Part shown: positions 1 through 60,997 of the stretch, in pieces
Layout: each line of letters opens with the position of its first letter
Numbering within the stretch: position 1 is the first letter of the stretch
Origin: Alphaproteobacteria bacterium
Lineage (GTDB): Bacteria > Pseudomonadota > Alphaproteobacteria > JAPYRI01
Assembly: GCA_029941135.1 (NCBI GenBank)
Contig: JAPYRI010000005.1
Location: 1-60,997, forward strand
Direction of reading: 5' to 3'
DNA: 60,997 nucleotides
Made by a program: the position numbers and the translations under genes
The notes under the pieces: generated by a model
What the model was told of the DNA's origin: nothing
The model's database searches: none
Seen by the model: only the letters and a program-made list of their open reading frames with translations

Positions 1-780
1 GGCGACAAGTCCGTAGGCCATAGCCTGACTACCCACGACCGATCGGTAAAGGCCCGGCAATATTTTTGCTTTATCAACTTGATAAGGAACAATATTGATC
101 GGCAACTCGGACGTTTCACCATATATGTGGCCGGCATTCAAAGCGGCAATATTCGCTTCGACCACAATCGGTTTTTTCGCAAATTTTACATGGAGCCAAT
201 CCAAAACCGGTCCCCTCTTGCGGCCAAAAAGCCACAGGACCAATCCCAGCGCCCACATATTTTTGCAGCGCAATGCATCTTTGTTGCTGAGCTCAAGGTC
301 CTCGACAGCCTTGATTGTCAAGTCCGAGATCGCAATGTCGAACACTCGATAATTATCAAGCGATCCGTCTTCAAACGGACTTACTTCGTAACCGGCTTTG
401 CGTAGGTTGGCGGGCTTGAATGCTGACGTGTTAACAATAATCAGTCCGCCCGGCTCGATATCACTGATATTTACTTTCAATGCGGCCGGATTTAGAGCTA
501 CCAATACGTCGGGTGCGTCGCCGGCTGTTAGAATTTGGCGCGACCCAAAATTAATTTGAAATGCGGATACACCAAATGTCGTGCCGACCGGCGCCCTAAT
601 TTCCGCTGGGAAATCCGGGAACGTGGCATAATCATTACCCATAAGAGCAGCGGCTACGGTGAACTGGTCACCTGTGATCTGCATTCCATCGCCGGAATCT
701 CCAGCAAATCGAACGACAACAGATTCAACTTTCTCTCGCTGCGGTTCGACCGAGGGCTGAGCCTCGACACTAGCGTTCAT
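1..780 (-). CDS. korA: 2-oxoacid:acceptor (ferredoxin) oxidoreductase subunit alpha, 5' part only (runs off the window edge)
   Basis: Not in the ORF track. Manual translation from ATG at 780 gives MNASVEAQPSVEPQREKVESVVVRFAGDSGDGMQITGDQFT...TFPDFPAEIRAPVGTTFGVSAFQINFG, the typical KorA N-terminus. GAGG RBS lies upstream. Confidence 0.9.
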   Translation of the reverse strand, partial: MNASVEAQPSVEPQREKVESVVVRFAGDSGDGMQITGDQFTVAAALMGNDYATFPDFPAEIRAPVGTTFGVSAFQINFGSRQILTAGDAPDVLVALNPAALKVNISDIEPGGLIIVNTSAFKPANLRKAGYEVSPFEDGSLDNYRVFDIAISDLTIKAVEDLELSNKDALRCKNMWALGLVLWLFGRKRGPVLDWLHVKFAKKPIVVEANIAALNAGHIYGETSELPINIVPYQVDKAKILPGLYRSVVGSQAMAYGLVA

Positions 781-983
781 CTTAAATCCTCAGGTAGCTT
801 GAGCCCGGTTGAAGTACAATTTACTTTCCAGCGCTCTATGCGTAACTCCAAACTGGAACATACCCCCCGGCACGGCAGGTCAACAACAACATTTACCTGA
901 ATTTTGTCAAAATGTGGCATTTTTGCCGACAAGTTCTGGACAAGGCGGCAGACCACACCGGTAATCCGTATTGGAGCGTCTTT

Positions 984-2147
984 TTACGACCCCCAATCCT
1001 GAAGGCGACGCACCGCCTCCCGCAATTCCTCGGTCGCTCCAGCATAGGATATTCGCAAGCTCGTATGCCCGGACACGAGGTCAAAATCCGTCCCTGGCGT
1101 GAAAGCAACACCTGTCTCCGCCATCACACGGCGGCAGAATTCCTCGCTGTCTTGGGTCAAGTCGCTGACGTCGGCATACAAGTAAAAAGCGCCATCGGAC
1201 GGGGCGAAACGCTGAAAGCCTGCTTTCGGCAATTCTTTCAACAATAGATCCCGATTCACTTGATACCGGGTAACGTGTTCGTCGAGCTCATCCATTCCAT
1301 CAAAAGCCGCCAATGCCGCGTGCTGGGATAATGTTGGCGGCGAAATAAACAAATTTTGAGCGAGCCTCTCCATGGGCCGAACCAGCACCTCCGGCACGAT
1401 CACCCAGCCCAATCGCCATCCCGTCATACTAAAATACTTGGAAAAACTGTTAATCACGATGGCGTCGTCTGAAAATGACAGGGCCGTGTCCGCTCTGCGG
1501 TCATAGGTGATGCCATGATAAATTTCATCGGAAACAAACCAAATATTTCTTGCAGAGCACCAATTGATCAGCTCGCGAAAATCATCGGTCGACATCATGG
1601 TGCCGGTCGGATTTGCCGGACTTGCGACCAAAAGCCCGTTCAAGTCGGCAGCAACCGGTTCGAGCAGTTCTGGAGCCGGCTGATATCGGGTTTCTTCACC
1701 GGCGGTCAGTGAAACCGGTACGAGCCCGAGCGCTTTCATAATATTGCGATAAGCGGGATAGCCGGGTTCGGCTAACGCAATTCGGTCCCCTGCATCAAAT
1801 GCCGCGAGAAACGACATGACAAATGCGCCAGAAGATCCTGCCGTTATTATAATCCGTCCAGGGTCAACATTGACCCTGTAATACTCATTGTAGTGACGGG
1901 CAAGTCGGTCCCGAAGCTGCGAAATGCCGTGCGCCTCGGTGTAACCAATTTTGTCGGATGCCAAAGCTTTTTGAGCCGCTTTAAGAACAGTGACAGGCGC
2001 ACTGGTACTCGGTTGGCCAACTTCCAAGTGAACTATATTGTCCCCCTTGGCTTCACGCTCATTCGCCAATTTCATTACATCCATGGCGATGAATGACGCG
2101 ATGTCACTGCGCGATGACGGGCCAAGTTTCGTATTTTTCGATTTCAT
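984..2147 (-). CDS. PLP-dependent aminotransferase class I/II (aspartate aminotransferase-like)
   Basis: Motifs HLEVGQP, SPANPTG, SDEIYHG and INSFSKYFSMTGWRLGW (PLP lysine). Start moved to MKSK at 2147; the ORF extends to 2216. Confidence 0.9.
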   Translation of the reverse strand: MKSKNTKLGPSSRSDIASFIAMDVMKLANEREAKGDNIVHLEVGQPSTSAPVTVLKAAQKALASDKIGYTEAHGISQLRDRLARHYNEYYRVNVDPGRIIITAGSSGAFVMSFLAAFDAGDRIALAEPGYPAYRNIMKALGLVPVSLTAGEETRYQPAPELLEPVAADLNGLLVASPANPTGTMMSTDDFRELINWCSARNIWFVSDEIYHGITYDRRADTALSFSDDAIVINSFSKYFSMTGWRLGWVIVPEVLVRPMERLAQNLFISPPTLSQHAALAAFDGMDELDEHVTRYQVNRDLLLKELPKAGFQRFAPSDGAFYLYADVSDLTQDSEEFCRRVMAETGVAFTPGTDFDLVSGHTSLRISYAGATEELREAVRRLQDWGS

Positions 2148-2289
2148 CTTTCTGCCCGTTACTGACGCATTAGAGGGAACGCGACCGCAGAATAAGCCCA
2201 GCTTGCTGACATGCAACGAAAATCATGGGATGGTGTTCAAAGAGGGTCTTAATTGATTGGGATGTTTAATCCGACGCAGGAATATTGCC

Positions 2290-2697
2290 ATGTTTAATAT
2301 TTTGGGAATCGATCACATTGTGCTCCGTACCAAGGATGTGAATGGCATGCTGGCGTTTTATACCGAAGTTCTCGGATGCCCCTTGGAGCGTCAATTGACG
2401 GAATTTGGTCTTTTTCAACTCAGAGCCGGGAAATCGCTGATCGATTTGGTGGATGTCGATGGACCAATCGGAAAATCGGCTGGGGAGGCGCCTGGCAACG
2501 AGGCGCGGAACGTAGATCATTTTTGTCTTCGTATCGATCCCTTTGAGCCCACTGCGATATTCCGGCATTTAGACCAGCACAAAGTGACCCACAGTGAGGC
2601 TGAGGAAAGGTACGGGGCCGAAGGTAATGGGCTTTCGATTTATATCTCAGACCCGGAAGGCAATACGGTTGAATTAAAAGGACCAGCCTCAAATTGA
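2290..2697 (+). CDS. VOC/glyoxalase family protein
   Basis: IDHIVLR, FYTEVLG, VDHFCL and YISDPEGNTVELK metal-binding pattern. ATG at 2290 follows AGGA. Confidence 0.85.
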   Translation: MFNILGIDHIVLRTKDVNGMLAFYTEVLGCPLERQLTEFGLFQLRAGKSLIDLVDVDGPIGKSAGEAPGNEARNVDHFCLRIDPFEPTAIFRHLDQHKVTHSEAEERYGAEGNGLSIYISDPEGNTVELKGPASN

Positions 2698-2705
2698 ATC
2701 CAAAT

Positions 2706-3968
2706 TTATGACGTCCGGTTTATATGTTGAAGTAGCAAATCTAACCATTGTTCAGCTCCGCGCTTGGTCTTTTGTTCCAGGGCGGCATGAACAAACGCAT
2801 CTCGCGCTTCTTCATTATTGCCAAGATGAAACTGAGCAATACCGAGTGCAAAGCTGAGTTCTCCAATCCTGTCGCACTCAATTTTCTGAAGCCCTGTCTC
2901 AGCCACCCGAACAACATCTCGCCATCGTTCTTTTCCCAGATACATTTGTGCAAGTCGGACTCGCAGAGCACTGCCAGCCGTTAAGTCGACAGCGTGTTCC
3001 AACGCAAGAGCGGCGGCGTTTTGGTTTTCCGCTGCTACCAAAGCTTCCGCCAGCAACTTCCAATTCTCTGATGTTCCGTCAATAATCCGGTCGTCCAAAC
3101 CTTGACGAACGACACGTGCTGCGCGGTCAGGTAACCCTTCGTGCAAATACAATTGGACAAGGCGCAATAGCTGCTTTTCCTCGATCAACACACCTTGTTT
3201 TTTGGCCATTTCCAGCACGGCGCGCGCTTCAGCCGGTTCTTCCAAACTTTCATAAGCCCAGGCAAGACGGTCCCAATGACGACCTTGTTGAGGCCAATAA
3301 GTGACCATTGTTCTCAAAATAGCGGCCATGCTGGCCACATCACCTACCTCATAATGGAGAACTGACACAAAATGATACCAATCTTCGCGTGGCCGCTTGG
3401 AAAGGCGTACGGCCGAGATTGCCGGAGGCAGTGCCTTGGCGTATTCCGCTAGTTGCGCGTTTACCTGAGCCAGCAGCATGAACGCGGCTGAACTGGGCTT
3501 TTCGGCTTCTTCAAACCAGGCTTTTAAGAGGACGAGCCCAGCGTCTAAATCACCCGCCACCACATAAAGATGGGCCAAATTATATCGAGTTGAACGCGCC
3601 AAAATCTTGTCAAACGCATTCAATGACAGAGCCTCCTCCAGTACCCGAGCCGCTGCCAAATAATCTCCCTGGGCAGCTTTGGTCTGTGACAATATTTGAA
3701 GAGTGATGGCCTTCTCATAAGAGCCTATGTAATTTTCAGCGAGAGTTGCCTCGGCCAAAGTACGCGACTGATTATGGTCGCCGGTCTCGAGAACATTTTG
3801 AAGTTTGGAAATACGCGCATACGCCGCCGGACTCAACATATCACTCGCCGGCACTTCAATCGGCACGGCGATCAATAACCCCCAAATCGAAAACGCGCGA
3901 AAAGCGCGCAAGACCGCCCGATACCAACTCTCAAAAGTGCTTTCATTTTGCCACTGCACAGTGATCAT
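2706..3968 (-). CDS. Tetratricopeptide-repeat periplasmic protein (TtpD-like, last gene of the TonB operon)
   Basis: Ala/Leu-rich helical TPR-like repeats. Overlaps the tonB stop by 4 bp. Confidence 0.75.
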   Translation of the reverse strand: MITVQWQNESTFESWYRAVLRAFRAFSIWGLLIAVPIEVPASDMLSPAAYARISKLQNVLETGDHNQSRTLAEATLAENYIGSYEKAITLQILSQTKAAQGDYLAAARVLEEALSLNAFDKILARSTRYNLAHLYVVAGDLDAGLVLLKAWFEEAEKPSSAAFMLLAQVNAQLAEYAKALPPAISAVRLSKRPREDWYHFVSVLHYEVGDVASMAAILRTMVTYWPQQGRHWDRLAWAYESLEEPAEARAVLEMAKKQGVLIEEKQLLRLVQLYLHEGLPDRAARVVRQGLDDRIIDGTSENWKLLAEALVAAENQNAAALALEHAVDLTAGSALRVRLAQMYLGKERWRDVVRVAETGLQKIECDRIGELSFALGIAQFHLGNNEEARDAFVHAALEQKTKRGAEQWLDLLLQHINRTS

Positions 3969-4582
3969 TCGTCCTGCAGTTCAAACCAAATGCGTACGGT
4001 AAGACCTTCTCGCTCTACCGCCATGCCTTGATCAAATTTAGGGCGATACCGCCATTTTATCACCGCCGCTCGTGCGGCTTGATCAAATACGCCCAGCGGA
4101 TCTGCTCTTAGGACCACAGGTTCAACCACCCTGCCGCTTTTGGAGATTGAAAATTCAAGATCAACCCATCCCTCCAAACCGCGCCTTTTCGCGTGAAGAG
4201 GATATTGCGGGGGAATCCTGTACAAAGGCACTGTATCCATATCCTCACCGGGAAAGAGGAATAGTGGAGGCCCAACAAATCCCAATTCGGAGCTTAACGG
4301 CGGCTGCATAATTGCTGATAAAGATTTTGGTGCCGGTACATATTTATCGGTCAACATCGGCATAGAGGATGGTGCTTTAAGCCGTGTTGGCCGATCTGGG
4401 AGTGCCCGCTTTTTTAGAGTCAGTTGCGGATCCCGTTGTAAACGAATGAAATCTATCGGCAAGCCACGAACAGCGATTAATTCAGTCGGGTCGCCCGGCA
4501 CGATCATTTGCTGAATCATAAAAAATAGGGCAAAAGTCACCAGACCGCCCAATAGAAATGAAATGGGTAGCCGAATGTTCAC
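3965..4582 (-). CDS. tonB: Energy transducer TonB
   Basis: N-terminal TM helix, Pro-rich linker and TonB C-domain (PQYPLHAKRRGLEGWVDLEFSISKSGRV...FDQAARAAVIKWRYRP). Confidence 0.9.
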   Translation of the reverse strand: MNIRLPISFLLGGLVTFALFFMIQQMIVPGDPTELIAVRGLPIDFIRLQRDPQLTLKKRALPDRPTRLKAPSSMPMLTDKYVPAPKSLSAIMQPPLSSELGFVGPPLFLFPGEDMDTVPLYRIPPQYPLHAKRRGLEGWVDLEFSISKSGRVVEPVVLRADPLGVFDQAARAAVIKWRYRPKFDQGMAVEREGLTVRIWFELQDE

Positions 4583-4986
4583 GGTCTCTTTTCGGCAGCA
4601 ATTGAAACGTTTTCGACCCCCGCCAACCGAACCTGATCCATGACTTCGACCAAAGTGCCGGTTCGCGATCCTTTATCCGCTTGAATGATGACGGACCCCT
4701 GTGGATTATCCGCATGCAAGCGCTCAATGTTGGCGCGGACCGCGCGCACATCAATAACTCGATTCTGAACCCAGATTTGATTATCCGCAGCGATGCCAAT
4801 CAAAATATTTCCGCGCACTGACTTAACCGCTGTTTGAGCATGAGGGCGGTCAACCTCGATCCCCGACTCTTTCACGAATGACGCCGTTACAATGAAAAAA
4901 ATCAACATGATGAAAACCACGTCCAACATGGGTGTAAGATCTATAACCGAATCGTCATTGTCGGGGATCGCATGCCTGCGTCGCAT
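4579..4986 (-). CDS. exbD: Biopolymer transporter ExbD
   Basis: IDLTPMLDVVFIMLIFFIVT TM motif with the conserved Asp, and IIQADK. Confidence 0.95.
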   Translation of the reverse strand: MRRRHAIPDNDDSVIDLTPMLDVVFIMLIFFIVTASFVKESGIEVDRPHAQTAVKSVRGNILIGIAADNQIWVQNRVIDVRAVRANIERLHADNPQGSVIIQADKGSRTGTLVEVMDQVRLAGVENVSIAAEKRP

Positions 4987-5000
4987 GGTATTTTCCGCCT

Positions 5001-5528
5001 TTACAAGGTGACTGTGAGACGATTAGCGAAGGTTTGTATTTCTGCCGCCGCCGATCTTCTCAGACGAACATTCAAGCAATATCCGGATAGCGCGACGACC
5101 ATTCCGGCCAAGGTTGGGATGGTCGCCTTGGAAACGCCTGCGGCCATGGCGCGAGGATTACCGGACCCCAAATTTGCCATGACGTCGAATACTTCGATCA
5201 TACCGGTCACAGTGCCTAAAAGCCCGAGCAATGGACAAATGGTAACCAACGACCCAATCAACCCTAGTGAGCGGTTTAATTTTACCGCCAATTCCGAAAT
5301 CAGAGCGTATCGAATACTCTGAGCCGACCATGATTTGCGCTCCACTCGGCATTGCCAATGCTTGATGACCCGCTTTGCTTCCCTCTGATGGCCAATTTTG
5401 AGGTACCAAGCACGCTCTATGATGAGGCTCCACATGACGAGCGTGACCCCCATGATAACAAGAATTATTGGACCGCCGCGGTCAATGAGATCGCTAAATC
5501 CCGCCCAAATGGTTCCAATATCACTCAT
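5001..5528 (-). CDS. exbB: MotA/TolQ/ExbB proton channel, short form
   Basis: PLLGLLGTVTGMI and AAGVSKATIPT motifs. Confidence 0.9.
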   Translation of the reverse strand: MSDIGTIWAGFSDLIDRGGPIILVIMGVTLVMWSLIIERAWYLKIGHQREAKRVIKHWQCRVERKSWSAQSIRYALISELAVKLNRSLGLIGSLVTICPLLGLLGTVTGMIEVFDVMANLGSGNPRAMAAGVSKATIPTLAGMVVALSGYCLNVRLRRSAAAEIQTFANRLTVTL

Positions 5529-6891
5529 TTGATTTGTGCGCGGATTCTGCCCTTAAGGCAACGATTCCCGCACTCTGCTCTTCCAATATATGAATAAGCC
5601 GACTGCTGCGGGCGCGAACGGCGGTGTACATCAAAACCAGGGGAATCGCCGTTATGAGTCCGAGCGCCGTCGTCACCAAGGCCTGCGAGATGCCGCCTGC
5701 CATGAATTTTGGGTCACCAGTTCCAAACAATGTAATCGACTGAAAAGTTTCAATCATTCCGATAACTGTGCCCAACAATCCCAACAAAGGCGCCACTGCC
5801 GCCAAAACACGTATGGTTGGCAGGCCTCTTTCCAGTTTCGGAATTCCATGAAGAACCGCCTCATCCAACTTTAATTCAAGTGTTGCTATATCCACATTTC
5901 GATGATTTTCGTAGGCCGCGATCACATGACCGAGTGGATTGTCCGGACGAGCTTTGTCGCTTGCAAGCTGCATACGTATTCGTCTGTCCATAACGAACAA
6001 ATATAGGGTTCTCTCAAGAACGACACCCAATCCCACGAGAGCAACACAAATAATGACAATCCCGATAATACCCCCTTGGGCAATCCGCTCCCACAAGTTG
6101 GGTGTTTGCAGCAGTAATGCGAGCAATGCGCCGCGTGTCGGGTCAATGGCGACGGCCGTAATATTGTCGCTCGCGGCTTCAAATTCTTCGGCAAGGTCCA
6201 AATACCGCGCAGCGGGTTGTTTGCTCAGCTCGGCCAAACGACCGACGCTCGGCAGGTAAGTTAAATATTGGCCATTGGACAAAGCATTAAAGGCGCCCAC
6301 TCTGACGACATCTCGCAGTTCCTCTTCACCATTCGCCAGGACGACAGGGGCACGAAAACGGGATACTTTCCCATTCTCCGTCATTTCTTTTTGAAGACTG
6401 AACCAAAGACTTCGCAATTCTTCGGTTGACGGTAATTCCCGATTGTCAACAATTTTGGATAATTCTTCCGCGCGCCCCGGAAACTGCGCTGACACGATCG
6501 AAGCCTCGAGAATGTTGCTGGTGTCACCAGCCACAAGCCGCACAACCCCAACCAGTTCCCCCAAATTGCCAAGCCGCGCGGTTAACCTGTTCTCCAGATC
6601 TCCAATGCGTAATTCGTTCTGTTCAAATTTTCCTTCCAGCGCCTCACTTAGTTTTTCTTCCCGTGCAAGTTCTGTTTCGGCTTGCTTGAGCAAAGCAGCT
6701 TGATCTTCTTTATGGGCGAGAAACTCAGCTTCACGTTTGGCGTTTATCTCTTTTTCAGCAGTGCGCCCATTTCTAACCTGCTCCAACAAATGATCTAAAG
6801 TATCGGCCTGCTCTCCCTTCATATTAGCCGAATGAGCAGGCAGACTGCCGAGCACAGCCAGCACGTTAAAAATTGCCCATAATCGCTTCAT
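5521..6891 (-). CDS. Long MotA/TolQ/ExbB protein with periplasmic coiled-coil N-terminus (TtpC-like)
   Basis: Signal peptide, long coiled-coil region, then APLLGLLGTVIGMIETF and AGGISQALVTTALGL. Confidence 0.85.
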   Translation of the reverse strand: MKRLWAIFNVLAVLGSLPAHSANMKGEQADTLDHLLEQVRNGRTAEKEINAKREAEFLAHKEDQAALLKQAETELAREEKLSEALEGKFEQNELRIGDLENRLTARLGNLGELVGVVRLVAGDTSNILEASIVSAQFPGRAEELSKIVDNRELPSTEELRSLWFSLQKEMTENGKVSRFRAPVVLANGEEELRDVVRVGAFNALSNGQYLTYLPSVGRLAELSKQPAARYLDLAEEFEAASDNITAVAIDPTRGALLALLLQTPNLWERIAQGGIIGIVIICVALVGLGVVLERTLYLFVMDRRIRMQLASDKARPDNPLGHVIAAYENHRNVDIATLELKLDEAVLHGIPKLERGLPTIRVLAAVAPLLGLLGTVIGMIETFQSITLFGTGDPKFMAGGISQALVTTALGLITAIPLVLMYTAVRARSSRLIHILEEQSAGIVALRAESAHKSNE

Positions 6892-7706
6892 TGGGACACC
6901 TGACGCATTGCCGCACGCACGGGCAATTCGAGCAAATCCGGCGCCGCTTGTTTGCGGGCAATCATAATTCCGCGACGCAGAGCAGCATCATACTCGTCTG
7001 GCAATGATTGCCATTTATTCGATTCTTGGTCCCAAAAACCCGCAATATTTCCCTCAAGTCCGCGGTAGAGCAAAGCAATTCGCCCTACTCGCAAAACATC
7101 GACGATTCGTTGTCCAGCTTCCAATTCTATGGACGCCCGGTAGGCCTCAATGGTTCGACCGTACTCACTTTCTATTTGGTATGCCTCTATGATCCGCCGG
7201 TACTTTTCGGCGGTCGCCACATCGGACCGGCTCTTCAACTCATTTAGCATTCTCAGTCGCAATGTACGTTCATCAGGCAGGAAAGGGAGGTCTAGGTCGA
7301 CAAATTTTCCCAAGGTGTCGACCATTTCCGTCATGAGTGGAACAATTTCCCTTTCCATCCCCGACGCCCGACCGATTTGATGCTCAATCGAGCTCATTTC
7401 AGCCTTCTGGGCTTCAATCAATTTTTGAATTTCCTGATTATAAGACCGCAAACTGGAGATCTGATGCCGTGTTGCGCGATACGCCTCCAAATATTTTTGG
7501 GTTGCCGCACTCAGTTCCGAAACAATTTTTTGAGAATGTGCTCCTTCAATAGCAACTTGTTTTTCCAATTCAATAATCGGCGATAGTTCTTGCTCACCCC
7601 ATGACTCCGTTAAAGAGAGCATGACTAATGCCCCCACAATGATAATGAGCGCAGGAATTCTCGGCCTAATTGCGGGATGGCAAATAGAATTGAAATATCG
7701 ACTCAT
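6888..7706 (-). CDS. DUF3450 family protein (TtpB-like)
   Basis: DLPFLPDER, AEKYRRIIEAYQIESEYGR, LRVGRIAL and IARKQAAPDLLELP match the family pattern. GGAG RBS. First gene of the TonB operon. Confidence 0.85.
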   Translation of the reverse strand: MSRYFNSICHPAIRPRIPALIIIVGALVMLSLTESWGEQELSPIIELEKQVAIEGAHSQKIVSELSAATQKYLEAYRATRHQISSLRSYNQEIQKLIEAQKAEMSSIEHQIGRASGMEREIVPLMTEMVDTLGKFVDLDLPFLPDERTLRLRMLNELKSRSDVATAEKYRRIIEAYQIESEYGRTIEAYRASIELEAGQRIVDVLRVGRIALLYRGLEGNIAGFWDQESNKWQSLPDEYDAALRRGIMIARKQAAPDLLELPVRAAMRQVSQ

Positions 7707-7824
7707 TCTGTCTCCAATAATCGAAATACTAGCGATTCAGTATTATAATTATCTCGTCGAAATCCATATTGATCTTCGGTTGTTCTTGTATTCCAATTAA
7801 TTGTAGATCGTTCGCCATAAAACT

Positions 7825-7882
7825 GGTCAAATTGACCCAAATTTGATAAACATTAGTGATATCAAATAGTTGTACTACTATT
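7825..7882. promoter_or_regulatory. Cluster of inverted repeats in the AT-rich divergent promoter region (candidate operator sites)
   Basis: GGTCAA-a-TTGACC (7825-7837), ATTTGATA-N11-TATCAAAT (7841-7867) and AATAGT-N6-ACTATT (7865-7882). Confidence 0.35.
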
Positions 7883-8136
7883 CGTAGAACACGTCTTGAA
7901 TTTGGGACATGGGGTGTCATCGAATAGCATGTCTACCACTGGTCACGAAAGCGCCGACTCTCTTAGTCGGTGTACAGAGTTTAATTCCAGTGCCGTTGGT
8001 ACCTATGCGTGGACAAGAGTTTGGTAGCAACGGTCATACGGACGCAAAAAAAATGTAGCACCGAACTCTATTGCCCGGCATCGCTAACTTTTAGACATAC
8101 TAAATGGCGTGAAGATGTTGGTTGGGAGGCAGACAC

Positions 8137-8565
8137 GTGGCGCAAACACTGAACAGGATACTCTCGGTCGAAGATGACCCCGACATCCAAGAGGTCACCC
8201 GACTATCACTCGAAAACGTGGGCGGCTTTACTGTTGAAGTGTGCAGCAGTGGAATGGAAGCACTGAGAGTCGCTCCGGTGTTCAAACCCGACTTGATATT
8301 GTTGGATGCCATAATGCCAGGAATGGACGGGCCTGAAACGCTGCAGGCGCTTCGACGACTGCCAGAAATTGAAACCACTCCAATCGTGTTTATGACTGCT
8401 AAAGTCATGCGCAGCGAAATCGAAAGATTTAAAAAGCTTACGACTCAAGATGTCATTTCAAAACCATTTGACCCGCTCGCACTGCCTGACAAAATCAGGG
8501 AAATTTGGGCCGACCAGAAACCTGGTTACAACTTATGCGGAGTATCGACTGCTTCGGCCAATTAG
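8137..8565 (+). CDS. Single-domain response regulator (CheY-like receiver)
   Basis: ILSVEDD, PDLILLDAIMPGMDG (phospho-Asp), FMTA and KPF. GTG at 8137 follows GGAGG. Confidence 0.9.
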   Translation: MAQTLNRILSVEDDPDIQEVTRLSLENVGGFTVEVCSSGMEALRVAPVFKPDLILLDAIMPGMDGPETLQALRRLPEIETTPIVFMTAKVMRSEIERFKKLTTQDVISKPFDPLALPDKIREIWADQKPGYNLCGVSTASAN

Positions 8566-8637
8566 CAGCGCCTAAAATTAATCAATACTGACCTGCATGA
8601 ATAGAGCGAGAGCCTTATTTTGAAACTCTGTTGAATA

Positions 8638-8679
8638 ATATGTGTATATTACATATATTGTAATTCACATGCATATGCA
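8638..8679. promoter_or_regulatory. Palindromes upstream of the efflux operon, candidate MarR operator
   Basis: ATATGT-N7-ACATAT (8638-8656) and the perfect palindrome TGCATATGCA (8670-8679) in AT-rich DNA upstream of an operon encoding a MarR regulator. Confidence 0.35.
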
Positions 8680-8745
8680 GACGCAGTACCTAGCCTGGAG
8701 ACCTACCTCAATACCCTTGAGAGTGAAATTGAGTTTGCCGTCGCC

Positions 8746-9855
8746 ATGACACCATCCAGAAAACCGATATTGGTAGCAGTTCTTTTAATTGTCACTGCAG
8801 TTGCTGGCATTGCCGTTGCGCAATGGTGGATGGAAGTACGCTTTCACGAGTCCACGAATAACGCTTATATATCTGGCGACATAACCGCATTTAGTCCCAA
8901 AGTATCCGGGTATGTGAAAGAAGTTTTGGTCAGCGATAATCAACTTGTGCAGAAGGGTGATGTGCTGGTGATTATCGAGGACTTGGAGTATGCGGCAAAA
9001 GTTGAACGGGCACAGGCCGCGGTCACGAGGGCACAAGCTGGTCTGGTCAATATTGAGCAAAGGCGCTTGTTGCAAGCTGCCTTGATCGATGAAGCAGAAG
9101 CGTATACCGACGCCCATCAGGCGGATTTAGAGCGAACCACAAAGGACTTGGATCGAGCCAGACAACTGGTTTCCGACGGGTGGGTCAGTAAGCAAGGTGA
9201 GGATTACGCGACAACGGATGAGTTGAGGGCGCGAGCAACTTTGGCGAGCTCTCAAGCGGCTACGTCTGCAGCAAAGCAGAGGCTCGTTGTCCTTGACTCC
9301 GAGAAGCATCAATTACTCGCGGAAGTTTCCCAAGCCGAGGCCGACTTAAGGCTGGCAAAGATTGATTTACGTTCGACAGTAATGAGAGCCCCAACCTCTG
9401 GAACCGTTGGAAATCGTCGCGTACGGGCAGGCGAATATGTACGTCCAGGCACTCGTTTGCTTGCCCTGGTTCCTCTCCAGAGCGTTTGGGTCGTGGCAAA
9501 TTTCAAAGAAACACAACTGACACATATGCGACCGGGTAACATCGCCGAAGTAACCGTTGATACATTTCTTAGCAAACCCTTCCGCGGTATTGTTGACAGC
9601 ATTTCGCCCGCTAGTGGTGCGGAATTTAGTTTGTTGCCACCTGAAAACGCGACTGGGAATTTTACTAAAGTTGTTCAACGGATACCGGTCAAAATAGTTT
9701 TGCCGGCAGACAATCCGCTGATCGGCCGGCTGGCCCCCGGCATGTCGGTCTATGTCACGGTAGATACTCATTCAGGTGACGCGTCGGCAGCCGACTCCAG
9801 CCGAAAGGCGATAAAACACAATGCGACTAAGTACAATTTGAGCGAGATCCGGTAG
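8746..9855 (+). CDS. emrA: HlyD/EmrA family efflux membrane-fusion protein
   Basis: STNNAY, VSDNQLVQKGDVL and FSLLPPENATGNFTKVVQRIPVKI. Confidence 0.9.
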   Translation: MTPSRKPILVAVLLIVTAVAGIAVAQWWMEVRFHESTNNAYISGDITAFSPKVSGYVKEVLVSDNQLVQKGDVLVIIEDLEYAAKVERAQAAVTRAQAGLVNIEQRRLLQAALIDEAEAYTDAHQADLERTTKDLDRARQLVSDGWVSKQGEDYATTDELRARATLASSQAATSAAKQRLVVLDSEKHQLLAEVSQAEADLRLAKIDLRSTVMRAPTSGTVGNRRVRAGEYVRPGTRLLALVPLQSVWVVANFKETQLTHMRPGNIAEVTVDTFLSKPFRGIVDSISPASGAEFSLLPPENATGNFTKVVQRIPVKIVLPADNPLIGRLAPGMSVYVTVDTHSGDASAADSSRKAIKHNATKYNLSEIR

Positions 9856-9862
9856 GCCGAAG

Positions 9863-11461
9863 ATGGCCGACCCTTCGAGCACACAATTCACTCCTCGAGT
9901 CAGCACTGCGGACACTGATCGGGTCTCGATCAGAACTTGGATTGCCGTCCTTTCCGGCGTTCTGGGCGGGTTCATGGCCGTGCTTAACATCATGATCACG
10001 AATGCTTCCCTAAAGGATATTCAAGGGGCAATGTCAGCCACCTTGGAAGAGGGCTCGTGGATTTCGACTTCATTTTTAGCCGCAGAAATTGTGATCATTC
10101 CGTTGTCAGGCTGGCTGTGCCAGGTCCTTTCACTACGACGCTACATCATCGGAACCACAATCGCTTTTCTCTTGCTGTCGGTGCTGACCGCTTTTGCCTG
10201 GGACATCTATTCAATGATTGTGATCCGCGCTTTGAGCGGGCTGGCCGGCGGCGCGTTGATACCCGTATCATTCAGCATCATTCTTACAATGTTGCCAGCC
10301 TCCAAGCAGACGATAGGCCTGGCTATTTGGAGTCTCACTGCCACCCAGGCACCGTCACTTGGACCAACATTAGGCGGGTGGATAACCGAAAGCTTCGGCT
10401 GGGAATACATATTTTATCTTCAACTCATCCCGGGCACGGTGATGATACTTGGTCTGTGGTATGGCTTGCCACGTGACAGGATGAGGTTGTCACTATTAAA
10501 GGACGGTGACTGGCTCGGCATTTTTCTGATGGCGGTAGGGCTGGCGGCGCTTACGATCGTCCTTGAAGAAGGCAATCGTAAGGATTGGTTTGAGTCGGCA
10601 CTTATTGTACGCGGCACGATCATCGGCATCGTGGCAACGTCATTGTTTGTGATTGTCGAACTAAATCACCGCCAGCCGATCATAAACCTGAGACTTCTAA
10701 GTCAGCGAAATTTTGGCACCGCTAATCTAGTCAATATTATTTTTGGCATGGGTCTGTTCGGTTCAATTTACTTGGTGCCGCTCTATTTCGCTCAAATCCA
10801 GGATTACAATTCATTTCAAATCGGCACCGTCATCATGTGGACCGGTTTTCCACAAATTATTTTACTGCCGCTGGTCATCAAATTGATGGAAATCATCGAT
10901 CCCCGAAAGCTTGTAGCCTTTGGTATTGCAGTATTTGGGGCGAGCTATTTTATGAACGTGTTTATCACCCATGATTCGGCTTACGATCAATTCATGTGGG
11001 CCAATATTGTACGGGCCATAGGTCAGCCATTTATCATGGTTTGTCTTTCAGTCGTCGCCACCACGGGCCTCGATAAGGACCACGCCGGATCAGCCTCCGG
11101 ATTGTTCAACGGCATGCGCAGTCTTGGCGGAGCAATCGGCATTGCCGCCTTATCAACGTTTGTTGCGCGCCGGCAACACTTTCACTCAAATCACGTGATG
11201 CAGAATTTGTCTTCTTACGACCCCGAGACTGTCGACAAGATAGCTCTACTACTACAACACTTTCTCGATTTTACTGGAGACCCCGATCTCGCTCGAACCC
11301 AAGCCCTCGCGTCGCTTCGCTATACTGCCCGCCAAGAGACGCTCGTTATGGCCTATAGCGACGCATTTTTCATACTGGGTTGTGCGTTTGCCCTCACCAT
11401 TCCAATTATATTCTTTATGGTGCCTGCAGAATTACCCGCAAAAAAATCAAGTGGAGACTAA
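9863..11461 (+). CDS. emrB: DHA2 family MFS efflux permease (EmrB/QacA-like)
   Basis: Many TM segments; WISTSFL, GPTLGGWIT, LEEGNRKDWFES. Adjacent to the EmrA-like gene. Confidence 0.9.
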   Translation: MADPSSTQFTPRVSTADTDRVSIRTWIAVLSGVLGGFMAVLNIMITNASLKDIQGAMSATLEEGSWISTSFLAAEIVIIPLSGWLCQVLSLRRYIIGTTIAFLLLSVLTAFAWDIYSMIVIRALSGLAGGALIPVSFSIILTMLPASKQTIGLAIWSLTATQAPSLGPTLGGWITESFGWEYIFYLQLIPGTVMILGLWYGLPRDRMRLSLLKDGDWLGIFLMAVGLAALTIVLEEGNRKDWFESALIVRGTIIGIVATSLFVIVELNHRQPIINLRLLSQRNFGTANLVNIIFGMGLFGSIYLVPLYFAQIQDYNSFQIGTVIMWTGFPQIILLPLVIKLMEIIDPRKLVAFGIAVFGASYFMNVFITHDSAYDQFMWANIVRAIGQPFIMVCLSVVATTGLDKDHAGSASGLFNGMRSLGGAIGIAALSTFVARRQHFHSNHVMQNLSSYDPETVDKIALLLQHFLDFTGDPDLARTQALASLRYTARQETLVMAYSDAFFILGCAFALTIPIIFFMVPAELPAKKSSGD

Positions 11462-11465
11462 TAGT

Positions 11466-11960
11466 ATGAAAGCCAAATCAGCAAAAACTGATGGCAAAAA
11501 ATTGCCGAAAAATCTAAAGACGTTCGACATCGATAGTTCGCTTGGATTTATTGTCAACCGAACTGCTTATGTACTTCGACAGCGTTTGCAAGAAGCTTTT
11601 CGCTGGCACAACCATACGACAACACCAGAAGAATTTGCTGTATTGCGGGTGTTGTGGAAGCAAGATGGCCGACGCCAAGGAGAGCTCGCCAATTATTCTT
11701 TTAAAGACAGGACAACAATCACACGCTTAATTGACGGTCTTATGCGCAAGAAATTTGTCGAAAGGAAAGCCGATGCTACTGACCGGCGCGTAATATGTAC
11801 GTGGTTAACTAAAAACGGCAAAGACCTTGAGGCTGAACTAGTTCCAATTGCGCATGCACTTGCCACACAGGCGACACAAAATATTTCCGAGAACGACCTA
11901 GAAGCAACGTTGCGTACATTGAAGACGGTCCAGAAAAATGCAGCCGGAATTTTGCACTAA
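11466..11960 (+). CDS. MarR family transcriptional regulator
   Basis: QGELA...DRTTITRLIDGL...VER...DRR...LT.NG wHTH pattern. Start moved to ATG at 11466. Confidence 0.9.
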   Translation: MKAKSAKTDGKKLPKNLKTFDIDSSLGFIVNRTAYVLRQRLQEAFRWHNHTTTPEEFAVLRVLWKQDGRRQGELANYSFKDRTTITRLIDGLMRKKFVERKADATDRRVICTWLTKNGKDLEAELVPIAHALATQATQNISENDLEATLRTLKTVQKNAAGILH

Positions 11961-11997
11961 ATCATGGCAGAACCAGTAGCAAGTAGTCATGCAGCAT

Positions 11998-12612
11998 CTA
12001 GATGGGCGGAAGTTCTTCGCCTGCCGGCACGGCTACTTTAATGGTGTTTAGGGTCATAGAGACCATCGTATAAAAGCCGATTAATCCTATAAGTTCGACA
12101 ATTCCCTGTTCTCCCAGCAACGCTATTCCGTCTTGATAGGTCTTGTCAGAGACCTGGTGGTCAACGTGCAATTGCTGGCAAAAAGTGTATATCGTTTCAT
12201 CATCCGCACGGGTAAAATCGGGTCGTCTATTTTCCTTTATGGCTTGAATAATTTCCTCTTCCACACCAGCCATGGCGGCGAATTTCGCGTGGGCATACCA
12301 TTCATATTGAGCTGTCCAAAACCGTGCCGTTACGATGATCGCCAGTTCAACTTGGCGGGGCGACAGGCTGGACTCAAACCTTAAAAATTTGGCCATATCT
12401 GTCGTACGAACGGCAAATTCCGGACTTTGCAAAAATGCCGTGAAGGGTCCGCCCAGATTGAACTTTTGTTCAGTTGTACCCAGAATGTTTTTGTAGGTTT
12501 CGGCTTGTGCGTCGGTCACAGTGCCCGGCGACCGACTTGCAACAATAATATCAAATGCTTTGCGCTGAGCAGCCGTCAGGTTTTCGAGTGCTAAATTGGG
12601 GATGCGGGTCAT
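11998..12612 (-). CDS. Carboxymuconolactone decarboxylase/AhpD-like family protein
   Basis: GGPF, ELAIIVTARFWTAQYEWYAH and ELIGLIGFY. Confidence 0.8.
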   Translation of the reverse strand: MTRIPNLALENLTAAQRKAFDIIVASRSPGTVTDAQAETYKNILGTTEQKFNLGGPFTAFLQSPEFAVRTTDMAKFLRFESSLSPRQVELAIIVTARFWTAQYEWYAHAKFAAMAGVEEEIIQAIKENRRPDFTRADDETIYTFCQQLHVDHQVSDKTYQDGIALLGEQGIVELIGLIGFYTMVSMTLNTIKVAVPAGEELPPI

Positions 12613-12659
12613 AGTAAATTCCTGCCTGTCGATGGGTTAAAAGCCAGTGAGAGCTGCGA

Positions 12660-13007
12660 TCATTGTTCTTGCGCGCAATCCGGCGCGACCGGATGGGTGT
12701 TGCCAAAAGTCTCTTCTTCACAGTGGGCTAATTCGTGATACAGCAGCCGCAAGAATTTATGGTCGCCCTCTCCTTTTGGCGGCCGCATCCAGACATCGCA
12801 AGACCCGTTATCTTGTCGGACAGCAAACGCCGGTACATCTGTTTCACCGCCACACTGCTTCCACAGTTGATCGATCACATTATCTGATCTGAAATGTAAC
12901 GCGATATCTCTGTGGCCCACATCGCCGTCATAAGAATGGAACGTTCCACACCCTGGAAGAACAATAACGAACCAACTGAAAAATAGTATCGCAACGCGGT
13001 ACTTCAA
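12660..13007 (-). CDS. Small putative lipoprotein with HExxH motif
   Basis: TTG at 13007 follows GGAG and gives MKYRVAILFFSWFVIVLPGC (lipobox), then LLYHELAHC and four further Cys. Confidence 0.55.
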   Translation of the reverse strand: MKYRVAILFFSWFVIVLPGCGTFHSYDGDVGHRDIALHFRSDNVIDQLWKQCGGETDVPAFAVRQDNGSCDVWMRPPKGEGDHKFLRLLYHELAHCEEETFGNTHPVAPDCAQEQ

Positions 13008-13138
13008 CTTCGTCTCCAGTGACACCCGATAAACGCCAAGGTTCATACCATAGCGTTCAGTCGTTGCCAGGACAGACAAATTAAATACTACGCAGGCCTA
13101 TTTCGCCGGTCATTTAGAAACGCGCAGAAGTTTTTTTA

Positions 13139-13384
13139 TCAGACCAGTTCTTCGGCTTTTGCTTTTTCTTCTTCAGGATCAAGCATCCTGTGTAAATGGA
13201 CGATGAAATACTTGGTGTGGGTATCGTCAACGGTCAACGAGGATTTCTCTCGCCAAACTTTGTAGGCCTCTTGGTAATTGCCGTAGATGCCCACCAGATC
13301 AAGTTCTGACAAATCGACAAAGTCGGTTTCGGACGGGTCTTTCAGCTGACCGCCAAACACCAAATGCGGCAGTTGTTTTGTCAT
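13139..13384 (-). CDS. DUF4170 domain protein
   Basis: HLVFGGQL...DLVGIYGNY.EAY.VWR...TVDD...YFIVHLHR.LDP family pattern. AGGA RBS. Confidence 0.85.
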   Translation of the reverse strand: MTKQLPHLVFGGQLKDPSETDFVDLSELDLVGIYGNYQEAYKVWREKSSLTVDDTHTKYFIVHLHRMLDPEEEKAKAEELV

Positions 13385-13401
13385 ATTGCGTCCTTCAGTA
13401 A

Positions 13402-14532
13402 TCAGTCAGAGGGCGGAACAAATATTTCAGGCTGGTCGGCCGGTAATGTCTCTATGTAAAGGGACTGACTGGGGAAAGCGAAACCGGTTCCCGCGCCCTC
13501 AACAATCTCCTTAATCCGGTAGGCCAAATCCTCTTTGATCTCCAGCCAATCGCCCCAATCGGTCGTTCTGGTGAAGCAATACAACATGATATCGATGGAG
13601 GAATCGTTAAAAGCATCGATTCTCACGAAAGTAGAGACTTCCGGAGGGTGGGCGAAGTCATCGCTGCCAAGCACAAAGGCTTCAATTTGATCGCGAATCA
13701 ATCTTAGCTGGTTTACAGTAGTTCTATATTCTACTCCTAATTTCCAATAGATACGGCGATGGGTCATGCGACTGAAGTTTGTCACCGCATTATCCGCTAA
13801 GTTCGTATTCGGGACATGGACCGGGGCTTTGTCGAAACGCCGGATAAGTGTTGAGCGGAAGCCGATACTTTCGACTGTGCCCTCAACAACACCTTCAACT
13901 TTTATCCAATCTCCTTTCAGAAACCGGCGCTCTGAAAGCACTAAAATTCCAGCGATCAAGTTCTTGAACAAATCCTGAGCGCCCAAAGCGACCGCAATGC
14001 CGAACAGCCCGAGGCCGGCGATCAAGGGGGCTACCTTAATGCCCCAAATTTCAAGCACCGTGGCAGCGCCTACTAACATCACGAAGATTTTGATGGTCTT
14101 GATCAACCACTCGAGCAGAGAATGCGTAAGCACTTCTTCCAGGCGCTGAAACAACAAAGACACGGGTTTTATGGCGTTGTACAGAGCCCAAAATATTGCG
14201 ATCGCAATCAGCGACCGTTCAAAATTTGTGGCGATCACCTGCAGTAATTCCGTTGGCTCCAGATACTCAAGCGAAAAGAAAACACCCATAACCACCGGAA
14301 TGAAGCGGATTGGCTTCTCCAGAGCGTCGATTGCATGATCGTCAAACTCAGTCTCGGTACCTTTGGTCCAATTCTTGATCCGATTAATTACAAAGCGGCT
14401 AAATACTTGGCGGATTATGAGAAATCCGACAAAAATCGCCAGTGCGACAACAATTTTACCAATATCGATGCCAAATAGGCCTTGACGCCAAACGTCGACG
14501 ACGAGAAGCCAAAATTCGTGAAGCATTTCCAT
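13402..14532 (-). CDS. mscS: Small-conductance mechanosensitive channel family protein
   Basis: GLFGIAVALGAQD, GDWI, GTVESIGFRST, VPN and FAFPSQ. Confidence 0.9.
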   Translation of the reverse strand: MEMLHEFWLLVVDVWRQGLFGIDIGKIVVALAIFVGFLIIRQVFSRFVINRIKNWTKGTETEFDDHAIDALEKPIRFIPVVMGVFFSLEYLEPTELLQVIATNFERSLIAIAIFWALYNAIKPVSLLFQRLEEVLTHSLLEWLIKTIKIFVMLVGAATVLEIWGIKVAPLIAGLGLFGIAVALGAQDLFKNLIAGILVLSERRFLKGDWIKVEGVVEGTVESIGFRSTLIRRFDKAPVHVPNTNLADNAVTNFSRMTHRRIYWKLGVEYRTTVNQLRLIRDQIEAFVLGSDDFAHPPEVSTFVRIDAFNDSSIDIMLYCFTRTTDWGDWLEIKEDLAYRIKEIVEGAGTGFAFPSQSLYIETLPADQPEIFVPPSD

Positions 14533-14833
14533 AATTCCCTGGCCTTTGCGTCCCTTGAAAATGAATTGGTGAAAACATACATGGGCTTAAGGCCGGGGGA
14601 AAGTGCGGCAAGTGCGCGGCGCTGCCATTTTACGCACCTTCCACGAAATTATAACTTTCGCTAAAATGTCGGCGCGACGGGTTGAAAGGGAGATCTTATT
14701 TTCTAAAAGTCGGCTGGAACCGGCACTTTTCGCCATCAAATTCTGGGTAGGGTCGAGGTAATTTTCTTACTGATCCGAGCGTGCTAGTTTTGTTCGTTAA
14801 ACAGACGATCTCAACTGATAGGCGGCCGGCCGC

Positions 14834-16330
14834 GTGACTTCAGACGACGTTCTCATTCTTTCAATCGATCAGGGAACGACGAGTACTCGGGCAATTGTCT
14901 TCGATACTGCGGGGTCACCTATCGCAAGCGCTCAGCGGGAGCTGCGCCAGATTTATCCGAAACCCGGATGGGTCGAACACGATCCAGAAGAGATTTGGGA
15001 CTCTACTCTACTGGTTTGCAGAGAAGTTTTAGAAAAAGCAGAGCGAAAGAGCAGAAAAGTCGTTGCAATTGGTATCACCAATCAGCGGGAAACGACCCTT
15101 ATATGGGACCGGAAAACCGGCACCCCGGTGGCGAACGCAATTGTTTGGCAAGACCGTCGCACGACAGAGTTGTGTGCCCACCTCAAAGCGCAGGGTCATG
15201 AAGAATATGTAACTGCGACAACCGGCCTAGTGCTCGATCCATACTTTTCCGCAACCAAAATAAATTGGATTCTGGATAATCATCCTGGCGTGCGCGAAAG
15301 GGCTAATCGAGGTGAACTGGCGTTTGGCACTATCGACAGTTTTCTGCTCTGGCGATTGACCGGCGGTAACGTCCACGCCACAGACGCAACAAATGCTGCA
15401 CGGACCATGCTGTACGATATCCATAATAATTGCTGGGATCAGAATCTTCTGCAGTTGTTCAACGTACCAGCCGAAATCCTGCCGAAGGTAAAAGACAGTT
15501 CTGCAAATTTCGGAGCAACCACACCTAATTTGTTCGGTCGGACAATACCAATCACAGGATTGGCCGGTGATCAACAGGCGGCAACTGTGGGTCAGGCATG
15601 TTTTCAACCGGGCATGATCAAATGCACATACGGCACCGGTTGTTTTGCCTTACTGAACACCGGTCCTGACGCGATCCCTTCGACAAACCGTTTGCTCACT
15701 ACAATTGCTTATCGGTTAGATGGCAAAACTACTTATGCGTTGGAAGGCAGTATTTTTGCCGCCGGAGCAGCCGTTCAATGGCTGCGTGATGGATTGGGAG
15801 TGATCGACGAAACTTCCGACACAGAAAAACTGGCTCGAGGAATTGAAGATACTGGTGGACTTTATGTAGTCCCGGCGTTTACCGGACTGGGGGCACCTTA
15901 TTGGGATCCTGATGCACGGGGCGCAATTACCGGTCTCACTTTTCAAAGTGGCGTGCCACAAATCGCCCGGGCGACGCTGGAGGCAGTCTGCTACCAAACA
16001 TACGATCTCTTGACTTCGATGACAGCAGACGGCGCAGCCAAATCCGATACGTTGCGCGTTGACGGAGGAATGATTGAAAACGATTGGCTGATGCAATTTC
16101 TTGCGGACATACTTGAGATCGCTGTGGACCGTCCCAAGATTGGCGAATCCACGGCGCTGGGCGCCGCCTTCCTCGCTGGGCTGCATATGAGCATATATGG
16201 CTCACTTGAGGACATCGCCCGCAAGCGGCAGGCACGAGACAAATTCCTGCCCGCCATGCGTGCTGAACGCCGGGTTGCTCTCCTCACAGGATGGAATTCT
16301 GCGGTTCGACAAGTTGCCACCCGTTCTTAA
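14834..16330 (+). CDS. glpK: Glycerol kinase
   Basis: IDQGTTSTRA, GITNQRET, IVWQDRRT, DPYFSATK, GDQQAA, KCTYGTG and GLGAPYWD. Confidence 0.95.
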   Translation: MTSDDVLILSIDQGTTSTRAIVFDTAGSPIASAQRELRQIYPKPGWVEHDPEEIWDSTLLVCREVLEKAERKSRKVVAIGITNQRETTLIWDRKTGTPVANAIVWQDRRTTELCAHLKAQGHEEYVTATTGLVLDPYFSATKINWILDNHPGVRERANRGELAFGTIDSFLLWRLTGGNVHATDATNAARTMLYDIHNNCWDQNLLQLFNVPAEILPKVKDSSANFGATTPNLFGRTIPITGLAGDQQAATVGQACFQPGMIKCTYGTGCFALLNTGPDAIPSTNRLLTTIAYRLDGKTTYALEGSIFAAGAAVQWLRDGLGVIDETSDTEKLARGIEDTGGLYVVPAFTGLGAPYWDPDARGAITGLTFQSGVPQIARATLEAVCYQTYDLLTSMTADGAAKSDTLRVDGGMIENDWLMQFLADILEIAVDRPKIGESTALGAAFLAGLHMSIYGSLEDIARKRQARDKFLPAMRAERRVALLTGWNSAVRQVATRS

Positions 16331-16411
16331 TCACCTACTCAGGTAACGAGACAGTTGTCAGATGACGATGGTTGTGCGACCTAGGCGCATATATTTCTGA
16401 GAACCCAAATT

Positions 16412-17440
16412 ATGAGCGCCATCGTCAGCCATGAAGTGCATCTCGCCTCCCGCCCCACTGGGGTACCGACTCGGGATAATTTCGATTTTGTCGAGACCAC
16501 GGTCGGCGAACCCGGCGACAGTGAATTATTGGTCAAAAACCTTTGGATGTCGGTCGATCCGGCGATGCGCCCCAGGATGATCGATCGTAAAAGCTATGTG
16601 ACCCCTTATGAAATCGGAAAAGTCCTTGAGGGCCGGGCGATTGGTGTGGTCGTACGGTCTAATAATAGCAACTTCGAAGTGGGAGACTACGTTTTCGGAA
16701 CCAATGGTTGGCGACAATATTATCTGAGCGCCGGTGAGGGACTATCAAAGATAGAGCCTGGCGATGCGCCCTTGGAAGCTTATTTGGGAGCTCTCGGAAT
16801 GACTGGCTTGACCGCCTACGCAGGATTGTTGCGGATCGGTGAAATCAAAGCTGGTGATACCGTGTTTGTGTCGGCGGCGGCAGGAGCGGTCGGTTCCATT
16901 GCCTGCCAGATTGCGAAGAATAAGGACTGCCGGGTGGTGGCAAGTGCGGGCTCTGACGAGAAAGTAGCTTGGCTAAAGGAAGTTGCTCGTGTTGATGGCG
17001 CGTTTAACTACAAAACAGTATCCGACATAAAGGCTGAGATTGCCCACCTTTGCCCGGAGGGTATTGATGTCAATTTCGAAAATGTTGGAGGGGATCATTT
17101 CGAGGGGGCCCTCGCCCAAATGAACGAATTTGGCCGCATTGTTTTGTGCGGATTGATCAGCACTTACAATGACGCGGAATCGGAGCCCGGACCGCGAGGC
17201 ATGTTTATTGCCATTATGCGGCGGCTCAAAATTCAAGGATACGTTGTCATTGATCACTTGGACATGCTTGAGGATTTCCGTGCTGAAATGGCGGCCTGGA
17301 TACGAGACGGAAAAATGCACTGGAAGGAAACCGTATTCGATGGTCTCGAAAACGCACCGGATGCACTCATTGGTCTCTTCCGAGGCGACAATTTCGGCAA
17401 AATGCTGGTGAAAATTGGATCTGATCAAGATACAGATTAG
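16412..17440 (+). CDS. NADP-dependent oxidoreductase (MDR, prostaglandin reductase/CurA-like)
   Basis: SVDPAMR, LGMTGLTAYAGL, SAAAGAVGS, FENVGG and GDNFGKMLV. Confidence 0.9.
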   Translation: MSAIVSHEVHLASRPTGVPTRDNFDFVETTVGEPGDSELLVKNLWMSVDPAMRPRMIDRKSYVTPYEIGKVLEGRAIGVVVRSNNSNFEVGDYVFGTNGWRQYYLSAGEGLSKIEPGDAPLEAYLGALGMTGLTAYAGLLRIGEIKAGDTVFVSAAAGAVGSIACQIAKNKDCRVVASAGSDEKVAWLKEVARVDGAFNYKTVSDIKAEIAHLCPEGIDVNFENVGGDHFEGALAQMNEFGRIVLCGLISTYNDAESEPGPRGMFIAIMRRLKIQGYVVIDHLDMLEDFRAEMAAWIRDGKMHWKETVFDGLENAPDALIGLFRGDNFGKMLVKIGSDQDTD

Positions 17441-17486
17441 GTCGAGGTGGCAATTTACTCACCAATTGTATGGCGGTCCGGGAAAA

Positions 17487-18509
17487 ATGGTGACACGCTT
17501 CTTTCGCGCTTTAACAAGCCAGTTCATTCTTTGGTCAATCCTTTCGGTGGCGCCAAGCAAGGCAGATCAGCCCGCAATTTCGCCTTGGACGTCGGCGCTT
17601 CTTTCCGAATACGCTTACCGGAAAGATGTGAACGCCTATTGTCTAGCTGTAGTCGCGCAAATCGCGCAAAAACCCGCAAACTTCGGCAAGGTAGTCATGG
17701 AAGCGGTCAATCGAGCGCCGGAATTTCGCGAAGCTATACTCGCCGCTACCTCGCAGGCCTTTCCCGGGTTCGCCGACAACATTGACTTCGTGTTGCGCGG
17801 AGGCCTACCCTCCCCTGCTCCGTCGCAACAATTCAGCACCGCTACAAACATCAAATCAAATGGTCTTTCCCTGTGGTCTGGGGAAGTCGAGCTTGGCGGC
17901 AGTCGCTCCACCGGCAACACAGATCGAGACCAAGCCAGTGGCGCTTTCAAACTCAAACATCAGTACGGCTCCTGGCTCAATGAAGCGAAACTGCATTTTG
18001 ATTACGCGCGAAAAGATGACGAAACCAGCGCCCGGCGTTTTGCGAGTAGTCTGCAATCACGTTTTGGAGCATCGAAAGGTTTATATGCGTTTCTGTTCGT
18101 TCAGTACCAAGACGATCAATTCAGTGGTTTCGATTTTGAGGTCACCGAAAGCGGCGGCGCAGGCTATCATATAGTCGACTCCGAGCGGGTAACTTGGAGA
18201 TTGGAGCTGGGACCAGGTGGACGCCAAAGTGTCGTCAGTGAGAGCCACAAGACCGAGAGTGAATTTGTCGGCCGAGCGAGCTCCGAGTTTGTCTGGCGCC
18301 TTTCTGAAAGCGCAAAAATAACTAATGATACTTCCGTTGTGACCGGTAGTGATCGGACCACAACCGAAAATACAATCGCTTTGTCGACAACCATCATTGG
18401 TCAACTATTGGGCCGTGCGTCGTTTCAAGTTCGGCACAGCTCGTCTCCTGTCACTGAAACCAAAGCGACAGACACTCTCAGCAAATTCTCTCTCGCGTAT
18501 CAGTTTTGA
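17487..18509 (+). CDS. DUF481/YdiY-like outer-membrane beta-barrel with N-terminal helical extension
   Basis: Signal peptide, WSGEVELGGSRSTGNT, alternating beta-strand pattern and a C-terminal YQF Bam signal. Confidence 0.75.
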   Translation: MVTRFFRALTSQFILWSILSVAPSKADQPAISPWTSALLSEYAYRKDVNAYCLAVVAQIAQKPANFGKVVMEAVNRAPEFREAILAATSQAFPGFADNIDFVLRGGLPSPAPSQQFSTATNIKSNGLSLWSGEVELGGSRSTGNTDRDQASGAFKLKHQYGSWLNEAKLHFDYARKDDETSARRFASSLQSRFGASKGLYAFLFVQYQDDQFSGFDFEVTESGGAGYHIVDSERVTWRLELGPGGRQSVVSESHKTESEFVGRASSEFVWRLSESAKITNDTSVVTGSDRTTTENTIALSTTIIGQLLGRASFQVRHSSSPVTETKATDTLSKFSLAYQF

Positions 18510-18545
18510 GCGTCGCACCGCATACCCGTGATAAAGCAATGACTT

Positions 18546-19521
18546 GTGTTACGGTCGCCAACCATGGCCATGTGCGAGATTAAGTTTGCGCCCCGACTGA
18601 CGCTGATTGCTTTGCTAAGCGGTTTTCTGACTGTCACTTGCACAGGTATTAAGCACGTGAATACAAACCAAACGGTTTTGGTCAAAACCCCGGGCGCTGC
18701 CGGGTCTTCGTGCGCGCTGAATAACACCAAAGGCTCATGGCAAATAGATAAAACGCCTGGTACTGCCGAGATTGCGCGGAGTCCGGATAGTTTGCATATT
18801 CTCTGCACCAAAATTGGATTTACTGCTGGCGCCGCAACCGTTGAACCCAAGGCCAATGGAATGCCCTGGCAAAACATTGTAAGCGGCGGTTTCTTCGGAC
18901 AGCGTGCCAATGACGCGTCCGACACTGCTTATGAGTATCCTGTTTTGGTTTCGGTTCAGCTCGAACGCGACACCCGTACGCTGGTGGTGAGCATACCTGC
19001 TCCCGAGCCGAGTTCATTACCAGCCGAAACCGCATTACCTTTATCTTCTGAAGAGACACAGAGAGCAGAAGCTAACAATCAAGCAATCCCCAACATCGCC
19101 GAAGCCGCACTGAAAGTCTTGAAACCTAAATTTTTTGATCAGAAAGTTGCCGGCTTCAAAGCCGCCGTCCTCCGCCACAGCCAATCTGTTGGGCATGCGC
19201 GTCGGGCAACATGACAATTTCGTTCGTGTCGTCTTGGATTTCAACCACCGGACCGAATACAGCAGCGGCTTTGACCCTGACGGCCGCATGATTTTGCGCC
19301 TTCTTTCGGCCAAGGCAGTGCCCAAAAGACGCCGCCTCGGTGCGGATAATACGCCAATATCCCGGATCGAAATCACAGCTTCTCCTGATGGCAATGGGTC
19401 GATTGTCGCCATCGAATCCGACGGCCCAATTTCCAACAAAGTATTCGCATTAACGCCGGACGAAATTGGCAGTCACCGGATTGTCATTGAACTTGCGCCG
19501 TTGCCGTCATTGAACGACTAG
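18546..19521 (+). pseudogene. Probable single exported protein gene (lipoprotein-like N-domain plus C-terminal AMIN-like domain) split by a +1 frameshift
   Basis: ORF 18546-19214 and ORF 19135-19521 overlap. Deleting one T from the T6 run at 19131-19136 fuses them (KPK-FLIRKLP). The second part reads MRVGQHDNFVRVVLDF...FALTPDEIGSHRIVIEL, which is AMIN-like. Confidence 0.5.
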
Positions 19522-19609
19522 GAGTAGTCTCATCAAAAAATATTCCGTTGGCGGGCCCCCACCAATCAGCCGTACTTTTACTTAGACTTGAAAGGCGGAG
19601 AACGGCGCG

Positions 19610-21181
19610 GTGACAACATTTGATCTAACAGACGACACCGTGGTGGTGGTCATCGGCTCGGGCGCAGGGGGTGGGACACTGTCAAATGAATTGGCCCAGA
19701 AAGGGGTCAAAGTCGTTTGCCTCGAAGCCGGTCAGTGGCTCGACTACACTGAAGACTTCGTCAATGACGAATGGACCATGTTCGGGCGTCTGACTTGGCA
19801 GGACAAACGGACTTCGTCTGGCACATGGCAGGTCGCCAAAGATTTTCCTGAACTACCTGCGTGGATCTGTAAGACAGTGGGTGGCACTACAACCCATTGG
19901 GCGGGCGTCAGTATACGGTTTCAAGAACACGAGTTCCGCACAAAGACCGTTTACGGCAACATCCCGGGCGCCAATCTTTTAGATTGGCCCCTCGGCCTCA
20001 ATGACCTGGCACCTTTTTACGATAGAGCCGAAGACAAACTGGGAGTCACGCGCACTCACGGCATACCTGGCCTTCCCGGCAACAATAATTTTAAGGTTAT
20101 GGAAGCTGGCGCGCGCAAACTCGGCTACAAGTCCGTGCATACCGGCTATATGGCAATTAATTCCGAGCCACGGAACGGTCGTACATCATGCCGCCAACTG
20201 GGATTTTGCCTCCAAGGCTGTCGGATGGGCGCTAAATGGTCCACTCTTCACACGGAAATTCCCGAAGCGGAAGCGACCAGTAATTTTGAACTGCGGCCCA
20301 ATGCCCAAGTCTTGAAGATCGAACACAGTCTGACAGGCAAGATCACGGCCGTTGTTTACGACGATGGCAATGGTAATCTGCAACGCCAAAAAGCGCGGGT
20401 CGTATGCGTTGCCGGAAACTCAATCGAAAGTCCCAGATTACTTCTGAATTCAGCGAGCAATCTATTTCCGGATGGACTCGCTAATTCATCCGGGCAAGTC
20501 GGCCAAAACTATATGCGCCATACATCGGGAGCAGTGTTTGGCGTGTTTGAAAAACCAGTCAATATGTATCGGGGCACAACGATGGCTGGCATTATTGAAG
20601 ATGAAGCCACCCACGACCCTTCCCGCGGGTTTGTTGGCGGCTATGAGTTGGAAACCGTTTCCCTGGGTCTACCGTTTTATATTTCGTTTTTGGATCCGAG
20701 TAATTGGGGTAAAGAAGTATCATGGTTTATTGATCGCTTTGACTGCACAGCTGCAATGTCGATTATTGGCGAAGACATGCCGCAGATGAGTAACCGCATC
20801 AGCTTGCACCCCAAACATAAGGATCAGTTTGGACTGCCGGTGCCGAATGTTCACTATGATGACCATGAAAATGATAGTGCCATGCGTGAACACGCATACA
20901 AACAAGGCGCTCGAATATACGAAGCAATTGGTGCTATTAAGGTCAAAAGGGCAGCACCATTGCCGGCGACTCACAACATGGGCACCAATCGGATGAGTGC
21001 ACAGCCACAAGAAGGCGTCGTCAACAAATGGGGGCAATGTCACGATGTTGACAATTTGTTTGTGTCGGATGGTAGCCAGTTCACCACCGGTGGCACTGAA
21101 AACCCCACTTTGACGATCGTCGCTTTAGCCATCCGTCAAGCCGAGTATTTGTCTAATCAGTTGAAAAAGAATAATATTTAG
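19610..21181 (+). CDS. GMC family FAD oxidoreductase (gluconate 2-dehydrogenase flavoprotein-like)
   Basis: VIGSGAGGG, VGGTTTHW, CRQLGFCLQGC, HNMGTNRM and ENPTLTIVALA. Confidence 0.9.
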   Translation: MTTFDLTDDTVVVVIGSGAGGGTLSNELAQKGVKVVCLEAGQWLDYTEDFVNDEWTMFGRLTWQDKRTSSGTWQVAKDFPELPAWICKTVGGTTTHWAGVSIRFQEHEFRTKTVYGNIPGANLLDWPLGLNDLAPFYDRAEDKLGVTRTHGIPGLPGNNNFKVMEAGARKLGYKSVHTGYMAINSEPRNGRTSCRQLGFCLQGCRMGAKWSTLHTEIPEAEATSNFELRPNAQVLKIEHSLTGKITAVVYDDGNGNLQRQKARVVCVAGNSIESPRLLLNSASNLFPDGLANSSGQVGQNYMRHTSGAVFGVFEKPVNMYRGTTMAGIIEDEATHDPSRGFVGGYELETVSLGLPFYISFLDPSNWGKEVSWFIDRFDCTAAMSIIGEDMPQMSNRISLHPKHKDQFGLPVPNVHYDDHENDSAMREHAYKQGARIYEAIGAIKVKRAAPLPATHNMGTNRMSAQPQEGVVNKWGQCHDVDNLFVSDGSQFTTGGTENPTLTIVALAIRQAEYLSNQLKKNNI

Positions 21182-21373
21182 AGCGAAATCGTAGTTTTAG
21201 TATAGCCGTGAGACCGGTTTAACAGAAACCGAGGGCCCGACGGAGCTTCGATAAATGTTAACTTATGTCCTCTAAATACCCGCTTCGTGAATTATCAAAT
21301 CGATGCCCAGGCATTATTGTTCCGGGCGCGTTTCAATTAATTCAAAGTATAATTGTGTTGAAAGGCGAATGTA

Positions 21374-21658
21374 ATGAGTAATGCCTCACACCAAGACAAT
21401 ATAGAAGTCGGTGACCGATATTATAAAGTAGGTCATTGGGAAGTGATCTGGCTTGTGAAGCGCATATTCGTGCCGAACGGCAAAGAAATTACCCATGTTG
21501 TGCTTGAACGCGAAGACTGGACCGGAGATTTCAACGTGATCTCGAGATCTGTTCTTGAAGACCAAAAAGATTACCGGTCTGATCGGCGCAACAAGAACTC
21601 GGTCAACTTAGAAGATAATCGCCGCCGCCGCGATGATCAGCCGCGAAATCCGCGATAA
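21374..21658 (+). CDS. Hypothetical protein (94 aa, Arg/Asp-rich C-terminus)
   Basis: ATG after AAGG; fills the gap between the GMC gene and the convergent dehalogenase gene. Confidence 0.55.
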   Translation: MSNASHQDNIEVGDRYYKVGHWEVIWLVKRIFVPNGKEITHVVLEREDWTGDFNVISRSVLEDQKDYRSDRRNKNSVNLEDNRRRRDDQPRNPR

Positions 21659-21661
21659 TAT

Positions 21662-22390
21662 TTATGCCCAACCACCGGCGAACGGCATGACGTTTCCGGT
21701 AATAAAATCACTGTCACTTGACGCGTAAAACGCAATCAAAGCACCCATTTCTTGTGGCTTACCTAAGCGCCTGAGCGGTATGTTGCGCGTGATTTTAGCC
21801 ATCGCTTCAGTATTTTCGCGTAAGGATTGCGGGAAATAATCAGGGCTCTCGACATAATTGGGAGCAATCGCATTTACTTGAATATTGTGAGGTCCCAACT
21901 CCTTGGCTAGTGACACCACCATCGAATTGGTCGCCCCGCGTGCGGTCACGTACATGGTGTAGTTAGGAAGCCCATGAAAAGGTGCAGCCGACGTGATGAA
22001 TATTAATTTACCCGACTTTCGCTCTTTCATTTGGGGGACCGCGGCGCCCGCCAAGATAAAGGGCCATACAACCATATCCTCAAGTCCGTTCCTCATATCT
22101 TGAGGATTGGCCTCATCGACTGGTGCCCGAATGGCCGGGAATGCATCATTACTCACCACTACATCAATGCGGCCGATTTTATCGGTCACAGCAGCCATCA
22201 ATTTTGCCGGGTCCTGTTCCCACATAACGTGCCGCTTCGGGTGGCCATCGGCATATTCTAGACGCGCTTTCTCGTCGCTAAAGCTCTTATCGTGGCAAAC
22301 GACAATCGCCCCGCGCGCAGCCAATTCTGCAGCCGCGGGCGGACCCGCGAAATGCTCCACATTTGTAATGAGAACCACCCGGTCTTTCAT
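21662..22390 (-). CDS. Halohydrin dehalogenase (haloalcohol dehalogenase, SDR fold)
   Basis: T-x4-F-x-G (TNVEHFAG) replaces the NAD(P)-binding TGxxxGxG. S-x12-Y-x3-R (SAAPFHGLPNYTMYVTAR) replaces YxxxK. Halide loop APNYV and C-terminal FAGGW are present. Start moved to ATG at 22390 (GAGG RBS). Confidence 0.85.
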   Translation of the reverse strand: MKDRVVLITNVEHFAGPPAAAELAARGAIVVCHDKSFSDEKARLEYADGHPKRHVMWEQDPAKLMAAVTDKIGRIDVVVSNDAFPAIRAPVDEANPQDMRNGLEDMVVWPFILAGAAVPQMKERKSGKLIFITSAAPFHGLPNYTMYVTARGATNSMVVSLAKELGPHNIQVNAIAPNYVESPDYFPQSLRENTEAMAKITRNIPLRRLGKPQEMGALIAFYASSDSDFITGNVMPFAGGWA

Positions 22391-22458
22391 AGTCACCTCT
22401 CTCGGCATATATTTGAATGCACAAACTAGCACCGACCAACTCGGGGAAAAAGCAGACC

Positions 22459-23289
22459 ATGTCAACAAAACCGGACATTGATTCGGAAACATTTCGTGAG
22501 TTTGAGCTTACCGGATGGCGAAAAGTGTCTGCCGAGTATCAAGAGTATTATTCGCGGGTCACGCGTCAAACAGTTGAGCCGCTGCTTGATGCGGTGGGCG
22601 CGGGTCAGGGTATGCGCATACTCGACGTTGCTACCGGGCCTGGCTACGTGGCCGCAGCAGCAACAACGCGTGGCGCTGTAGGAGTGGGCATCGATTTTTC
22701 GGAACCGCAAATCGAACTCGCCCGACAGCAGTTTGCCGGTAGTGAATTTCATGTGAGTGATGCGGAGGATCTGCCTTTTCCAGACCAAGACTTCGATGGC
22801 GTCGTCATAAACTTTGGGGTTCTGCATTTTCCGCAGCCGGAAGTAGCGATTTCAGAAGCTTTCCGCGTCCTCAGAAAAGGGGGCCGTCTTGCGTTTACTG
22901 TGTGGGCAGCATCTGAGGTTTCGAAAGCCTTTGATATCGTCGAGCGCGCTCTAAAAACACACGGGAACCTCGATTTGCCCCTGCCGAAAGGTCCGTACCT
23001 CTATCGCTTTAGTGATCCCGAAGAATGCAGCCGGGTGCTGTTGGCAGCTGGATTTGACAACCCGACATCTACATTGGTCAACAGCGTTTGGCGCTTTCCG
23101 GCACCTGAAACTTTATTCGAGGCGGTTAGCTCGGCGGGGGTGCGCATGACTTCGGTACTCAACTTGCAAACCCCGGCAGCGCTCGAAAACATTCGAGCAC
23201 AAATGCGCAACGATTGTGCGAAGTACGTTAGTGGCGACATGATCGAATTGCCGATGGGGGCTATTCTTTCAACGGCTAATAAGACTTAA
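22459..23289 (+). CDS. Class I SAM-dependent methyltransferase
   Basis: ILDVATGPG, GIDFS, DAEDLPFPDQDFD and RVLRKGGRL. Confidence 0.85.
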   Translation: MSTKPDIDSETFREFELTGWRKVSAEYQEYYSRVTRQTVEPLLDAVGAGQGMRILDVATGPGYVAAAATTRGAVGVGIDFSEPQIELARQQFAGSEFHVSDAEDLPFPDQDFDGVVINFGVLHFPQPEVAISEAFRVLRKGGRLAFTVWAASEVSKAFDIVERALKTHGNLDLPLPKGPYLYRFSDPEECSRVLLAAGFDNPTSTLVNSVWRFPAPETLFEAVSSAGVRMTSVLNLQTPAALENIRAQMRNDCAKYVSGDMIELPMGAILSTANKT

Positions 23290-23307
23290 ACAGAGAGGAC
23301 AAAGCCA

Positions 23308-23772
23308 ATGTCTGAAGATAACCCTATTAGCCTTTATAGCCGCATCACAATCATGGCGGAGAGTCTTGTGCCTGTTGTGCGTACTTTACGTAAAGAGATC
23401 GGCATACAGCGCGCGGACGAGATTATCGCCGGCGCACTTGAGGAAATTGGCCGGGGCTGGGGCGCGGCCATTAACGAAATCGAAGGTGATGGCTTGGCGG
23501 AGCGTTTGGCCAAGGGACTCACCGGATTTGAAGAAGACAACGCCCTTGACTATTCAGTGCTGCGCCAAGAAGACGAGGCTTTTGATTTCAACGTGACGCG
23601 CTGCCGGTATGCTGAGTTTATGGAGGGCATTGGCGCCCAAGACTTGGGACCGTTGTTGATTTGCAACTTGGATCACGCTATGGCCGACGAAATCGGCATG
23701 ACGCTTACGCGGGAGCAAACAATTATGACCGGTAAGTCATCCTGCAGTTTCCGCTTCCGCGCCAAAAATTAA
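23308..23772 (+). CDS. L-2-amino-thiazoline-4-carboxylic acid hydrolase (ATC hydrolase)-like protein
   Basis: FDFNVTRCRYAEF...LGPLLICNLD...LTREQTIMTGKSSCSFRF three-Cys pattern. Confidence 0.75.
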   Translation: MSEDNPISLYSRITIMAESLVPVVRTLRKEIGIQRADEIIAGALEEIGRGWGAAINEIEGDGLAERLAKGLTGFEEDNALDYSVLRQEDEAFDFNVTRCRYAEFMEGIGAQDLGPLLICNLDHAMADEIGMTLTREQTIMTGKSSCSFRFRAKN

Positions 23773-23784
23773 TAATTTTGTCAG

Positions 23785-24504
23785 TTATCGAATATCTGCG
23801 TCTTCGAGCAGAATACGCACCACACCTTCCGGGTCGCTAACCATGGCGTCATGCCCCGTGTGCAGAACATGGTGACGCCAAGTGCATTCAGTCTGATAAC
23901 GCTCAGAAAACTGACCGAAGGGCCCCATGGCAGGATCATCGCAGTAAACGAAGCTACGCGGCAGGCTGGCTGCTAGATGATCAGGTAAATTTAATGGCAT
24001 ATCGAACGTATTGTCCGGCTGCGGCACAATGTGATCACGCACCCAAGTTGCATCGGCTGGATCCAACACCCCAAATGCCGACGGATCGGGTGCCGAATTA
24101 CCGTCGCGCGATGGGCCATCTACCAATGCCTGTTCAAGAATCGGCATAAAATCCGGCGGTATATAGTCGAACAGGCATTTGCCGTCCTCAGGCACAAACG
24201 CATCCAAGTAAATCAGCCGCCCAATTCGCTCCGCAGCTTGCTCCGCTACGCCGGTGATCACCATACCGCCGTAGGAATGTCCGACCAGAACAACATCCGT
24301 TAGGTCGCGCCATTCAAGGACTGCAGCCACATCCGTGATATGGGTATCGAGACTTTTGCAAGCGCCACGTAAATGATAACGATCCCCAAGTCCAGTCAAG
24401 GTAATCGTGTGAACTTCATGGCCGGCGCGACGCAGGACCGGTTCTACTCGTGACCAGCACCATGCCCCATGCCATGCCCCGTGAACCAATACAAATGTTG
24501 CCAT
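23785..24504 (-). CDS. Alpha/beta hydrolase (esterase-like)
   Basis: FVLVHGAWHGAWCW, nucleophile elbow GHSYGG and catalytic His in TGHDAM. Confidence 0.9.
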   Translation of the reverse strand: MATFVLVHGAWHGAWCWSRVEPVLRRAGHEVHTITLTGLGDRYHLRGACKSLDTHITDVAAVLEWRDLTDVVLVGHSYGGMVITGVAEQAAERIGRLIYLDAFVPEDGKCLFDYIPPDFMPILEQALVDGPSRDGNSAPDPSAFGVLDPADATWVRDHIVPQPDNTFDMPLNLPDHLAASLPRSFVYCDDPAMGPFGQFSERYQTECTWRHHVLHTGHDAMVSDPEGVVRILLEDADIR

Positions 24505-24533
24505 GTTGATTTCCTGACCTTGACTTCTAAATC

Positions 24534-25709
24534 TTATCCGAGAGCTTCATGTGCGGCTGCAATTGCTACACCTTTATTCACGTTAGCTTGCATGTCGACT
24601 AAGATGGTCTCAAGCGCGCTGAGGCAAAGCAGGACATTATTTGTGCACGCACTTTGCCCCATTAAGCCAATGCGCCAGATCTTTCCAGCAAGCCCGCCAA
24701 GGCCCGCGCCCACTTCCAAATCATAATCCGCGAGGCACCTTCGGCGGACTTCAGCCTCGTCAACGCCCTCCGGTACTTTTACTGCATTTAACTGAGGCAA
24801 TCGATGTTGGGGATCGACTTGGAACGCGAGTCCCATGGCCTCGAGGCCCGCACGCAATGCTGCATGCATTTTCGCATGCCGGGCCCAGGCATTTTCCAGC
24901 CCCTCTTCCTCGACCATCAGCAACGCTTCGTGCAACCCATAAAGCGCATTGATCGGCGCCGTATGATGATAGGCGCGGCCGCCATCGCCATCCCAATAAC
25001 CCATCACCAAATTGAGATCGAGAAACCAGCTCGAAACCTTACTGGTTCGCGCACGTATCGCTTCCACTGCCCGGTCGCTTAGGGTAATCGGCGACAACCC
25101 TGGCGGACACGAGAGACATTTTTGGGTACCGCTATAAACCGCATCTGCCCCCCAGGCATCGACTTCTACAGGTATGCCCGCGACCGACGTCACCGCATCC
25201 ACAATCGACAAACAATCATGCGTCCGCGCAAGTTCGCACAATGCTGCCGCATCCGATTGCACACCAGTTGACGTTTCGGCATGGACAAAAGCCAGTGCCT
25301 TGGCGCCGGGGTGCTTTTTTAGAGCCGCTTCGACCGCCTCCAATTCAATGGCTTCACCCCAGGCGTTTTCGACCATGACCAGCGTGCCGCCGCAGCGCTC
25401 AACGTTTTCTTTCATGCGGCCGCCAAAGGCCCCGTTTTGGCATACAACAACGGTATCGCCCGGCTCCACTAAATTGACGAAACATGTTTCCATGCCCGCC
25501 GAACCTGGTGCCGAAATTGGGATGGTCAATTTGTTTTGGGTTCTAAAGACATAGCGGAGAAGACGTTTGACATCTTCCATCATATCGACAAAAGCCGGAT
25601 CCAGATGACCAATGGTCGGGCGCGCCAAGGCGGACAGAACCCGCGGGTGAACGTCCGAGGGACCAGGACCCATGAGCGTTCGCCGGGGCGGCATGAATGA
25701 ATTCGTCAC
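24534..25709 (-). CDS. Alanine/serine-glyoxylate aminotransferase (class V PLP enzyme)
   Basis: LMGPGPS, VHAETSTG, VDAVTS, SGTQKCLSCPPG, YHHTAP and WRIGLMG. Confidence 0.9.
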   Translation of the reverse strand: MTNSFMPPRRTLMGPGPSDVHPRVLSALARPTIGHLDPAFVDMMEDVKRLLRYVFRTQNKLTIPISAPGSAGMETCFVNLVEPGDTVVVCQNGAFGGRMKENVERCGGTLVMVENAWGEAIELEAVEAALKKHPGAKALAFVHAETSTGVQSDAAALCELARTHDCLSIVDAVTSVAGIPVEVDAWGADAVYSGTQKCLSCPPGLSPITLSDRAVEAIRARTSKVSSWFLDLNLVMGYWDGDGGRAYHHTAPINALYGLHEALLMVEEEGLENAWARHAKMHAALRAGLEAMGLAFQVDPQHRLPQLNAVKVPEGVDEAEVRRRCLADYDLEVGAGLGGLAGKIWRIGLMGQSACTNNVLLCLSALETILVDMQANVNKGVAIAAAHEALG

Positions 25710-25894
25710 AAAATGTCCTCCAAAACGTGCACTGGTGCATAAAGTGGCGGGAAGTTACCACAATTTTGCGGAACTGGATTGAATTCCAGTGTAAATTCCA
25801 CGGACGATTGCGCAGTGAGACAATGATTCCTTGACGGTTACGCGAGAGGTTTTTCTAATGGTCCAAACTGTGTCCGAATAAAAAGGGGGAGAAC

Positions 25895-27496
25895 ATGAAA
25901 CTGGGTGCAGGTGCTTGCTGGAAAATTGCCGTACTGGGATTGACGGCTGGATGGCTGACCACGCCGGAGGCGGGCACTGCGCAGGAACTGGATCCCCGGA
26001 ACATATTGGAAGAGCGATGCTCCAGCTGTCACACCCCGCGCGCCGGCGGCGGCCTTGAACGCATTAGCGACAATCGTAAGACGCCCGAAGGTTGGGAAAT
26101 GACCATTGTTCGCATGGGCATCTGGCATGGTGTCGAAGTCCCTGAAGACGAACTCGCGGTGTTGGTTCGACATTTGTCGAACACTCAGGGCCTCGCACCT
26201 GCAGAAACCGCAGGTCAGCGTTTCATCTTAGAACGTCAGCCAAACGTCGTAGAAAATATCCCCAATGCCGAACTCAATGTCATGTGCGCGCGCTGCCACA
26301 GCTTTGCCCGCGTTGCTCTTCAGCGCCAGGACGAAGACGAATGGCGCAAGCAATCCCACGCTCATCTGGGCCAGTATCCGACAACCGAATATCAATCTTT
26401 GGGACGCGATCGGGATTGGTGGGGCATCGCGCGCGACAAAATGCCAAAGCTGCTTGGCGAGATGTTTCCCCTGAAGACCGACACTTGGGATGATTGGCGA
26501 AAGAGCGCTAAAGCCGACATATCGGGCTCATGGCGGGTGCACGGCGAACGGCCCGGCGTCGGGCGATACGTGGGCTCAGCTGAGATCACAGCAACTGATT
26601 GGGATGAATACGAAGTTACTTACGCATTGCGCTACGCAAATGGGTCCGAAGTTACGGGTCAGGGTGCAGCGATCGTCTACACAGGCTTTGAATGGCGCGG
26701 ATCAGCTACCCTTGGTGACGAAGAAGTGCGCGAAGTATTCGCCTTAAGTGAAGACGGAAATTCGCTGTCGGGTCGTTGGTTCTTGGCCAACGCGGATGAA
26801 GTCGGTGCCCATTTCAATGCCGTGCGGGTCCGAGAGGGAGCCTCAACGATCATTGCTGTAGAGCCCCAAATGTTGCGCGCGGGCGAAAGTACGAACATCA
26901 CCATTCACGGTTTTGGTCTGAAAGGTAACGTCTCCTTGGGCGATGGGGTGACGATATCTGAATTTGTTACTGCCGATGCCAACTCAATAACCGTTGTCGC
27001 TACCGCGGCAACCGACATTGAAGGTGGCAATCGCAGTGTGTCCATTGGCAGTACGATTGCGACTGATTTATTTTCGGTATACAGCCAAATCGATAGACTG
27101 GTAGTCGAGCCACCCTTCGCCATAGCGCGGGTGGGTGGTGGCACAACCCCAGCCGTTGTCGCCCAGTTCACCGCCGTTGCCTATTTGAACGGCCCCGATG
27201 GTGAAGCCGGAACAAATGACGATGTGCGTCTGGGCAGCGTCCCCGCTGAATGGTCAATCGAAAATTTCAGCGAAGAAGCCGAACAGATGGAAGACGCCAA
27301 GTATGTCGGCACCATCGATCAAAATGGAACGTTTATGCCGGCAGGCGCGGGGCCAAACCCGGAGCGTAAATACAAAACCAATAACGCCGGTCGAGTGACG
27401 GTAAAGGCAAATGCTGCAAATGGCGAAAGTCAGATCGCCGGTGACGCCGAAATGGTCGTGACGGTACAACGCTGGAACTCACCACCCATTTTATAA
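25895..27496 (+). CDS. qhpA: Quinohemoprotein amine dehydrogenase alpha subunit (di-heme c)
   Basis: Signal peptide, CSSCH and CARCH heme motifs, RKTPEGWEMT, GPNPER and VTVQRWN. Confidence 0.95.
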   Translation: MKLGAGACWKIAVLGLTAGWLTTPEAGTAQELDPRNILEERCSSCHTPRAGGGLERISDNRKTPEGWEMTIVRMGIWHGVEVPEDELAVLVRHLSNTQGLAPAETAGQRFILERQPNVVENIPNAELNVMCARCHSFARVALQRQDEDEWRKQSHAHLGQYPTTEYQSLGRDRDWWGIARDKMPKLLGEMFPLKTDTWDDWRKSAKADISGSWRVHGERPGVGRYVGSAEITATDWDEYEVTYALRYANGSEVTGQGAAIVYTGFEWRGSATLGDEEVREVFALSEDGNSLSGRWFLANADEVGAHFNAVRVREGASTIIAVEPQMLRAGESTNITIHGFGLKGNVSLGDGVTISEFVTADANSITVVATAATDIEGGNRSVSIGSTIATDLFSVYSQIDRLVVEPPFAIARVGGGTTPAVVAQFTAVAYLNGPDGEAGTNDDVRLGSVPAEWSIENFSEEAEQMEDAKYVGTIDQNGTFMPAGAGPNPERKYKTNNAGRVTVKANAANGESQIAGDAEMVVTVQRWNSPPIL

Positions 27497-27526
27497 CCCC
27501 TTGAACACCTAGAACTGTAGGGTCCA

Positions 27527-28951
27527 ATGACGATACAATTGATTGAGCATAATCTTCACGAAATCGCGGTCGAAGGCCGTCGTGTACTCTTTCACATTCC
27601 GACCAGCGCTTTATTTGAACTTGACCCGGTTGGAGAAGCAGTCATCGACGCTTTGCGCGGGCATCAAACACTTGAAAGCGACGACCTAAATAGCGTGCTG
27701 GCCAAGCACTTCGACACCAACCAAGTCAGCGATACGCTGGATGAATTCCGTCAATTGAATATCATCATTGGCGGGCCTGAAACAACGGCGCGCGCGCCTG
27801 CTGAGATCACAGGTGAAGGTCTGACAACGCTCGTCCTCAACGTCAACACCGGCTGCAATTTGTCGTGTACCTATTGTTACAAGGAAGATCTGACGACACC
27901 TGCTAAGGGCGACTTGATGGACATTGGAACCGCACAACGTTCCGTTGATATGTTGATCAAGCAAGCCGGGCCGGGGGCCAGAGTAAATCTAGTGTTTTTA
28001 GGTGGTGAGCCTTTGACCAATATGAAGCTCATTCGAAGCACGGTCGCTTATGCCGAAGAACAAGCCATCGTTGCGGATGTGAAAGTCGATTTCACCCTCA
28101 CCACCAACGCGACTTTGTTGACCAATGAAATTATCGATTATCTGGACAGTCACCGCTTTGGTCTCACCGTCAGCATGGACGGCCCCAAGGCACTTCATGA
28201 TCGCAACCGCAAAACCATCGGCGGCAAGGGGACCTATGACGTGGTGGCAAAAAATGTCCGGCGCCTGTTGTCCCGGTACCGCTCACGGCCAGTAGGCGCA
28301 CGTGTCACCTTGACCCCTGGGGTTACGGACGTGCATGCCATTCATGATCATTTGGTGGGCGACCTTGGCTTTCATGAAGTTGGTTTTTCGCCCGCAACCG
28401 CCGGCGACAACGATATATTCAACTTAAATGGGCAAGAATTGGCCGACGTATTCGCCGGCATGAAAGCACTGGGGCGACTTTATATGGAAGGCGCCTTGCG
28501 CGGTCTCAATATCGGCTTCTCGAACATGCATCAATTGATGACCGATCTTCATGAAGGGACCCGCAAGTTGATCCCCTGCGGTGCCGGTGTCGGTATGTTG
28601 GCCGTCGATAAGGACGGCAAGTTTAATTTGTGTCACCGATTTACCGGGTCAGAGTTGCCTACTTTCGGCGACGTGGACAGCGGCCTCGACAAAGCTGCAT
28701 TGAGCAAATTCGTCAATGATGCTCAGGATCGCACTAATACCGACTGCGCCACTTGCCGCATCCGTAATTTGTGCTCAGGTGGTTGCTATCATGAATCTTA
28801 CGCGCGTTACGGCGACCCTTTACACCCGACCTACCATTACTGTGATCTGATGCGAGATTGGGTGGACTTCGGCCTGGAAGTGTACACCCGCATCACGACT
28901 GAAAAACCGGAATTTTTTGCGCACCACATCGAGCCCCGGAGGGCGACCTAA
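27527..28951 (+). CDS. qhpD: Radical SAM thioether-forming maturase for the QHNDH gamma subunit
   Basis: CNLSCTYC and SPASM Cys set ([24 protein letters not shown]). Lies between qhpA and qhpC. Confidence 0.95.
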
Positions 28952-29271
28952 TGAAACACCTGAAGCCGCTCAACAATAAGGCGGAACTGCTGGAAAAAGC
29001 GGTAAAAGAAGGCAAGACCGAAGAGGTTTTTCAGATGACCATAGTCGCCGGCTGTACCGCGACTTTGGATCCGGGGTGGGAAGTAGACGTGTTCGGCGGC
29101 GTCGCCGCGTTATGCCAACCTATGGAGGCTGACCTCTATGGCTGCACTGACCCGTGCTGGTGGCCGGCACAAACCGCCGACACCATTAATACCAACCCGG
29201 ATTGGACCGATGGCGCACCCTCCGCTCAAAGGGATTGGCGAGCTCTGCAAACGATATATCCAAAGCGATAG
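28951..29271 (+). CDS. qhpC: QHNDH gamma subunit precursor (CTQ cofactor peptide with 28-aa leader)
   Basis: Counting from M29, the core keeps C7/E16, C27/D33 and C41/D49 (thioether pairs) and C37/W43 (CTQ). Confidence 0.97.
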
Positions 29272-29303
29272 CGGCGAGCAGTCCAGATAAAGGGAGATTG
29301 GTA

Positions 29304-30410
29304 ATGCGGGCATACGGAAAATTCACGGCCATGGCGGCAGTCGCCGTTATTGCGTCAGTGAGCCTTCTGGGGTGCGACAATGAGCTTGGCAAAAAAGAGT
29401 ATTTAGTCACCGCCAATAAGCCCAACAACCTGCACTTAATCGATACCGAAACTCATGAGGTTGCCAAAACGTTTCTTATCCCGGGTGATGGCGCACCGGG
29501 GACGGTTTCCGTTTCGCCTGATGGCCAAGTGGCGTATGTGATCACCAATCACATGGAAAGTCTCGTCGGTATAAATCTGGATTCTGGCGAAGAGGTGTTC
29601 CGAGCCGATGCGTCTTACGACAACATCCGTTCAAAACATATGTTCGCGATGACCGTTAGTCGTGACGGCAAGGAAATATATTCGTTCCAGACCCCTGTGC
29701 GAATTTTGCCCGGCGAATATCAGGTTTTGGATACTCAAATTGCGGTCTACAAGACCGACGCCGGGTTGGATGCAAAACCCGTGCGCGTATTTCCCGCGCC
29801 ACGGCAGATCAGTGTTCTGGCGCCCTCGGTCGATGGCAAAACCATTTATGGACTCGGTCCATCAATTTTCGGCTTTAACGCTAAAACTGGCGAGATCGAG
29901 TCGTCTCATCCGTTGCGCGAATGGGGACGTCCTGATTACGGTGTGCCTGACATCTTGGCCGCTTGGCCAACTTTTGAAGTCTCCAATATTTTGACCGCGC
30001 CCTATTTTGTGCCACGTACAGACAAAGCCCCTGACGCGCCTGACGCAATGAAAACCGGATTGGTTTCTCTCAACCTTAAAACCGGGGAAGTCACTACAGA
30101 AGACTTCGAAAACACGTCGGTGTTGATATTTTCGACGGTCCAAAGTCCGATAAATCCGAACGAAGCCTATGGGGTCTATACCCAATTGACCAAGATTGAT
30201 CAGAAAGCCCATGTTGTTTCTAATCGCATCGACATGGACCATACCTTCTATGCGATCAACGTGTCCCATGACGGCAAAACACTTTACATGGGTGGCACCA
30301 TGGATGATGTCGTCGCTTACGATGCTGCAACTCTGGAGCCCAAATGGGCCGTCAAACTGCCCGGCGGTGGCGATCAGGGTCTCGCGTCCCTTAGGGTCGT
30401 CAGACGGTGA
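29304..30410 (+). CDS. qhpB: QHNDH beta subunit (beta-propeller)
   Basis: KPNNLHLID start and propeller repeats, in the expected position after qhpC. ATG at 29304 follows GGGAG. Signal ends in LLGC. Confidence 0.9.
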   Translation: MRAYGKFTAMAAVAVIASVSLLGCDNELGKKEYLVTANKPNNLHLIDTETHEVAKTFLIPGDGAPGTVSVSPDGQVAYVITNHMESLVGINLDSGEEVFRADASYDNIRSKHMFAMTVSRDGKEIYSFQTPVRILPGEYQVLDTQIAVYKTDAGLDAKPVRVFPAPRQISVLAPSVDGKTIYGLGPSIFGFNAKTGEIESSHPLREWGRPDYGVPDILAAWPTFEVSNILTAPYFVPRTDKAPDAPDAMKTGLVSLNLKTGEVTTEDFENTSVLIFSTVQSPINPNEAYGVYTQLTKIDQKAHVVSNRIDMDHTFYAINVSHDGKTLYMGGTMDDVVAYDAATLEPKWAVKLPGGGDQGLASLRVVRR

Positions 30411-30413
30411 CTT

Positions 30414-32162
30414 GTGGCTTCGGAAAATAGCGGACACTTTCACGAAGGCCAAAGTAACCCCTCTACCGAAGCAGTCGGCACAATTTCGTTTAAGTGGGTG
30501 TTTGAGTTCGTTCGCCCGCATGTACTTGCGCTGTCCGGCGTCGCCGCGCTTTCAATTGTGGCAACCGGCATTGGTCTCGCCCAGCCCTACCTGACAAAAT
30601 TTTTAATCGACGATGGCTTGATCGCGCGCGACAGCCAAATGCTCGCCACATATTGCGGCCTATTGTTTGCCGCTGCAATTATGTCAACCGCACTCGGGGG
30701 AGCCAATCGTTGGTATTACTTAAAAGTGTCGGCGCGGGTTTTATTCGCCATCCGCGAAGCAGTGTATGAGCATATGCAACGGTTATCCCCGCGCTGGTAT
30801 GCGCGCAAAAGTCGCGGCGATCTGATGGCCCGCATTGACGGAGATGTGGCCGAGGTTCAGCGCTTTGCGATTGACCCATTGCTTGCGCTTTCCAATAGCG
30901 CTATCGCGCTCGCCGGATCACTTGCGCTCATGATTTCTCTCAGCGGTGAATTGTCCCTGCTCGCCTTTGTATTGCTACCGCTGCAAGTCATTTACCTGCG
31001 TAAATTACGGCCGACAGTCGAACGGCGCACGCGGATTGTGCGCGAGCGCACTGGCGATATCACCGGGTTTTTCCTCGACCGACTGCAAACCATGAAGCTG
31101 ATCCAATCTTCGGGGGCAGAGGATCGGGAGTTGGACAAATTGGGACAGCTCAATCAAACATACCTCAAGGATTTGCTCTCGCTTCAAATTACAAATTTCT
31201 TTGCCAGCGCTGGGCCGGGCCTCATGACCGCCTTGATGACCACGATTGTATTTCTCACCGGTGGGATGATGGTCATCTATGAGGCGATGTCGTTGGGCAC
31301 CTTGATTGCGTTCTCGGCTTATCTCGCGCGCGCGACTGGACCCGTTAACACGCTTCTAGGCCTCTATGTCGGACTGCAACGGGCCCGTGTCAGTCTCGAC
31401 CGGGTGCGCGAATTGATGGATGCCATTCCCGAAGTGTCGTCTCCTGCGACGCCAATCTCTCTTCCAAGAGAAGCGAACGGAACCGTCGAATTGAAAACAA
31501 TCACGTTCGCCTTCACTGCTTCGGGAGCCAAGGTATTCGATGGCGCAACGCTTAATATACAGGGCGGCCACAAGATTGGGATCACCGGACCCTCCGGCGT
31601 AGGGAAAACCACTTTGATCGACTTACTTCTGCGTCACTATGACCCTGATCATGGGAGCCTTCATTTGGACGGCGTTAATTTGACCGACCTAGATCTCCTC
31701 GAGCTCAGAAGTCGGGTTGTCGTCGTCGCGCAAGACACGGTGATTGTCGCGGGCACAATCGCGGAAAACATCGCCTACGCCTGTCGTGAGGCCACTGACG
31801 AACAGATCGTCCAAGCAGCTAAGTCCGCTCAGATCGATAACGACATCCAGGCTTTCACCGATGGATACCAAACCATGCTTCAGACCGGCGGCGAAACCTT
31901 ATCTGGTGGCCAAAAGCAACGACTAGCCATTGCCCGCGCCCTACTCCAGAACCCTTTGGTACTCATCCTTGATGAAGCTACGGCGTCGGTCGACGAAGAT
32001 ACCGCCGCCGAAATTACACGCTCGGTGGATGCTTTATTTGGTGATCGCACCCGCATTGTCATTAGCCATCACCCGGTAGCGCTTGCGGGCGCAGATCAAA
32101 TAGTAGAGCTGGTCGACGGCGGATTTGTTCGCGCACGAATCGGGCAGCAAGGCCCTCAATGA
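30414..32162 (+). CDS. qhpF: ABC exporter (fused TMD+NBD) for the QHNDH gamma subunit
   Basis: TM domain, Walker A GPSGVGKTT, LSGGQKQR and LILDEAT. Operon position. Confidence 0.85.
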   Translation: MASENSGHFHEGQSNPSTEAVGTISFKWVFEFVRPHVLALSGVAALSIVATGIGLAQPYLTKFLIDDGLIARDSQMLATYCGLLFAAAIMSTALGGANRWYYLKVSARVLFAIREAVYEHMQRLSPRWYARKSRGDLMARIDGDVAEVQRFAIDPLLALSNSAIALAGSLALMISLSGELSLLAFVLLPLQVIYLRKLRPTVERRTRIVRERTGDITGFFLDRLQTMKLIQSSGAEDRELDKLGQLNQTYLKDLLSLQITNFFASAGPGLMTALMTTIVFLTGGMMVIYEAMSLGTLIAFSAYLARATGPVNTLLGLYVGLQRARVSLDRVRELMDAIPEVSSPATPISLPREANGTVELKTITFAFTASGAKVFDGATLNIQGGHKIGITGPSGVGKTTLIDLLLRHYDPDHGSLHLDGVNLTDLDLLELRSRVVVVAQDTVIVAGTIAENIAYACREATDEQIVQAAKSAQIDNDIQAFTDGYQTMLQTGGETLSGGQKQRLAIARALLQNPLVLILDEATASVDEDTAAEITRSVDALFGDRTRIVISHHPVALAGADQIVELVDGGFVRARIGQQGPQ

Positions 32163-32845
32163 CTTTACTTGTCGGAATTTTGGATAGCGGACTTGATGAT
32201 CAGTTGATCAACCGCGCGGCCGGCAGTGCGGCCTTTCAAATGGATGGCTCGTACAACGTCAAACAAGTGCCCGCTGTAAGCGTCCGAACGGGTCATGGCT
32301 CTCGTCTAGCCCGCGTTGTCCTGTCGTCGATCGATGAAATCGAATTCCTCAATGCCCAGGTTTTTACTGACTTGGGATCAAGCAGCCCGGTGGTGATCGC
32401 GACCGGCCTTGATTGGTTGATGGATGCTGGGGCCAAAATCATCAATATGAGTTTCGGGCTCAACGCCGACAGATCCGTATTGCGGGACGCCTGCGTCCGG
32501 GCGTTGGCTGCCGGCATCATACTTGTCGCGTCGTCACCACCACGCGGAAGCCCGGTCTATCCCGCCGCCTATGAAGGTGTGATATCGGTAACCGGTGATG
32601 CCCGGTGTGCGCCAGGTGAAACCTCCTTCCTAAATACGCCGACCGTTCAGTTCGGTGCTTGTGTCCATCCGCGTGGAGATCATCCAGGACAACCGGGTGT
32701 CAGCGGATCCAGCATCGCAGCGGCTCATTTGACGGGATCCATCGCCAAAATCCTCGGTTCTCAGCCGGAATTCTCTCCGGCCCTTGTCATTCAGTCCGTC
32801 GTCGAACAGTGCAGTTATCTCGGAGTTGAGCGGCGGACACAGTGA
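32159..32845 (+). CDS. qhpE: Subtilisin-like leader peptidase
   Basis: ILDSG (Asp), GHGS (His), INMSFG, YPAAY and SGSSIAA (Ser). Confidence 0.85.
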   Translation: MTLLVGILDSGLDDQLINRAAGSAAFQMDGSYNVKQVPAVSVRTGHGSRLARVVLSSIDEIEFLNAQVFTDLGSSSPVVIATGLDWLMDAGAKIINMSFGLNADRSVLRDACVRALAAGIILVASSPPRGSPVYPAAYEGVISVTGDARCAPGETSFLNTPTVQFGACVHPRGDHPGQPGVSGSSIAAAHLTGSIAKILGSQPEFSPALVIQSVVEQCSYLGVERRTQ

Positions 32846-34145
32846 GTCCGTCCGGCCCCATTATGTGCTGTGCCCGCAGCCAATTGAGCGCCATCCCTTC
32901 TTTGACATCCACAGATTCTTGACCATCGATCAGATCTATTAGCGGCACCAAAGGCGTGCCTTCAATAAACCTCACGCCGCGGGGTTGATTGGCCGTAACA
33001 ACGACTTCCCGGCGCTCAATAAAGCCGTTCTCGATAACGGCCGTTCTTTGGATACGGGGAACTTGACCTGCTGGCACAGCATGCGCGGGTACCTCGTCCG
33101 GCCAGTCACGTCGGGTCTGCCAATATGACAGATCTGACCAGCGTTGCTCGGATCGATAAAAATCCCGCCCCACCCGGGCGTGCCGCAGAAACGCCTCACG
33201 TGCGCGGGTTCGATAGAAGTCGCGCGCCAACTCCGCAACTCTGGGTCTTTGCAATATCGTATGCACCACGGGTGCCGCCGCCATCCCGGCGCCGACCGCT
33301 TCAAACATGCCATGCCCTGACAATGGGTCAATTCCAAACGCTGCATCACCCACCCGAATAACTCCCTCTGAAATTGGCTTCTCGTGCAAATAGGGGGTCG
33401 ATTCGCGCACCAAAACTGGACTGATCGCACGAGCATTTTTGCCGAGGCACTGCTGAATTTCCGGAATTTGATCAATCAGCGCATCGAACAAAGGCGTCAA
33501 ATTTGAGTGTCGCGCCCACGATCCTCGTGCGCCATCTACGATGATTTGCAAACTGCCGCCAGACTCGTCATCGCCCGCGAACCACGCCCACCCTTTGGGA
33601 AAACTCGCGATCCAGGTGCCCGCGTGCGAGATCGCACAGTTTTCGAAACGGCGGGACAACGCCAAACCAGGGCACCCACGCGTGGCGACCGCGCGCGACC
33701 GCGGGGCACGGCGTCCCCGGGCCTCAACCAGAAAATGACCGCGCATTTCACTGTACGCACCGCCAAGCCTGACAAACTGAACCCGGCATTCCTCAGCCGT
33801 AGACCGAACGTTTACTATTCGGCCTTCGGTGACGGCAACGCCACTTGCTTGAGCATCGGCCAGGAGGGCTGCGTCGAATTCGCGACGGCTAAGCAGCTGC
33901 TCCGTGTTGGCATCGCTTGTTGCACCATTCCAGCTCGCAGTGCGTGGCACAGGATCGCCCAGAAGGGCGACGGCACGCACGCATCCCGCATTCTTCAGAC
34001 CCTCTAGCACACGGATTGAAAGTCCTTCGATTATGACAGATGTCCGATGTTGAGCGATCAAGTGAACTTGATACCCAAGCCGGCTTAAGTGAAGGGCAGA
34101 CACGCATCCAGCAGGACCACCACCGAGGACAATAACATTTTCCAT
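32787..34145 (-). CDS. qhpG: FAD-dependent monooxygenase (Trp hydroxylase for CTQ)
   Basis: GGGPAG, VEARGR and VGDAAFGIDPLSGHG. Convergent with qhpE, overlapping it by 59 bp. Confidence 0.85.
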   Translation of the reverse strand: MENVIVLGGGPAGCVSALHLSRLGYQVHLIAQHRTSVIIEGLSIRVLEGLKNAGCVRAVALLGDPVPRTASWNGATSDANTEQLLSRREFDAALLADAQASGVAVTEGRIVNVRSTAEECRVQFVRLGGAYSEMRGHFLVEARGRRAPRSRAVATRGCPGLALSRRFENCAISHAGTWIASFPKGWAWFAGDDESGGSLQIIVDGARGSWARHSNLTPLFDALIDQIPEIQQCLGKNARAISPVLVRESTPYLHEKPISEGVIRVGDAAFGIDPLSGHGMFEAVGAGMAAAPVVHTILQRPRVAELARDFYRTRAREAFLRHARVGRDFYRSEQRWSDLSYWQTRRDWPDEVPAHAVPAGQVPRIQRTAVIENGFIERREVVVTANQPRGVRFIEGTPLVPLIDLIDGQESVDVKEGMALNWLRAQHIMGPDGLTVSAAQLRDNCTVRRRTE

Positions 34146-34172
34146 GTCCGTTTACGCTCGATCTTGTGTCGG

Positions 34173-35375
34173 CTACGTGCCGGAGGCCACTCCACGCTGA
34201 GCTGTCAAATGAAAGGCGAGCGCCAGAGACCCACCAAGAGTCATTGCGATTGCCATCGGCCAGGCCGAATCCACTATGAAAAGGCCGATCATGTAAGACA
34301 TGGCTGCGCCCACCATCATTTGAAGGCAACCAGATAGTCCGGCTGCTGCGCCAGCACGGGAAGTATCAACGCTGACAACCCCGGCCAGGGAGTTGGGTGC
34401 GCTCATCCCGTTGCCCAACCCGACGCCCATCATCGGCAAGAATAAGGTTAAAGGGCTTAGCCATTGAAACAACAAAACCAGACTAAAACTAGCCCCCGCC
34501 AGGAGGGTAGTAAGCGTTCCCAGCGTGATCATGAGATTAATTCCCACTTTGGGCGACAGTTTACCCGCAATAAAGTTACCCACGATAAACATCGCAGCAA
34601 CTCCGATAAAATAGCGCCCATAGTCGCTCGCCGATTGTCCCAATAACTCCATCATCACGTAGGGCGCACCGCCAACAAACGCGAAAAATGTTCCAACTGA
34701 AAATGCCCCTTGAAAGGCATAACCGCGAAATACTGGCATCCTCAGCAAATGAGCAAAACTTGCGAATGAGCTCGCGAAGCTAATGGCTTCACCGCCCATA
34801 GGCTTCATGGTTTCATGCAATATTCGCCAAGCCCCCGCAGTTACCAGAGCGCCCAAAGCCAATATCAAAGCAAAAATTGAGCGCCACCCCAACCACTCGT
34901 CCAGATAGCCCCCAACTAGGGGCGCCAGCATCGGCGCAACCACCATCCCCATGTTGACATACGCTAGCCGACTTGCCGTTTGTTCGCGATCAAACAGGTC
35001 GCGAACGATCGTGCGTCCCAATACTAATCCGGCACCTCCGCCCAAGGCTTGAATAACACGGCCAAAAACCAATACTTCGATCGATTGAGCGACCAAGCAA
35101 ATTACTGTTCCGATGAGGAACAGAAATAGCCCGACGAACAGCATCGGACGCCGTCCAAAAATGTCGGATAACGGGCCATAAATTAACTGGGCGATTGCAA
35201 GCCCCACCAAAAACAAAGTCAATACGAGCTGGATGGTTTCGTAATCGGTATCGAAAACGCCGACCAAATCCGGCATTGACGGCAGAAAAATGTTCAGAGT
35301 CAGAGGTCCGAGCGCAATAATCGCGGTCACGGCCACCATGAAGATCAGAGGAACTTTTGGCGCCGCACTGGTCAT
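34173..35375 (-). CDS. Bcr/CflA family MFS transporter
   Basis: NIFLPSMP, YGPLSDIFGRRP, RVIQALG and LGWRSIF. Confidence 0.9.
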   Translation of the reverse strand: MTSAAPKVPLIFMVAVTAIIALGPLTLNIFLPSMPDLVGVFDTDYETIQLVLTLFLVGLAIAQLIYGPLSDIFGRRPMLFVGLFLFLIGTVICLVAQSIEVLVFGRVIQALGGGAGLVLGRTIVRDLFDREQTASRLAYVNMGMVVAPMLAPLVGGYLDEWLGWRSIFALILALGALVTAGAWRILHETMKPMGGEAISFASSFASFAHLLRMPVFRGYAFQGAFSVGTFFAFVGGAPYVMMELLGQSASDYGRYFIGVAAMFIVGNFIAGKLSPKVGINLMITLGTLTTLLAGASFSLVLLFQWLSPLTLFLPMMGVGLGNGMSAPNSLAGVVSVDTSRAGAAAGLSGCLQMMVGAAMSYMIGLFIVDSAWPMAIAMTLGGSLALAFHLTAQRGVASGT

Positions 35376-35451
35376 ACGCAGAAACGCGCTCCCTACAGGT
35401 TACTGGATTGCGGGTTTACGGCGCCCGCTGAGCCGACGTGCAAACGAACAA

Positions 35452-37857
35452 TTATTCTGCGGCTTGCCGATTCTGTTGAATCAGTTTCCAGATGACATTG
35501 GGACGCAGGGGCAGTTCCGTGATTTCGACACCCAAGGGTTCAAGAGCATCAGTGACCGCATTGGACAATGCACCCGGGACCGGTCCCGGAACACCTTCAC
35601 CGATACCACGGCTGCCCAAGGGCGTATAGGGACAGGGGGTCGGCGCATGGGTGACTTCAACATGCGGCACGTCAGCCGCCGTCGCCAATTTGTAGTTTTC
35701 CAGTGTGCTGGTCAATTGCTGACCTGTGTCATCGTAGACAAATTCCTCAAAAATGCAGTTTGAGATGCCTTGAACGACACCACCGGTAATTTGACCATCG
35801 ACAATCTGCGGGTTTATCACCCGGCCCATATCTTCCGATGTCATATAGCGCTTAATCTCGAATTGTCCTGTCGTTGCATCAACTTCAACAATCGCTGCAT
35901 GCGCGGCAAAACAGATCATTGGCATCGCCGCTTCAAAATAAGCCGTGTGCTCAAGACCGGCTTCCTCACCCTCGGGCAAATCCAGTGGTGTCATAACAAT
36001 ACGATAGGCAAGTTCAGCGAAAGTAGTTCGAATGTTTGTGTCTTTCCGATAAATAATTTCGCCATCGATGAAATCGAAATCTTCCGGTTTGGCACTCACC
36101 GAAAAATCATGCGCCGCAATCCGGCTCATCTTTTCCTTGATGTGACGGCACGCTTGGGCCACCGCACTCAATTTGTAGGAACCTGCGCGCGCGCCAATGG
36201 TGCCGCAGCCAAACGGCGTGTTATCCGTATCGCCTTGGCTGTGTTTCACATCGTCCGGAGAAATTCCCATCTCGTGCGCAACCACCTGAGCGACCGTGGT
36301 TTCATGGCCCTGCCCTTGCGAGCAATCGCCGTCGCACACTTGAACTTTTCCCCTCGGATCGACTCGCACCATCGCCGCGCCATAACCGGGTTGATTTTCC
36401 ATTTGAACCAAAACTTCGGACGCCATCCCCGACGCTTCCGCGCCTAGCCCGAAACCAATGCCCAAATAACGACCCTGCTTTCGCGCCTCTTCTTGCTCCC
36501 GGCGAAAACCGGTGAGGTCAATTTTTTCAACCAGATTGTCCAATACCTTTATAAAATTGCCGCTGTCGTAGTTAAAGCCGGTGGCCGTGGTGTACGGAAA
36601 TTCGGTGACTAAGTTCATACGTTGGACCGCCGTCGGCTCCAGACCGAGCTCGCGCGCCACTGTGTGCATTGCGCGCTCCATGGCAAATCGCGCAGGATAA
36701 GATCCGAACGACCGCGCCGGCGACAACACTGCCTTATTGGTAAAGGCCACTTTCAACTTTATGTCGCAATTGGGAATGTCATAGCCGCTGGGCAACAGCA
36801 CCGCGCCCAAAAACGGCATCAGGTAACCCCAATAAACCCCTTCACAGCCATCGCCGCCATCGGCGATTATGCGATCGCGCAATGCCAAGATGCGGCCATC
36901 CGAGCGGGCGGCAATTTCCAGATCATGTATTTGATCCCGCTCCTGGCTGATCGACATGAGATGTTCTTCACGGCTTTCGATCCAGCGTACTGGCCGGCCA
37001 AGTTTTCTCGCCATGTGGCAAATCAATATGGGTTCGCGATAGAACGGCGCTTTGGTGCCGAAGGCGCCTCCTTGGTCGCGCGGCGCCATAACGCGCACTT
37101 GCTCAGCCGGAATACTGAGAATGTCGGATAGCGCAAGCCGATCAATGTGCGGGCGCTGTGTCGTAATCCAGGCACTAAGTCCTTCGGCATGATCCCAATC
37201 GGCGACCACCCCCCGCGGCTCCATGGGCGTGACCCCGCAACGGTGACAACGGTACCGACGTTTAACCACCAAGTCGGCTTCTTCGAATATTTTTGCCACG
37301 CGGACGTCGTTGGCCTCTTGATCGGCAATTTCCTCGCCACCGGTAAGCGATGATTCGTATTGAATATTATCGTCAAACTGTTCGTGCACGCGGGTGGCGT
37401 CGGGGGCCAGTGCCGCTTCCATGTCTCCCACATAGGGCAGCATTTCATAGTCCACCATGACAAGTTCAGCGGCGTCTTCGGCTACGTATTTATCCCTGGC
37501 GACAATTGCCGCGACTGGTTCCCCATGAAATTTGACTTTGCCGATGGCCAAGGGGCCGAAAGTGGGGTGATTGGCCGGAATGTTGGGCACCACGATCGGC
37601 TGGGGCATGAGCAAAATTTCTTCCGCCAATTGCTTGCCCGCGATTACAGCGACAACGCCCTTGAGCTCTTCGGCTGCTGACGTGTCAATGTTTACTATTT
37701 TTGCGTGGGCATGCAGGCTGCGGACAAACACCAAATGAAGCATGCCGGGCAGTTGAATGTCGCCGATGAAATTGCCTTTGCCCGTGGTCAAACGATAATC
37801 TTCCTTACGCTTTAGCTTGCGTCCCAGCCACCCTTTGCCCGCCTCGGTATCGGTCAT
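35452..37857 (-). CDS. Xanthine oxidase family Mo-hydroxylase, molybdopterin-binding large subunit (CoxL-like, not CODH)
   Basis: RKEDYRL.TGKG, GGAFGTK, QGQGHET, INPQIVDGQITGG and SRGIGE. Active-site loop reads PARSFG. Confidence 0.9.
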   Translation of the reverse strand: MTDTEAGKGWLGRKLKRKEDYRLTTGKGNFIGDIQLPGMLHLVFVRSLHAHAKIVNIDTSAAEELKGVVAVIAGKQLAEEILLMPQPIVVPNIPANHPTFGPLAIGKVKFHGEPVAAIVARDKYVAEDAAELVMVDYEMLPYVGDMEAALAPDATRVHEQFDDNIQYESSLTGGEEIADQEANDVRVAKIFEEADLVVKRRYRCHRCGVTPMEPRGVVADWDHAEGLSAWITTQRPHIDRLALSDILSIPAEQVRVMAPRDQGGAFGTKAPFYREPILICHMARKLGRPVRWIESREEHLMSISQERDQIHDLEIAARSDGRILALRDRIIADGGDGCEGVYWGYLMPFLGAVLLPSGYDIPNCDIKLKVAFTNKAVLSPARSFGSYPARFAMERAMHTVARELGLEPTAVQRMNLVTEFPYTTATGFNYDSGNFIKVLDNLVEKIDLTGFRREQEEARKQGRYLGIGFGLGAEASGMASEVLVQMENQPGYGAAMVRVDPRGKVQVCDGDCSQGQGHETTVAQVVAHEMGISPDDVKHSQGDTDNTPFGCGTIGARAGSYKLSAVAQACRHIKEKMSRIAAHDFSVSAKPEDFDFIDGEIIYRKDTNIRTTFAELAYRIVMTPLDLPEGEEAGLEHTAYFEAAMPMICFAAHAAIVEVDATTGQFEIKRYMTSEDMGRVINPQIVDGQITGGVVQGISNCIFEEFVYDDTGQQLTSTLENYKLATAADVPHVEVTHAPTPCPYTPLGSRGIGEGVPGPVPGALSNAVTDALEPLGVEITELPLRPNVIWKLIQQNRQAAE

Positions 37858-38324
37858 GCCATTTTCTCCGCCGCGCTTTTAATCGCTGTAACAATATTTA
37901 CGTAGCCCGTGCATCGGCACAGATTTCCAATCAAAGCTTCGCGTATTTCATCTTCCGACGGATCTGGATTTTCCTTCAAAAACTCTTCCGCATTCATCAA
38001 AATTCCGGGGGTGCAATAGCCGCACTGAAGGGCGTGGTGCTCGTTAAACTCTTCCTGCAGGGGATGCAATTTGCCGTCCTGCGCCAATCCTTCGACCGTG
38101 GCCACCTCATGGCCATCTGCTTGGACAGCGAGCATCAGGCATGATTTAACCGCTTCGCTGTCGATCTGTATGGTGCAGGCGCCACATACACCCTCATACG
38201 TACACCCGACATGTGTGCCAGTGAGGCCGGCCACGTCGCGAATAAAATCCACCAGTAACAAGCGCACCGGAATGTGTTCTTGATACTCTTCACCATTAAT
38301 GGTGATGGTTACATCTTTGTACAT
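37854..38324 (-). CDS. Mo-hydroxylase 2x[2Fe-2S] small subunit (CoxS-like)
   Basis: GCTYEGVCGACT...SC, QCGYCTPG and NLCRCTGY. Confidence 0.95.
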   Translation of the reverse strand: MYKDVTITINGEEYQEHIPVRLLLVDFIRDVAGLTGTHVGCTYEGVCGACTIQIDSEAVKSCLMLAVQADGHEVATVEGLAQDGKLHPLQEEFNEHHALQCGYCTPGILMNAEEFLKENPDPSEDEIREALIGNLCRCTGYVNIVTAIKSAAEKMA

Positions 38325-38352
38325 CTAACTTAAATTTCCCCCAGTTACCGCA

Positions 38353-39237
38353 CTAACTCCCGGTTTCCGCGCGATTGAACGCCGTGGCTGTTACTTCCTT
38401 GCCCAATTCCCGCATGAGCAAGCGGCGATAGTCTTCGTCAGCCCACATGTCAGCTTGAACTTCTAGTTCTGCGGCCGCCGCCTCGAACGCTTCACCGATT
38501 TTGCTGGTTTCGTCTGCCCTTGCACCAATCAAAACTTGCTCCGCTGCCGCCGATCGGCAGGGCCCATCACCTAAGCCACTGAAGGCAACGCGCGCCCGCA
38601 GGCAAATACCGGCCGCATCGGTCTGCACCAACACGGCGACCCCGACCACCGGCAAGGCGTCCGCCACCAATCCCCACTTTTTGTAGGCGCTCCCCGTATT
38701 TGGTTCGGGTGTCGGCAAAGTCACCGCCACCAAGATCTCATTGTCTTCACGCGCAGTCTCCAAGGGTGATCCCAGAAAATCATCCGCAACCAAAGTTCTT
38801 TTCGCACCCGTGCGCGAGACCAGTTCGACGCTTGCGCCTATGCCCAGACAAGCCGCTGGCGTGCACGCGGCAATGTAATTCCAACAAAGACTGCCACCAA
38901 TTGTTCCGCGATTGCGGACTTGCCGGTCACCAACATGGGCCGCCGCGTCAACAAGGGCTCCATAGGCGCCACGTAGTTTGTCGGCATTGGCCATCTCACG
39001 GTAGCGGGTCATGGCGCCAATGCGCAGACCCGTATCATCACTGGAAATGCCCTTAATTTCAGATACATCCTGCAAATCGACCAGGCAGGATGGTGACACC
39101 AGTCGCGACTTTATGGCTTGCATCAAACTCATGCCGCCGGCAATAAACATCGCGTCTTCGCCCCCGTCGACGATGGCTGCAATTGCTTCATCGACAGATT
39201 TTGGCCGAACGTAGTTATCAATGACGGAGGGGTACAT
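38353..39237 (-). CDS. Mo-hydroxylase FAD-binding medium subunit (CoxM-like)
   Basis: IAGGMSL, IGAMT and QVRNRGTIGGSL. Confidence 0.9.
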   Translation of the reverse strand: MYPSVIDNYVRPKSVDEAIAAIVDGGEDAMFIAGGMSLMQAIKSRLVSPSCLVDLQDVSEIKGISSDDTGLRIGAMTRYREMANADKLRGAYGALVDAAAHVGDRQVRNRGTIGGSLCWNYIAACTPAACLGIGASVELVSRTGAKRTLVADDFLGSPLETAREDNEILVAVTLPTPEPNTGSAYKKWGLVADALPVVGVAVLVQTDAAGICLRARVAFSGLGDGPCRSAAAEQVLIGARADETSKIGEAFEAAAAELEVQADMWADEDYRRLLMRELGKEVTATAFNRAETGS

Positions 39238-39286
39238 GGGAGTTTCCCGAAATGGTAATTATCTTGAGGCCATCATTATCCTATTC

Positions 39287-39353
39287 GAGGATCGCATAAA
39301 GCAAGGGCCTGTGCCCTATTCTGATCAATGAATTTGTGTTTTATTCGATCCTC
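39287..39353. promoter_or_regulatory. 14-bp inverted repeat with an internal hairpin in the divergent promoter region
   Basis: GAGGATCGCATAAA (39287-39300) and TTTATTCGATCCTC (39340-39353) are 13/14 complementary. Inner hairpin AGGGC-ctgt-GCCCT. Confidence 0.4.
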
Positions 39354-39417
39354 CAGAATATCGTCACTCGGGCACCCCTTGAACCGAGTAAGAGATTGCA
39401 TGCGAGAGTAAAATGAG

Positions 39418-40620
39418 ATGACCGTAGACACTGTCCTTCCGAATACTCAAATCCCGAGTTACGAACTGTCTACCGATCAGATAGAAATTCGCGATCAGGC
39501 GCTCAAATTTTTCATGTCTGAATTCCACCCCTTGCAAGAGCGGATGGATAACGAGGACTGGTGGCCCGAGCATGCCATCCCGAAGTTGGGAGAAATGGGT
39601 TACTTGGGTCAAACAGTTGGCGAAGAATACGGCGGCGCGGGTCTCGATTACTTGACGTCAAGTGTCATAGCGGAAGTCATGACTTACGCCAATCCGGCCA
39701 TTGCCTTCAGTTGGCTTGGTCATGACAACCTGTGCCTCAACAATATTTATCGCAGCGGCAATGAAGATCAACGCAATCGTTATGTCCCAAAAATGTGTTC
39801 GGGCGAGTGGATTGGCGCATTGGGAATGACTGAGCCGGGAGCGGGATCGGATGCATTGGGGTCCATGCGAACGCGGGCGCGGCGTGAGGGCGATCATTAC
39901 GTCTTGAACGGTACCAAGATATTCATCACCAATGGACCGATCGCCGACGTGCTTTTGGTCTACGCCAAAACCGATATGGAAAAAGGCACGCGGGGTATCT
40001 CCGCCTTTATCGTTGAAAAGGGCTTCGAAGGTTTCCGGGTCGCGCAAAAACTGGACAAAATGGGATTTCGCGGCAGTCCCCTGGGCGAATTGGTGTTCGA
40101 CGACTGCATAGTACCGGTCGAAAACCTGGTCGGTGAAGAAAATCAGGGAGCGCGCATTATGATGACGGGCCTCGACATCGAACGCGCGATGGCGGTTCCT
40201 TTTGCCATTGGCATTGGCCAACGGGCTCTCGACCTCGCGCTTGATTACGCTCAAACTAGAGAACAATTTGGCAAAACGATCTCAAACTTTCAGATGATTC
40301 AGTCGAAGCTTGCAGAAATGTATATTAGGCTGGAAGCCGCCCGCTCTTTTGCTTACCGGGCAATTAGGGCGTGTGATAATATGCCCCATGGTGAAACCGG
40401 CCGTGGTGATATCCACAAATTGACCGCCGCGGCCCTATTTCATTCGGCGGAAGCGGCAACGTTTATCGCCGATGAGGCCGTTCAAATCCACGGTGGGATG
40501 GGGTATATGCGGGAAACCGAGGTCAATCGCTTGTACCGTTGTACAAAGGTCCTCGAGATCGCCGCTGGCACACAAGAAGTTCGCAAAATGATTATTGCCG
40601 GTGAAATGCTGAAAGGCTAA
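39418..40620 (+). CDS. Acyl-CoA dehydrogenase, isovaleryl-CoA dehydrogenase-like
   Basis: GMTEPGAGSD, LNGTKIFITNG, LDIER (IVD-type catalytic Glu), QIHGGMGY and EIAAGTQE (no MCAD-position Glu). Confidence 0.88.
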   Translation: MTVDTVLPNTQIPSYELSTDQIEIRDQALKFFMSEFHPLQERMDNEDWWPEHAIPKLGEMGYLGQTVGEEYGGAGLDYLTSSVIAEVMTYANPAIAFSWLGHDNLCLNNIYRSGNEDQRNRYVPKMCSGEWIGALGMTEPGAGSDALGSMRTRARREGDHYVLNGTKIFITNGPIADVLLVYAKTDMEKGTRGISAFIVEKGFEGFRVAQKLDKMGFRGSPLGELVFDDCIVPVENLVGEENQGARIMMTGLDIERAMAVPFAIGIGQRALDLALDYAQTREQFGKTISNFQMIQSKLAEMYIRLEAARSFAYRAIRACDNMPHGETGRGDIHKLTAAALFHSAEAATFIADEAVQIHGGMGYMRETEVNRLYRCTKVLEIAAGTQEVRKMIIAGEMLKG

Positions 40621-40657
40621 AGACCCCGCAAAACCAACTTTTTAAGGTCACAAAGCT

Positions 40658-41911
40658 ATGGAAGACGTTTACATCATTGGCGCCTCATCAACTCGTTTTC
40701 AGAAATGGCCGGAAAAATCGTACAAAGAACTGACCCGCGAAGCTTATCTGGCGGCCCTGGAAGATGCCGGGATGGCAGAGGGCGGCCCGATCCAAAGCGC
40801 ATGGTTTGGTAATTGCGGCATGTGGACGGAGAAACAGGGCTCAATACGCGGCCAGGTATGCTTCACCCCCCTCGTCCGCGAAGGTTTGTTTCCCGAACGG
40901 GTCCCAATGATCAATGTAGAAAGCGGGTGCGCAACTGCCTCAATGGCGTTGAACGGCGCCTGGAAGGACATTGTCAGCGGCCAATCCAACATGGCCATCG
41001 CCATGGGTGTTGAAAAAACCTACTTCCCTGACGCGCCGGAAAACACGGCAGCCCTCTACAATGGCGGCATAGATCAGTTCAACCCGGAAGAATGGCAAGC
41101 TTATTATGCTGCTGCCGGCGACACTGCCGGCAAGCCTTTTGAACCCGGTTCGGACCGCACCATATTCATGGACACCTACGCCATGCAGGCATGCTTCCAC
41201 ATGAAAAAATATGGCACAACCCAGCGACAAATTGCCGCGAGCGCAGCAAAAAACCATCGCAACGGGGTGGATAACCCCAAAGCGCAATACAGTTTTAATC
41301 TAACCATCGACAAAGTATTGGAAGACCGGCCGGTCACCTATCCGCTCACCCGATCCATGTGCGCGCCTACCGGCGACGGCGCTGCTGCGGCCATCGTCTG
41401 CTCGGGAAGCTATTTGAAGACATTGCCCAGCGAAGTTCAGGAGCGTGCGGTAAAGATCGCGGCAACCACATTAAGCGGCGGCAAATACAGAACGTTGGAC
41501 GAACCTGGTCTCAGCCGCACGGCTGCCGAAAAAGCATACAAAATGGCCGACTTGGCGCCTGATGATATGGATGTCGCCGAAGTGCACGACGCAACTTCGT
41601 TCTGCGAGATTTATCAGTGTGAAATGATGGGGTTCGCCGAAGAGGGCAAGGGCGGTCAGCTGGTTGAGAGCGGCGGCACTTCGAATGGCGGCAAGATACC
41701 CGTCAACATGTCGGGCGGCCTGGTCTCGAAAGGACATCCGGTGGGCGCAACCGGTCTTTCCATGATCGACGAGCTTACCACGCAATTGCGCGGCGAAGCC
41801 GGTGTACGACAAGTTGAAGGCGCACGCCGGGCTTTGGCCGAAAACGGGGGTGGGGTCATCGGATTTGACGAAGCCGCCTGCTCGGTGATTATTCTGGAAA
41901 AGACGACTTAG
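40658..41911 (+). CDS. SCP2/SCP-x-type thiolase family protein
   Basis: ESGCATAS (Cys), DGAAA, EVHDAT, KGHPVGATG and ENGGG. Confidence 0.85.
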   Translation: MEDVYIIGASSTRFQKWPEKSYKELTREAYLAALEDAGMAEGGPIQSAWFGNCGMWTEKQGSIRGQVCFTPLVREGLFPERVPMINVESGCATASMALNGAWKDIVSGQSNMAIAMGVEKTYFPDAPENTAALYNGGIDQFNPEEWQAYYAAAGDTAGKPFEPGSDRTIFMDTYAMQACFHMKKYGTTQRQIAASAAKNHRNGVDNPKAQYSFNLTIDKVLEDRPVTYPLTRSMCAPTGDGAAAAIVCSGSYLKTLPSEVQERAVKIAATTLSGGKYRTLDEPGLSRTAAEKAYKMADLAPDDMDVAEVHDATSFCEIYQCEMMGFAEEGKGGQLVESGGTSNGGKIPVNMSGGLVSKGHPVGATGLSMIDELTTQLRGEAGVRQVEGARRALAENGGGVIGFDEAACSVIILEKTT

Positions 41912-41929
41912 CTGACGAGAGGCCTCTCG

Positions 41930-43168
41930 TCACGTCGCATCAAACTCGACCGGTAGCGCCTTCACCCCGCGCAAAACGACCGAGTCCATAAATTTCAGGT
42001 CCTGTTCTGGTATCGCCAGATGCACATCTTTAAGTCGTTTTGACATCTCGCGGATGGCGATCTGACTTTCCAGTCGCGCCAGTGGTGCTCCCAAACAAAA
42101 GTGGATACCTTGACCAAACGTGAGGTGCCGGTTTCGTTTGCGCGTTATATCAACCGCATCTGGGTTGCTGAACCTTCGGTCGTCACGGTTACCGGAATTT
42201 ACAAAGGCAAATATCCGCTCCCCTTCGTTGAGTTTCTTGCCACCCATTTCTACATCGCGGGCGACAATACGTACTTGCGAACCGCTGGGCCCGTCGTACC
42301 GCAGCAGTTCTTCGATCGCGCTAGTGACCAGATCTGGCTGCCGATTGAGCAATTCCATCTGATCCCGGTGTTTCATCAACGCCAGCATGCCGTTGCCCAT
42401 GAGGTTTGTGGTGGTTTCGTGGCCGGCAAATAGCAGTAGAATGCAGTTGCTGATCAGTTCATCTTCACTCAATTTATCGCCGTCGTCCCCCGCCTCCAAC
42501 ATACCGGTGGTCAAATCGTCCTGGGGAGACTTTCGCCGTTCCTCAATCATCGACCGAAAATATCCTGCCATATCGTGGGTGGCGGCTTCGGCCTTGGCGT
42601 ACTTATCTTCGGCTGATTGTGCACTACCGATAAACAACGCGATGTCATCGGACCAACGTTTGATTTGATCCAATTCCGAACGCGGGACGCCCAATAAATC
42701 CATCATCACGGTCGCCGGCAGTGGATAGGCCAAGTCGGTAATGATATCCATTCGGCCAGTTTCCGACACACGGTCAATCATCCCTGTCACCAGATCTTCG
42801 ATCGACAGGCGCATTTTCTCAACGATGCGTGGGGTGAACGGTTGATTCATTAAATTGCGCAAGTGCGTGTGCTCGGGGGGGTCTTTAAATACGGCCCACT
42901 TTCCCAAATAATGAATGAGGCTCTGAATTTTATTCCGCTCCTCGCCGGTGACCCGCTTAAAAAAAGGAGTCATCCGGTCGGAAGACATATCGTCCCCCAC
43001 CAAAACTTCGCGCACGTCGTCATAACGGGTCAGCACCCAACCGCGCAGGTTTTGGGACCAATGAACTGGATCTTCATCCCGCAAACGCTTGAAAGTGGGA
43101 AAAGGGTTCGCCAAAAACCCAGGATCACGATGGTTGACGTCTAAACTCATGTCTTGCTCGGCGGCCAT
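41930..43168 (-). CDS. Cytochrome P450
   Basis: DPPEH, AGHETT, EELLR and FGQGIHFCLG (heme Cys). Start chosen at MAAEQ after GAGGG. Confidence 0.95.
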   Translation of the reverse strand: MAAEQDMSLDVNHRDPGFLANPFPTFKRLRDEDPVHWSQNLRGWVLTRYDDVREVLVGDDMSSDRMTPFFKRVTGEERNKIQSLIHYLGKWAVFKDPPEHTHLRNLMNQPFTPRIVEKMRLSIEDLVTGMIDRVSETGRMDIITDLAYPLPATVMMDLLGVPRSELDQIKRWSDDIALFIGSAQSAEDKYAKAEAATHDMAGYFRSMIEERRKSPQDDLTTGMLEAGDDGDKLSEDELISNCILLLFAGHETTTNLMGNGMLALMKHRDQMELLNRQPDLVTSAIEELLRYDGPSGSQVRIVARDVEMGGKKLNEGERIFAFVNSGNRDDRRFSNPDAVDITRKRNRHLTFGQGIHFCLGAPLARLESQIAIREMSKRLKDVHLAIPEQDLKFMDSVVLRGVKALPVEFDAT

Positions 43169-43213
43169 TTCAGCCCTCATATTGAAAATTTGGACGTATC
43201 CTAACCCAAACGC

Positions 43214-43267
43214 CTGCGGGCAAACAGCCGCAGACAATCATTGACATTTAAGTTCGATATTACGAAC
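43214..43267. promoter_or_regulatory. Divergent P450/IclR promoter with two inverted repeats and a TTGACA hexamer (candidate IclR operator)
   Basis: CTGCGG-N8-CCGCAG (43214-43233), TTGACA (43241-43246) and GTTCG-N6-CGAAC (43252-43267). Confidence 0.4.
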
Positions 43268-43278
43268 ATATATTTGTA

Positions 43279-44022
43279 ATGTCGAATTCAAACGTAAAAG
43301 CCGCGCGCCGGACCCTCGACTTGCTGGAAGTATTCAGCTCCCGAAGAGAACCCATGTCCCTCACCGAACTGGCGACCGAAATTGGCGCCCCAAAAACCAG
43401 CTGTTTTGAGCTTCTTCAGACCTTAAAGGCACGCGGGTACTTGTATGCTTTAGGCCCCCGGCGCGGATACTATCCAACCCGGCGTTTTCTCGACCATGCG
43501 CAAGTCATAACCGAGAGCGACCCGGTGTTAAAACGTCTGGGATCAGCGCTCAAAAATCTGCGCGATGCAACCGGCGAAACGGTCATTCTGGGCAAGCAAC
43601 AGGGTAATGAAGTTGTCTATCTTCAGGTGATTGAGGGCCGTCAAAGCATTCGCTACTCGGCCCAGGCTGGCGACCAAAAACCCCTTCATTCCAGCGCCAT
43701 CGGAAAAGCATTTTTGGCTCAATTGAATGAAAGTGATCTCGACAATTTGCTCGCATCCCTGCCACTCAAGCAAATCACCTCGAAGACGTTCACCAACCAT
43801 GCTCGCCTTCAAGCCGACCTCGAGAGGGGCCGAAAACTGGGGTATTTTGTGACCCGGGGAGAAAACGTTGCAGACGTGACAGCCGTTGCAACGACCTTGT
43901 ATATTCATAGCGAGCCTTTTGGTGTTGCCGTCGCAGGACCGAGCGGACGTATGGATGCCGGTTTGGACACCGTATCCGCCAAACTGTTATCCCTAAAAGC
44001 GTCTGAGGAGAAAGCGCAGTGA
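43279..44022 (+). CDS. IclR family transcriptional regulator
   Basis: N-terminal HTH (SLTELATEIGAPKTS), TGETV and PLHSSAIGKAFLA. Confidence 0.93.
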   Translation: MSNSNVKAARRTLDLLEVFSSRREPMSLTELATEIGAPKTSCFELLQTLKARGYLYALGPRRGYYPTRRFLDHAQVITESDPVLKRLGSALKNLRDATGETVILGKQQGNEVVYLQVIEGRQSIRYSAQAGDQKPLHSSAIGKAFLAQLNESDLDNLLASLPLKQITSKTFTNHARLQADLERGRKLGYFVTRGENVADVTAVATTLYIHSEPFGVAVAGPSGRMDAGLDTVSAKLLSLKASEEKAQ

Positions 44023-44795
44023 GTAGCCACGACATCGTCGTATCGGTCGAAAATGACATCATCTTGCGGGTGACCGTCAACCGGTCTGAGAAGCGAAACG
44101 CTTTAAGCCGCAAAATTCTCAAATCGCTCGGCGAAATATTTGACGACTATTCGAGCCATGAAAATTTGCGGGTTGCTGTTTTGACCGGCGCGGGCGACAA
44201 AAGCTTTGCGGCAGGGGGTGATTTGAAGGATTTGAGTGTCTTACGCACACGGGAAGAGGCACGCGGTTTGGCGGATTTAGCCAAGAAGGCGCTTAACTCG
44301 GTGCGCAATTTTCCGGTGCCGGTGATCGCCGCACTGAATGGCAGTGCTATGGGCGGCGGCGCCGAATTGGCGATGGCGTGTGACTTTCGGGTTTCCACCA
44401 GGCACGCCCGCATTGGATTTGTGCAAGGGCGTCTCAATATTTCGACGGCATGGGGTGGCGGCGTAGACCTCATGAAATTGGTCGGTCCCAGCAAAGCCCT
44501 CGACCTGTTGTGCCGCAGCAGTATGCTTACCGCTGACGCTGCGTTGGCGATCGGGCTTATCGACCGGATTGCCGACGAGGACGAAGAGCTCGGTCATTGC
44601 GTAACCAATTTTCTGCAACCCTACCTACTGCAGGTGCCGCAAGTTTTGCGCGCGTTCAAGTCACTAACTATCGGCGCACGCCGCGGGTTACAACGAGCCG
44701 ATTTGGACGAAACTGAAACCGAGCAATTTGTCGGCACCTGGGTCCACGACGATCATTGGGCCGCAGCCGACAACGTACTCAGCAAGGGAAAATAG
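44019..44795 (+). CDS. Enoyl-CoA hydratase/isomerase (crotonase) family protein
   Basis: NRSEKRNAL, FAAGGDL and ALNGSAMGGGAELAMACDFR. The second catalytic Glu position appears to be Gln (FVQGRL). Confidence 0.88.
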   Translation: MSSHDIVVSVENDIILRVTVNRSEKRNALSRKILKSLGEIFDDYSSHENLRVAVLTGAGDKSFAAGGDLKDLSVLRTREEARGLADLAKKALNSVRNFPVPVIAALNGSAMGGGAELAMACDFRVSTRHARIGFVQGRLNISTAWGGGVDLMKLVGPSKALDLLCRSSMLTADAALAIGLIDRIADEDEELGHCVTNFLQPYLLQVPQVLRAFKSLTIGARRGLQRADLDETETEQFVGTWVHDDHWAAADNVLSKGK

Positions 44796-44798
44796 GTG

Positions 44799-46424
44799 AT
44801 GACACCGCCCAGCAAAGCAGCTTCCACTAGTTCTGCGGCTACGAAAGAACTCCGGCGCACACCTTCAGGCATTGAAATTCCGCTGATCGCGACCCCGAAC
44901 ATGCGGCAGGGCACTCTGGAAACTCCAGGAGAGGCGCCCTTTACCCGTGGTATTTTTCCCGACGGGTACCGGGGACGCATGTGGACCATGCGCCAGTATT
45001 CGGGATTTGGGACCGCCGAAGAATCGAACGAACGCTACCAATTTCTGATGGAACAAGGTCAAACCGGTTTGTCGGTCGCCCTCGACTTGCCGACACAATG
45101 CGGCTACGACCCAACCGACCCCATGGCGTCGGCAGAGGTCGGCAAAGTCGGGGTATCGCTTTCTAACCTGCGCGAGTTCGAGATACTGTTCAACAACATC
45201 GAACTGGACCGGGTATCCACGTCATTTACCATCAACGGCACGGCAGCAATCGTCTATGCCATGTACGTGGCCGCCGCCGATAAGGCGGGCATTCCGCGCG
45301 ATAAACTAACCGGCACAATCCAAAACGACATCCTCAAGGAATATGTCGCGCGGGGCACCTGGATTTTCCCGGTTCGGCCCTCGATGCGCCTCATCGCCGA
45401 CAGTGTTTTGTTCGCCAACAAAGAAACGCCGCGTTTCAATCCCATCTCCATCGCCGGCGCCCATGTGCGTGACGCGGGTTGCAATGCGGCTGAAGAAATG
45501 GGCTACACCCTGGCCAACGGCGTCGCCTATGTGGAAGAACTTTTGCGGCGCGGTGGCGACGTCAACAAGTTCGCCAAACGGCTAAGTTTTTTCTTCTATG
45601 TCCACATGGATTTCTTTGAAGAAATATCAAAGTTCCGCGCGGCGCGCCGTGTATGGGCCAACATTATGAAAGATAAGTTTGGCGCCACAGACCCCAAGGC
45701 CCTGATGTTCCGGTTTGGCGTCGTGTGTGGCGGATCGTCGCTCACCGCCGCGCAACCGCTGAACAATGTGGTCCGGGTAGGCATCGAAAATATGGCGGCG
45801 GTTCTGGGTGGCGCTCAATCCATCTTCACCTGCGCGTTTGACGAAGCTTTTCAGATCCCGACTGAACAAAGTGCCGAGCTCGCCCTGCGCACACAACAAA
45901 TCGTGGCGCATGAAAGCGGCATCGCCGACTCGGTCGACCCCTTGGGTGGCAGTTATTTTGTCGAGCACATGACCGACCAGATGGAAGCGGAAATCCTCAA
46001 AGTCATGGCGGATATCGACGAATATGGAGGCGTCGAAAAAGCGATTGAGGAAGGCTACATCCAAATGAAGATCGCCCAACGTGCCCGCGAGCGAAAAGAA
46101 AAAGTCGATAACGGGGAACGAATTGTCGTTGGCGTAAACAAGTATCAGCGGGACGAAACTGACCAGGGGTTTGGCGAAGTGTTTGAATTGGACCCTTCCG
46201 CGCGTGACCGAATACTCGATAAGTATCAAATGGTTATGGATACCCGTGACAATACGGAAGCGCAGAAACTTCTGCAACGGCTGGGCACCGCCGCCGCCGC
46301 CGAGGGGGAAAATCTTTTGCCGTATATTGTCGATTGTTGTCATGGCTATGTGACGGTTGGGGAAATGGTCGGTGAGCTAAAAAGTCACTGGGGTGAATTT
46401 CAAGAACCGGTTCGCCTGACATAG
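44799..46424 (+). CDS. Cobalamin-dependent acyl-CoA mutase, large (substrate-binding) subunit
   Basis: WTMRQYSGFG, GLSVALDLPTQ, GTIQNDILKEY and LRTQQIVAHESG. No fused B12 domain. Confidence 0.92.
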   Translation: MTPPSKAASTSSAATKELRRTPSGIEIPLIATPNMRQGTLETPGEAPFTRGIFPDGYRGRMWTMRQYSGFGTAEESNERYQFLMEQGQTGLSVALDLPTQCGYDPTDPMASAEVGKVGVSLSNLREFEILFNNIELDRVSTSFTINGTAAIVYAMYVAAADKAGIPRDKLTGTIQNDILKEYVARGTWIFPVRPSMRLIADSVLFANKETPRFNPISIAGAHVRDAGCNAAEEMGYTLANGVAYVEELLRRGGDVNKFAKRLSFFFYVHMDFFEEISKFRAARRVWANIMKDKFGATDPKALMFRFGVVCGGSSLTAAQPLNNVVRVGIENMAAVLGGAQSIFTCAFDEAFQIPTEQSAELALRTQQIVAHESGIADSVDPLGGSYFVEHMTDQMEAEILKVMADIDEYGGVEKAIEEGYIQMKIAQRARERKEKVDNGERIVVGVNKYQRDETDQGFGEVFELDPSARDRILDKYQMVMDTRDNTEAQKLLQRLGTAAAAEGENLLPYIVDCCHGYVTVGEMVGELKSHWGEFQEPVRLT

Positions 46425-46438
46425 GGGAGAAACATGAC

Positions 46439-46834
46439 GTGTCGCTAAAAGGAAAACGAATATTGATCGCAAAGCCCGGTTTGGACGGTCACGACGTGGG
46501 CGCAAAGATCATTGCCCTCGCCTTGCGGGACGCAGGTGCGGACGTCATCTACACTGGTCTCAGAAAATCACCTGAATACATTGCGCGCATAGCGGTCGAT
46601 GAAGATGTGGACGCGGTGGGACTAAGTATCCTCTCAGGTTCTCACAATGAATTGGTCGCGGAAACCATAAAACTGCTCCGCGAGATGGATGCAGATGATG
46701 TCAAAATTTTTGTCGGGGGCACCGTTTCCGGCGACGACGTGCAAAAACTTAAAGTCGCTGGTGTGGCCGGTGTATTCACCAGCGAAATGAAAATCGAAGA
46801 TACCCTAGCTGAACTTTCCGACGTTCTAGGCTGA
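46439..46834 (+). CDS. Cobalamin-binding small subunit of the acyl-CoA mutase
   Basis: AKPGLDGHDVG (DxHxxG), GLSILSG and VGG. Confidence 0.93.
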   Translation: MSLKGKRILIAKPGLDGHDVGAKIIALALRDAGADVIYTGLRKSPEYIARIAVDEDVDAVGLSILSGSHNELVAETIKLLREMDADDVKIFVGGTVSGDDVQKLKVAGVAGVFTSEMKIEDTLAELSDVLG

Positions 46835-46838
46835 TCTG

Positions 46839-47546
46839 TTGCCGGGTGGATCTTCGCGCCGCCTTGCCGTTTGGATGCTGGCGGCTCTCGCCACTGCAAT
46901 TGCCGCCTTCATTGTTTACCTCATGATCCGATTTCCTGAGGCCTTATCGGATCGGGATTCTAAAATTGGCCTCACCCATCAACTGTTGTGGCTTCTTTTA
47001 TTGGTCAGCAGTTTTGCCGTTCGCTGGCGTACTTCACCTGGCGAAACCTTGCGCAACATTGCCATTTGGGTTGCCGTTGCCGCGACCATCGGCGCTGGTT
47101 ACAGTTTCCGCCATGAATTTGAAGCGGTTGGCAACCGCATGATGTTCGAACTTGTGCCTCATCGCGGTCAAGTGGCGAATAATCGCATTACTTTTCGCGC
47201 GCGAACTAGTGGACATTTTGTTGTCGAGGCGCTTGTTGACGGCACAGCTCTCAGGTTTCTCGTTGACACCGGTGCAACCGACGTGGTTCTCAGCCCCTCA
47301 GACGCTCAACTCTTGGGCTTTGATCTGAAGTCGCTCAAGTTTACGCGCGTTTACCACACGGCAAATGGAACAGTGCGAGGCGCACCTGTGCGTCTGCGGC
47401 AGATTACGTTAGGACCGATCGCAATGCGCGACGTCCGCGCATCCGTCAACGAAGCACCCATGACTTCTTCGCTGCTGGGCATGAGTTTTCTGAGCAGACT
47501 GTCCAGTTACAAGGTCAGTAAAGATACTCTCACCCTTACCCCTTAA
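46839..47546 (+). CDS. TIGR02281-type clan AA (retropepsin-like) aspartic protease, membrane-anchored
   Basis: TM helices, GHF, FLVDTGAT, TANG and SLLGMSFL. Start position uncertain. Confidence 0.85.
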   Translation: MPGGSSRRLAVWMLAALATAIAAFIVYLMIRFPEALSDRDSKIGLTHQLLWLLLLVSSFAVRWRTSPGETLRNIAIWVAVAATIGAGYSFRHEFEAVGNRMMFELVPHRGQVANNRITFRARTSGHFVVEALVDGTALRFLVDTGATDVVLSPSDAQLLGFDLKSLKFTRVYHTANGTVRGAPVRLRQITLGPIAMRDVRASVNEAPMTSSLLGMSFLSRLSSYKVSKDTLTLTP

Positions 47547-47589
47547 GCTATTGATGTGACCTCTTTCTGCGACACATAATGCGATTACC

Positions 47590-48831
47590 ATGGGAGATCC
47601 GGTAGTAAATCAAAATGTAAGCGCCGTTGAAGGTGAAAATGTGCGTGCGTTCGACCTCAACAATCTGTCTCCGGCGTTCCTGGACGACCCCTTCCCGACA
47701 TACCATTTGCTGCGCCGGCTTGACCCGGTCCATCGCAATCCGGACAACTCCTATTTTCTCACGCGCTACGACGATGTGGCGGCAATCTATCGGGACCCGC
47801 GATTTAGTTCGGACAAACAAGCCGCGTTCAAGCCAAAGTTCGGCGACGGAGCCCTCTTTGGCCATCACACAACCAGCCTCGTGTTCCGGGATCCGCCGGA
47901 TCACACGCGTTTGCGCAAACTTATCGCGCCCGCGTTCATGCCCCGCCCGTTGGCGGCGTTGGCACCCAAAATCGATAGCGTGGTAGATCAGTTGCTTGAT
48001 CATGCCGAAGAGATGGGCGAAATGGACTTGATCACTGATTTGGCCGGGGCGTTGCCGATCGAAGTTGTGGGTGACATGCTGGGGGTGCCGCTCGAGGACA
48101 GAGGTCCCTTGCGCGGCTGGTCTCTTGCGATATTGGGGGCGTTGGAGCCCAATATTTCGCCGGAGACTCTGGCGATTGGCAACCGGGCGGTCGAGGAATT
48201 TACGGAATATTTGCGCAGCTTAATTGCCCACCGACGACAGCACCCTAATGACGATCCGAGCGATATTTTGGGTGATCTCATTGCCGCATTGGACGGCGAT
48301 GACAAAATCAGCGAATACGAACTGCTGCAAAACTGCATTTTCTTGCTGAACGCGGGGCACGAAACGACGACCAACCTGGTCGGCAATGGCATCGCCTGTT
48401 TGCTTGAGAATCCGGGCGAAATGCAACGATTGCGCGAAGAACCCACCCTCATTAAAACAGCCGTTGAAGAATTTCTGCGCTTTGAGAGCTCAAACCAAAT
48501 TGGCAATCGAGTGACCCTTGATACCGCGACCATCGGTGATGTTGAAATACCCCTGGGTACGCAAGTGGCGTTATCCATTGGTGGCGCCAACCGGGATCCT
48601 GCACAATTTCCCGATCCGGATCGGCTCGATATTGGCCGCACACCAAACCGCCATCTCGCCTTTGCTGGCGGCATTCATGCCTGTGCCGGCATGACCCTTG
48701 CCCGCATGGAAGGGCAATCCGCCATCAATCGCCTGCTCGCGCGCTTTCCCAACTTGCGCCGTGACGGTGACTTTGTTCGCGGCGGCCGTGCCCGGTTCCG
48801 GGGCTACGCTTCCTTTCCAGTCGCCCTGTAA
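47590..48831 (+). CDS. Cytochrome P450
   Basis: DPPDHTRLR, AGHETT, EEFLR and FAGGIHACAG. Confidence 0.95.
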   Translation: MGDPVVNQNVSAVEGENVRAFDLNNLSPAFLDDPFPTYHLLRRLDPVHRNPDNSYFLTRYDDVAAIYRDPRFSSDKQAAFKPKFGDGALFGHHTTSLVFRDPPDHTRLRKLIAPAFMPRPLAALAPKIDSVVDQLLDHAEEMGEMDLITDLAGALPIEVVGDMLGVPLEDRGPLRGWSLAILGALEPNISPETLAIGNRAVEEFTEYLRSLIAHRRQHPNDDPSDILGDLIAALDGDDKISEYELLQNCIFLLNAGHETTTNLVGNGIACLLENPGEMQRLREEPTLIKTAVEEFLRFESSNQIGNRVTLDTATIGDVEIPLGTQVALSIGGANRDPAQFPDPDRLDIGRTPNRHLAFAGGIHACAGMTLARMEGQSAINRLLARFPNLRRDGDFVRGGRARFRGYASFPVAL

Positions 48832-48975
48832 AGTCTGCCGCGAACACTCAGGAAATTGTTGGTCAGACCGGCGCCATCCGCTACCTTGTGCCGCTGACAG
48901 GGAGGTGGCATCGGCAAGGAGGCGTTTCGTGCCTGTTTCATGCCCAATAGAGGGCGCCACCAAGGGAGGACTAGC

Positions 48976-50055
48976 ATGAAATTCGGCGCAATGGTCGCGA
49001 CCAAAATTGACAACTGGCAATTGCTCAAAGAAGCGGAGGACCTGGGCTACGACCACGCTTGGGTGCCCGATTCTCAAATGATCTGGTCTGACTGCTACGC
49101 GACGCTGGCATTGCTTGCCGAGCATACGTCACGCATCAAAATCGGCACTGGAGTTGCGATTACCGGCACGCGCGCGGCGCCCGTAACCGCGCACTCAATC
49201 GCCACCATCAATCGCTTGGCGCCGGGGAGGACGTTTCTCGGTATTGGCACCGGCCACACCGCCATGCGGGTGATGGGCATGAACCCCACAAAACCGAAGG
49301 CATTTCGCGAATATTTGCGAGTGGTACGCGCGTTGCTGGCGGGCGAAGAAGTTGAATACACCCTGGATGGGCAAACCCAGGCGATCAAGTTCCTCCATCT
49401 CGACCGCAATTTCATCGATATCGCGCATGAAATACCCATTTACGTGGCAGCAAACGGGCCAACCGCGCTCAAATCAGCCGGCGCCTACGGGGATGGTCGG
49501 ATCTCGGCCCTCAGCGAACCCGCCGATATGACCGCCGCGAGCTTGGATCAGGTAAAAGTTGGCGCTGACGAAATTGGGCGCGAATTTCCCTCTGATTTTC
49601 ATACGGCCGCCCTAACCACGGCGACTGTCCTAAAACCTGGCGAGACTCTCAAGACCGATCGGATCATTGACGAATGTGGCTCTCAAGTGATGGCCGCATT
49701 TCACTATGTGTACGAAGTATTCAAGTTGACCCAGGACGAAAGCATCGTACCGCCTTCAATCGAAAACGATTGGGAAGCTTATTGCCAACGAGTAGCCCAA
49801 ATGGAAACACCGGAAGAAAAACGCTATTTGGAACTACACGAAGGTCATTGCTCTTATCTCGTGCCGGAAGAGCGGCGGTTTGTCACGCCGGACGCGATTA
49901 GAACTTTCTGCCTGGCTGGAGAACCCGATGAAATCATTGATGAATTGCGCGAGCGGGAGAGATCCGGCCTGAAGGAAATAACACTACTGCCACCCATGGA
50001 CTACGCACGCAATGTGCTGCGCGATTTCTCGGAATTGGTCATGGCAAAGTACTAA
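48976..50055 (+). CDS. LLM class (luciferase-like) flavin-dependent oxidoreductase
   Basis: AEDLGYDHAWVPDSQ, TSRIKIGTGV, GRTFLGIGTG and PIYVAANGP. GGAGG RBS before ATG at 48976. Confidence 0.88.
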   Translation: MKFGAMVATKIDNWQLLKEAEDLGYDHAWVPDSQMIWSDCYATLALLAEHTSRIKIGTGVAITGTRAAPVTAHSIATINRLAPGRTFLGIGTGHTAMRVMGMNPTKPKAFREYLRVVRALLAGEEVEYTLDGQTQAIKFLHLDRNFIDIAHEIPIYVAANGPTALKSAGAYGDGRISALSEPADMTAASLDQVKVGADEIGREFPSDFHTAALTTATVLKPGETLKTDRIIDECGSQVMAAFHYVYEVFKLTQDESIVPPSIENDWEAYCQRVAQMETPEEKRYLELHEGHCSYLVPEERRFVTPDAIRTFCLAGEPDEIIDELRERERSGLKEITLLPPMDYARNVLRDFSELVMAKY

Positions 50056-50083
50056 GTCCGGCAATCAACATTGGGAGCAAACC

Positions 50084-50794
50084 TTGGTAAAACCCTTTTT
50101 CGACACCGACAAATATACCCGCGAGCCGGCGTCCCCCACGGTGATTGCCTTTCATAAAGCGATCAAAGATCTGGTGCGCAGCCACATGGAAGCGGGCGGT
50201 AATTGGAACGCCTTTGTCTTTGGCGAGCAGGAAAACGTGGTCAACGCCGATGCCCTTCAAGCCATCGAAGATGCGTTTCTGAAAACCGGCTATCGGTATC
50301 AAGGCTCGGCAATGATTTCGATTGAGGAGGAGCCAGAAAAATACCAAATTTTGGCGACCGCCACCAACTCGGAAATTAAATTGCCGCCCCCGGATGCGAA
50401 CGGCCGCATCTTGTGCGGCACCGGCGACAATGTGGTCCAGTTTTCTGAAAATACCGTCGGGACAGCGCTATATGTGCGCACGAGCGAGCAGGTTCTTTCG
50501 CTGCTGGAAGACGGCGTGCCCGACAACACCATTGCCATCATTGACGACAGTGGTGGCACCTTGACTGCGCCCGTACTTGAGTACTTCAAAGGAGTTGTAT
50601 GCATGGGCGGCACGGTGCGCTCTCATTTGGGTATCCTGTGCCGGGAATACGGCATTCCATGTCTCATGAACTCTGGTGTTGCCGGCATCGAGGACGGCGA
50701 CGCGGTCGAGATGGAAACCTCCGCCGCCGCCAAAACTGCCGAGGCCTATCAGAAAAATATTGAGATGACCGCAAACATCTGGAAACAATGCTGA
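50084..50794 (+). CDS. Stand-alone PEP-utilising 'mobile' (swivel phospho-His) domain protein with an unknown N-terminal domain
   Basis: GVVCMGGTVRSHLGILCREYGIPC...GIEDGDAVEM resembles the GGxxSHxAIxAREYGIPAV phospho-His signature. TTG at 50084 follows GGAG. Confidence 0.8.
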   Translation: MVKPFFDTDKYTREPASPTVIAFHKAIKDLVRSHMEAGGNWNAFVFGEQENVVNADALQAIEDAFLKTGYRYQGSAMISIEEEPEKYQILATATNSEIKLPPPDANGRILCGTGDNVVQFSENTVGTALYVRTSEQVLSLLEDGVPDNTIAIIDDSGGTLTAPVLEYFKGVVCMGGTVRSHLGILCREYGIPCLMNSGVAGIEDGDAVEMETSAAAKTAEAYQKNIEMTANIWKQC

Positions 50795-50812
50795 CGAAAG
50801 GCTAATTGCCCC

Positions 50813-52966
50813 GTGACCCTTCCCATTACTTACGCCCAATTATTGGAGACCAACAATCTGGTTCAGGCGTGCAACGACGAATCCTATTGGCTGTGCGTCA
50901 CCCGCACGGTACAAGAATCGAAGTTGTTCCCCGTACCCGCCTATATGTTGCTGTCCTACCTGATGGTCTACTACCGGTATCCTGAGCTGCTGCGCAAAAT
51001 CGAAACCAGCATGCGGGCTGAAGACATCGGCGACCGGTCACGCAACATGGGAATCAAAACCCAAGCGTCCCATATTGCCTGGTGCATGCCCGGATTTTAC
51101 CTTCTTGCGCGCGAATATCTGATCAGCATGGGCCTTATCCGTCCTCAAGACGGGGTCGAAGACTTGGTTTACCTGATGGATTTTTGGAAGCGGCATCAAC
51201 TGTCGTGGCATCGGAACGATGGTCACATCTCCAATAAGGAGTTCGGCCACCGGAGCCAAATCCTGCCTGAACGCCTGCTTCAAATTTTTGAAGCTGATTT
51301 ATTCGAATGCCGTCAGGGCGATAGCCTCCACGAAGCAGCGATGAAGTTCACGGCAACCGTCTCCCAGTATATTTTTCTCATTCACTGCGAAAGTCGAATC
51401 GGCCTCGCCAACACCGGGCCGTACAAGTTTGGTGACAACCGGGAGCTATTGGTCCGTGATTTTATGGACCTCTCCGAGGGCGACTATCCATGGATGGACG
51501 GGGTTGCAACCGACGTCCCCTACAACAATTTGACCATTCCCATGGTGGTCGAGGATTGCCATTTCTATTTGGTGGATGACTGGGCGAGCTTTGAATCCGA
51601 GCCCGAATTCAAAGCCGAGAAAGTCGTGAGCGTTGGCCTCTACACGTCGGACACGTTGAGTGAAGGCTACATGCCGGTCGGCATGGATAGCGCGGAAGAA
51701 CTCGCCAAAACTTTCGTCGATCTGAACGAGACCGTCAAAGAAGCCAGCGCCAAGCTGTGGAAGCGAATTGCCGGCTGGTCCCGGGAAGAGATGATGGACG
51801 CGGGCGCCCTCACCTATTTTTCGGTGATAAAGGACTTAGCCCACGTTGCCGGGGTTTATGAGTTCGATGATTGGATGACCATCGATGCGCGTGCCGAACG
51901 CTTCCGGCCTATATTGAATGATGAGTATGGCCGTGATTGCCTGGGTGAACTGCTCGGCTCGATGACCAACCCCAATCAACAGATAAATGAATATTCAATG
52001 ATGCAGCATTCCAATTTGCCGCAGCGTATGTTCTCCCACGTTCCCTATTCGATATTAGCGGACGGCGACTTCACCGCCACTTGCGGTAGAACGCAGGCAG
52101 GTACCAGTCACATGAGCGCCAAAACCGGTAAGTACCGAACGACACGGGGCTTGCTTGACTTGGACGACTACAATCGGCTTGCGCGCGATTTCACACCCAA
52201 GGTGTGTTCTGACAAATTTCGTTTCCTCGACGAAAATTGGGTCAAATACAATTACGACACGCCGCTTGCCGACGAACTTTACAGGGCGGAGCAAGAATCA
52301 TCTCGCAATCTGCAGGGCAAAGGCGCAGGTCTGAAGCGGGTTGACCTGCCACCTTCTCCCCCGCCAAGCGGCGATTTGCTCGCACTCCACGGATTAGCGA
52401 TCAAAAAGATGAGCACAGCTGACGTGGTTGCAGACATTCTTGGACTCGAGGTCACAGATGTATCAACCGCACTGGAAGCCGCCGTCGCTGCTCAGCAAGT
52501 TGCTATCGTAAGAGACGCCTTTATGTTGAAGCCTGCGGGGCAAGCGGCGCTCGACGCAGCCTACCCAAAAATGTTCGCGGGTTTGCGGGCAAGCGAAGAT
52601 TTCGTTGCTGCTTACGAGCGATTCGAAGTTGTAAATAACGATTTGAAGCAGTTGATTACCGACTGGCAAACCCTGGAAATTGCAGGCTCGAGGGTGCCCA
52701 ATGATCACAGCAACAAAGACTACGATGACGGCATTATCGATCGCTTGGGTACCTTGCATGATCGTGCGGAAACTGTGCTGGATGTCTTAGCGTTGGCCGA
52801 AACCCGGCTCGGCCGCTACACCGACAAATTGCTGGTGGCGCTTGAGAAATCCGAAGATGGCGAAACAGATTTCGTGAGCGGGGCCCGGGTCGAGTCCTAT
52901 CACACGGTTTGGTTTGAGTTACACGAAGATTTGCTGCGGATTTTGGGCCAAGAGCGGGACGAGTAG
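50813..52966 (+). CDS. 717-aa hypothetical fusion protein: ~510-aa unknown domain, Pro linker, ~200-aa wHTH/helical domain resembling mycobacterial Rv1126c
   Basis: Long ORF packed between operon genes. Linker PPSPPPS at about aa 513. The C-terminal AYERF..VN.DLKQLITDWQ...PNDH...YD...SYHTVWFELHEDL resembles, from memory, the protein encoded next to M. tuberculosis ppdK. Confidence 0.75.
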   Translation: MTLPITYAQLLETNNLVQACNDESYWLCVTRTVQESKLFPVPAYMLLSYLMVYYRYPELLRKIETSMRAEDIGDRSRNMGIKTQASHIAWCMPGFYLLAREYLISMGLIRPQDGVEDLVYLMDFWKRHQLSWHRNDGHISNKEFGHRSQILPERLLQIFEADLFECRQGDSLHEAAMKFTATVSQYIFLIHCESRIGLANTGPYKFGDNRELLVRDFMDLSEGDYPWMDGVATDVPYNNLTIPMVVEDCHFYLVDDWASFESEPEFKAEKVVSVGLYTSDTLSEGYMPVGMDSAEELAKTFVDLNETVKEASAKLWKRIAGWSREEMMDAGALTYFSVIKDLAHVAGVYEFDDWMTIDARAERFRPILNDEYGRDCLGELLGSMTNPNQQINEYSMMQHSNLPQRMFSHVPYSILADGDFTATCGRTQAGTSHMSAKTGKYRTTRGLLDLDDYNRLARDFTPKVCSDKFRFLDENWVKYNYDTPLADELYRAEQESSRNLQGKGAGLKRVDLPPSPPPSGDLLALHGLAIKKMSTADVVADILGLEVTDVSTALEAAVAAQQVAIVRDAFMLKPAGQAALDAAYPKMFAGLRASEDFVAAYERFEVVNNDLKQLITDWQTLEIAGSRVPNDHSNKDYDDGIIDRLGTLHDRAETVLDVLALAETRLGRYTDKLLVALEKSEDGETDFVSGARVESYHTVWFELHEDLLRILGQERDE

Positions 52967-52972
52967 TTCGGA

Positions 52973-54700
52973 ATGGAGTCGGCTGAGAACAAGAGGTCCG
53001 AGAACAAATGGGTAATGCGGCTCGACGGTGCGACCTTGCCCGACCGCGATCTGATCGGCGGTAAGGCGTGGAGCATAGCACGCCTGCGCAACCTGGGCTT
53101 GCCCACTTCACCCGCCGTTGCGGCTACCACCGAGGCATGCCGTGCCTTTATGAAAACTGGTGATCTCCCCGCTGGCCTGATGGACGAGCTTCGTGTCGGC
53201 ATTGAAGAGATTGAACACGAGACCGGACGAAAGTTTGGTGGCACTGAACATCCCTTGCTGGTCGCGGTCAGATCGGGTGCGCCGATCAGCATGCCAGGCA
53301 TGATGGACACAGTGCTCAATTTAGGCATGACAGATGCGGTCGAACTGGCACTGGCACAAGAAAGCGGCGATCCGGAATTTGCCGCCGACACCCGGCGTCG
53401 ATTTCTCGAACTTTACGACACCATTGTGCTCAAAAATTCCGGTGCCGAGGTGCCGGAAACTGCCGACGCGCAGTTGGCAGGTGCCGTACGCGCCGTGTTT
53501 GAGTCGTGGAATTCCCGGCGCGCTAAACGTTATCGCAAACACAACGGCATCCCCGACGACCTTGGTACAGCGGTTACAATTCAGGCCATGGTGTTCGGAA
53601 ACCTAGACGATCAGAGCGGCACTGGTGTTTTATTCAGCCGCAATCCCTTGACCGGCGACCCCGCACCCTACGGCGAATATCTCGCTTGTGCGCAAGGAGA
53701 AGACGTGGTGTCAGGCAAAGTGACGCCGCAGCCGCTTTCCGCCCTAGAGGCCGCCCAACCGGGCGCCCACAAAGAATTGTTGAAGGCGGCCGCCTTATTG
53801 GAGTGTGAAAGCGGCGACGTTCAGGATATCGAGTTCACCATCCAACAGGGCAAATTGTATTTGCTCCAATCGCGGTCGGCCAAAAGATCGCCCTCTGCGG
53901 CCGTTCGCTTTGCCATCGATTTCGTGCGCGAAGGAAAGATCGACAAAAGTGAAGCCTTGCGCCGGGTGACATCCGAACAAATACGCACTTTGCTTCGCCC
54001 GCGTCTTGAAGACGGAGCTGACAACCGCCCTAAGCCTGTCGCGGTAGGTGAAGCTGCTTGTCAGGGTGTTGGTGTTGGTGTTGTCGTGACCGCCGCGGAC
54101 AGCGCCGAGGCCGAAGCCGCAAAGGGCCACAAAGTTATACTTGCCCGCCCCACCACCAGCCCCGAAGACGTGCATGGCATGCTGGTTGCCGAAGCCGTCA
54201 TCACCGAACAAGGGGGGCCAACTTCCCATGCAGCGGTGGTCAGTCGGGCGTTGGGTTTACCCTGTGTGGTCGGATGCGGCGATGGTGCGTTGACCAACCT
54301 CGGTGGCCAGACTGTCACCGTGGATGGCGAAAAAGGGCACGTTTATGACGCGGTATTACCGGTAAAAGTGCCGGACGAAAGGGAAGAAGGCGGCCTCAGC
54401 GACCTCATTAATTGGGCTTCTGAGATTTCCCCCGTGGTGGTGTACAGCGCTTCTGACGCCCTACCTGAAAGTCTAGGTGATGCCGACATTGTTGATTTGG
54501 ATCACTTGACCGATGGTGAAGACTCCGATCATATCGCTCGCTTACTTAATGGTGCGATTGCTGCCCGGGGCAGCATCCTGAATTCGGACGCAGGCGTGTC
54601 CGCCGCGATAAGATCCGGTGTCAAAACCATCATTGTCCGCCACACCCTACCGGCCCTCCTGGCCGCGTGCGCGAATACGGATACCATTACAGAAACTTGA
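52973..54700 (+). CDS. Truncated pyruvate phosphate dikinase-like protein (ATP-grasp and phospho-His domains, no PEP/pyruvate barrel)
   Basis: GGKA, VRSGAPISMPGMMDTVLNLG, QAMVFGN, AQGEDVVSG, QDIEFT..GKLYLLQSR and GGPTSHAAVV. Only 575 aa; none of the C-terminal PPDK motifs are present. Confidence 0.88.
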   Translation: MESAENKRSENKWVMRLDGATLPDRDLIGGKAWSIARLRNLGLPTSPAVAATTEACRAFMKTGDLPAGLMDELRVGIEEIEHETGRKFGGTEHPLLVAVRSGAPISMPGMMDTVLNLGMTDAVELALAQESGDPEFAADTRRRFLELYDTIVLKNSGAEVPETADAQLAGAVRAVFESWNSRRAKRYRKHNGIPDDLGTAVTIQAMVFGNLDDQSGTGVLFSRNPLTGDPAPYGEYLACAQGEDVVSGKVTPQPLSALEAAQPGAHKELLKAAALLECESGDVQDIEFTIQQGKLYLLQSRSAKRSPSAAVRFAIDFVREGKIDKSEALRRVTSEQIRTLLRPRLEDGADNRPKPVAVGEAACQGVGVGVVVTAADSAEAEAAKGHKVILARPTTSPEDVHGMLVAEAVITEQGGPTSHAAVVSRALGLPCVVGCGDGALTNLGGQTVTVDGEKGHVYDAVLPVKVPDEREEGGLSDLINWASEISPVVVYSASDALPESLGDADIVDLDHLTDGEDSDHIARLLNGAIAARGSILNSDAGVSAAIRSGVKTIIVRHTLPALLAACANTDTITET

Positions 54701-54710
54701 GGATTGTGGC

Positions 54711-55193
54711 TTGGATCAAACAAAGAACAATATTCGTGCGCTAGTAAGATTGTTCGAGCAATCGGACTGGGATGAACTACGCGTTGAAACCAAAGACTTA
54801 AAGCTCGTAATTTCGAAAAATGCGAACGCACCTGGCCTGACGGTTTTAGAGAATGCACCACGCACACGATTGCCCAGTACCGCGGACGCCGAAATCACGG
54901 ATGCGACTGAACCCGCCGCCAAAAGCGAACCGGCTGAAATTCCTGAAGGATTGGTGGCGGTGCGGGCACCCAATTTGGGCACCTTTTGGCGCGCCCCCAA
55001 ACCTGGCGCCGCGCCCTATATCGAAGTTGGGCAAAAAGTAAATGCCGACACGATGGTGTGCTTGATCGAAGTGATGAAGTTGTTCACCCCAATAAATGCG
55101 GGAATTGCTGGCACCGTCGTCGAACTTGTCGCTGAGAACAGCGCCATGGTCGAATACGGCGATACCCTTGTCCTCATTGATCCCAGCACTTGA
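54711..55193 (+). CDS. Biotin carboxyl carrier protein
   Basis: APNLGTFWRAPKPG, IEVMKL (biotin Lys) and VEYG. TTG at 54711 follows GAGG. Confidence 0.92.
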   Translation: MDQTKNNIRALVRLFEQSDWDELRVETKDLKLVISKNANAPGLTVLENAPRTRLPSTADAEITDATEPAAKSEPAEIPEGLVAVRAPNLGTFWRAPKPGAAPYIEVGQKVNADTMVCLIEVMKLFTPINAGIAGTVVELVAENSAMVEYGDTLVLIDPST

Positions 55194-55214
55194 TCTGGAC
55201 GAGCACCTAATCTC

Positions 55215-56585
55215 ATGAACCTCTCGCGTGTATTTGTCGCCAATCGGGGAGAAATCGCGGTGCGAGTGCTGCGCGCTTGTCGCAAGCTTGAGCTCTCTTC
55301 AGTAATTGGCGTGTCGGAGGCCGACCAGGAAAGCACCGGGGCAATGATGGCTGATCGTGCAATTGTTATAGGCCCAGCTCCCTCAAAGGACAGCTACCTC
55401 AAGCCAGACCTCATCGTTTCGGCAGCGGTAAACAGCGGTTGCGATGCGCTTCATCCTGGCTATGGTTTCTTGTCTGAACGCGGTGAACTGGCCGAAATGT
55501 GTGCCGAAAACGGGATCGCTTTCGTTGGCCCCACAGCCGATACCATTCGTAAAGTGGGCGATAAAATTTCTGCCAGGGAACTAGCCCGCGCGGCCGGAGT
55601 TCCCCTGGTTCCCGGATCCGGCGAAGTGTCCACTGTGGAGCAGGCCAAATCAGCGGCAAGCGACGTGGGTTATCCTATCGTACTGAAAGCGACCGCCGGC
55701 GGCGGCGGGCGTGGTATGGCAGTCGCCCGGGCGGACGAAGACATTGCGAGAACTTTCGACGCCGCGTCCTTAGAAGCCGAAGAAGCGTTCGGCGACGGCA
55801 CTCTTTACGTGGAACGCTTTGTTGAGAACGCCCGCCATGTGGAAGTTCAGATATTGGGTGACGGCAAAGGCAACGTGCTTCATTTCGGCGACCGGGATTG
55901 TTCAGCCCAGCGGCGTTATCAAAAAGTCGTGGAAGAAGCCCCCGCAACTGCTGTGCCGGATGATATTCGCACGAACATGCGTGAAGCTGCCGTGCGCTTG
56001 GCCAAAAGTATCAATTACCGCAATGCGGGCACCGTCGAATTTCTCTACGATCAAAACCACAATGCGTTCTACTTCATCGAAGTGAATGCGCGCATCCAAG
56101 TCGAACATCCGGTCACCGAAGAGATTACCGGCGTTGATCTGGTGGTCGCGCAACTCAAAATCGCGGCCGGCGAACCCCTCGGGTTAACTCAAGACATGAT
56201 CGCACTCAGCGGACACGCCATCGAATGCCGGATCAACGCCGAAATGCCGCTGCGGGACTTCGCGCCATCGCCTGGACGAATTACCGCCTGGTTGCCACCC
56301 GAGGGCGACGGCGTACGTGTCGATAGTCATTGCGAGCAGGGCTACACGGTTCCGCCCTATTATGACAGCATGATTGGGAAGCTGATCGTCCACGGCGCGA
56401 CCCGCACGGAAGCCATATCGCGCATGCGTGGCGCGCTCGCCGATTTCCGCATCGATGGCATACATACCAATACCCACTTGCAAGCCTTTCTGGTGGGCCA
56501 TCGGGATTTCAAAGACAATAAAATTAACACCAAATGGCTGGAGACAACTCTCCTGCCCGCGTATTCAAGCGTAATGGGAGATTAG
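55215..56585 (+). CDS. Biotin carboxylase
   Basis: ANRGEIA, HPGYGFLSE, GGGGRGM, RDCSAQRRYQK, EVNARIQVEHPVTE and YYDSMIGKL. Confidence 0.95.
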   Translation: MNLSRVFVANRGEIAVRVLRACRKLELSSVIGVSEADQESTGAMMADRAIVIGPAPSKDSYLKPDLIVSAAVNSGCDALHPGYGFLSERGELAEMCAENGIAFVGPTADTIRKVGDKISARELARAAGVPLVPGSGEVSTVEQAKSAASDVGYPIVLKATAGGGGRGMAVARADEDIARTFDAASLEAEEAFGDGTLYVERFVENARHVEVQILGDGKGNVLHFGDRDCSAQRRYQKVVEEAPATAVPDDIRTNMREAAVRLAKSINYRNAGTVEFLYDQNHNAFYFIEVNARIQVEHPVTEEITGVDLVVAQLKIAAGEPLGLTQDMIALSGHAIECRINAEMPLRDFAPSPGRITAWLPPEGDGVRVDSHCEQGYTVPPYYDSMIGKLIVHGATRTEAISRMRGALADFRIDGIHTNTHLQAFLVGHRDFKDNKINTKWLETTLLPAYSSVMGD

Positions 56586-56591
56586 ATCGGA

Positions 56592-58061
56592 ATGGCGGTA
56601 ATTGAGTTTCTTGATGAGACCATGCGAGACGGGCAGCAAAGCCTGTGGGGCATGCGCATGCAGGCGGGCATGGCGCTGCCCATTACCCCCACCATCGACA
56701 AGGTTGGTTTTCGGGTCGTTGACCTCACCGGCAGCTCCATGTTCGAAGTGCTGATCCGCCATTGCCAGGAAAACCCCTGGGAGGGCCTCGATCTATTAGT
56801 CAGTTCCATGCCCAACAGCAAAATCCGTGCGGGTATGCGCAGTAACGCGGCAGTGACCTTTGGGGTGACCCCCGACGCTTTAATGGATGTGTGGATGCAT
56901 CAGCTCTGCCGTCACGGCATCAAGAGCATGTGGATTTATGACGTCCTGTTCAACATCGACAAGACCTACCGATTGGCAAAGATCGCCAAGGAATATGATG
57001 TCGAAGTGGCGGGCGCGATCATGTTCACCATGAGCCCCGTGCACACCGACGCACACTACGCAGACAAGGCGCAGAAGCTCGCTGCATGCGCGGATATCGA
57101 CACCCTGTTACTCTACGACACGGCTGGCGTTTTGGGCCCGGAGCGTTTGCGCACCCTGGTGCCGGCTCTCATTGAGCAGGCCAACGGTAAGCCGATCGAA
57201 TTTCACTCGAACAATATACTGGGCGCGTCAGCCATTGCTTATCTGGAGGCGGTCAAGTTGGGCGTCACCATTTTGCATACTGCAAGTCGTCCCATGGCCA
57301 ACGGCCCTTCGGTGCCATCGACCGAGATTATGGTGCGGAACATCGAATTGCTAGGACACAGCCATGGTCTAGATACGTCGTTGTTGCCGCCCATTGCCGA
57401 ACATTTCGAAAAAGTTGCCTCAGCCGCCGGTTTCCCAACAGGCGTGCCCAATGAGTATGATTTGTTTTCAATCGAGCATCAGATCCCCGGCGGCATGGTC
57501 GGCACCTTTAAGGCCCAACTCGATCAGCACAAAATGCCGGAAAAACTGGACGAAGTGCTGGCAGAATCTGCCATCGTCCGGCGCGAACTGGGTTACCCTG
57601 GCATGGCGACCCCGTTTTCGCAATTGGTGGGCACGTTGGCGGTGCTGAACGTGGTGACCGGCAAGCGCTATACAGTCATCCCGGACGAGGTGATCCAATA
57701 CGCCGCCGGATACTACGGTGACCCGGTTGCACCGATCGATCCGAACGTATTGGACATCATTATGGGCTCGGCTCGCGCCAAGGAAATTCTGACCTCTCCG
57801 CCAGCCCAGCCCAGTCTTGAGGACTTAAGAAAAGAGTTCGGCACCGGCGATGACGACGACGAGCTCATCTTGCGGGCTCTGGTTCCCGAAGCCGATCTGG
57901 ATAAAATGCGCGCAGCCGGGCCAGTCAAACAAACTTATCCTATGCTGTCATCGCCAGAGCTTGAATACGCGCGCAAACTGATGGCCAGCACCAGCGCCAA
58001 TTTTCTTGAAATCGAAACCACCGACCTGTCGCTGTCGTTGCGCCGAGGCCCAAACTCTTAG
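56592..58061 (+). CDS. Carboxyltransferase of the pyruvate carboxylase B / oxaloacetate decarboxylase alpha / XccA type, with atypical metal site
   Basis: DETMRDGQQSL, HQIPGGM and LGYPGMATPFSQ. The KD motif reads YD and the HxH motif reads HSN. Confidence 0.85.
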   Translation: MAVIEFLDETMRDGQQSLWGMRMQAGMALPITPTIDKVGFRVVDLTGSSMFEVLIRHCQENPWEGLDLLVSSMPNSKIRAGMRSNAAVTFGVTPDALMDVWMHQLCRHGIKSMWIYDVLFNIDKTYRLAKIAKEYDVEVAGAIMFTMSPVHTDAHYADKAQKLAACADIDTLLLYDTAGVLGPERLRTLVPALIEQANGKPIEFHSNNILGASAIAYLEAVKLGVTILHTASRPMANGPSVPSTEIMVRNIELLGHSHGLDTSLLPPIAEHFEKVASAAGFPTGVPNEYDLFSIEHQIPGGMVGTFKAQLDQHKMPEKLDEVLAESAIVRRELGYPGMATPFSQLVGTLAVLNVVTGKRYTVIPDEVIQYAAGYYGDPVAPIDPNVLDIIMGSARAKEILTSPPAQPSLEDLRKEFGTGDDDDELILRALVPEADLDKMRAAGPVKQTYPMLSSPELEYARKLMASTSANFLEIETTDLSLSLRRGPNS

Positions 58062-58128
58062 AGGGTGATTGCCCGGCCCCCTCAAGACCGCTAGGCTGGA
58101 TGGGTAGGACGCCAACGGGAGGGAAATT

Positions 58129-59349
58129 ATGGCGAATCCGAGCAAGACTCTGTTTTCCGGGTTGCGAATCCTCGACTTGACCCGGGCCGTCGCCGGACCC
58201 ACATGCACGCGCATGTTCTCTGAGCTGGGGGCGGACGTGATTAAAGTGGAGGCTTTTCCGGAAGGTGATCTGACCCGTCAGGTATCCAAAATCAGAAACG
58301 AGCGAAGTCTGTACTTCGTTCAGCAAAATCTTGGCAAAAAAAGCCTATGCGTTGATCTGCGCAATCCGAAAGGTCTGCAATTGGTCAAGGATTTAGTGCC
58401 ATTGGTCGATGTCGTGGTGCAAAACTTCAAGCCCGGGGTGATGGCGTCAATGGGGATGGCCTACGACGATCTGAAGGAGCTAAAGCAAGACATTATCTTG
58501 TGCTCGATATCGTCGCTCGGTCAGACCGGCTCACTTGCTGAAAAGCCCGGCTACGACATGATCGCCCAATCTTACGCGGGCGTAACATCGATGGTCGGTG
58601 ACCCGGACGATGCACCTTGCTTTCCCCAATTGGCGATCGGCGACGTCAGCACCGGTGTCATGGGAGCTTTCTCAGTGCTCGCCGCCCTCTATCACCGGGA
58701 CCGTACCGGCGAAGGTCAACACTTGGACGTGAGCATTCTCGACACTTACTACCATAGCCACGAAGCAAGCGTTCATCAGTACAGCGGCAGCAACGGTAAG
58801 ATCGAACCCAACAGAACCGGTCGCCATATGAATTATTTGGCCCCAGCCGGCGTTTTTCGCGCCAATGGAGGCTATATCACGATCATGTCTTTCCTCCATC
58901 ACTGGAAGGATTTATGCGCGGCAATGGACCGCCCCGAATTGGCAGAAGACGAAAGATTAGGAAACGATGAAGGCCGCCTCGAGAATTTGGATGAAGTCAT
59001 TGAGTTGATCGAAAGCTGGCTCCAGAATTTTCCGGACCGGGATACCGCAATGGACAAACTTGACGAATTTGGTGTGCCGGCGGGCCCTGTCTTAACGATC
59101 GCCGAAACAGTCGCCCATCCTCACCTTCGAGAGCGAGGGACTGTGCGCACAATTGATGATCGGATTGCGGGAAAATTCGAGATCCCCGGCTTGCCGCCGA
59201 AGTTCTCAAAGTTCCCCGACTTGCCCGAGTTCGATGCGCCTACTTTGGGTGAGCACAACGAAGAGATTATAACCAATATCCTGGGTCGTTCAGACGACGA
59301 GCTTGCTGAGTTAAGGAATGCCGGGATCCTAAAAGAGAAAAATATTTGA
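58129..59349 (+). CDS. Class III (CaiB/BaiF) CoA-transferase, copy 1
   Basis: ILDLTRAVAGP, GADVIKVE, NLGKKS, NFKPG, GYD, IGD (catalytic Asp) and PTLGEHN. Confidence 0.93.
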   Translation: MANPSKTLFSGLRILDLTRAVAGPTCTRMFSELGADVIKVEAFPEGDLTRQVSKIRNERSLYFVQQNLGKKSLCVDLRNPKGLQLVKDLVPLVDVVVQNFKPGVMASMGMAYDDLKELKQDIILCSISSLGQTGSLAEKPGYDMIAQSYAGVTSMVGDPDDAPCFPQLAIGDVSTGVMGAFSVLAALYHRDRTGEGQHLDVSILDTYYHSHEASVHQYSGSNGKIEPNRTGRHMNYLAPAGVFRANGGYITIMSFLHHWKDLCAAMDRPELAEDERLGNDEGRLENLDEVIELIESWLQNFPDRDTAMDKLDEFGVPAGPVLTIAETVAHPHLRERGTVRTIDDRIAGKFEIPGLPPKFSKFPDLPEFDAPTLGEHNEEIITNILGRSDDELAELRNAGILKEKNI

Positions 59350-59396
59350 ACGAATAGCGGTTAATCGAATTCAATATTTAGGGGGAAGAAATTATC

Positions 59397-60617
59397 ATGA
59401 CCGGCGCGACTGAACCACTTTTCGAGGGCCTCAAAATACTCGACTTTACACGCGCCCTCGCAGGCCCAACCTGTACCCGCATGTTTGCTGAAATGGGCGC
59501 CGATGTGATCAAGGTCGAGTCGGCGCCAAACGGCGATCTAACCCGTCAAATGTCTAAGATACGGAATGATCGCAGCCTTTATTACATTCAGCAAAATCTT
59601 GGCAAACAAAGTCTTTGTGTAAATTTACGTGACCCTCGCGGCATCGCTCTCATGAAAGAACTCGTTCCCCATATGGATGTGGTGGTTGAAAACTTTAAGC
59701 CGGGCCGGATGGCATCCATGGGACTGGATTATGAAGCGCTCAAAGAACTGAAAGAGGACATCATTCTGTGTTCAATTTCGGCCATGGGGCAAACTGGCCC
59801 GCTGGCAACAAAACCAGGTTACGATTACATCGCCCAAGCCTATACCGGCGTCACTTCCATGATCGGCGATCCTAATGACGCACCCTCTATCCCACTTTTG
59901 GGCATCGGCGATGTCGCCACGGGCGTGCATGGGGCGTTTGCTGTTTTGGCGGCAATTTATCACCGGGAAAGAACCGGTCGGGGGCAGCATTTGGATGTTG
60001 CCCTGGCCGATGTTTATTACCATTGTCACGAAGTGAACGTGCACCAGTACACGGGCAGCAATGGTGAGATTAAGCCGACCCGCGGCGGTCGCCACATGAG
60101 CTACGTGTGCCCGGCTGGGGTGTTTCGCGCCAATGGCGGCGACATCATGATCATGGCGTTTCTCCATCACTTTAAGGATTTATGCGCGGCCATGGACCGC
60201 CCGGAATTGGTCACTAAAGAAGGGTGGACAACCGACCAGGAACGCTTGGCCAGGTTGGATGAAGTTGTGGCACTGGTCGAAACTTGGCTTCAGACTTTTC
60301 CTAGCCACTGGGACGCGATTGCAAAGATGGAAGAGCACGGCGTTCCCGTGGCGCCCATTCTGACCGTAGAAGACACGATCACTCACCCACACTTGCTACA
60401 TCGGGGTACGATCCGCACAATTAACGACCGGCTCGCGGGCGAATTCGGCATTCCCGGGATGCCGATTAAGTTTTCCGAATTTCCTGAGGATTTGCCCTTG
60501 GAGGCTGACACCCTGGGCCAGCACAATGCGCATATAATCACCGAGGTTTTGAATCACAGCGAAGAAGAATTGGCCCAATTACGCGCCGATGGAATATTGA
60601 ACGAAGGGGAGTTCTAA
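59397..60617 (+). CDS. Class III (CaiB/BaiF) CoA-transferase, copy 2
   Basis: Same motifs as copy 1, same 406-aa length and colinear with it. Confidence 0.93.
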   Translation: MTGATEPLFEGLKILDFTRALAGPTCTRMFAEMGADVIKVESAPNGDLTRQMSKIRNDRSLYYIQQNLGKQSLCVNLRDPRGIALMKELVPHMDVVVENFKPGRMASMGLDYEALKELKEDIILCSISAMGQTGPLATKPGYDYIAQAYTGVTSMIGDPNDAPSIPLLGIGDVATGVHGAFAVLAAIYHRERTGRGQHLDVALADVYYHCHEVNVHQYTGSNGEIKPTRGGRHMSYVCPAGVFRANGGDIMIMAFLHHFKDLCAAMDRPELVTKEGWTTDQERLARLDEVVALVETWLQTFPSHWDAIAKMEEHGVPVAPILTVEDTITHPHLLHRGTIRTINDRLAGEFGIPGMPIKFSEFPEDLPLEADTLGQHNAHIITEVLNHSEEELAQLRADGILNEGEF

Positions 60618-60637
60618 TCGTCTCAATCGCCGTCCTC

Positions 60638-60985
60638 ATGATAAGGAAATCAGCCAGACTCTCGATGGGCATTCTATTGTGCGGTCTGGTTTGGCCACAA
60701 ATTTCCGAAGCCAATGACTTTCCAACTGAAGCGCGGGCAGAATATGTCATCGCCTGCATGTCCGGCACCGGAGAAAACGCCCGAAGTCTGAGACACTGTG
60801 CATGCGCCGTCGATCGCATTGCCGCTGAATTGAAGTACGATCAGTATGTTGCCGCTGAGACCGTTCTGCGCATGCGCAAAATGAACGGCGAAAAAGGATC
60901 GTTGTTTCGAGAGTCTGACAGTCTGACAAAAACCGTAAAAGCCTTGGATAGTGCAGTGACAGAAGCGAAGAAGGGATGCTTTTAA
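60638..60985 (+). CDS. Small exported Cys-rich hypothetical protein
   Basis: Signal peptide ending in SEA, then NDFPTEARAEYVIACM...HCACAVD...GCF (four Cys in the mature part). Confidence 0.7.
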   Translation: MIRKSARLSMGILLCGLVWPQISEANDFPTEARAEYVIACMSGTGENARSLRHCACAVDRIAAELKYDQYVAAETVLRMRKMNGEKGSLFRESDSLTKTVKALDSAVTEAKKGCF

Positions 60986-60997
60986 CGGGTAGAAATC

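Follow-up and report, generated by a model that had tools for sequence, protein, structure and literature searches.

We propose that the 717-residue protein described here is probably the fused, substrate-handling part of a PPDK-derived four-component dikinase that would prepare a ketone-like substrate for carboxylation by a biotin-dependent enzyme. Its gene lies in a 60,997-nucleotide stretch of alphaproteobacterial DNA, called the window throughout, together with genes for a swivel-type phospho-His carrier, a truncated PPDK and the subunits of a biotin-dependent carboxylase. The features of this region are as follows.

50084..50794, + strand: swivel phospho-His carrier, 236 aa (PF00391, E 3.5e-7), with the C-terminal motif GGTVRSHLG
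50813..52966, + strand: 717-aa ORF with a GTG start
50813..52342, + strand: N-domain, residues 1-510, of a conserved family; proposed phosphoryl-acceptor/substrate site
52343..52369, + strand: Pro/Ser-rich linker, VDLPPSPPPS region, bridged by independent contigs
52370..52966, + strand: C-domain, residues 520-717 plus the stop codon; predicted winged helix, helical bundle and terminal SYHTVWFELHEDL
52973..54700, + strand: truncated PPDK of the VadK/PRK05878 type (NF004531), with ATP-grasp and swivel-His (GGPTSHAAV) domains
54618..55193, + strand: biotin carboxyl carrier protein (BCCP), by family match
55215..56585, + strand: biotin carboxylase (BC) subunit, by family match
56592..58061, + strand: PycB/OadA-type carboxyltransferase with HMGL-like and PYC_OADA domains
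58129-59349 and 59397-60617, + strand: two family-III CoA-transferases, 67% identical to each other

An earlier sequence-only reading had described a two-domain protein, and the ORF, all of the quoted motifs and the nucleotides of the linker are exactly as it gave them. WHRNDGH, HCESR and NTGPY occupy residues 132-138, 191-195 and 200-204, PPSPPPS corresponds to residues 513-519 (nucleotides 52349-52369), and SYHTVWFELHEDL spans residues 695-707. The reading had called for a check of support across the linker, and contigs from three runs of three other studies (52096-52650, 52295-52587 and 52288-52727) span it without indels. The same fused form occurs in four further protein clusters of 717-723 aa at 81-89% identity. 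Because independent contigs bridge the linker and four other clusters carry the fusion, the 717-aa protein is genuine and not an assembly artefact. N-to-C fusions without an internal stop are also found in other genomes. Linker length and sequence differ between fused relatives, and a quick tree places the fusions in several separate clades with unrelated linkers.

The description of the N-domain as rich in Trp, Tyr, His and Cys is borne out only to a modest degree (W 2.0%, Y 5.3%, H 2.4% and C 1.8% over 510 residues), and its placement outside known families stands. Pfam and NCBIfam searches with both halves of the 717-aa protein returned nothing at E ≤ 0.01 and, at E ≤ 10, one weak match per half that falls under its curated cut-off. 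PDB sequence searches gave no match at E ≤ 1. The predicted N-domain structure (pLDDT 90) consists of long helices and one mixed sheet. Foldseek with the whole 510-residue model yielded a best E of 0.16 with TM ≤ 0.12, VIA-align against 48,161 chains yielded seven chains at Z ≥ 2 with a best Z of 2.4, and an RPH-like fold is not among the matches from either program. The Pfam model of the PEP-utilizers C-terminal (PEP/pyruvate) domain is unmatched in the N-domain even at E ≤ 10. Since its model finds no solved structural relative, the N-domain is a good target for structure determination. About 1000 homologues were detected, the domain is present in the genomes of 328 species, and mean column identity across 25 sequences is 76%. 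Judged by these searches, the N-domain represents a strongly conserved family outside all of the characterized ones searched (Pfam, NCBIfam and PDB). Even sampling of the class to which the window belongs finds it in 5 of 301 genomes (G000 counted); the set labeled 'order of G301' has a match in 70 of 81 genomes, is apparently enriched in carriers and is unsuitable as a measure of prevalence. A PF00391 swivel domain is fused N-terminal to the N-domain in 4 of 34 distant homologues, and a 577-aa Rhodococcus 'PEP-utilizing enzyme' likewise joins a PF00391 swivel domain to an N-domain homologue. N-domain paralogues and carboxyltransferase paralogues travel together.

The separate swivel protein is predicted to dock onto the N-domain. 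Its ORF is listed from 50012 and the likely start is the TTG at 50084, which has GGGAG upstream and gives no overlap with the preceding gene; homologues are about 247 aa long and similarity starts near residue 22-25. All 22 aligned sequences retain the swivel His. Prediction of the swivel protein/N-domain complex gave an ipSAE of 0.87 in three runs, compared with 0.00 for the best of three controls. Of 157 solved complexes, 116 score this high, as do 2 of 215 mismatched pairs; these counts hold here only roughly, as the complex was predicted from our own alignments. The runs share at least 77% of their contacts, with a partner pLDDT of at least 84. The predicted interface comprises swivel residues 175-181, including His181, and N-domain residues 31-42, 184-195 and 359-376, segments that contain many invariant residues. 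The model thus supports binding of the swivel protein to the N-domain with the His loop within the interface. The truncated PPDK carries a swivel His of its own, and the presence of two such carriers in one system counts against a dikinase.

The C-domain was read from sequence as a winged helix-turn-helix plus helical domain, and the AF2 model of residues 520-717 (pLDDT 94.6) agrees, with a predicted winged helix at its residues 1-70 followed by a helical bundle. The winged helix superposes on MarR-family folds with Z scores of 10-11.4 and an rmsd of 1.0-1.9 Å over 65-70 residues (6pco_A: Z 11.1, 1.0 Å, 70 residues). Foldseek assigned MarR-type winged helices a probability of 1.00 but an E of 0.06, and none of the MarR Pfam models matched the 717-aa protein at E ≤ 10. 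DNA binding by the modeled winged helix is conceivable, an observation that counts against the dikinase reading. At E ≤ 1e-3 there are 2687 C-domain homologues; the 120 listed are mostly 193-216 aa long and 53-64% identical. Invariant residues of the family lie mostly in the helical bundle and in the C-terminal motif SYHTVWFELHE(D/E)L, the columns of which do not vary among the 17 aligned sequences. A look-up of this domain in the ESM Atlas gave only unnamed or 'transcriptional regulator' clusters (196-201 aa, commonest in Actinomycetota), which serves as a lead only.

In Mycobacterium branderi, a truncated PPDK is followed by a 200-aa protein that is 43% identical to the C-domain over 119 residues (E 4e-28), and SYHTVWFELHEEL is common to both. 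C-domain family members adjoin a truncated PPDK in 62 of the 62 loci that hold both genes, and the same adjacency is found on Rhodococcus pyridinivorans and M. branderi plasmids. On sequence grounds, the C-domain is a member of an approximately 200-aa partner family of truncated VadK-type PPDKs and is probably related to VadK's partner, with the mycobacterial link drawn through the M. branderi pair. The sequence-only reading regarded the M. tuberculosis pair Rv1127c/Rv1126c as functionally unexplained, a view that is now partly outdated. In a 2025-26 report (PMC13400623), Rv1127c is VadK, a His kinase that autophosphorylates at His422 and tunes the methylcitrate cycle, and Rv1126c is its operonic partner. 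VadK is more soluble when Rv1126c is co-expressed, and a 2 M NaCl wash is used to separate the two (PMC13400623). The same source proposes that VadK is a regulator that binds the methylcitrate-cycle enzymes MCS and MCD and not a small-molecule kinase, a proposal that counts against the dikinase reading. Apart from the mention of Rv1126c in the VadK papers, the literature search found no paper that treats either domain family or the operon.

The gene that follows the fusion encodes a truncated PPDK, as the sequence-only reading had it. The protein scores 693.4 bits against NF004531 (cut-off 456), covering profile positions 6-531 of 534, and 54 bits against the rifampin phosphotransferase model. 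Its only domains are PF01326 (PPDK_N) and PF00391 (swivel), and the PEP/pyruvate-binding domain is absent. The listed BCCP ORF overlaps the end of the PPDK gene by 83 nt, so its true start is probably later. The carboxyltransferase falls under every NCBIfam equivalog cut-off (326 versus 402 bits for pyruvate carboxylase) and is 55-78% identical across related loci; its nearest solved relatives are pyruvate carboxylase beta, oxaloacetate decarboxylase alpha and transcarboxylase 5S. The two CoA-transferases occupy the place of the AMP-forming CoA ligase on which related loci rely. Neither a phosphatase nor an orthologue of the ligase (best match 34%) nor an orthologous thiolase is present in the window's operon, a set of absences that counts against the dikinase reading; the contig ends at 60997, 380 nt past the last gene. 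An IclR regulator heads the gene cluster. Elsewhere, the genome encodes a full-length PPDK of 894 aa. It also holds 10 genes for Hydantoinase_B (acetone-carboxylase family); there is no either/or pattern with respect to the classical ketone carboxylases.

Homologues of the two domains also occur as separate genes, a point the sequence-only reading had marked for checking. The order in related loci is swivel-His protein, N-domain, CoA ligase, C-domain, truncated PPDK, BCCP, BC and PycB-type carboxyltransferase. Among 80 such loci the swivel protein is present in 78, the C-domain in 64 and the truncated PPDK in 62, and where at least 8.5 kb of sequence follows the N-domain, 47 of 50 loci have all six partners. 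An AMP-binding ligase ORF separates the N- and C-domain genes in 62 of 63 loci (Pfam-confirmed on L056). The window lacks the ligase, and the genes that would lie on either side of it form a single fused gene. In all four annotated loci a thiolase gene lies after the carboxyltransferase gene, and in three of them an SDR gene does so too. Phosphatases are of the PF13350 (24 of 90 loci) or SurE-like (39 of 90) type, and on a Rhodococcus plasmid the phosphatase lies within the operon. A distant paralogous set has, in this order, a swivel protein, an N-core, a C-domain-like protein and a PPDK_N plus swivel protein, with no biotin genes. Type-2 and type-3 paralogous clusters hold the swivel protein, N-domain and C-domain with no truncated PPDK within 20 kb, so the kinase would need to act in trans; these clusters count against a dikinase. 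An 718-aa ORF of the Roseiarcus locus L036 (11517-13673) was considered as a second fusion and dropped, its first 520 residues being a spurious high-GC frame across the ligase gene. Recurrent N-to-C fusions, swivel-fused distant N-domains and conserved gene order support the Rosetta-stone link that was first drawn from the sequence, and they strengthen the reading of these proteins as a dikinase module.

In the proposed mechanism, the truncated PPDK would take a phosphoryl group from ATP through its ATP-grasp domain and its own swivel His. The C-domain would dock this kinase onto the N-domain/swivel-protein complex; gene adjacency and the M. tuberculosis purification note in PMC13400623 point to C-domain-kinase binding. 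The phosphoryl group would arrive at the His of the swivel protein, possibly by a His-to-His relay, and would then be handed to a small substrate in an N-domain pocket. The phosphorylated substrate would be carboxylated by the adjacent BCCP, BC and PycB-type carboxyltransferase. The acid product would be converted to its CoA ester, by the CoA-transferases here and by the AMP-forming ligase elsewhere, and the ester would then be cleaved by a thiolase.

The same proteins could instead form a regulatory His phosphorelay, in which the N-domain senses a metabolite and the truncated PPDK, swivel protein and 717-aa protein tune the carboxylase or pathway enzymes. Two phospho-His carriers look relay-like, some triads of swivel protein, N-domain and C-domain lack a nearby kinase, and PMC13400623 presents VadK as a His kinase with a regulatory role and with MCS/MCD as interaction partners. 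A relay is nonetheless unlikely given the strict operon order inside catabolic clusters in 47 of 50 loci, the joint travel of N-domain and carboxyltransferase paralogues, the enzyme-like conservation of the N-domain (the 76% mean identity given above) and the phosphatase, ligase and thiolase genes that suit a pathway of intermediates. A regulatory role of another kind would have the 717-aa protein act as a one-component transcription factor, with the N-domain as ligand sensor and the C-domain winged helix on operon DNA. The superposition of C-domain model residues 1-70 on MarR-family winged helices at Z ~11 fits this idea, as does the RefSeq name 'MarR family transcriptional regulator' carried by some family members. 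Against it, no MarR Pfam match appears even at E ≤ 10, the invariant C-domain residues are mostly in the helical bundle and C-terminal motif, and the family neighbors the truncated PPDK in all 62 loci with both genes. The M. tuberculosis member is also reported to co-purify with VadK (PMC13400623), an IclR regulator is already at the head of the cluster, and the complex model places the swivel protein's His loop against the N-domain. We regard a transcription factor as quite improbable.

A true split PPDK or PEP synthase, in which the N-domain replaces the PEP/pyruvate-binding domain and PEP made from pyruvate feeds a pyruvate/PEP carboxylase, would suit a PPDK-derived kinase and a carboxyltransferase with pyruvate carboxylase beta among its nearest solved relatives. 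This explanation is very improbable, as the N-domain is without a match to any Pfam family, PEP-utilizers C-terminal domain included, the carboxyltransferase lies under all pyruvate-carboxylase cut-offs, the genome already encodes the full-length 894-aa PPDK, and the linked genes are for a CoA ligase or transferase, a thiolase and an SDR. The separation of the two domains, which lie apart or in separate genes in 63 of 64 related loci holding both, could suggest that assembly or gene calling joined two genes; the indel-free contigs from three other studies, the four fused clusters and the uninterrupted fusions in other genomes reduce the probability of such an artefact to almost nothing.

The dikinase reading gives a testable role to two unannotated protein families with about 1000 and about 2700 homologues and extends the 'phosphorylate, then carboxylate' route to a new PPDK-derived kinase architecture. 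It also provides comparative support for a role of the ~200-aa partner of VadK-type kinases in connecting the kinase with a module that accepts the phosphoryl group, which bears on how VadK, a kinase reportedly needed for tuberculosis virulence, finds its targets. More tentatively, and with somewhat less confidence than an even chance would warrant, the N-domain may be a previously unseen phosphotransfer fold and the four-part set ancestral, with the mycobacterial VadK/Rv1126c pair cut down from it. If so, the partner protein would be a docking adaptor that passes the phosphoryl group to a separate acceptor, and a docked acceptor of the tuberculosis kinase would also be expected, yet to be found.

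The window resembles VadK/Rv1126c in having a truncated PPDK without the PEP/pyruvate domain, with a swivel His and next to a ~200-aa partner, and its truncated PPDK is 48% identical to that of M. branderi. Unlike the window, the M. branderi pair is followed by no N-domain, BCCP, BC or carboxyltransferase, and the M. tuberculosis pair lies beside prp genes with a proposed role in methylcitrate-cycle regulation (PMC13400623). The window instead encodes the partner domain and a 510-aa domain as one polypeptide, from within a carboxylase operon.

In PEP-utilizing enzymes, a phospho-His swivel domain ferries the phosphoryl group between distant sites. PPDK, PEP synthase and PTS enzyme I share with the window system the ATP-grasp nucleotide domain and the swiveling phospho-His domain. 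The third domain appears to differ: a 510-aa domain on a separate polypeptide, unrelated by sequence, would stand in for the PEP/pyruvate TIM barrel, and the window system has two swivel-His carriers instead of one.

The closest functional parallel is drawn with Hpe of Rhodococcus rhodochrous GD02 (HpeHI, HpeCBA, HpeD, HpeE, HpeF) and Acv of Sphingobium sp. SYK-6 (AcvAB, AcvCDE, AcvF), with which Xcc of Aromatoleum aromaticum EbN1 is grouped as a third system. In Hpe and Acv, a dikinase works together with a biotin carboxylase of three subunits, and the AcvE carboxyltransferase is reported in a preprint to be 26% identical to PycB. HpeHI and AcvAB are described in PMC12167813 as two-component enzymes resembling phenylphosphate synthase and rifampin phosphotransferase. 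Compared by description only, Hpe/Acv and the window have in common BCCP, BC and a PycB-type carboxyltransferase, together with a dikinase that is a proposed one in the window. A CoA-activating enzyme and an enzyme that cleaves a beta-ketoacyl-CoA are common to Hpe/Acv and the related loci, which often have a phosphatase; in the window, the two CoA-transferases are candidates for the CoA-activating step. The kinase appears unlike that of Hpe/Acv, its parts being an ATP-grasp/His protein of PPDK type, a swivel protein encoded separately, the new N-domain and a PPDK-partner-type domain. The HAD phosphatase of Hpe/Acv is absent from the window, and the phosphatases linked to the system elsewhere are of the PF13350 or SurE-like kind. 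A thiolase takes the place of the Hpe/Acv hydrolase, and the substrate need not be aromatic. By this analogy, the system most likely follows the Hpe/Acv logic, in which a methyl ketone is phosphorylated and then carboxylated, with an apparently different kinase.

The ORF at 50813-52966 (+) starts with GTG and encodes 717 residues, an N-domain (residues 1-510) and a C-domain (residues 520-717) joined by a linker. Every motif quoted in the sequence-only reading is present: WHRNDGH at residues 132-138, HCESR at 191-195, NTGPY at 200-204, the PPSPPPS linker at 513-519 (nt 52349-52369) and SYHTVWFELHEDL at 695-707. The richness in aromatic residues, His and Cys is confirmed, though to a modest degree (W 2.0%, Y 5.3%, H 2.4%, C 1.8%). 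Pfam and NCBIfam gave no match to either half at E<=0.01, in line with the claim that the N-domain matches no recognised family; at E<=10 each half has one weak match, under the curated cut-off. A PDB sequence search returned no match, and a C-domain profile returned eight, none better than E 0.023. The linker is spanned without indel by contigs X7 (52096-52650), X8 (52295-52587) and X9 (52288-52727), assembled from three sequencing runs of three other studies, and four more protein clusters at 81-89% identity are likewise fused, with linkers that vary in length and sequence. The fusion is therefore genuine and not an assembly artefact.

The gene lies in a run on a single strand:

44019-46834 (+): IclR regulator, then enoyl-CoA hydratase, then a split, B12-dependent methylmalonyl-CoA-mutase-like pair (542-aa large subunit and 131-aa B12-binding subunit)
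46839-47546 (+): clan-AA aspartic protease (TIGR02281, gag-asp_proteas)
next, same strand: P450, then LLM oxidoreductase
50012/50084-50794, same strand: swivel protein with a C-terminal PEP-utilizers swivel-His domain
50813-52966 (+): 717-aa gene
52973-54700, same strand: truncated PPDK
next, same strand: BCCP, biotin carboxylase (BC) and PycB/OadA-type carboxyltransferase
end of run, same strand: two family-III CoA-transferases

NF004531 matches the truncated PPDK with 693 bits (cut-off 456); this protein carries the GGPTSHAAV motif, and its domains are PPDK_N and swivel only. For the swivel protein, TTG 50084 is the most likely start, judging by the GGGAG upstream, homologues of ~247 aa and similarity that begins at about residue 22-25. 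As listed, the BCCP ORF shares 83 nt (54618-54700) with the 3' end of the truncated PPDK, and the real BCCP start is probably further downstream. The mutase-like pair may act in the same pathway as the 717-aa gene. The aspartic protease, flanked by the B12-binding mutase subunit and the P450, is an odd neighbour within an otherwise catabolic gene run. The second CoA-transferase, the last gene, ends 380 nt from the contig end (60618-60997). The SDR with which the operon closes in other loci has a 55%-identical orthologue on a tiny separate contig of the window's own genome (G000, C119:219-992), so an assembly gap may have cut off the end of the operon here. This 3.0-Mb genome also carries ten Hydantoinase_B-family genes on ten contigs, a large set for its size, and several encode 750-820 aa, as acetone/acetophenone-carboxylase-type subunits do.

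One genome per species was scanned, which gave 328 stretches with an N-domain relative. The best 80 of these 328 loci were kept; all are from Alpha-, Beta- or Gammaproteobacteria, Roseiarcus fermentans, Rhodosalinus halophilus and Marinibaculum pumilum among them. tblastn with the window proteins recovered a common order of swivel protein, N-domain, a ~490-520-aa gene, C-domain, truncated PPDK, BCCP, BC and carboxyltransferase. The swivel protein is found in 78 of the 80 loci, the C-domain in 64 and the truncated PPDK in 62. All six partners are present in 47 of the 50 loci with at least 8.5 kb past the N-domain; the exceptions are L020 and L053, without a BC match, and L057, without four partners. 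The C-domain adjoins the PPDK in 62/62 loci that have both. The gap between N- and C-domain has a median of 1570 nt and is below 200 nt in 1/63 loci (L054). The intervening gene encodes an AMP-binding acyl-CoA synthetase (PF00501 on L056). No orthologue of this ligase was found in the window's genome, where the best matches are 33-35% identical paralogues. The locus comparison thus shows that the window's lineage lacks the ligase, with the genes on either side of it fused and CoA-transferases placed after the carboxylase. The annotated loci continue 3' with a thiolase (4/4) and an SDR (3/4), and phosphatase genes are frequent neighbours (PF13350 in 24/90 loci, SurE-like in 39/90).

Searches with the whole 717-aa protein found that 1066 of 7851 candidates are homologues at E<=1e-3; among the 120 matches listed, these are either fused (~717-748 aa) or N-domain-only (~512-536 aa, 62-68% identity). 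Residues 520-717 have 2687 shorter homologues at E<=1e-3 among 4373 candidates, the 120 matches listed being mostly 193-216 aa and 53-64% identical. Both families are very conserved, with mean column identities of 76% for the N-domain (25 sequences) and 70% for the C-domain (17 sequences), and invariant C-domain columns include an N-D-H triplet and the motif SYH.VWFELHED. An exhaustive N-domain phmmer search over 1.84 billion representatives yielded 454 matches at E<=1e-3, including 360-390-aa proteins of 25-33% identity that span roughly residues 25-360. Among 34 distant N-domain homologues, four (P0293, P0305, P0380, P0315) have the N-core preceded by a PF00391 swivel domain, 29 have no Pfam match and one has a weak DUF match; a 577-aa Rhodococcus 'PEP-utilizing enzyme' shares the swivel plus N-core architecture. 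A literature search over the full text of main articles found nothing on either family or the operon except the VadK papers, which name Rv1126c as VadK's operonic partner.

Whole-genome matches include both genuine fusions, which have no internal stop, and adjacent pairs, which have one. In a tree of 52 chosen N-domain rows (IQ-TREE quick search, SH-aLRT support only, midpoint root), fused rows are spread over several separate supported groups: the window's clade (5/5 rows fused, support 100), P0008/P0010 as sister to the adjacent but unfused L054, a Burkholderia-type clade of five rows, a type-2 clade with fused and adjacent forms mixed, and P0243 inside the type-3 clade. Because fusion or fission recurs, the sequences argue for N- and C-domains being physical partners.

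The module also occurs in other contexts, and many genomes have two or more sets. Type-2 clusters consist of swivel, N and C (adjacent or fused), in some cases a carboxyltransferase, and finally an SDR, with a PF13350 phosphatase upstream; no PPDK, BC or BCCP was found within 20 kb of them. Type-3 clusters have BCCP, BC and two carboxyltransferases in addition. Individual loci are:

L094 (G271:C4), 4800-11446: distant paralogous module
L095 (G113:C1), 3531-10012: distant paralogous module
L126 (mobilizable plasmid pA), 2235-7029 and 8199-20104: full operon plus a second set
L119, 13037-14287 (-): TIR-domain protein just 3' of a type-2 cluster, probably unrelated

The distant paralogous set, from two genomes of the window's class, comprises swivel (137 aa, ORF resolved in L094 only), N-core (474/502 aa), C-domain-like (192 aa) and PPDK_N+swivel (835-843 aa) proteins without biotin genes. 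The last has ~330 additional residues at its C-terminus. The module is followed by a protein uniting methane-monooxygenase gamma-chain and EthD domains, with an ankyrin/Sel1 repeat protein nearby. The complete operon is also present on Rhodococcus pyridinivorans plasmid pA, together with an OB-fold protein, a thiolase and, inside the operon, a 'tyrosine-protein phosphatase'. The plasmid's proteins are 43% (swivel), 54% (N-domain), 47% (C-domain), 53% (PPDK), 51% (BC) and 50% (carboxyltransferase) identical to those of the window, which has no ligase; its ligase is 52% identical to that of L056. In the second set on pA, swivel and N-core are fused in a protein whose sole annotation is 'PEP-utilizing enzyme'.

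The N-domain model is confident (pLDDT 90.4, pTM 0.91). Fold searches used the whole model of >400 residues. Foldseek found no solved relative (best E 0.16, TM <= 0.12), and the top VIA-align match among 48,161 chains had Z 2.4 (rmsd 5.4 A over 100 aligned residues). The model suggests that the N-domain is likely a new fold. A complex of the N-domain and the swivel protein, from alignments of 45 and 22 rows respectively, was predicted with an ipSAE of 0.87 over three runs, and the best of three controls was 0.00. This mark is attained by 116/157 solved complexes and 2/215 mismatched pairs, a calibration that holds only roughly, since the prediction used alignments made for this analysis. Contact agreement among runs was at least 77% and partner pLDDT at least 84. 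The confident interface comprises swivel residues 175-181 and 184-190, including invariant His181, and N-domain residues 31-42, 184-195 and 359-376, rich in invariant residues. The model supports binding of the swivel protein to the N-domain.

Mycobacterium branderi plasmid pJCM12687 encodes a 522-aa truncated PPDK that shares 48% identity with the window's kinase (E 3e-143), followed by a 200-aa 'MarR family' protein. The latter matches the C-domain with 43% identity over 119 residues (E 4e-28), SYHTVWFELHEEL included, the motif named in the sequence-only reading. This pair is the closest stand-in compared here for M. tuberculosis VadK/Rv1126c. According to PMC13400623, VadK (Rv1127c) autophosphorylates on His422, is without a PEP/pyruvate domain and is proposed to tune the methylcitrate cycle through MCS/MCD binding; its operonic partner Rv1126c raises VadK solubility, and washing with 2 M NaCl takes it off. 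The mycobacterial pair, called functionally unexplained in the sequence-only reading, is therefore no longer entirely so.

The C-domain was modelled with pLDDT 94.6. Residues 1-70 of this model form a MarR-like winged helix (e.g. 6pco_A, Z 11.1, rmsd 1.0 A, 70 residues), and a generic helical bundle follows, which bears out the predicted wHTH plus helical domain.

Four explanations other than the preferred one were weighed. A regulatory phosphorelay is unlikely, a sensor-wHTH transcription factor improbable, a true split PPDK very improbable, and an artefact hardly credible.

The conserved operon, the fusions and the absence of family matches are direct observations, and the preferred reading is a substrate-phosphorylating system. 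The swivel protein would dock on the N-domain with its His loop within the predicted interface. By analogy with the literature on M. tuberculosis, C-domains of this type may associate with the kinase, and the C-domain would dock the truncated PPDK onto the N-domain/swivel complex. The phosphoryl group would pass from ATP to the swivel His, via the kinase His and/or directly, and from there to a small substrate in an N-domain pocket. Carboxylation of the phosphorylated substrate could come next, followed by formation of a CoA ester and its thiolysis.

The Hpe/Acv/Xcc route is, by analogy, the closest known system. There, the HpeHI/AcvAB dikinase phosphorylates a hydroxyphenyl methyl ketone, and a three-subunit biotin carboxylase carboxylates the acetyl group only on the phosphorylated substrate. 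The carboxyltransferases of the window and of that route (AcvE, 26% identical to PycB according to a preprint) are both of PycB type. The kinases differ: HpeHI is phenylphosphate-synthase/RPH-like, whereas the window has a PPDK-type kinase and three extra proteins, two of which belong to no known family.
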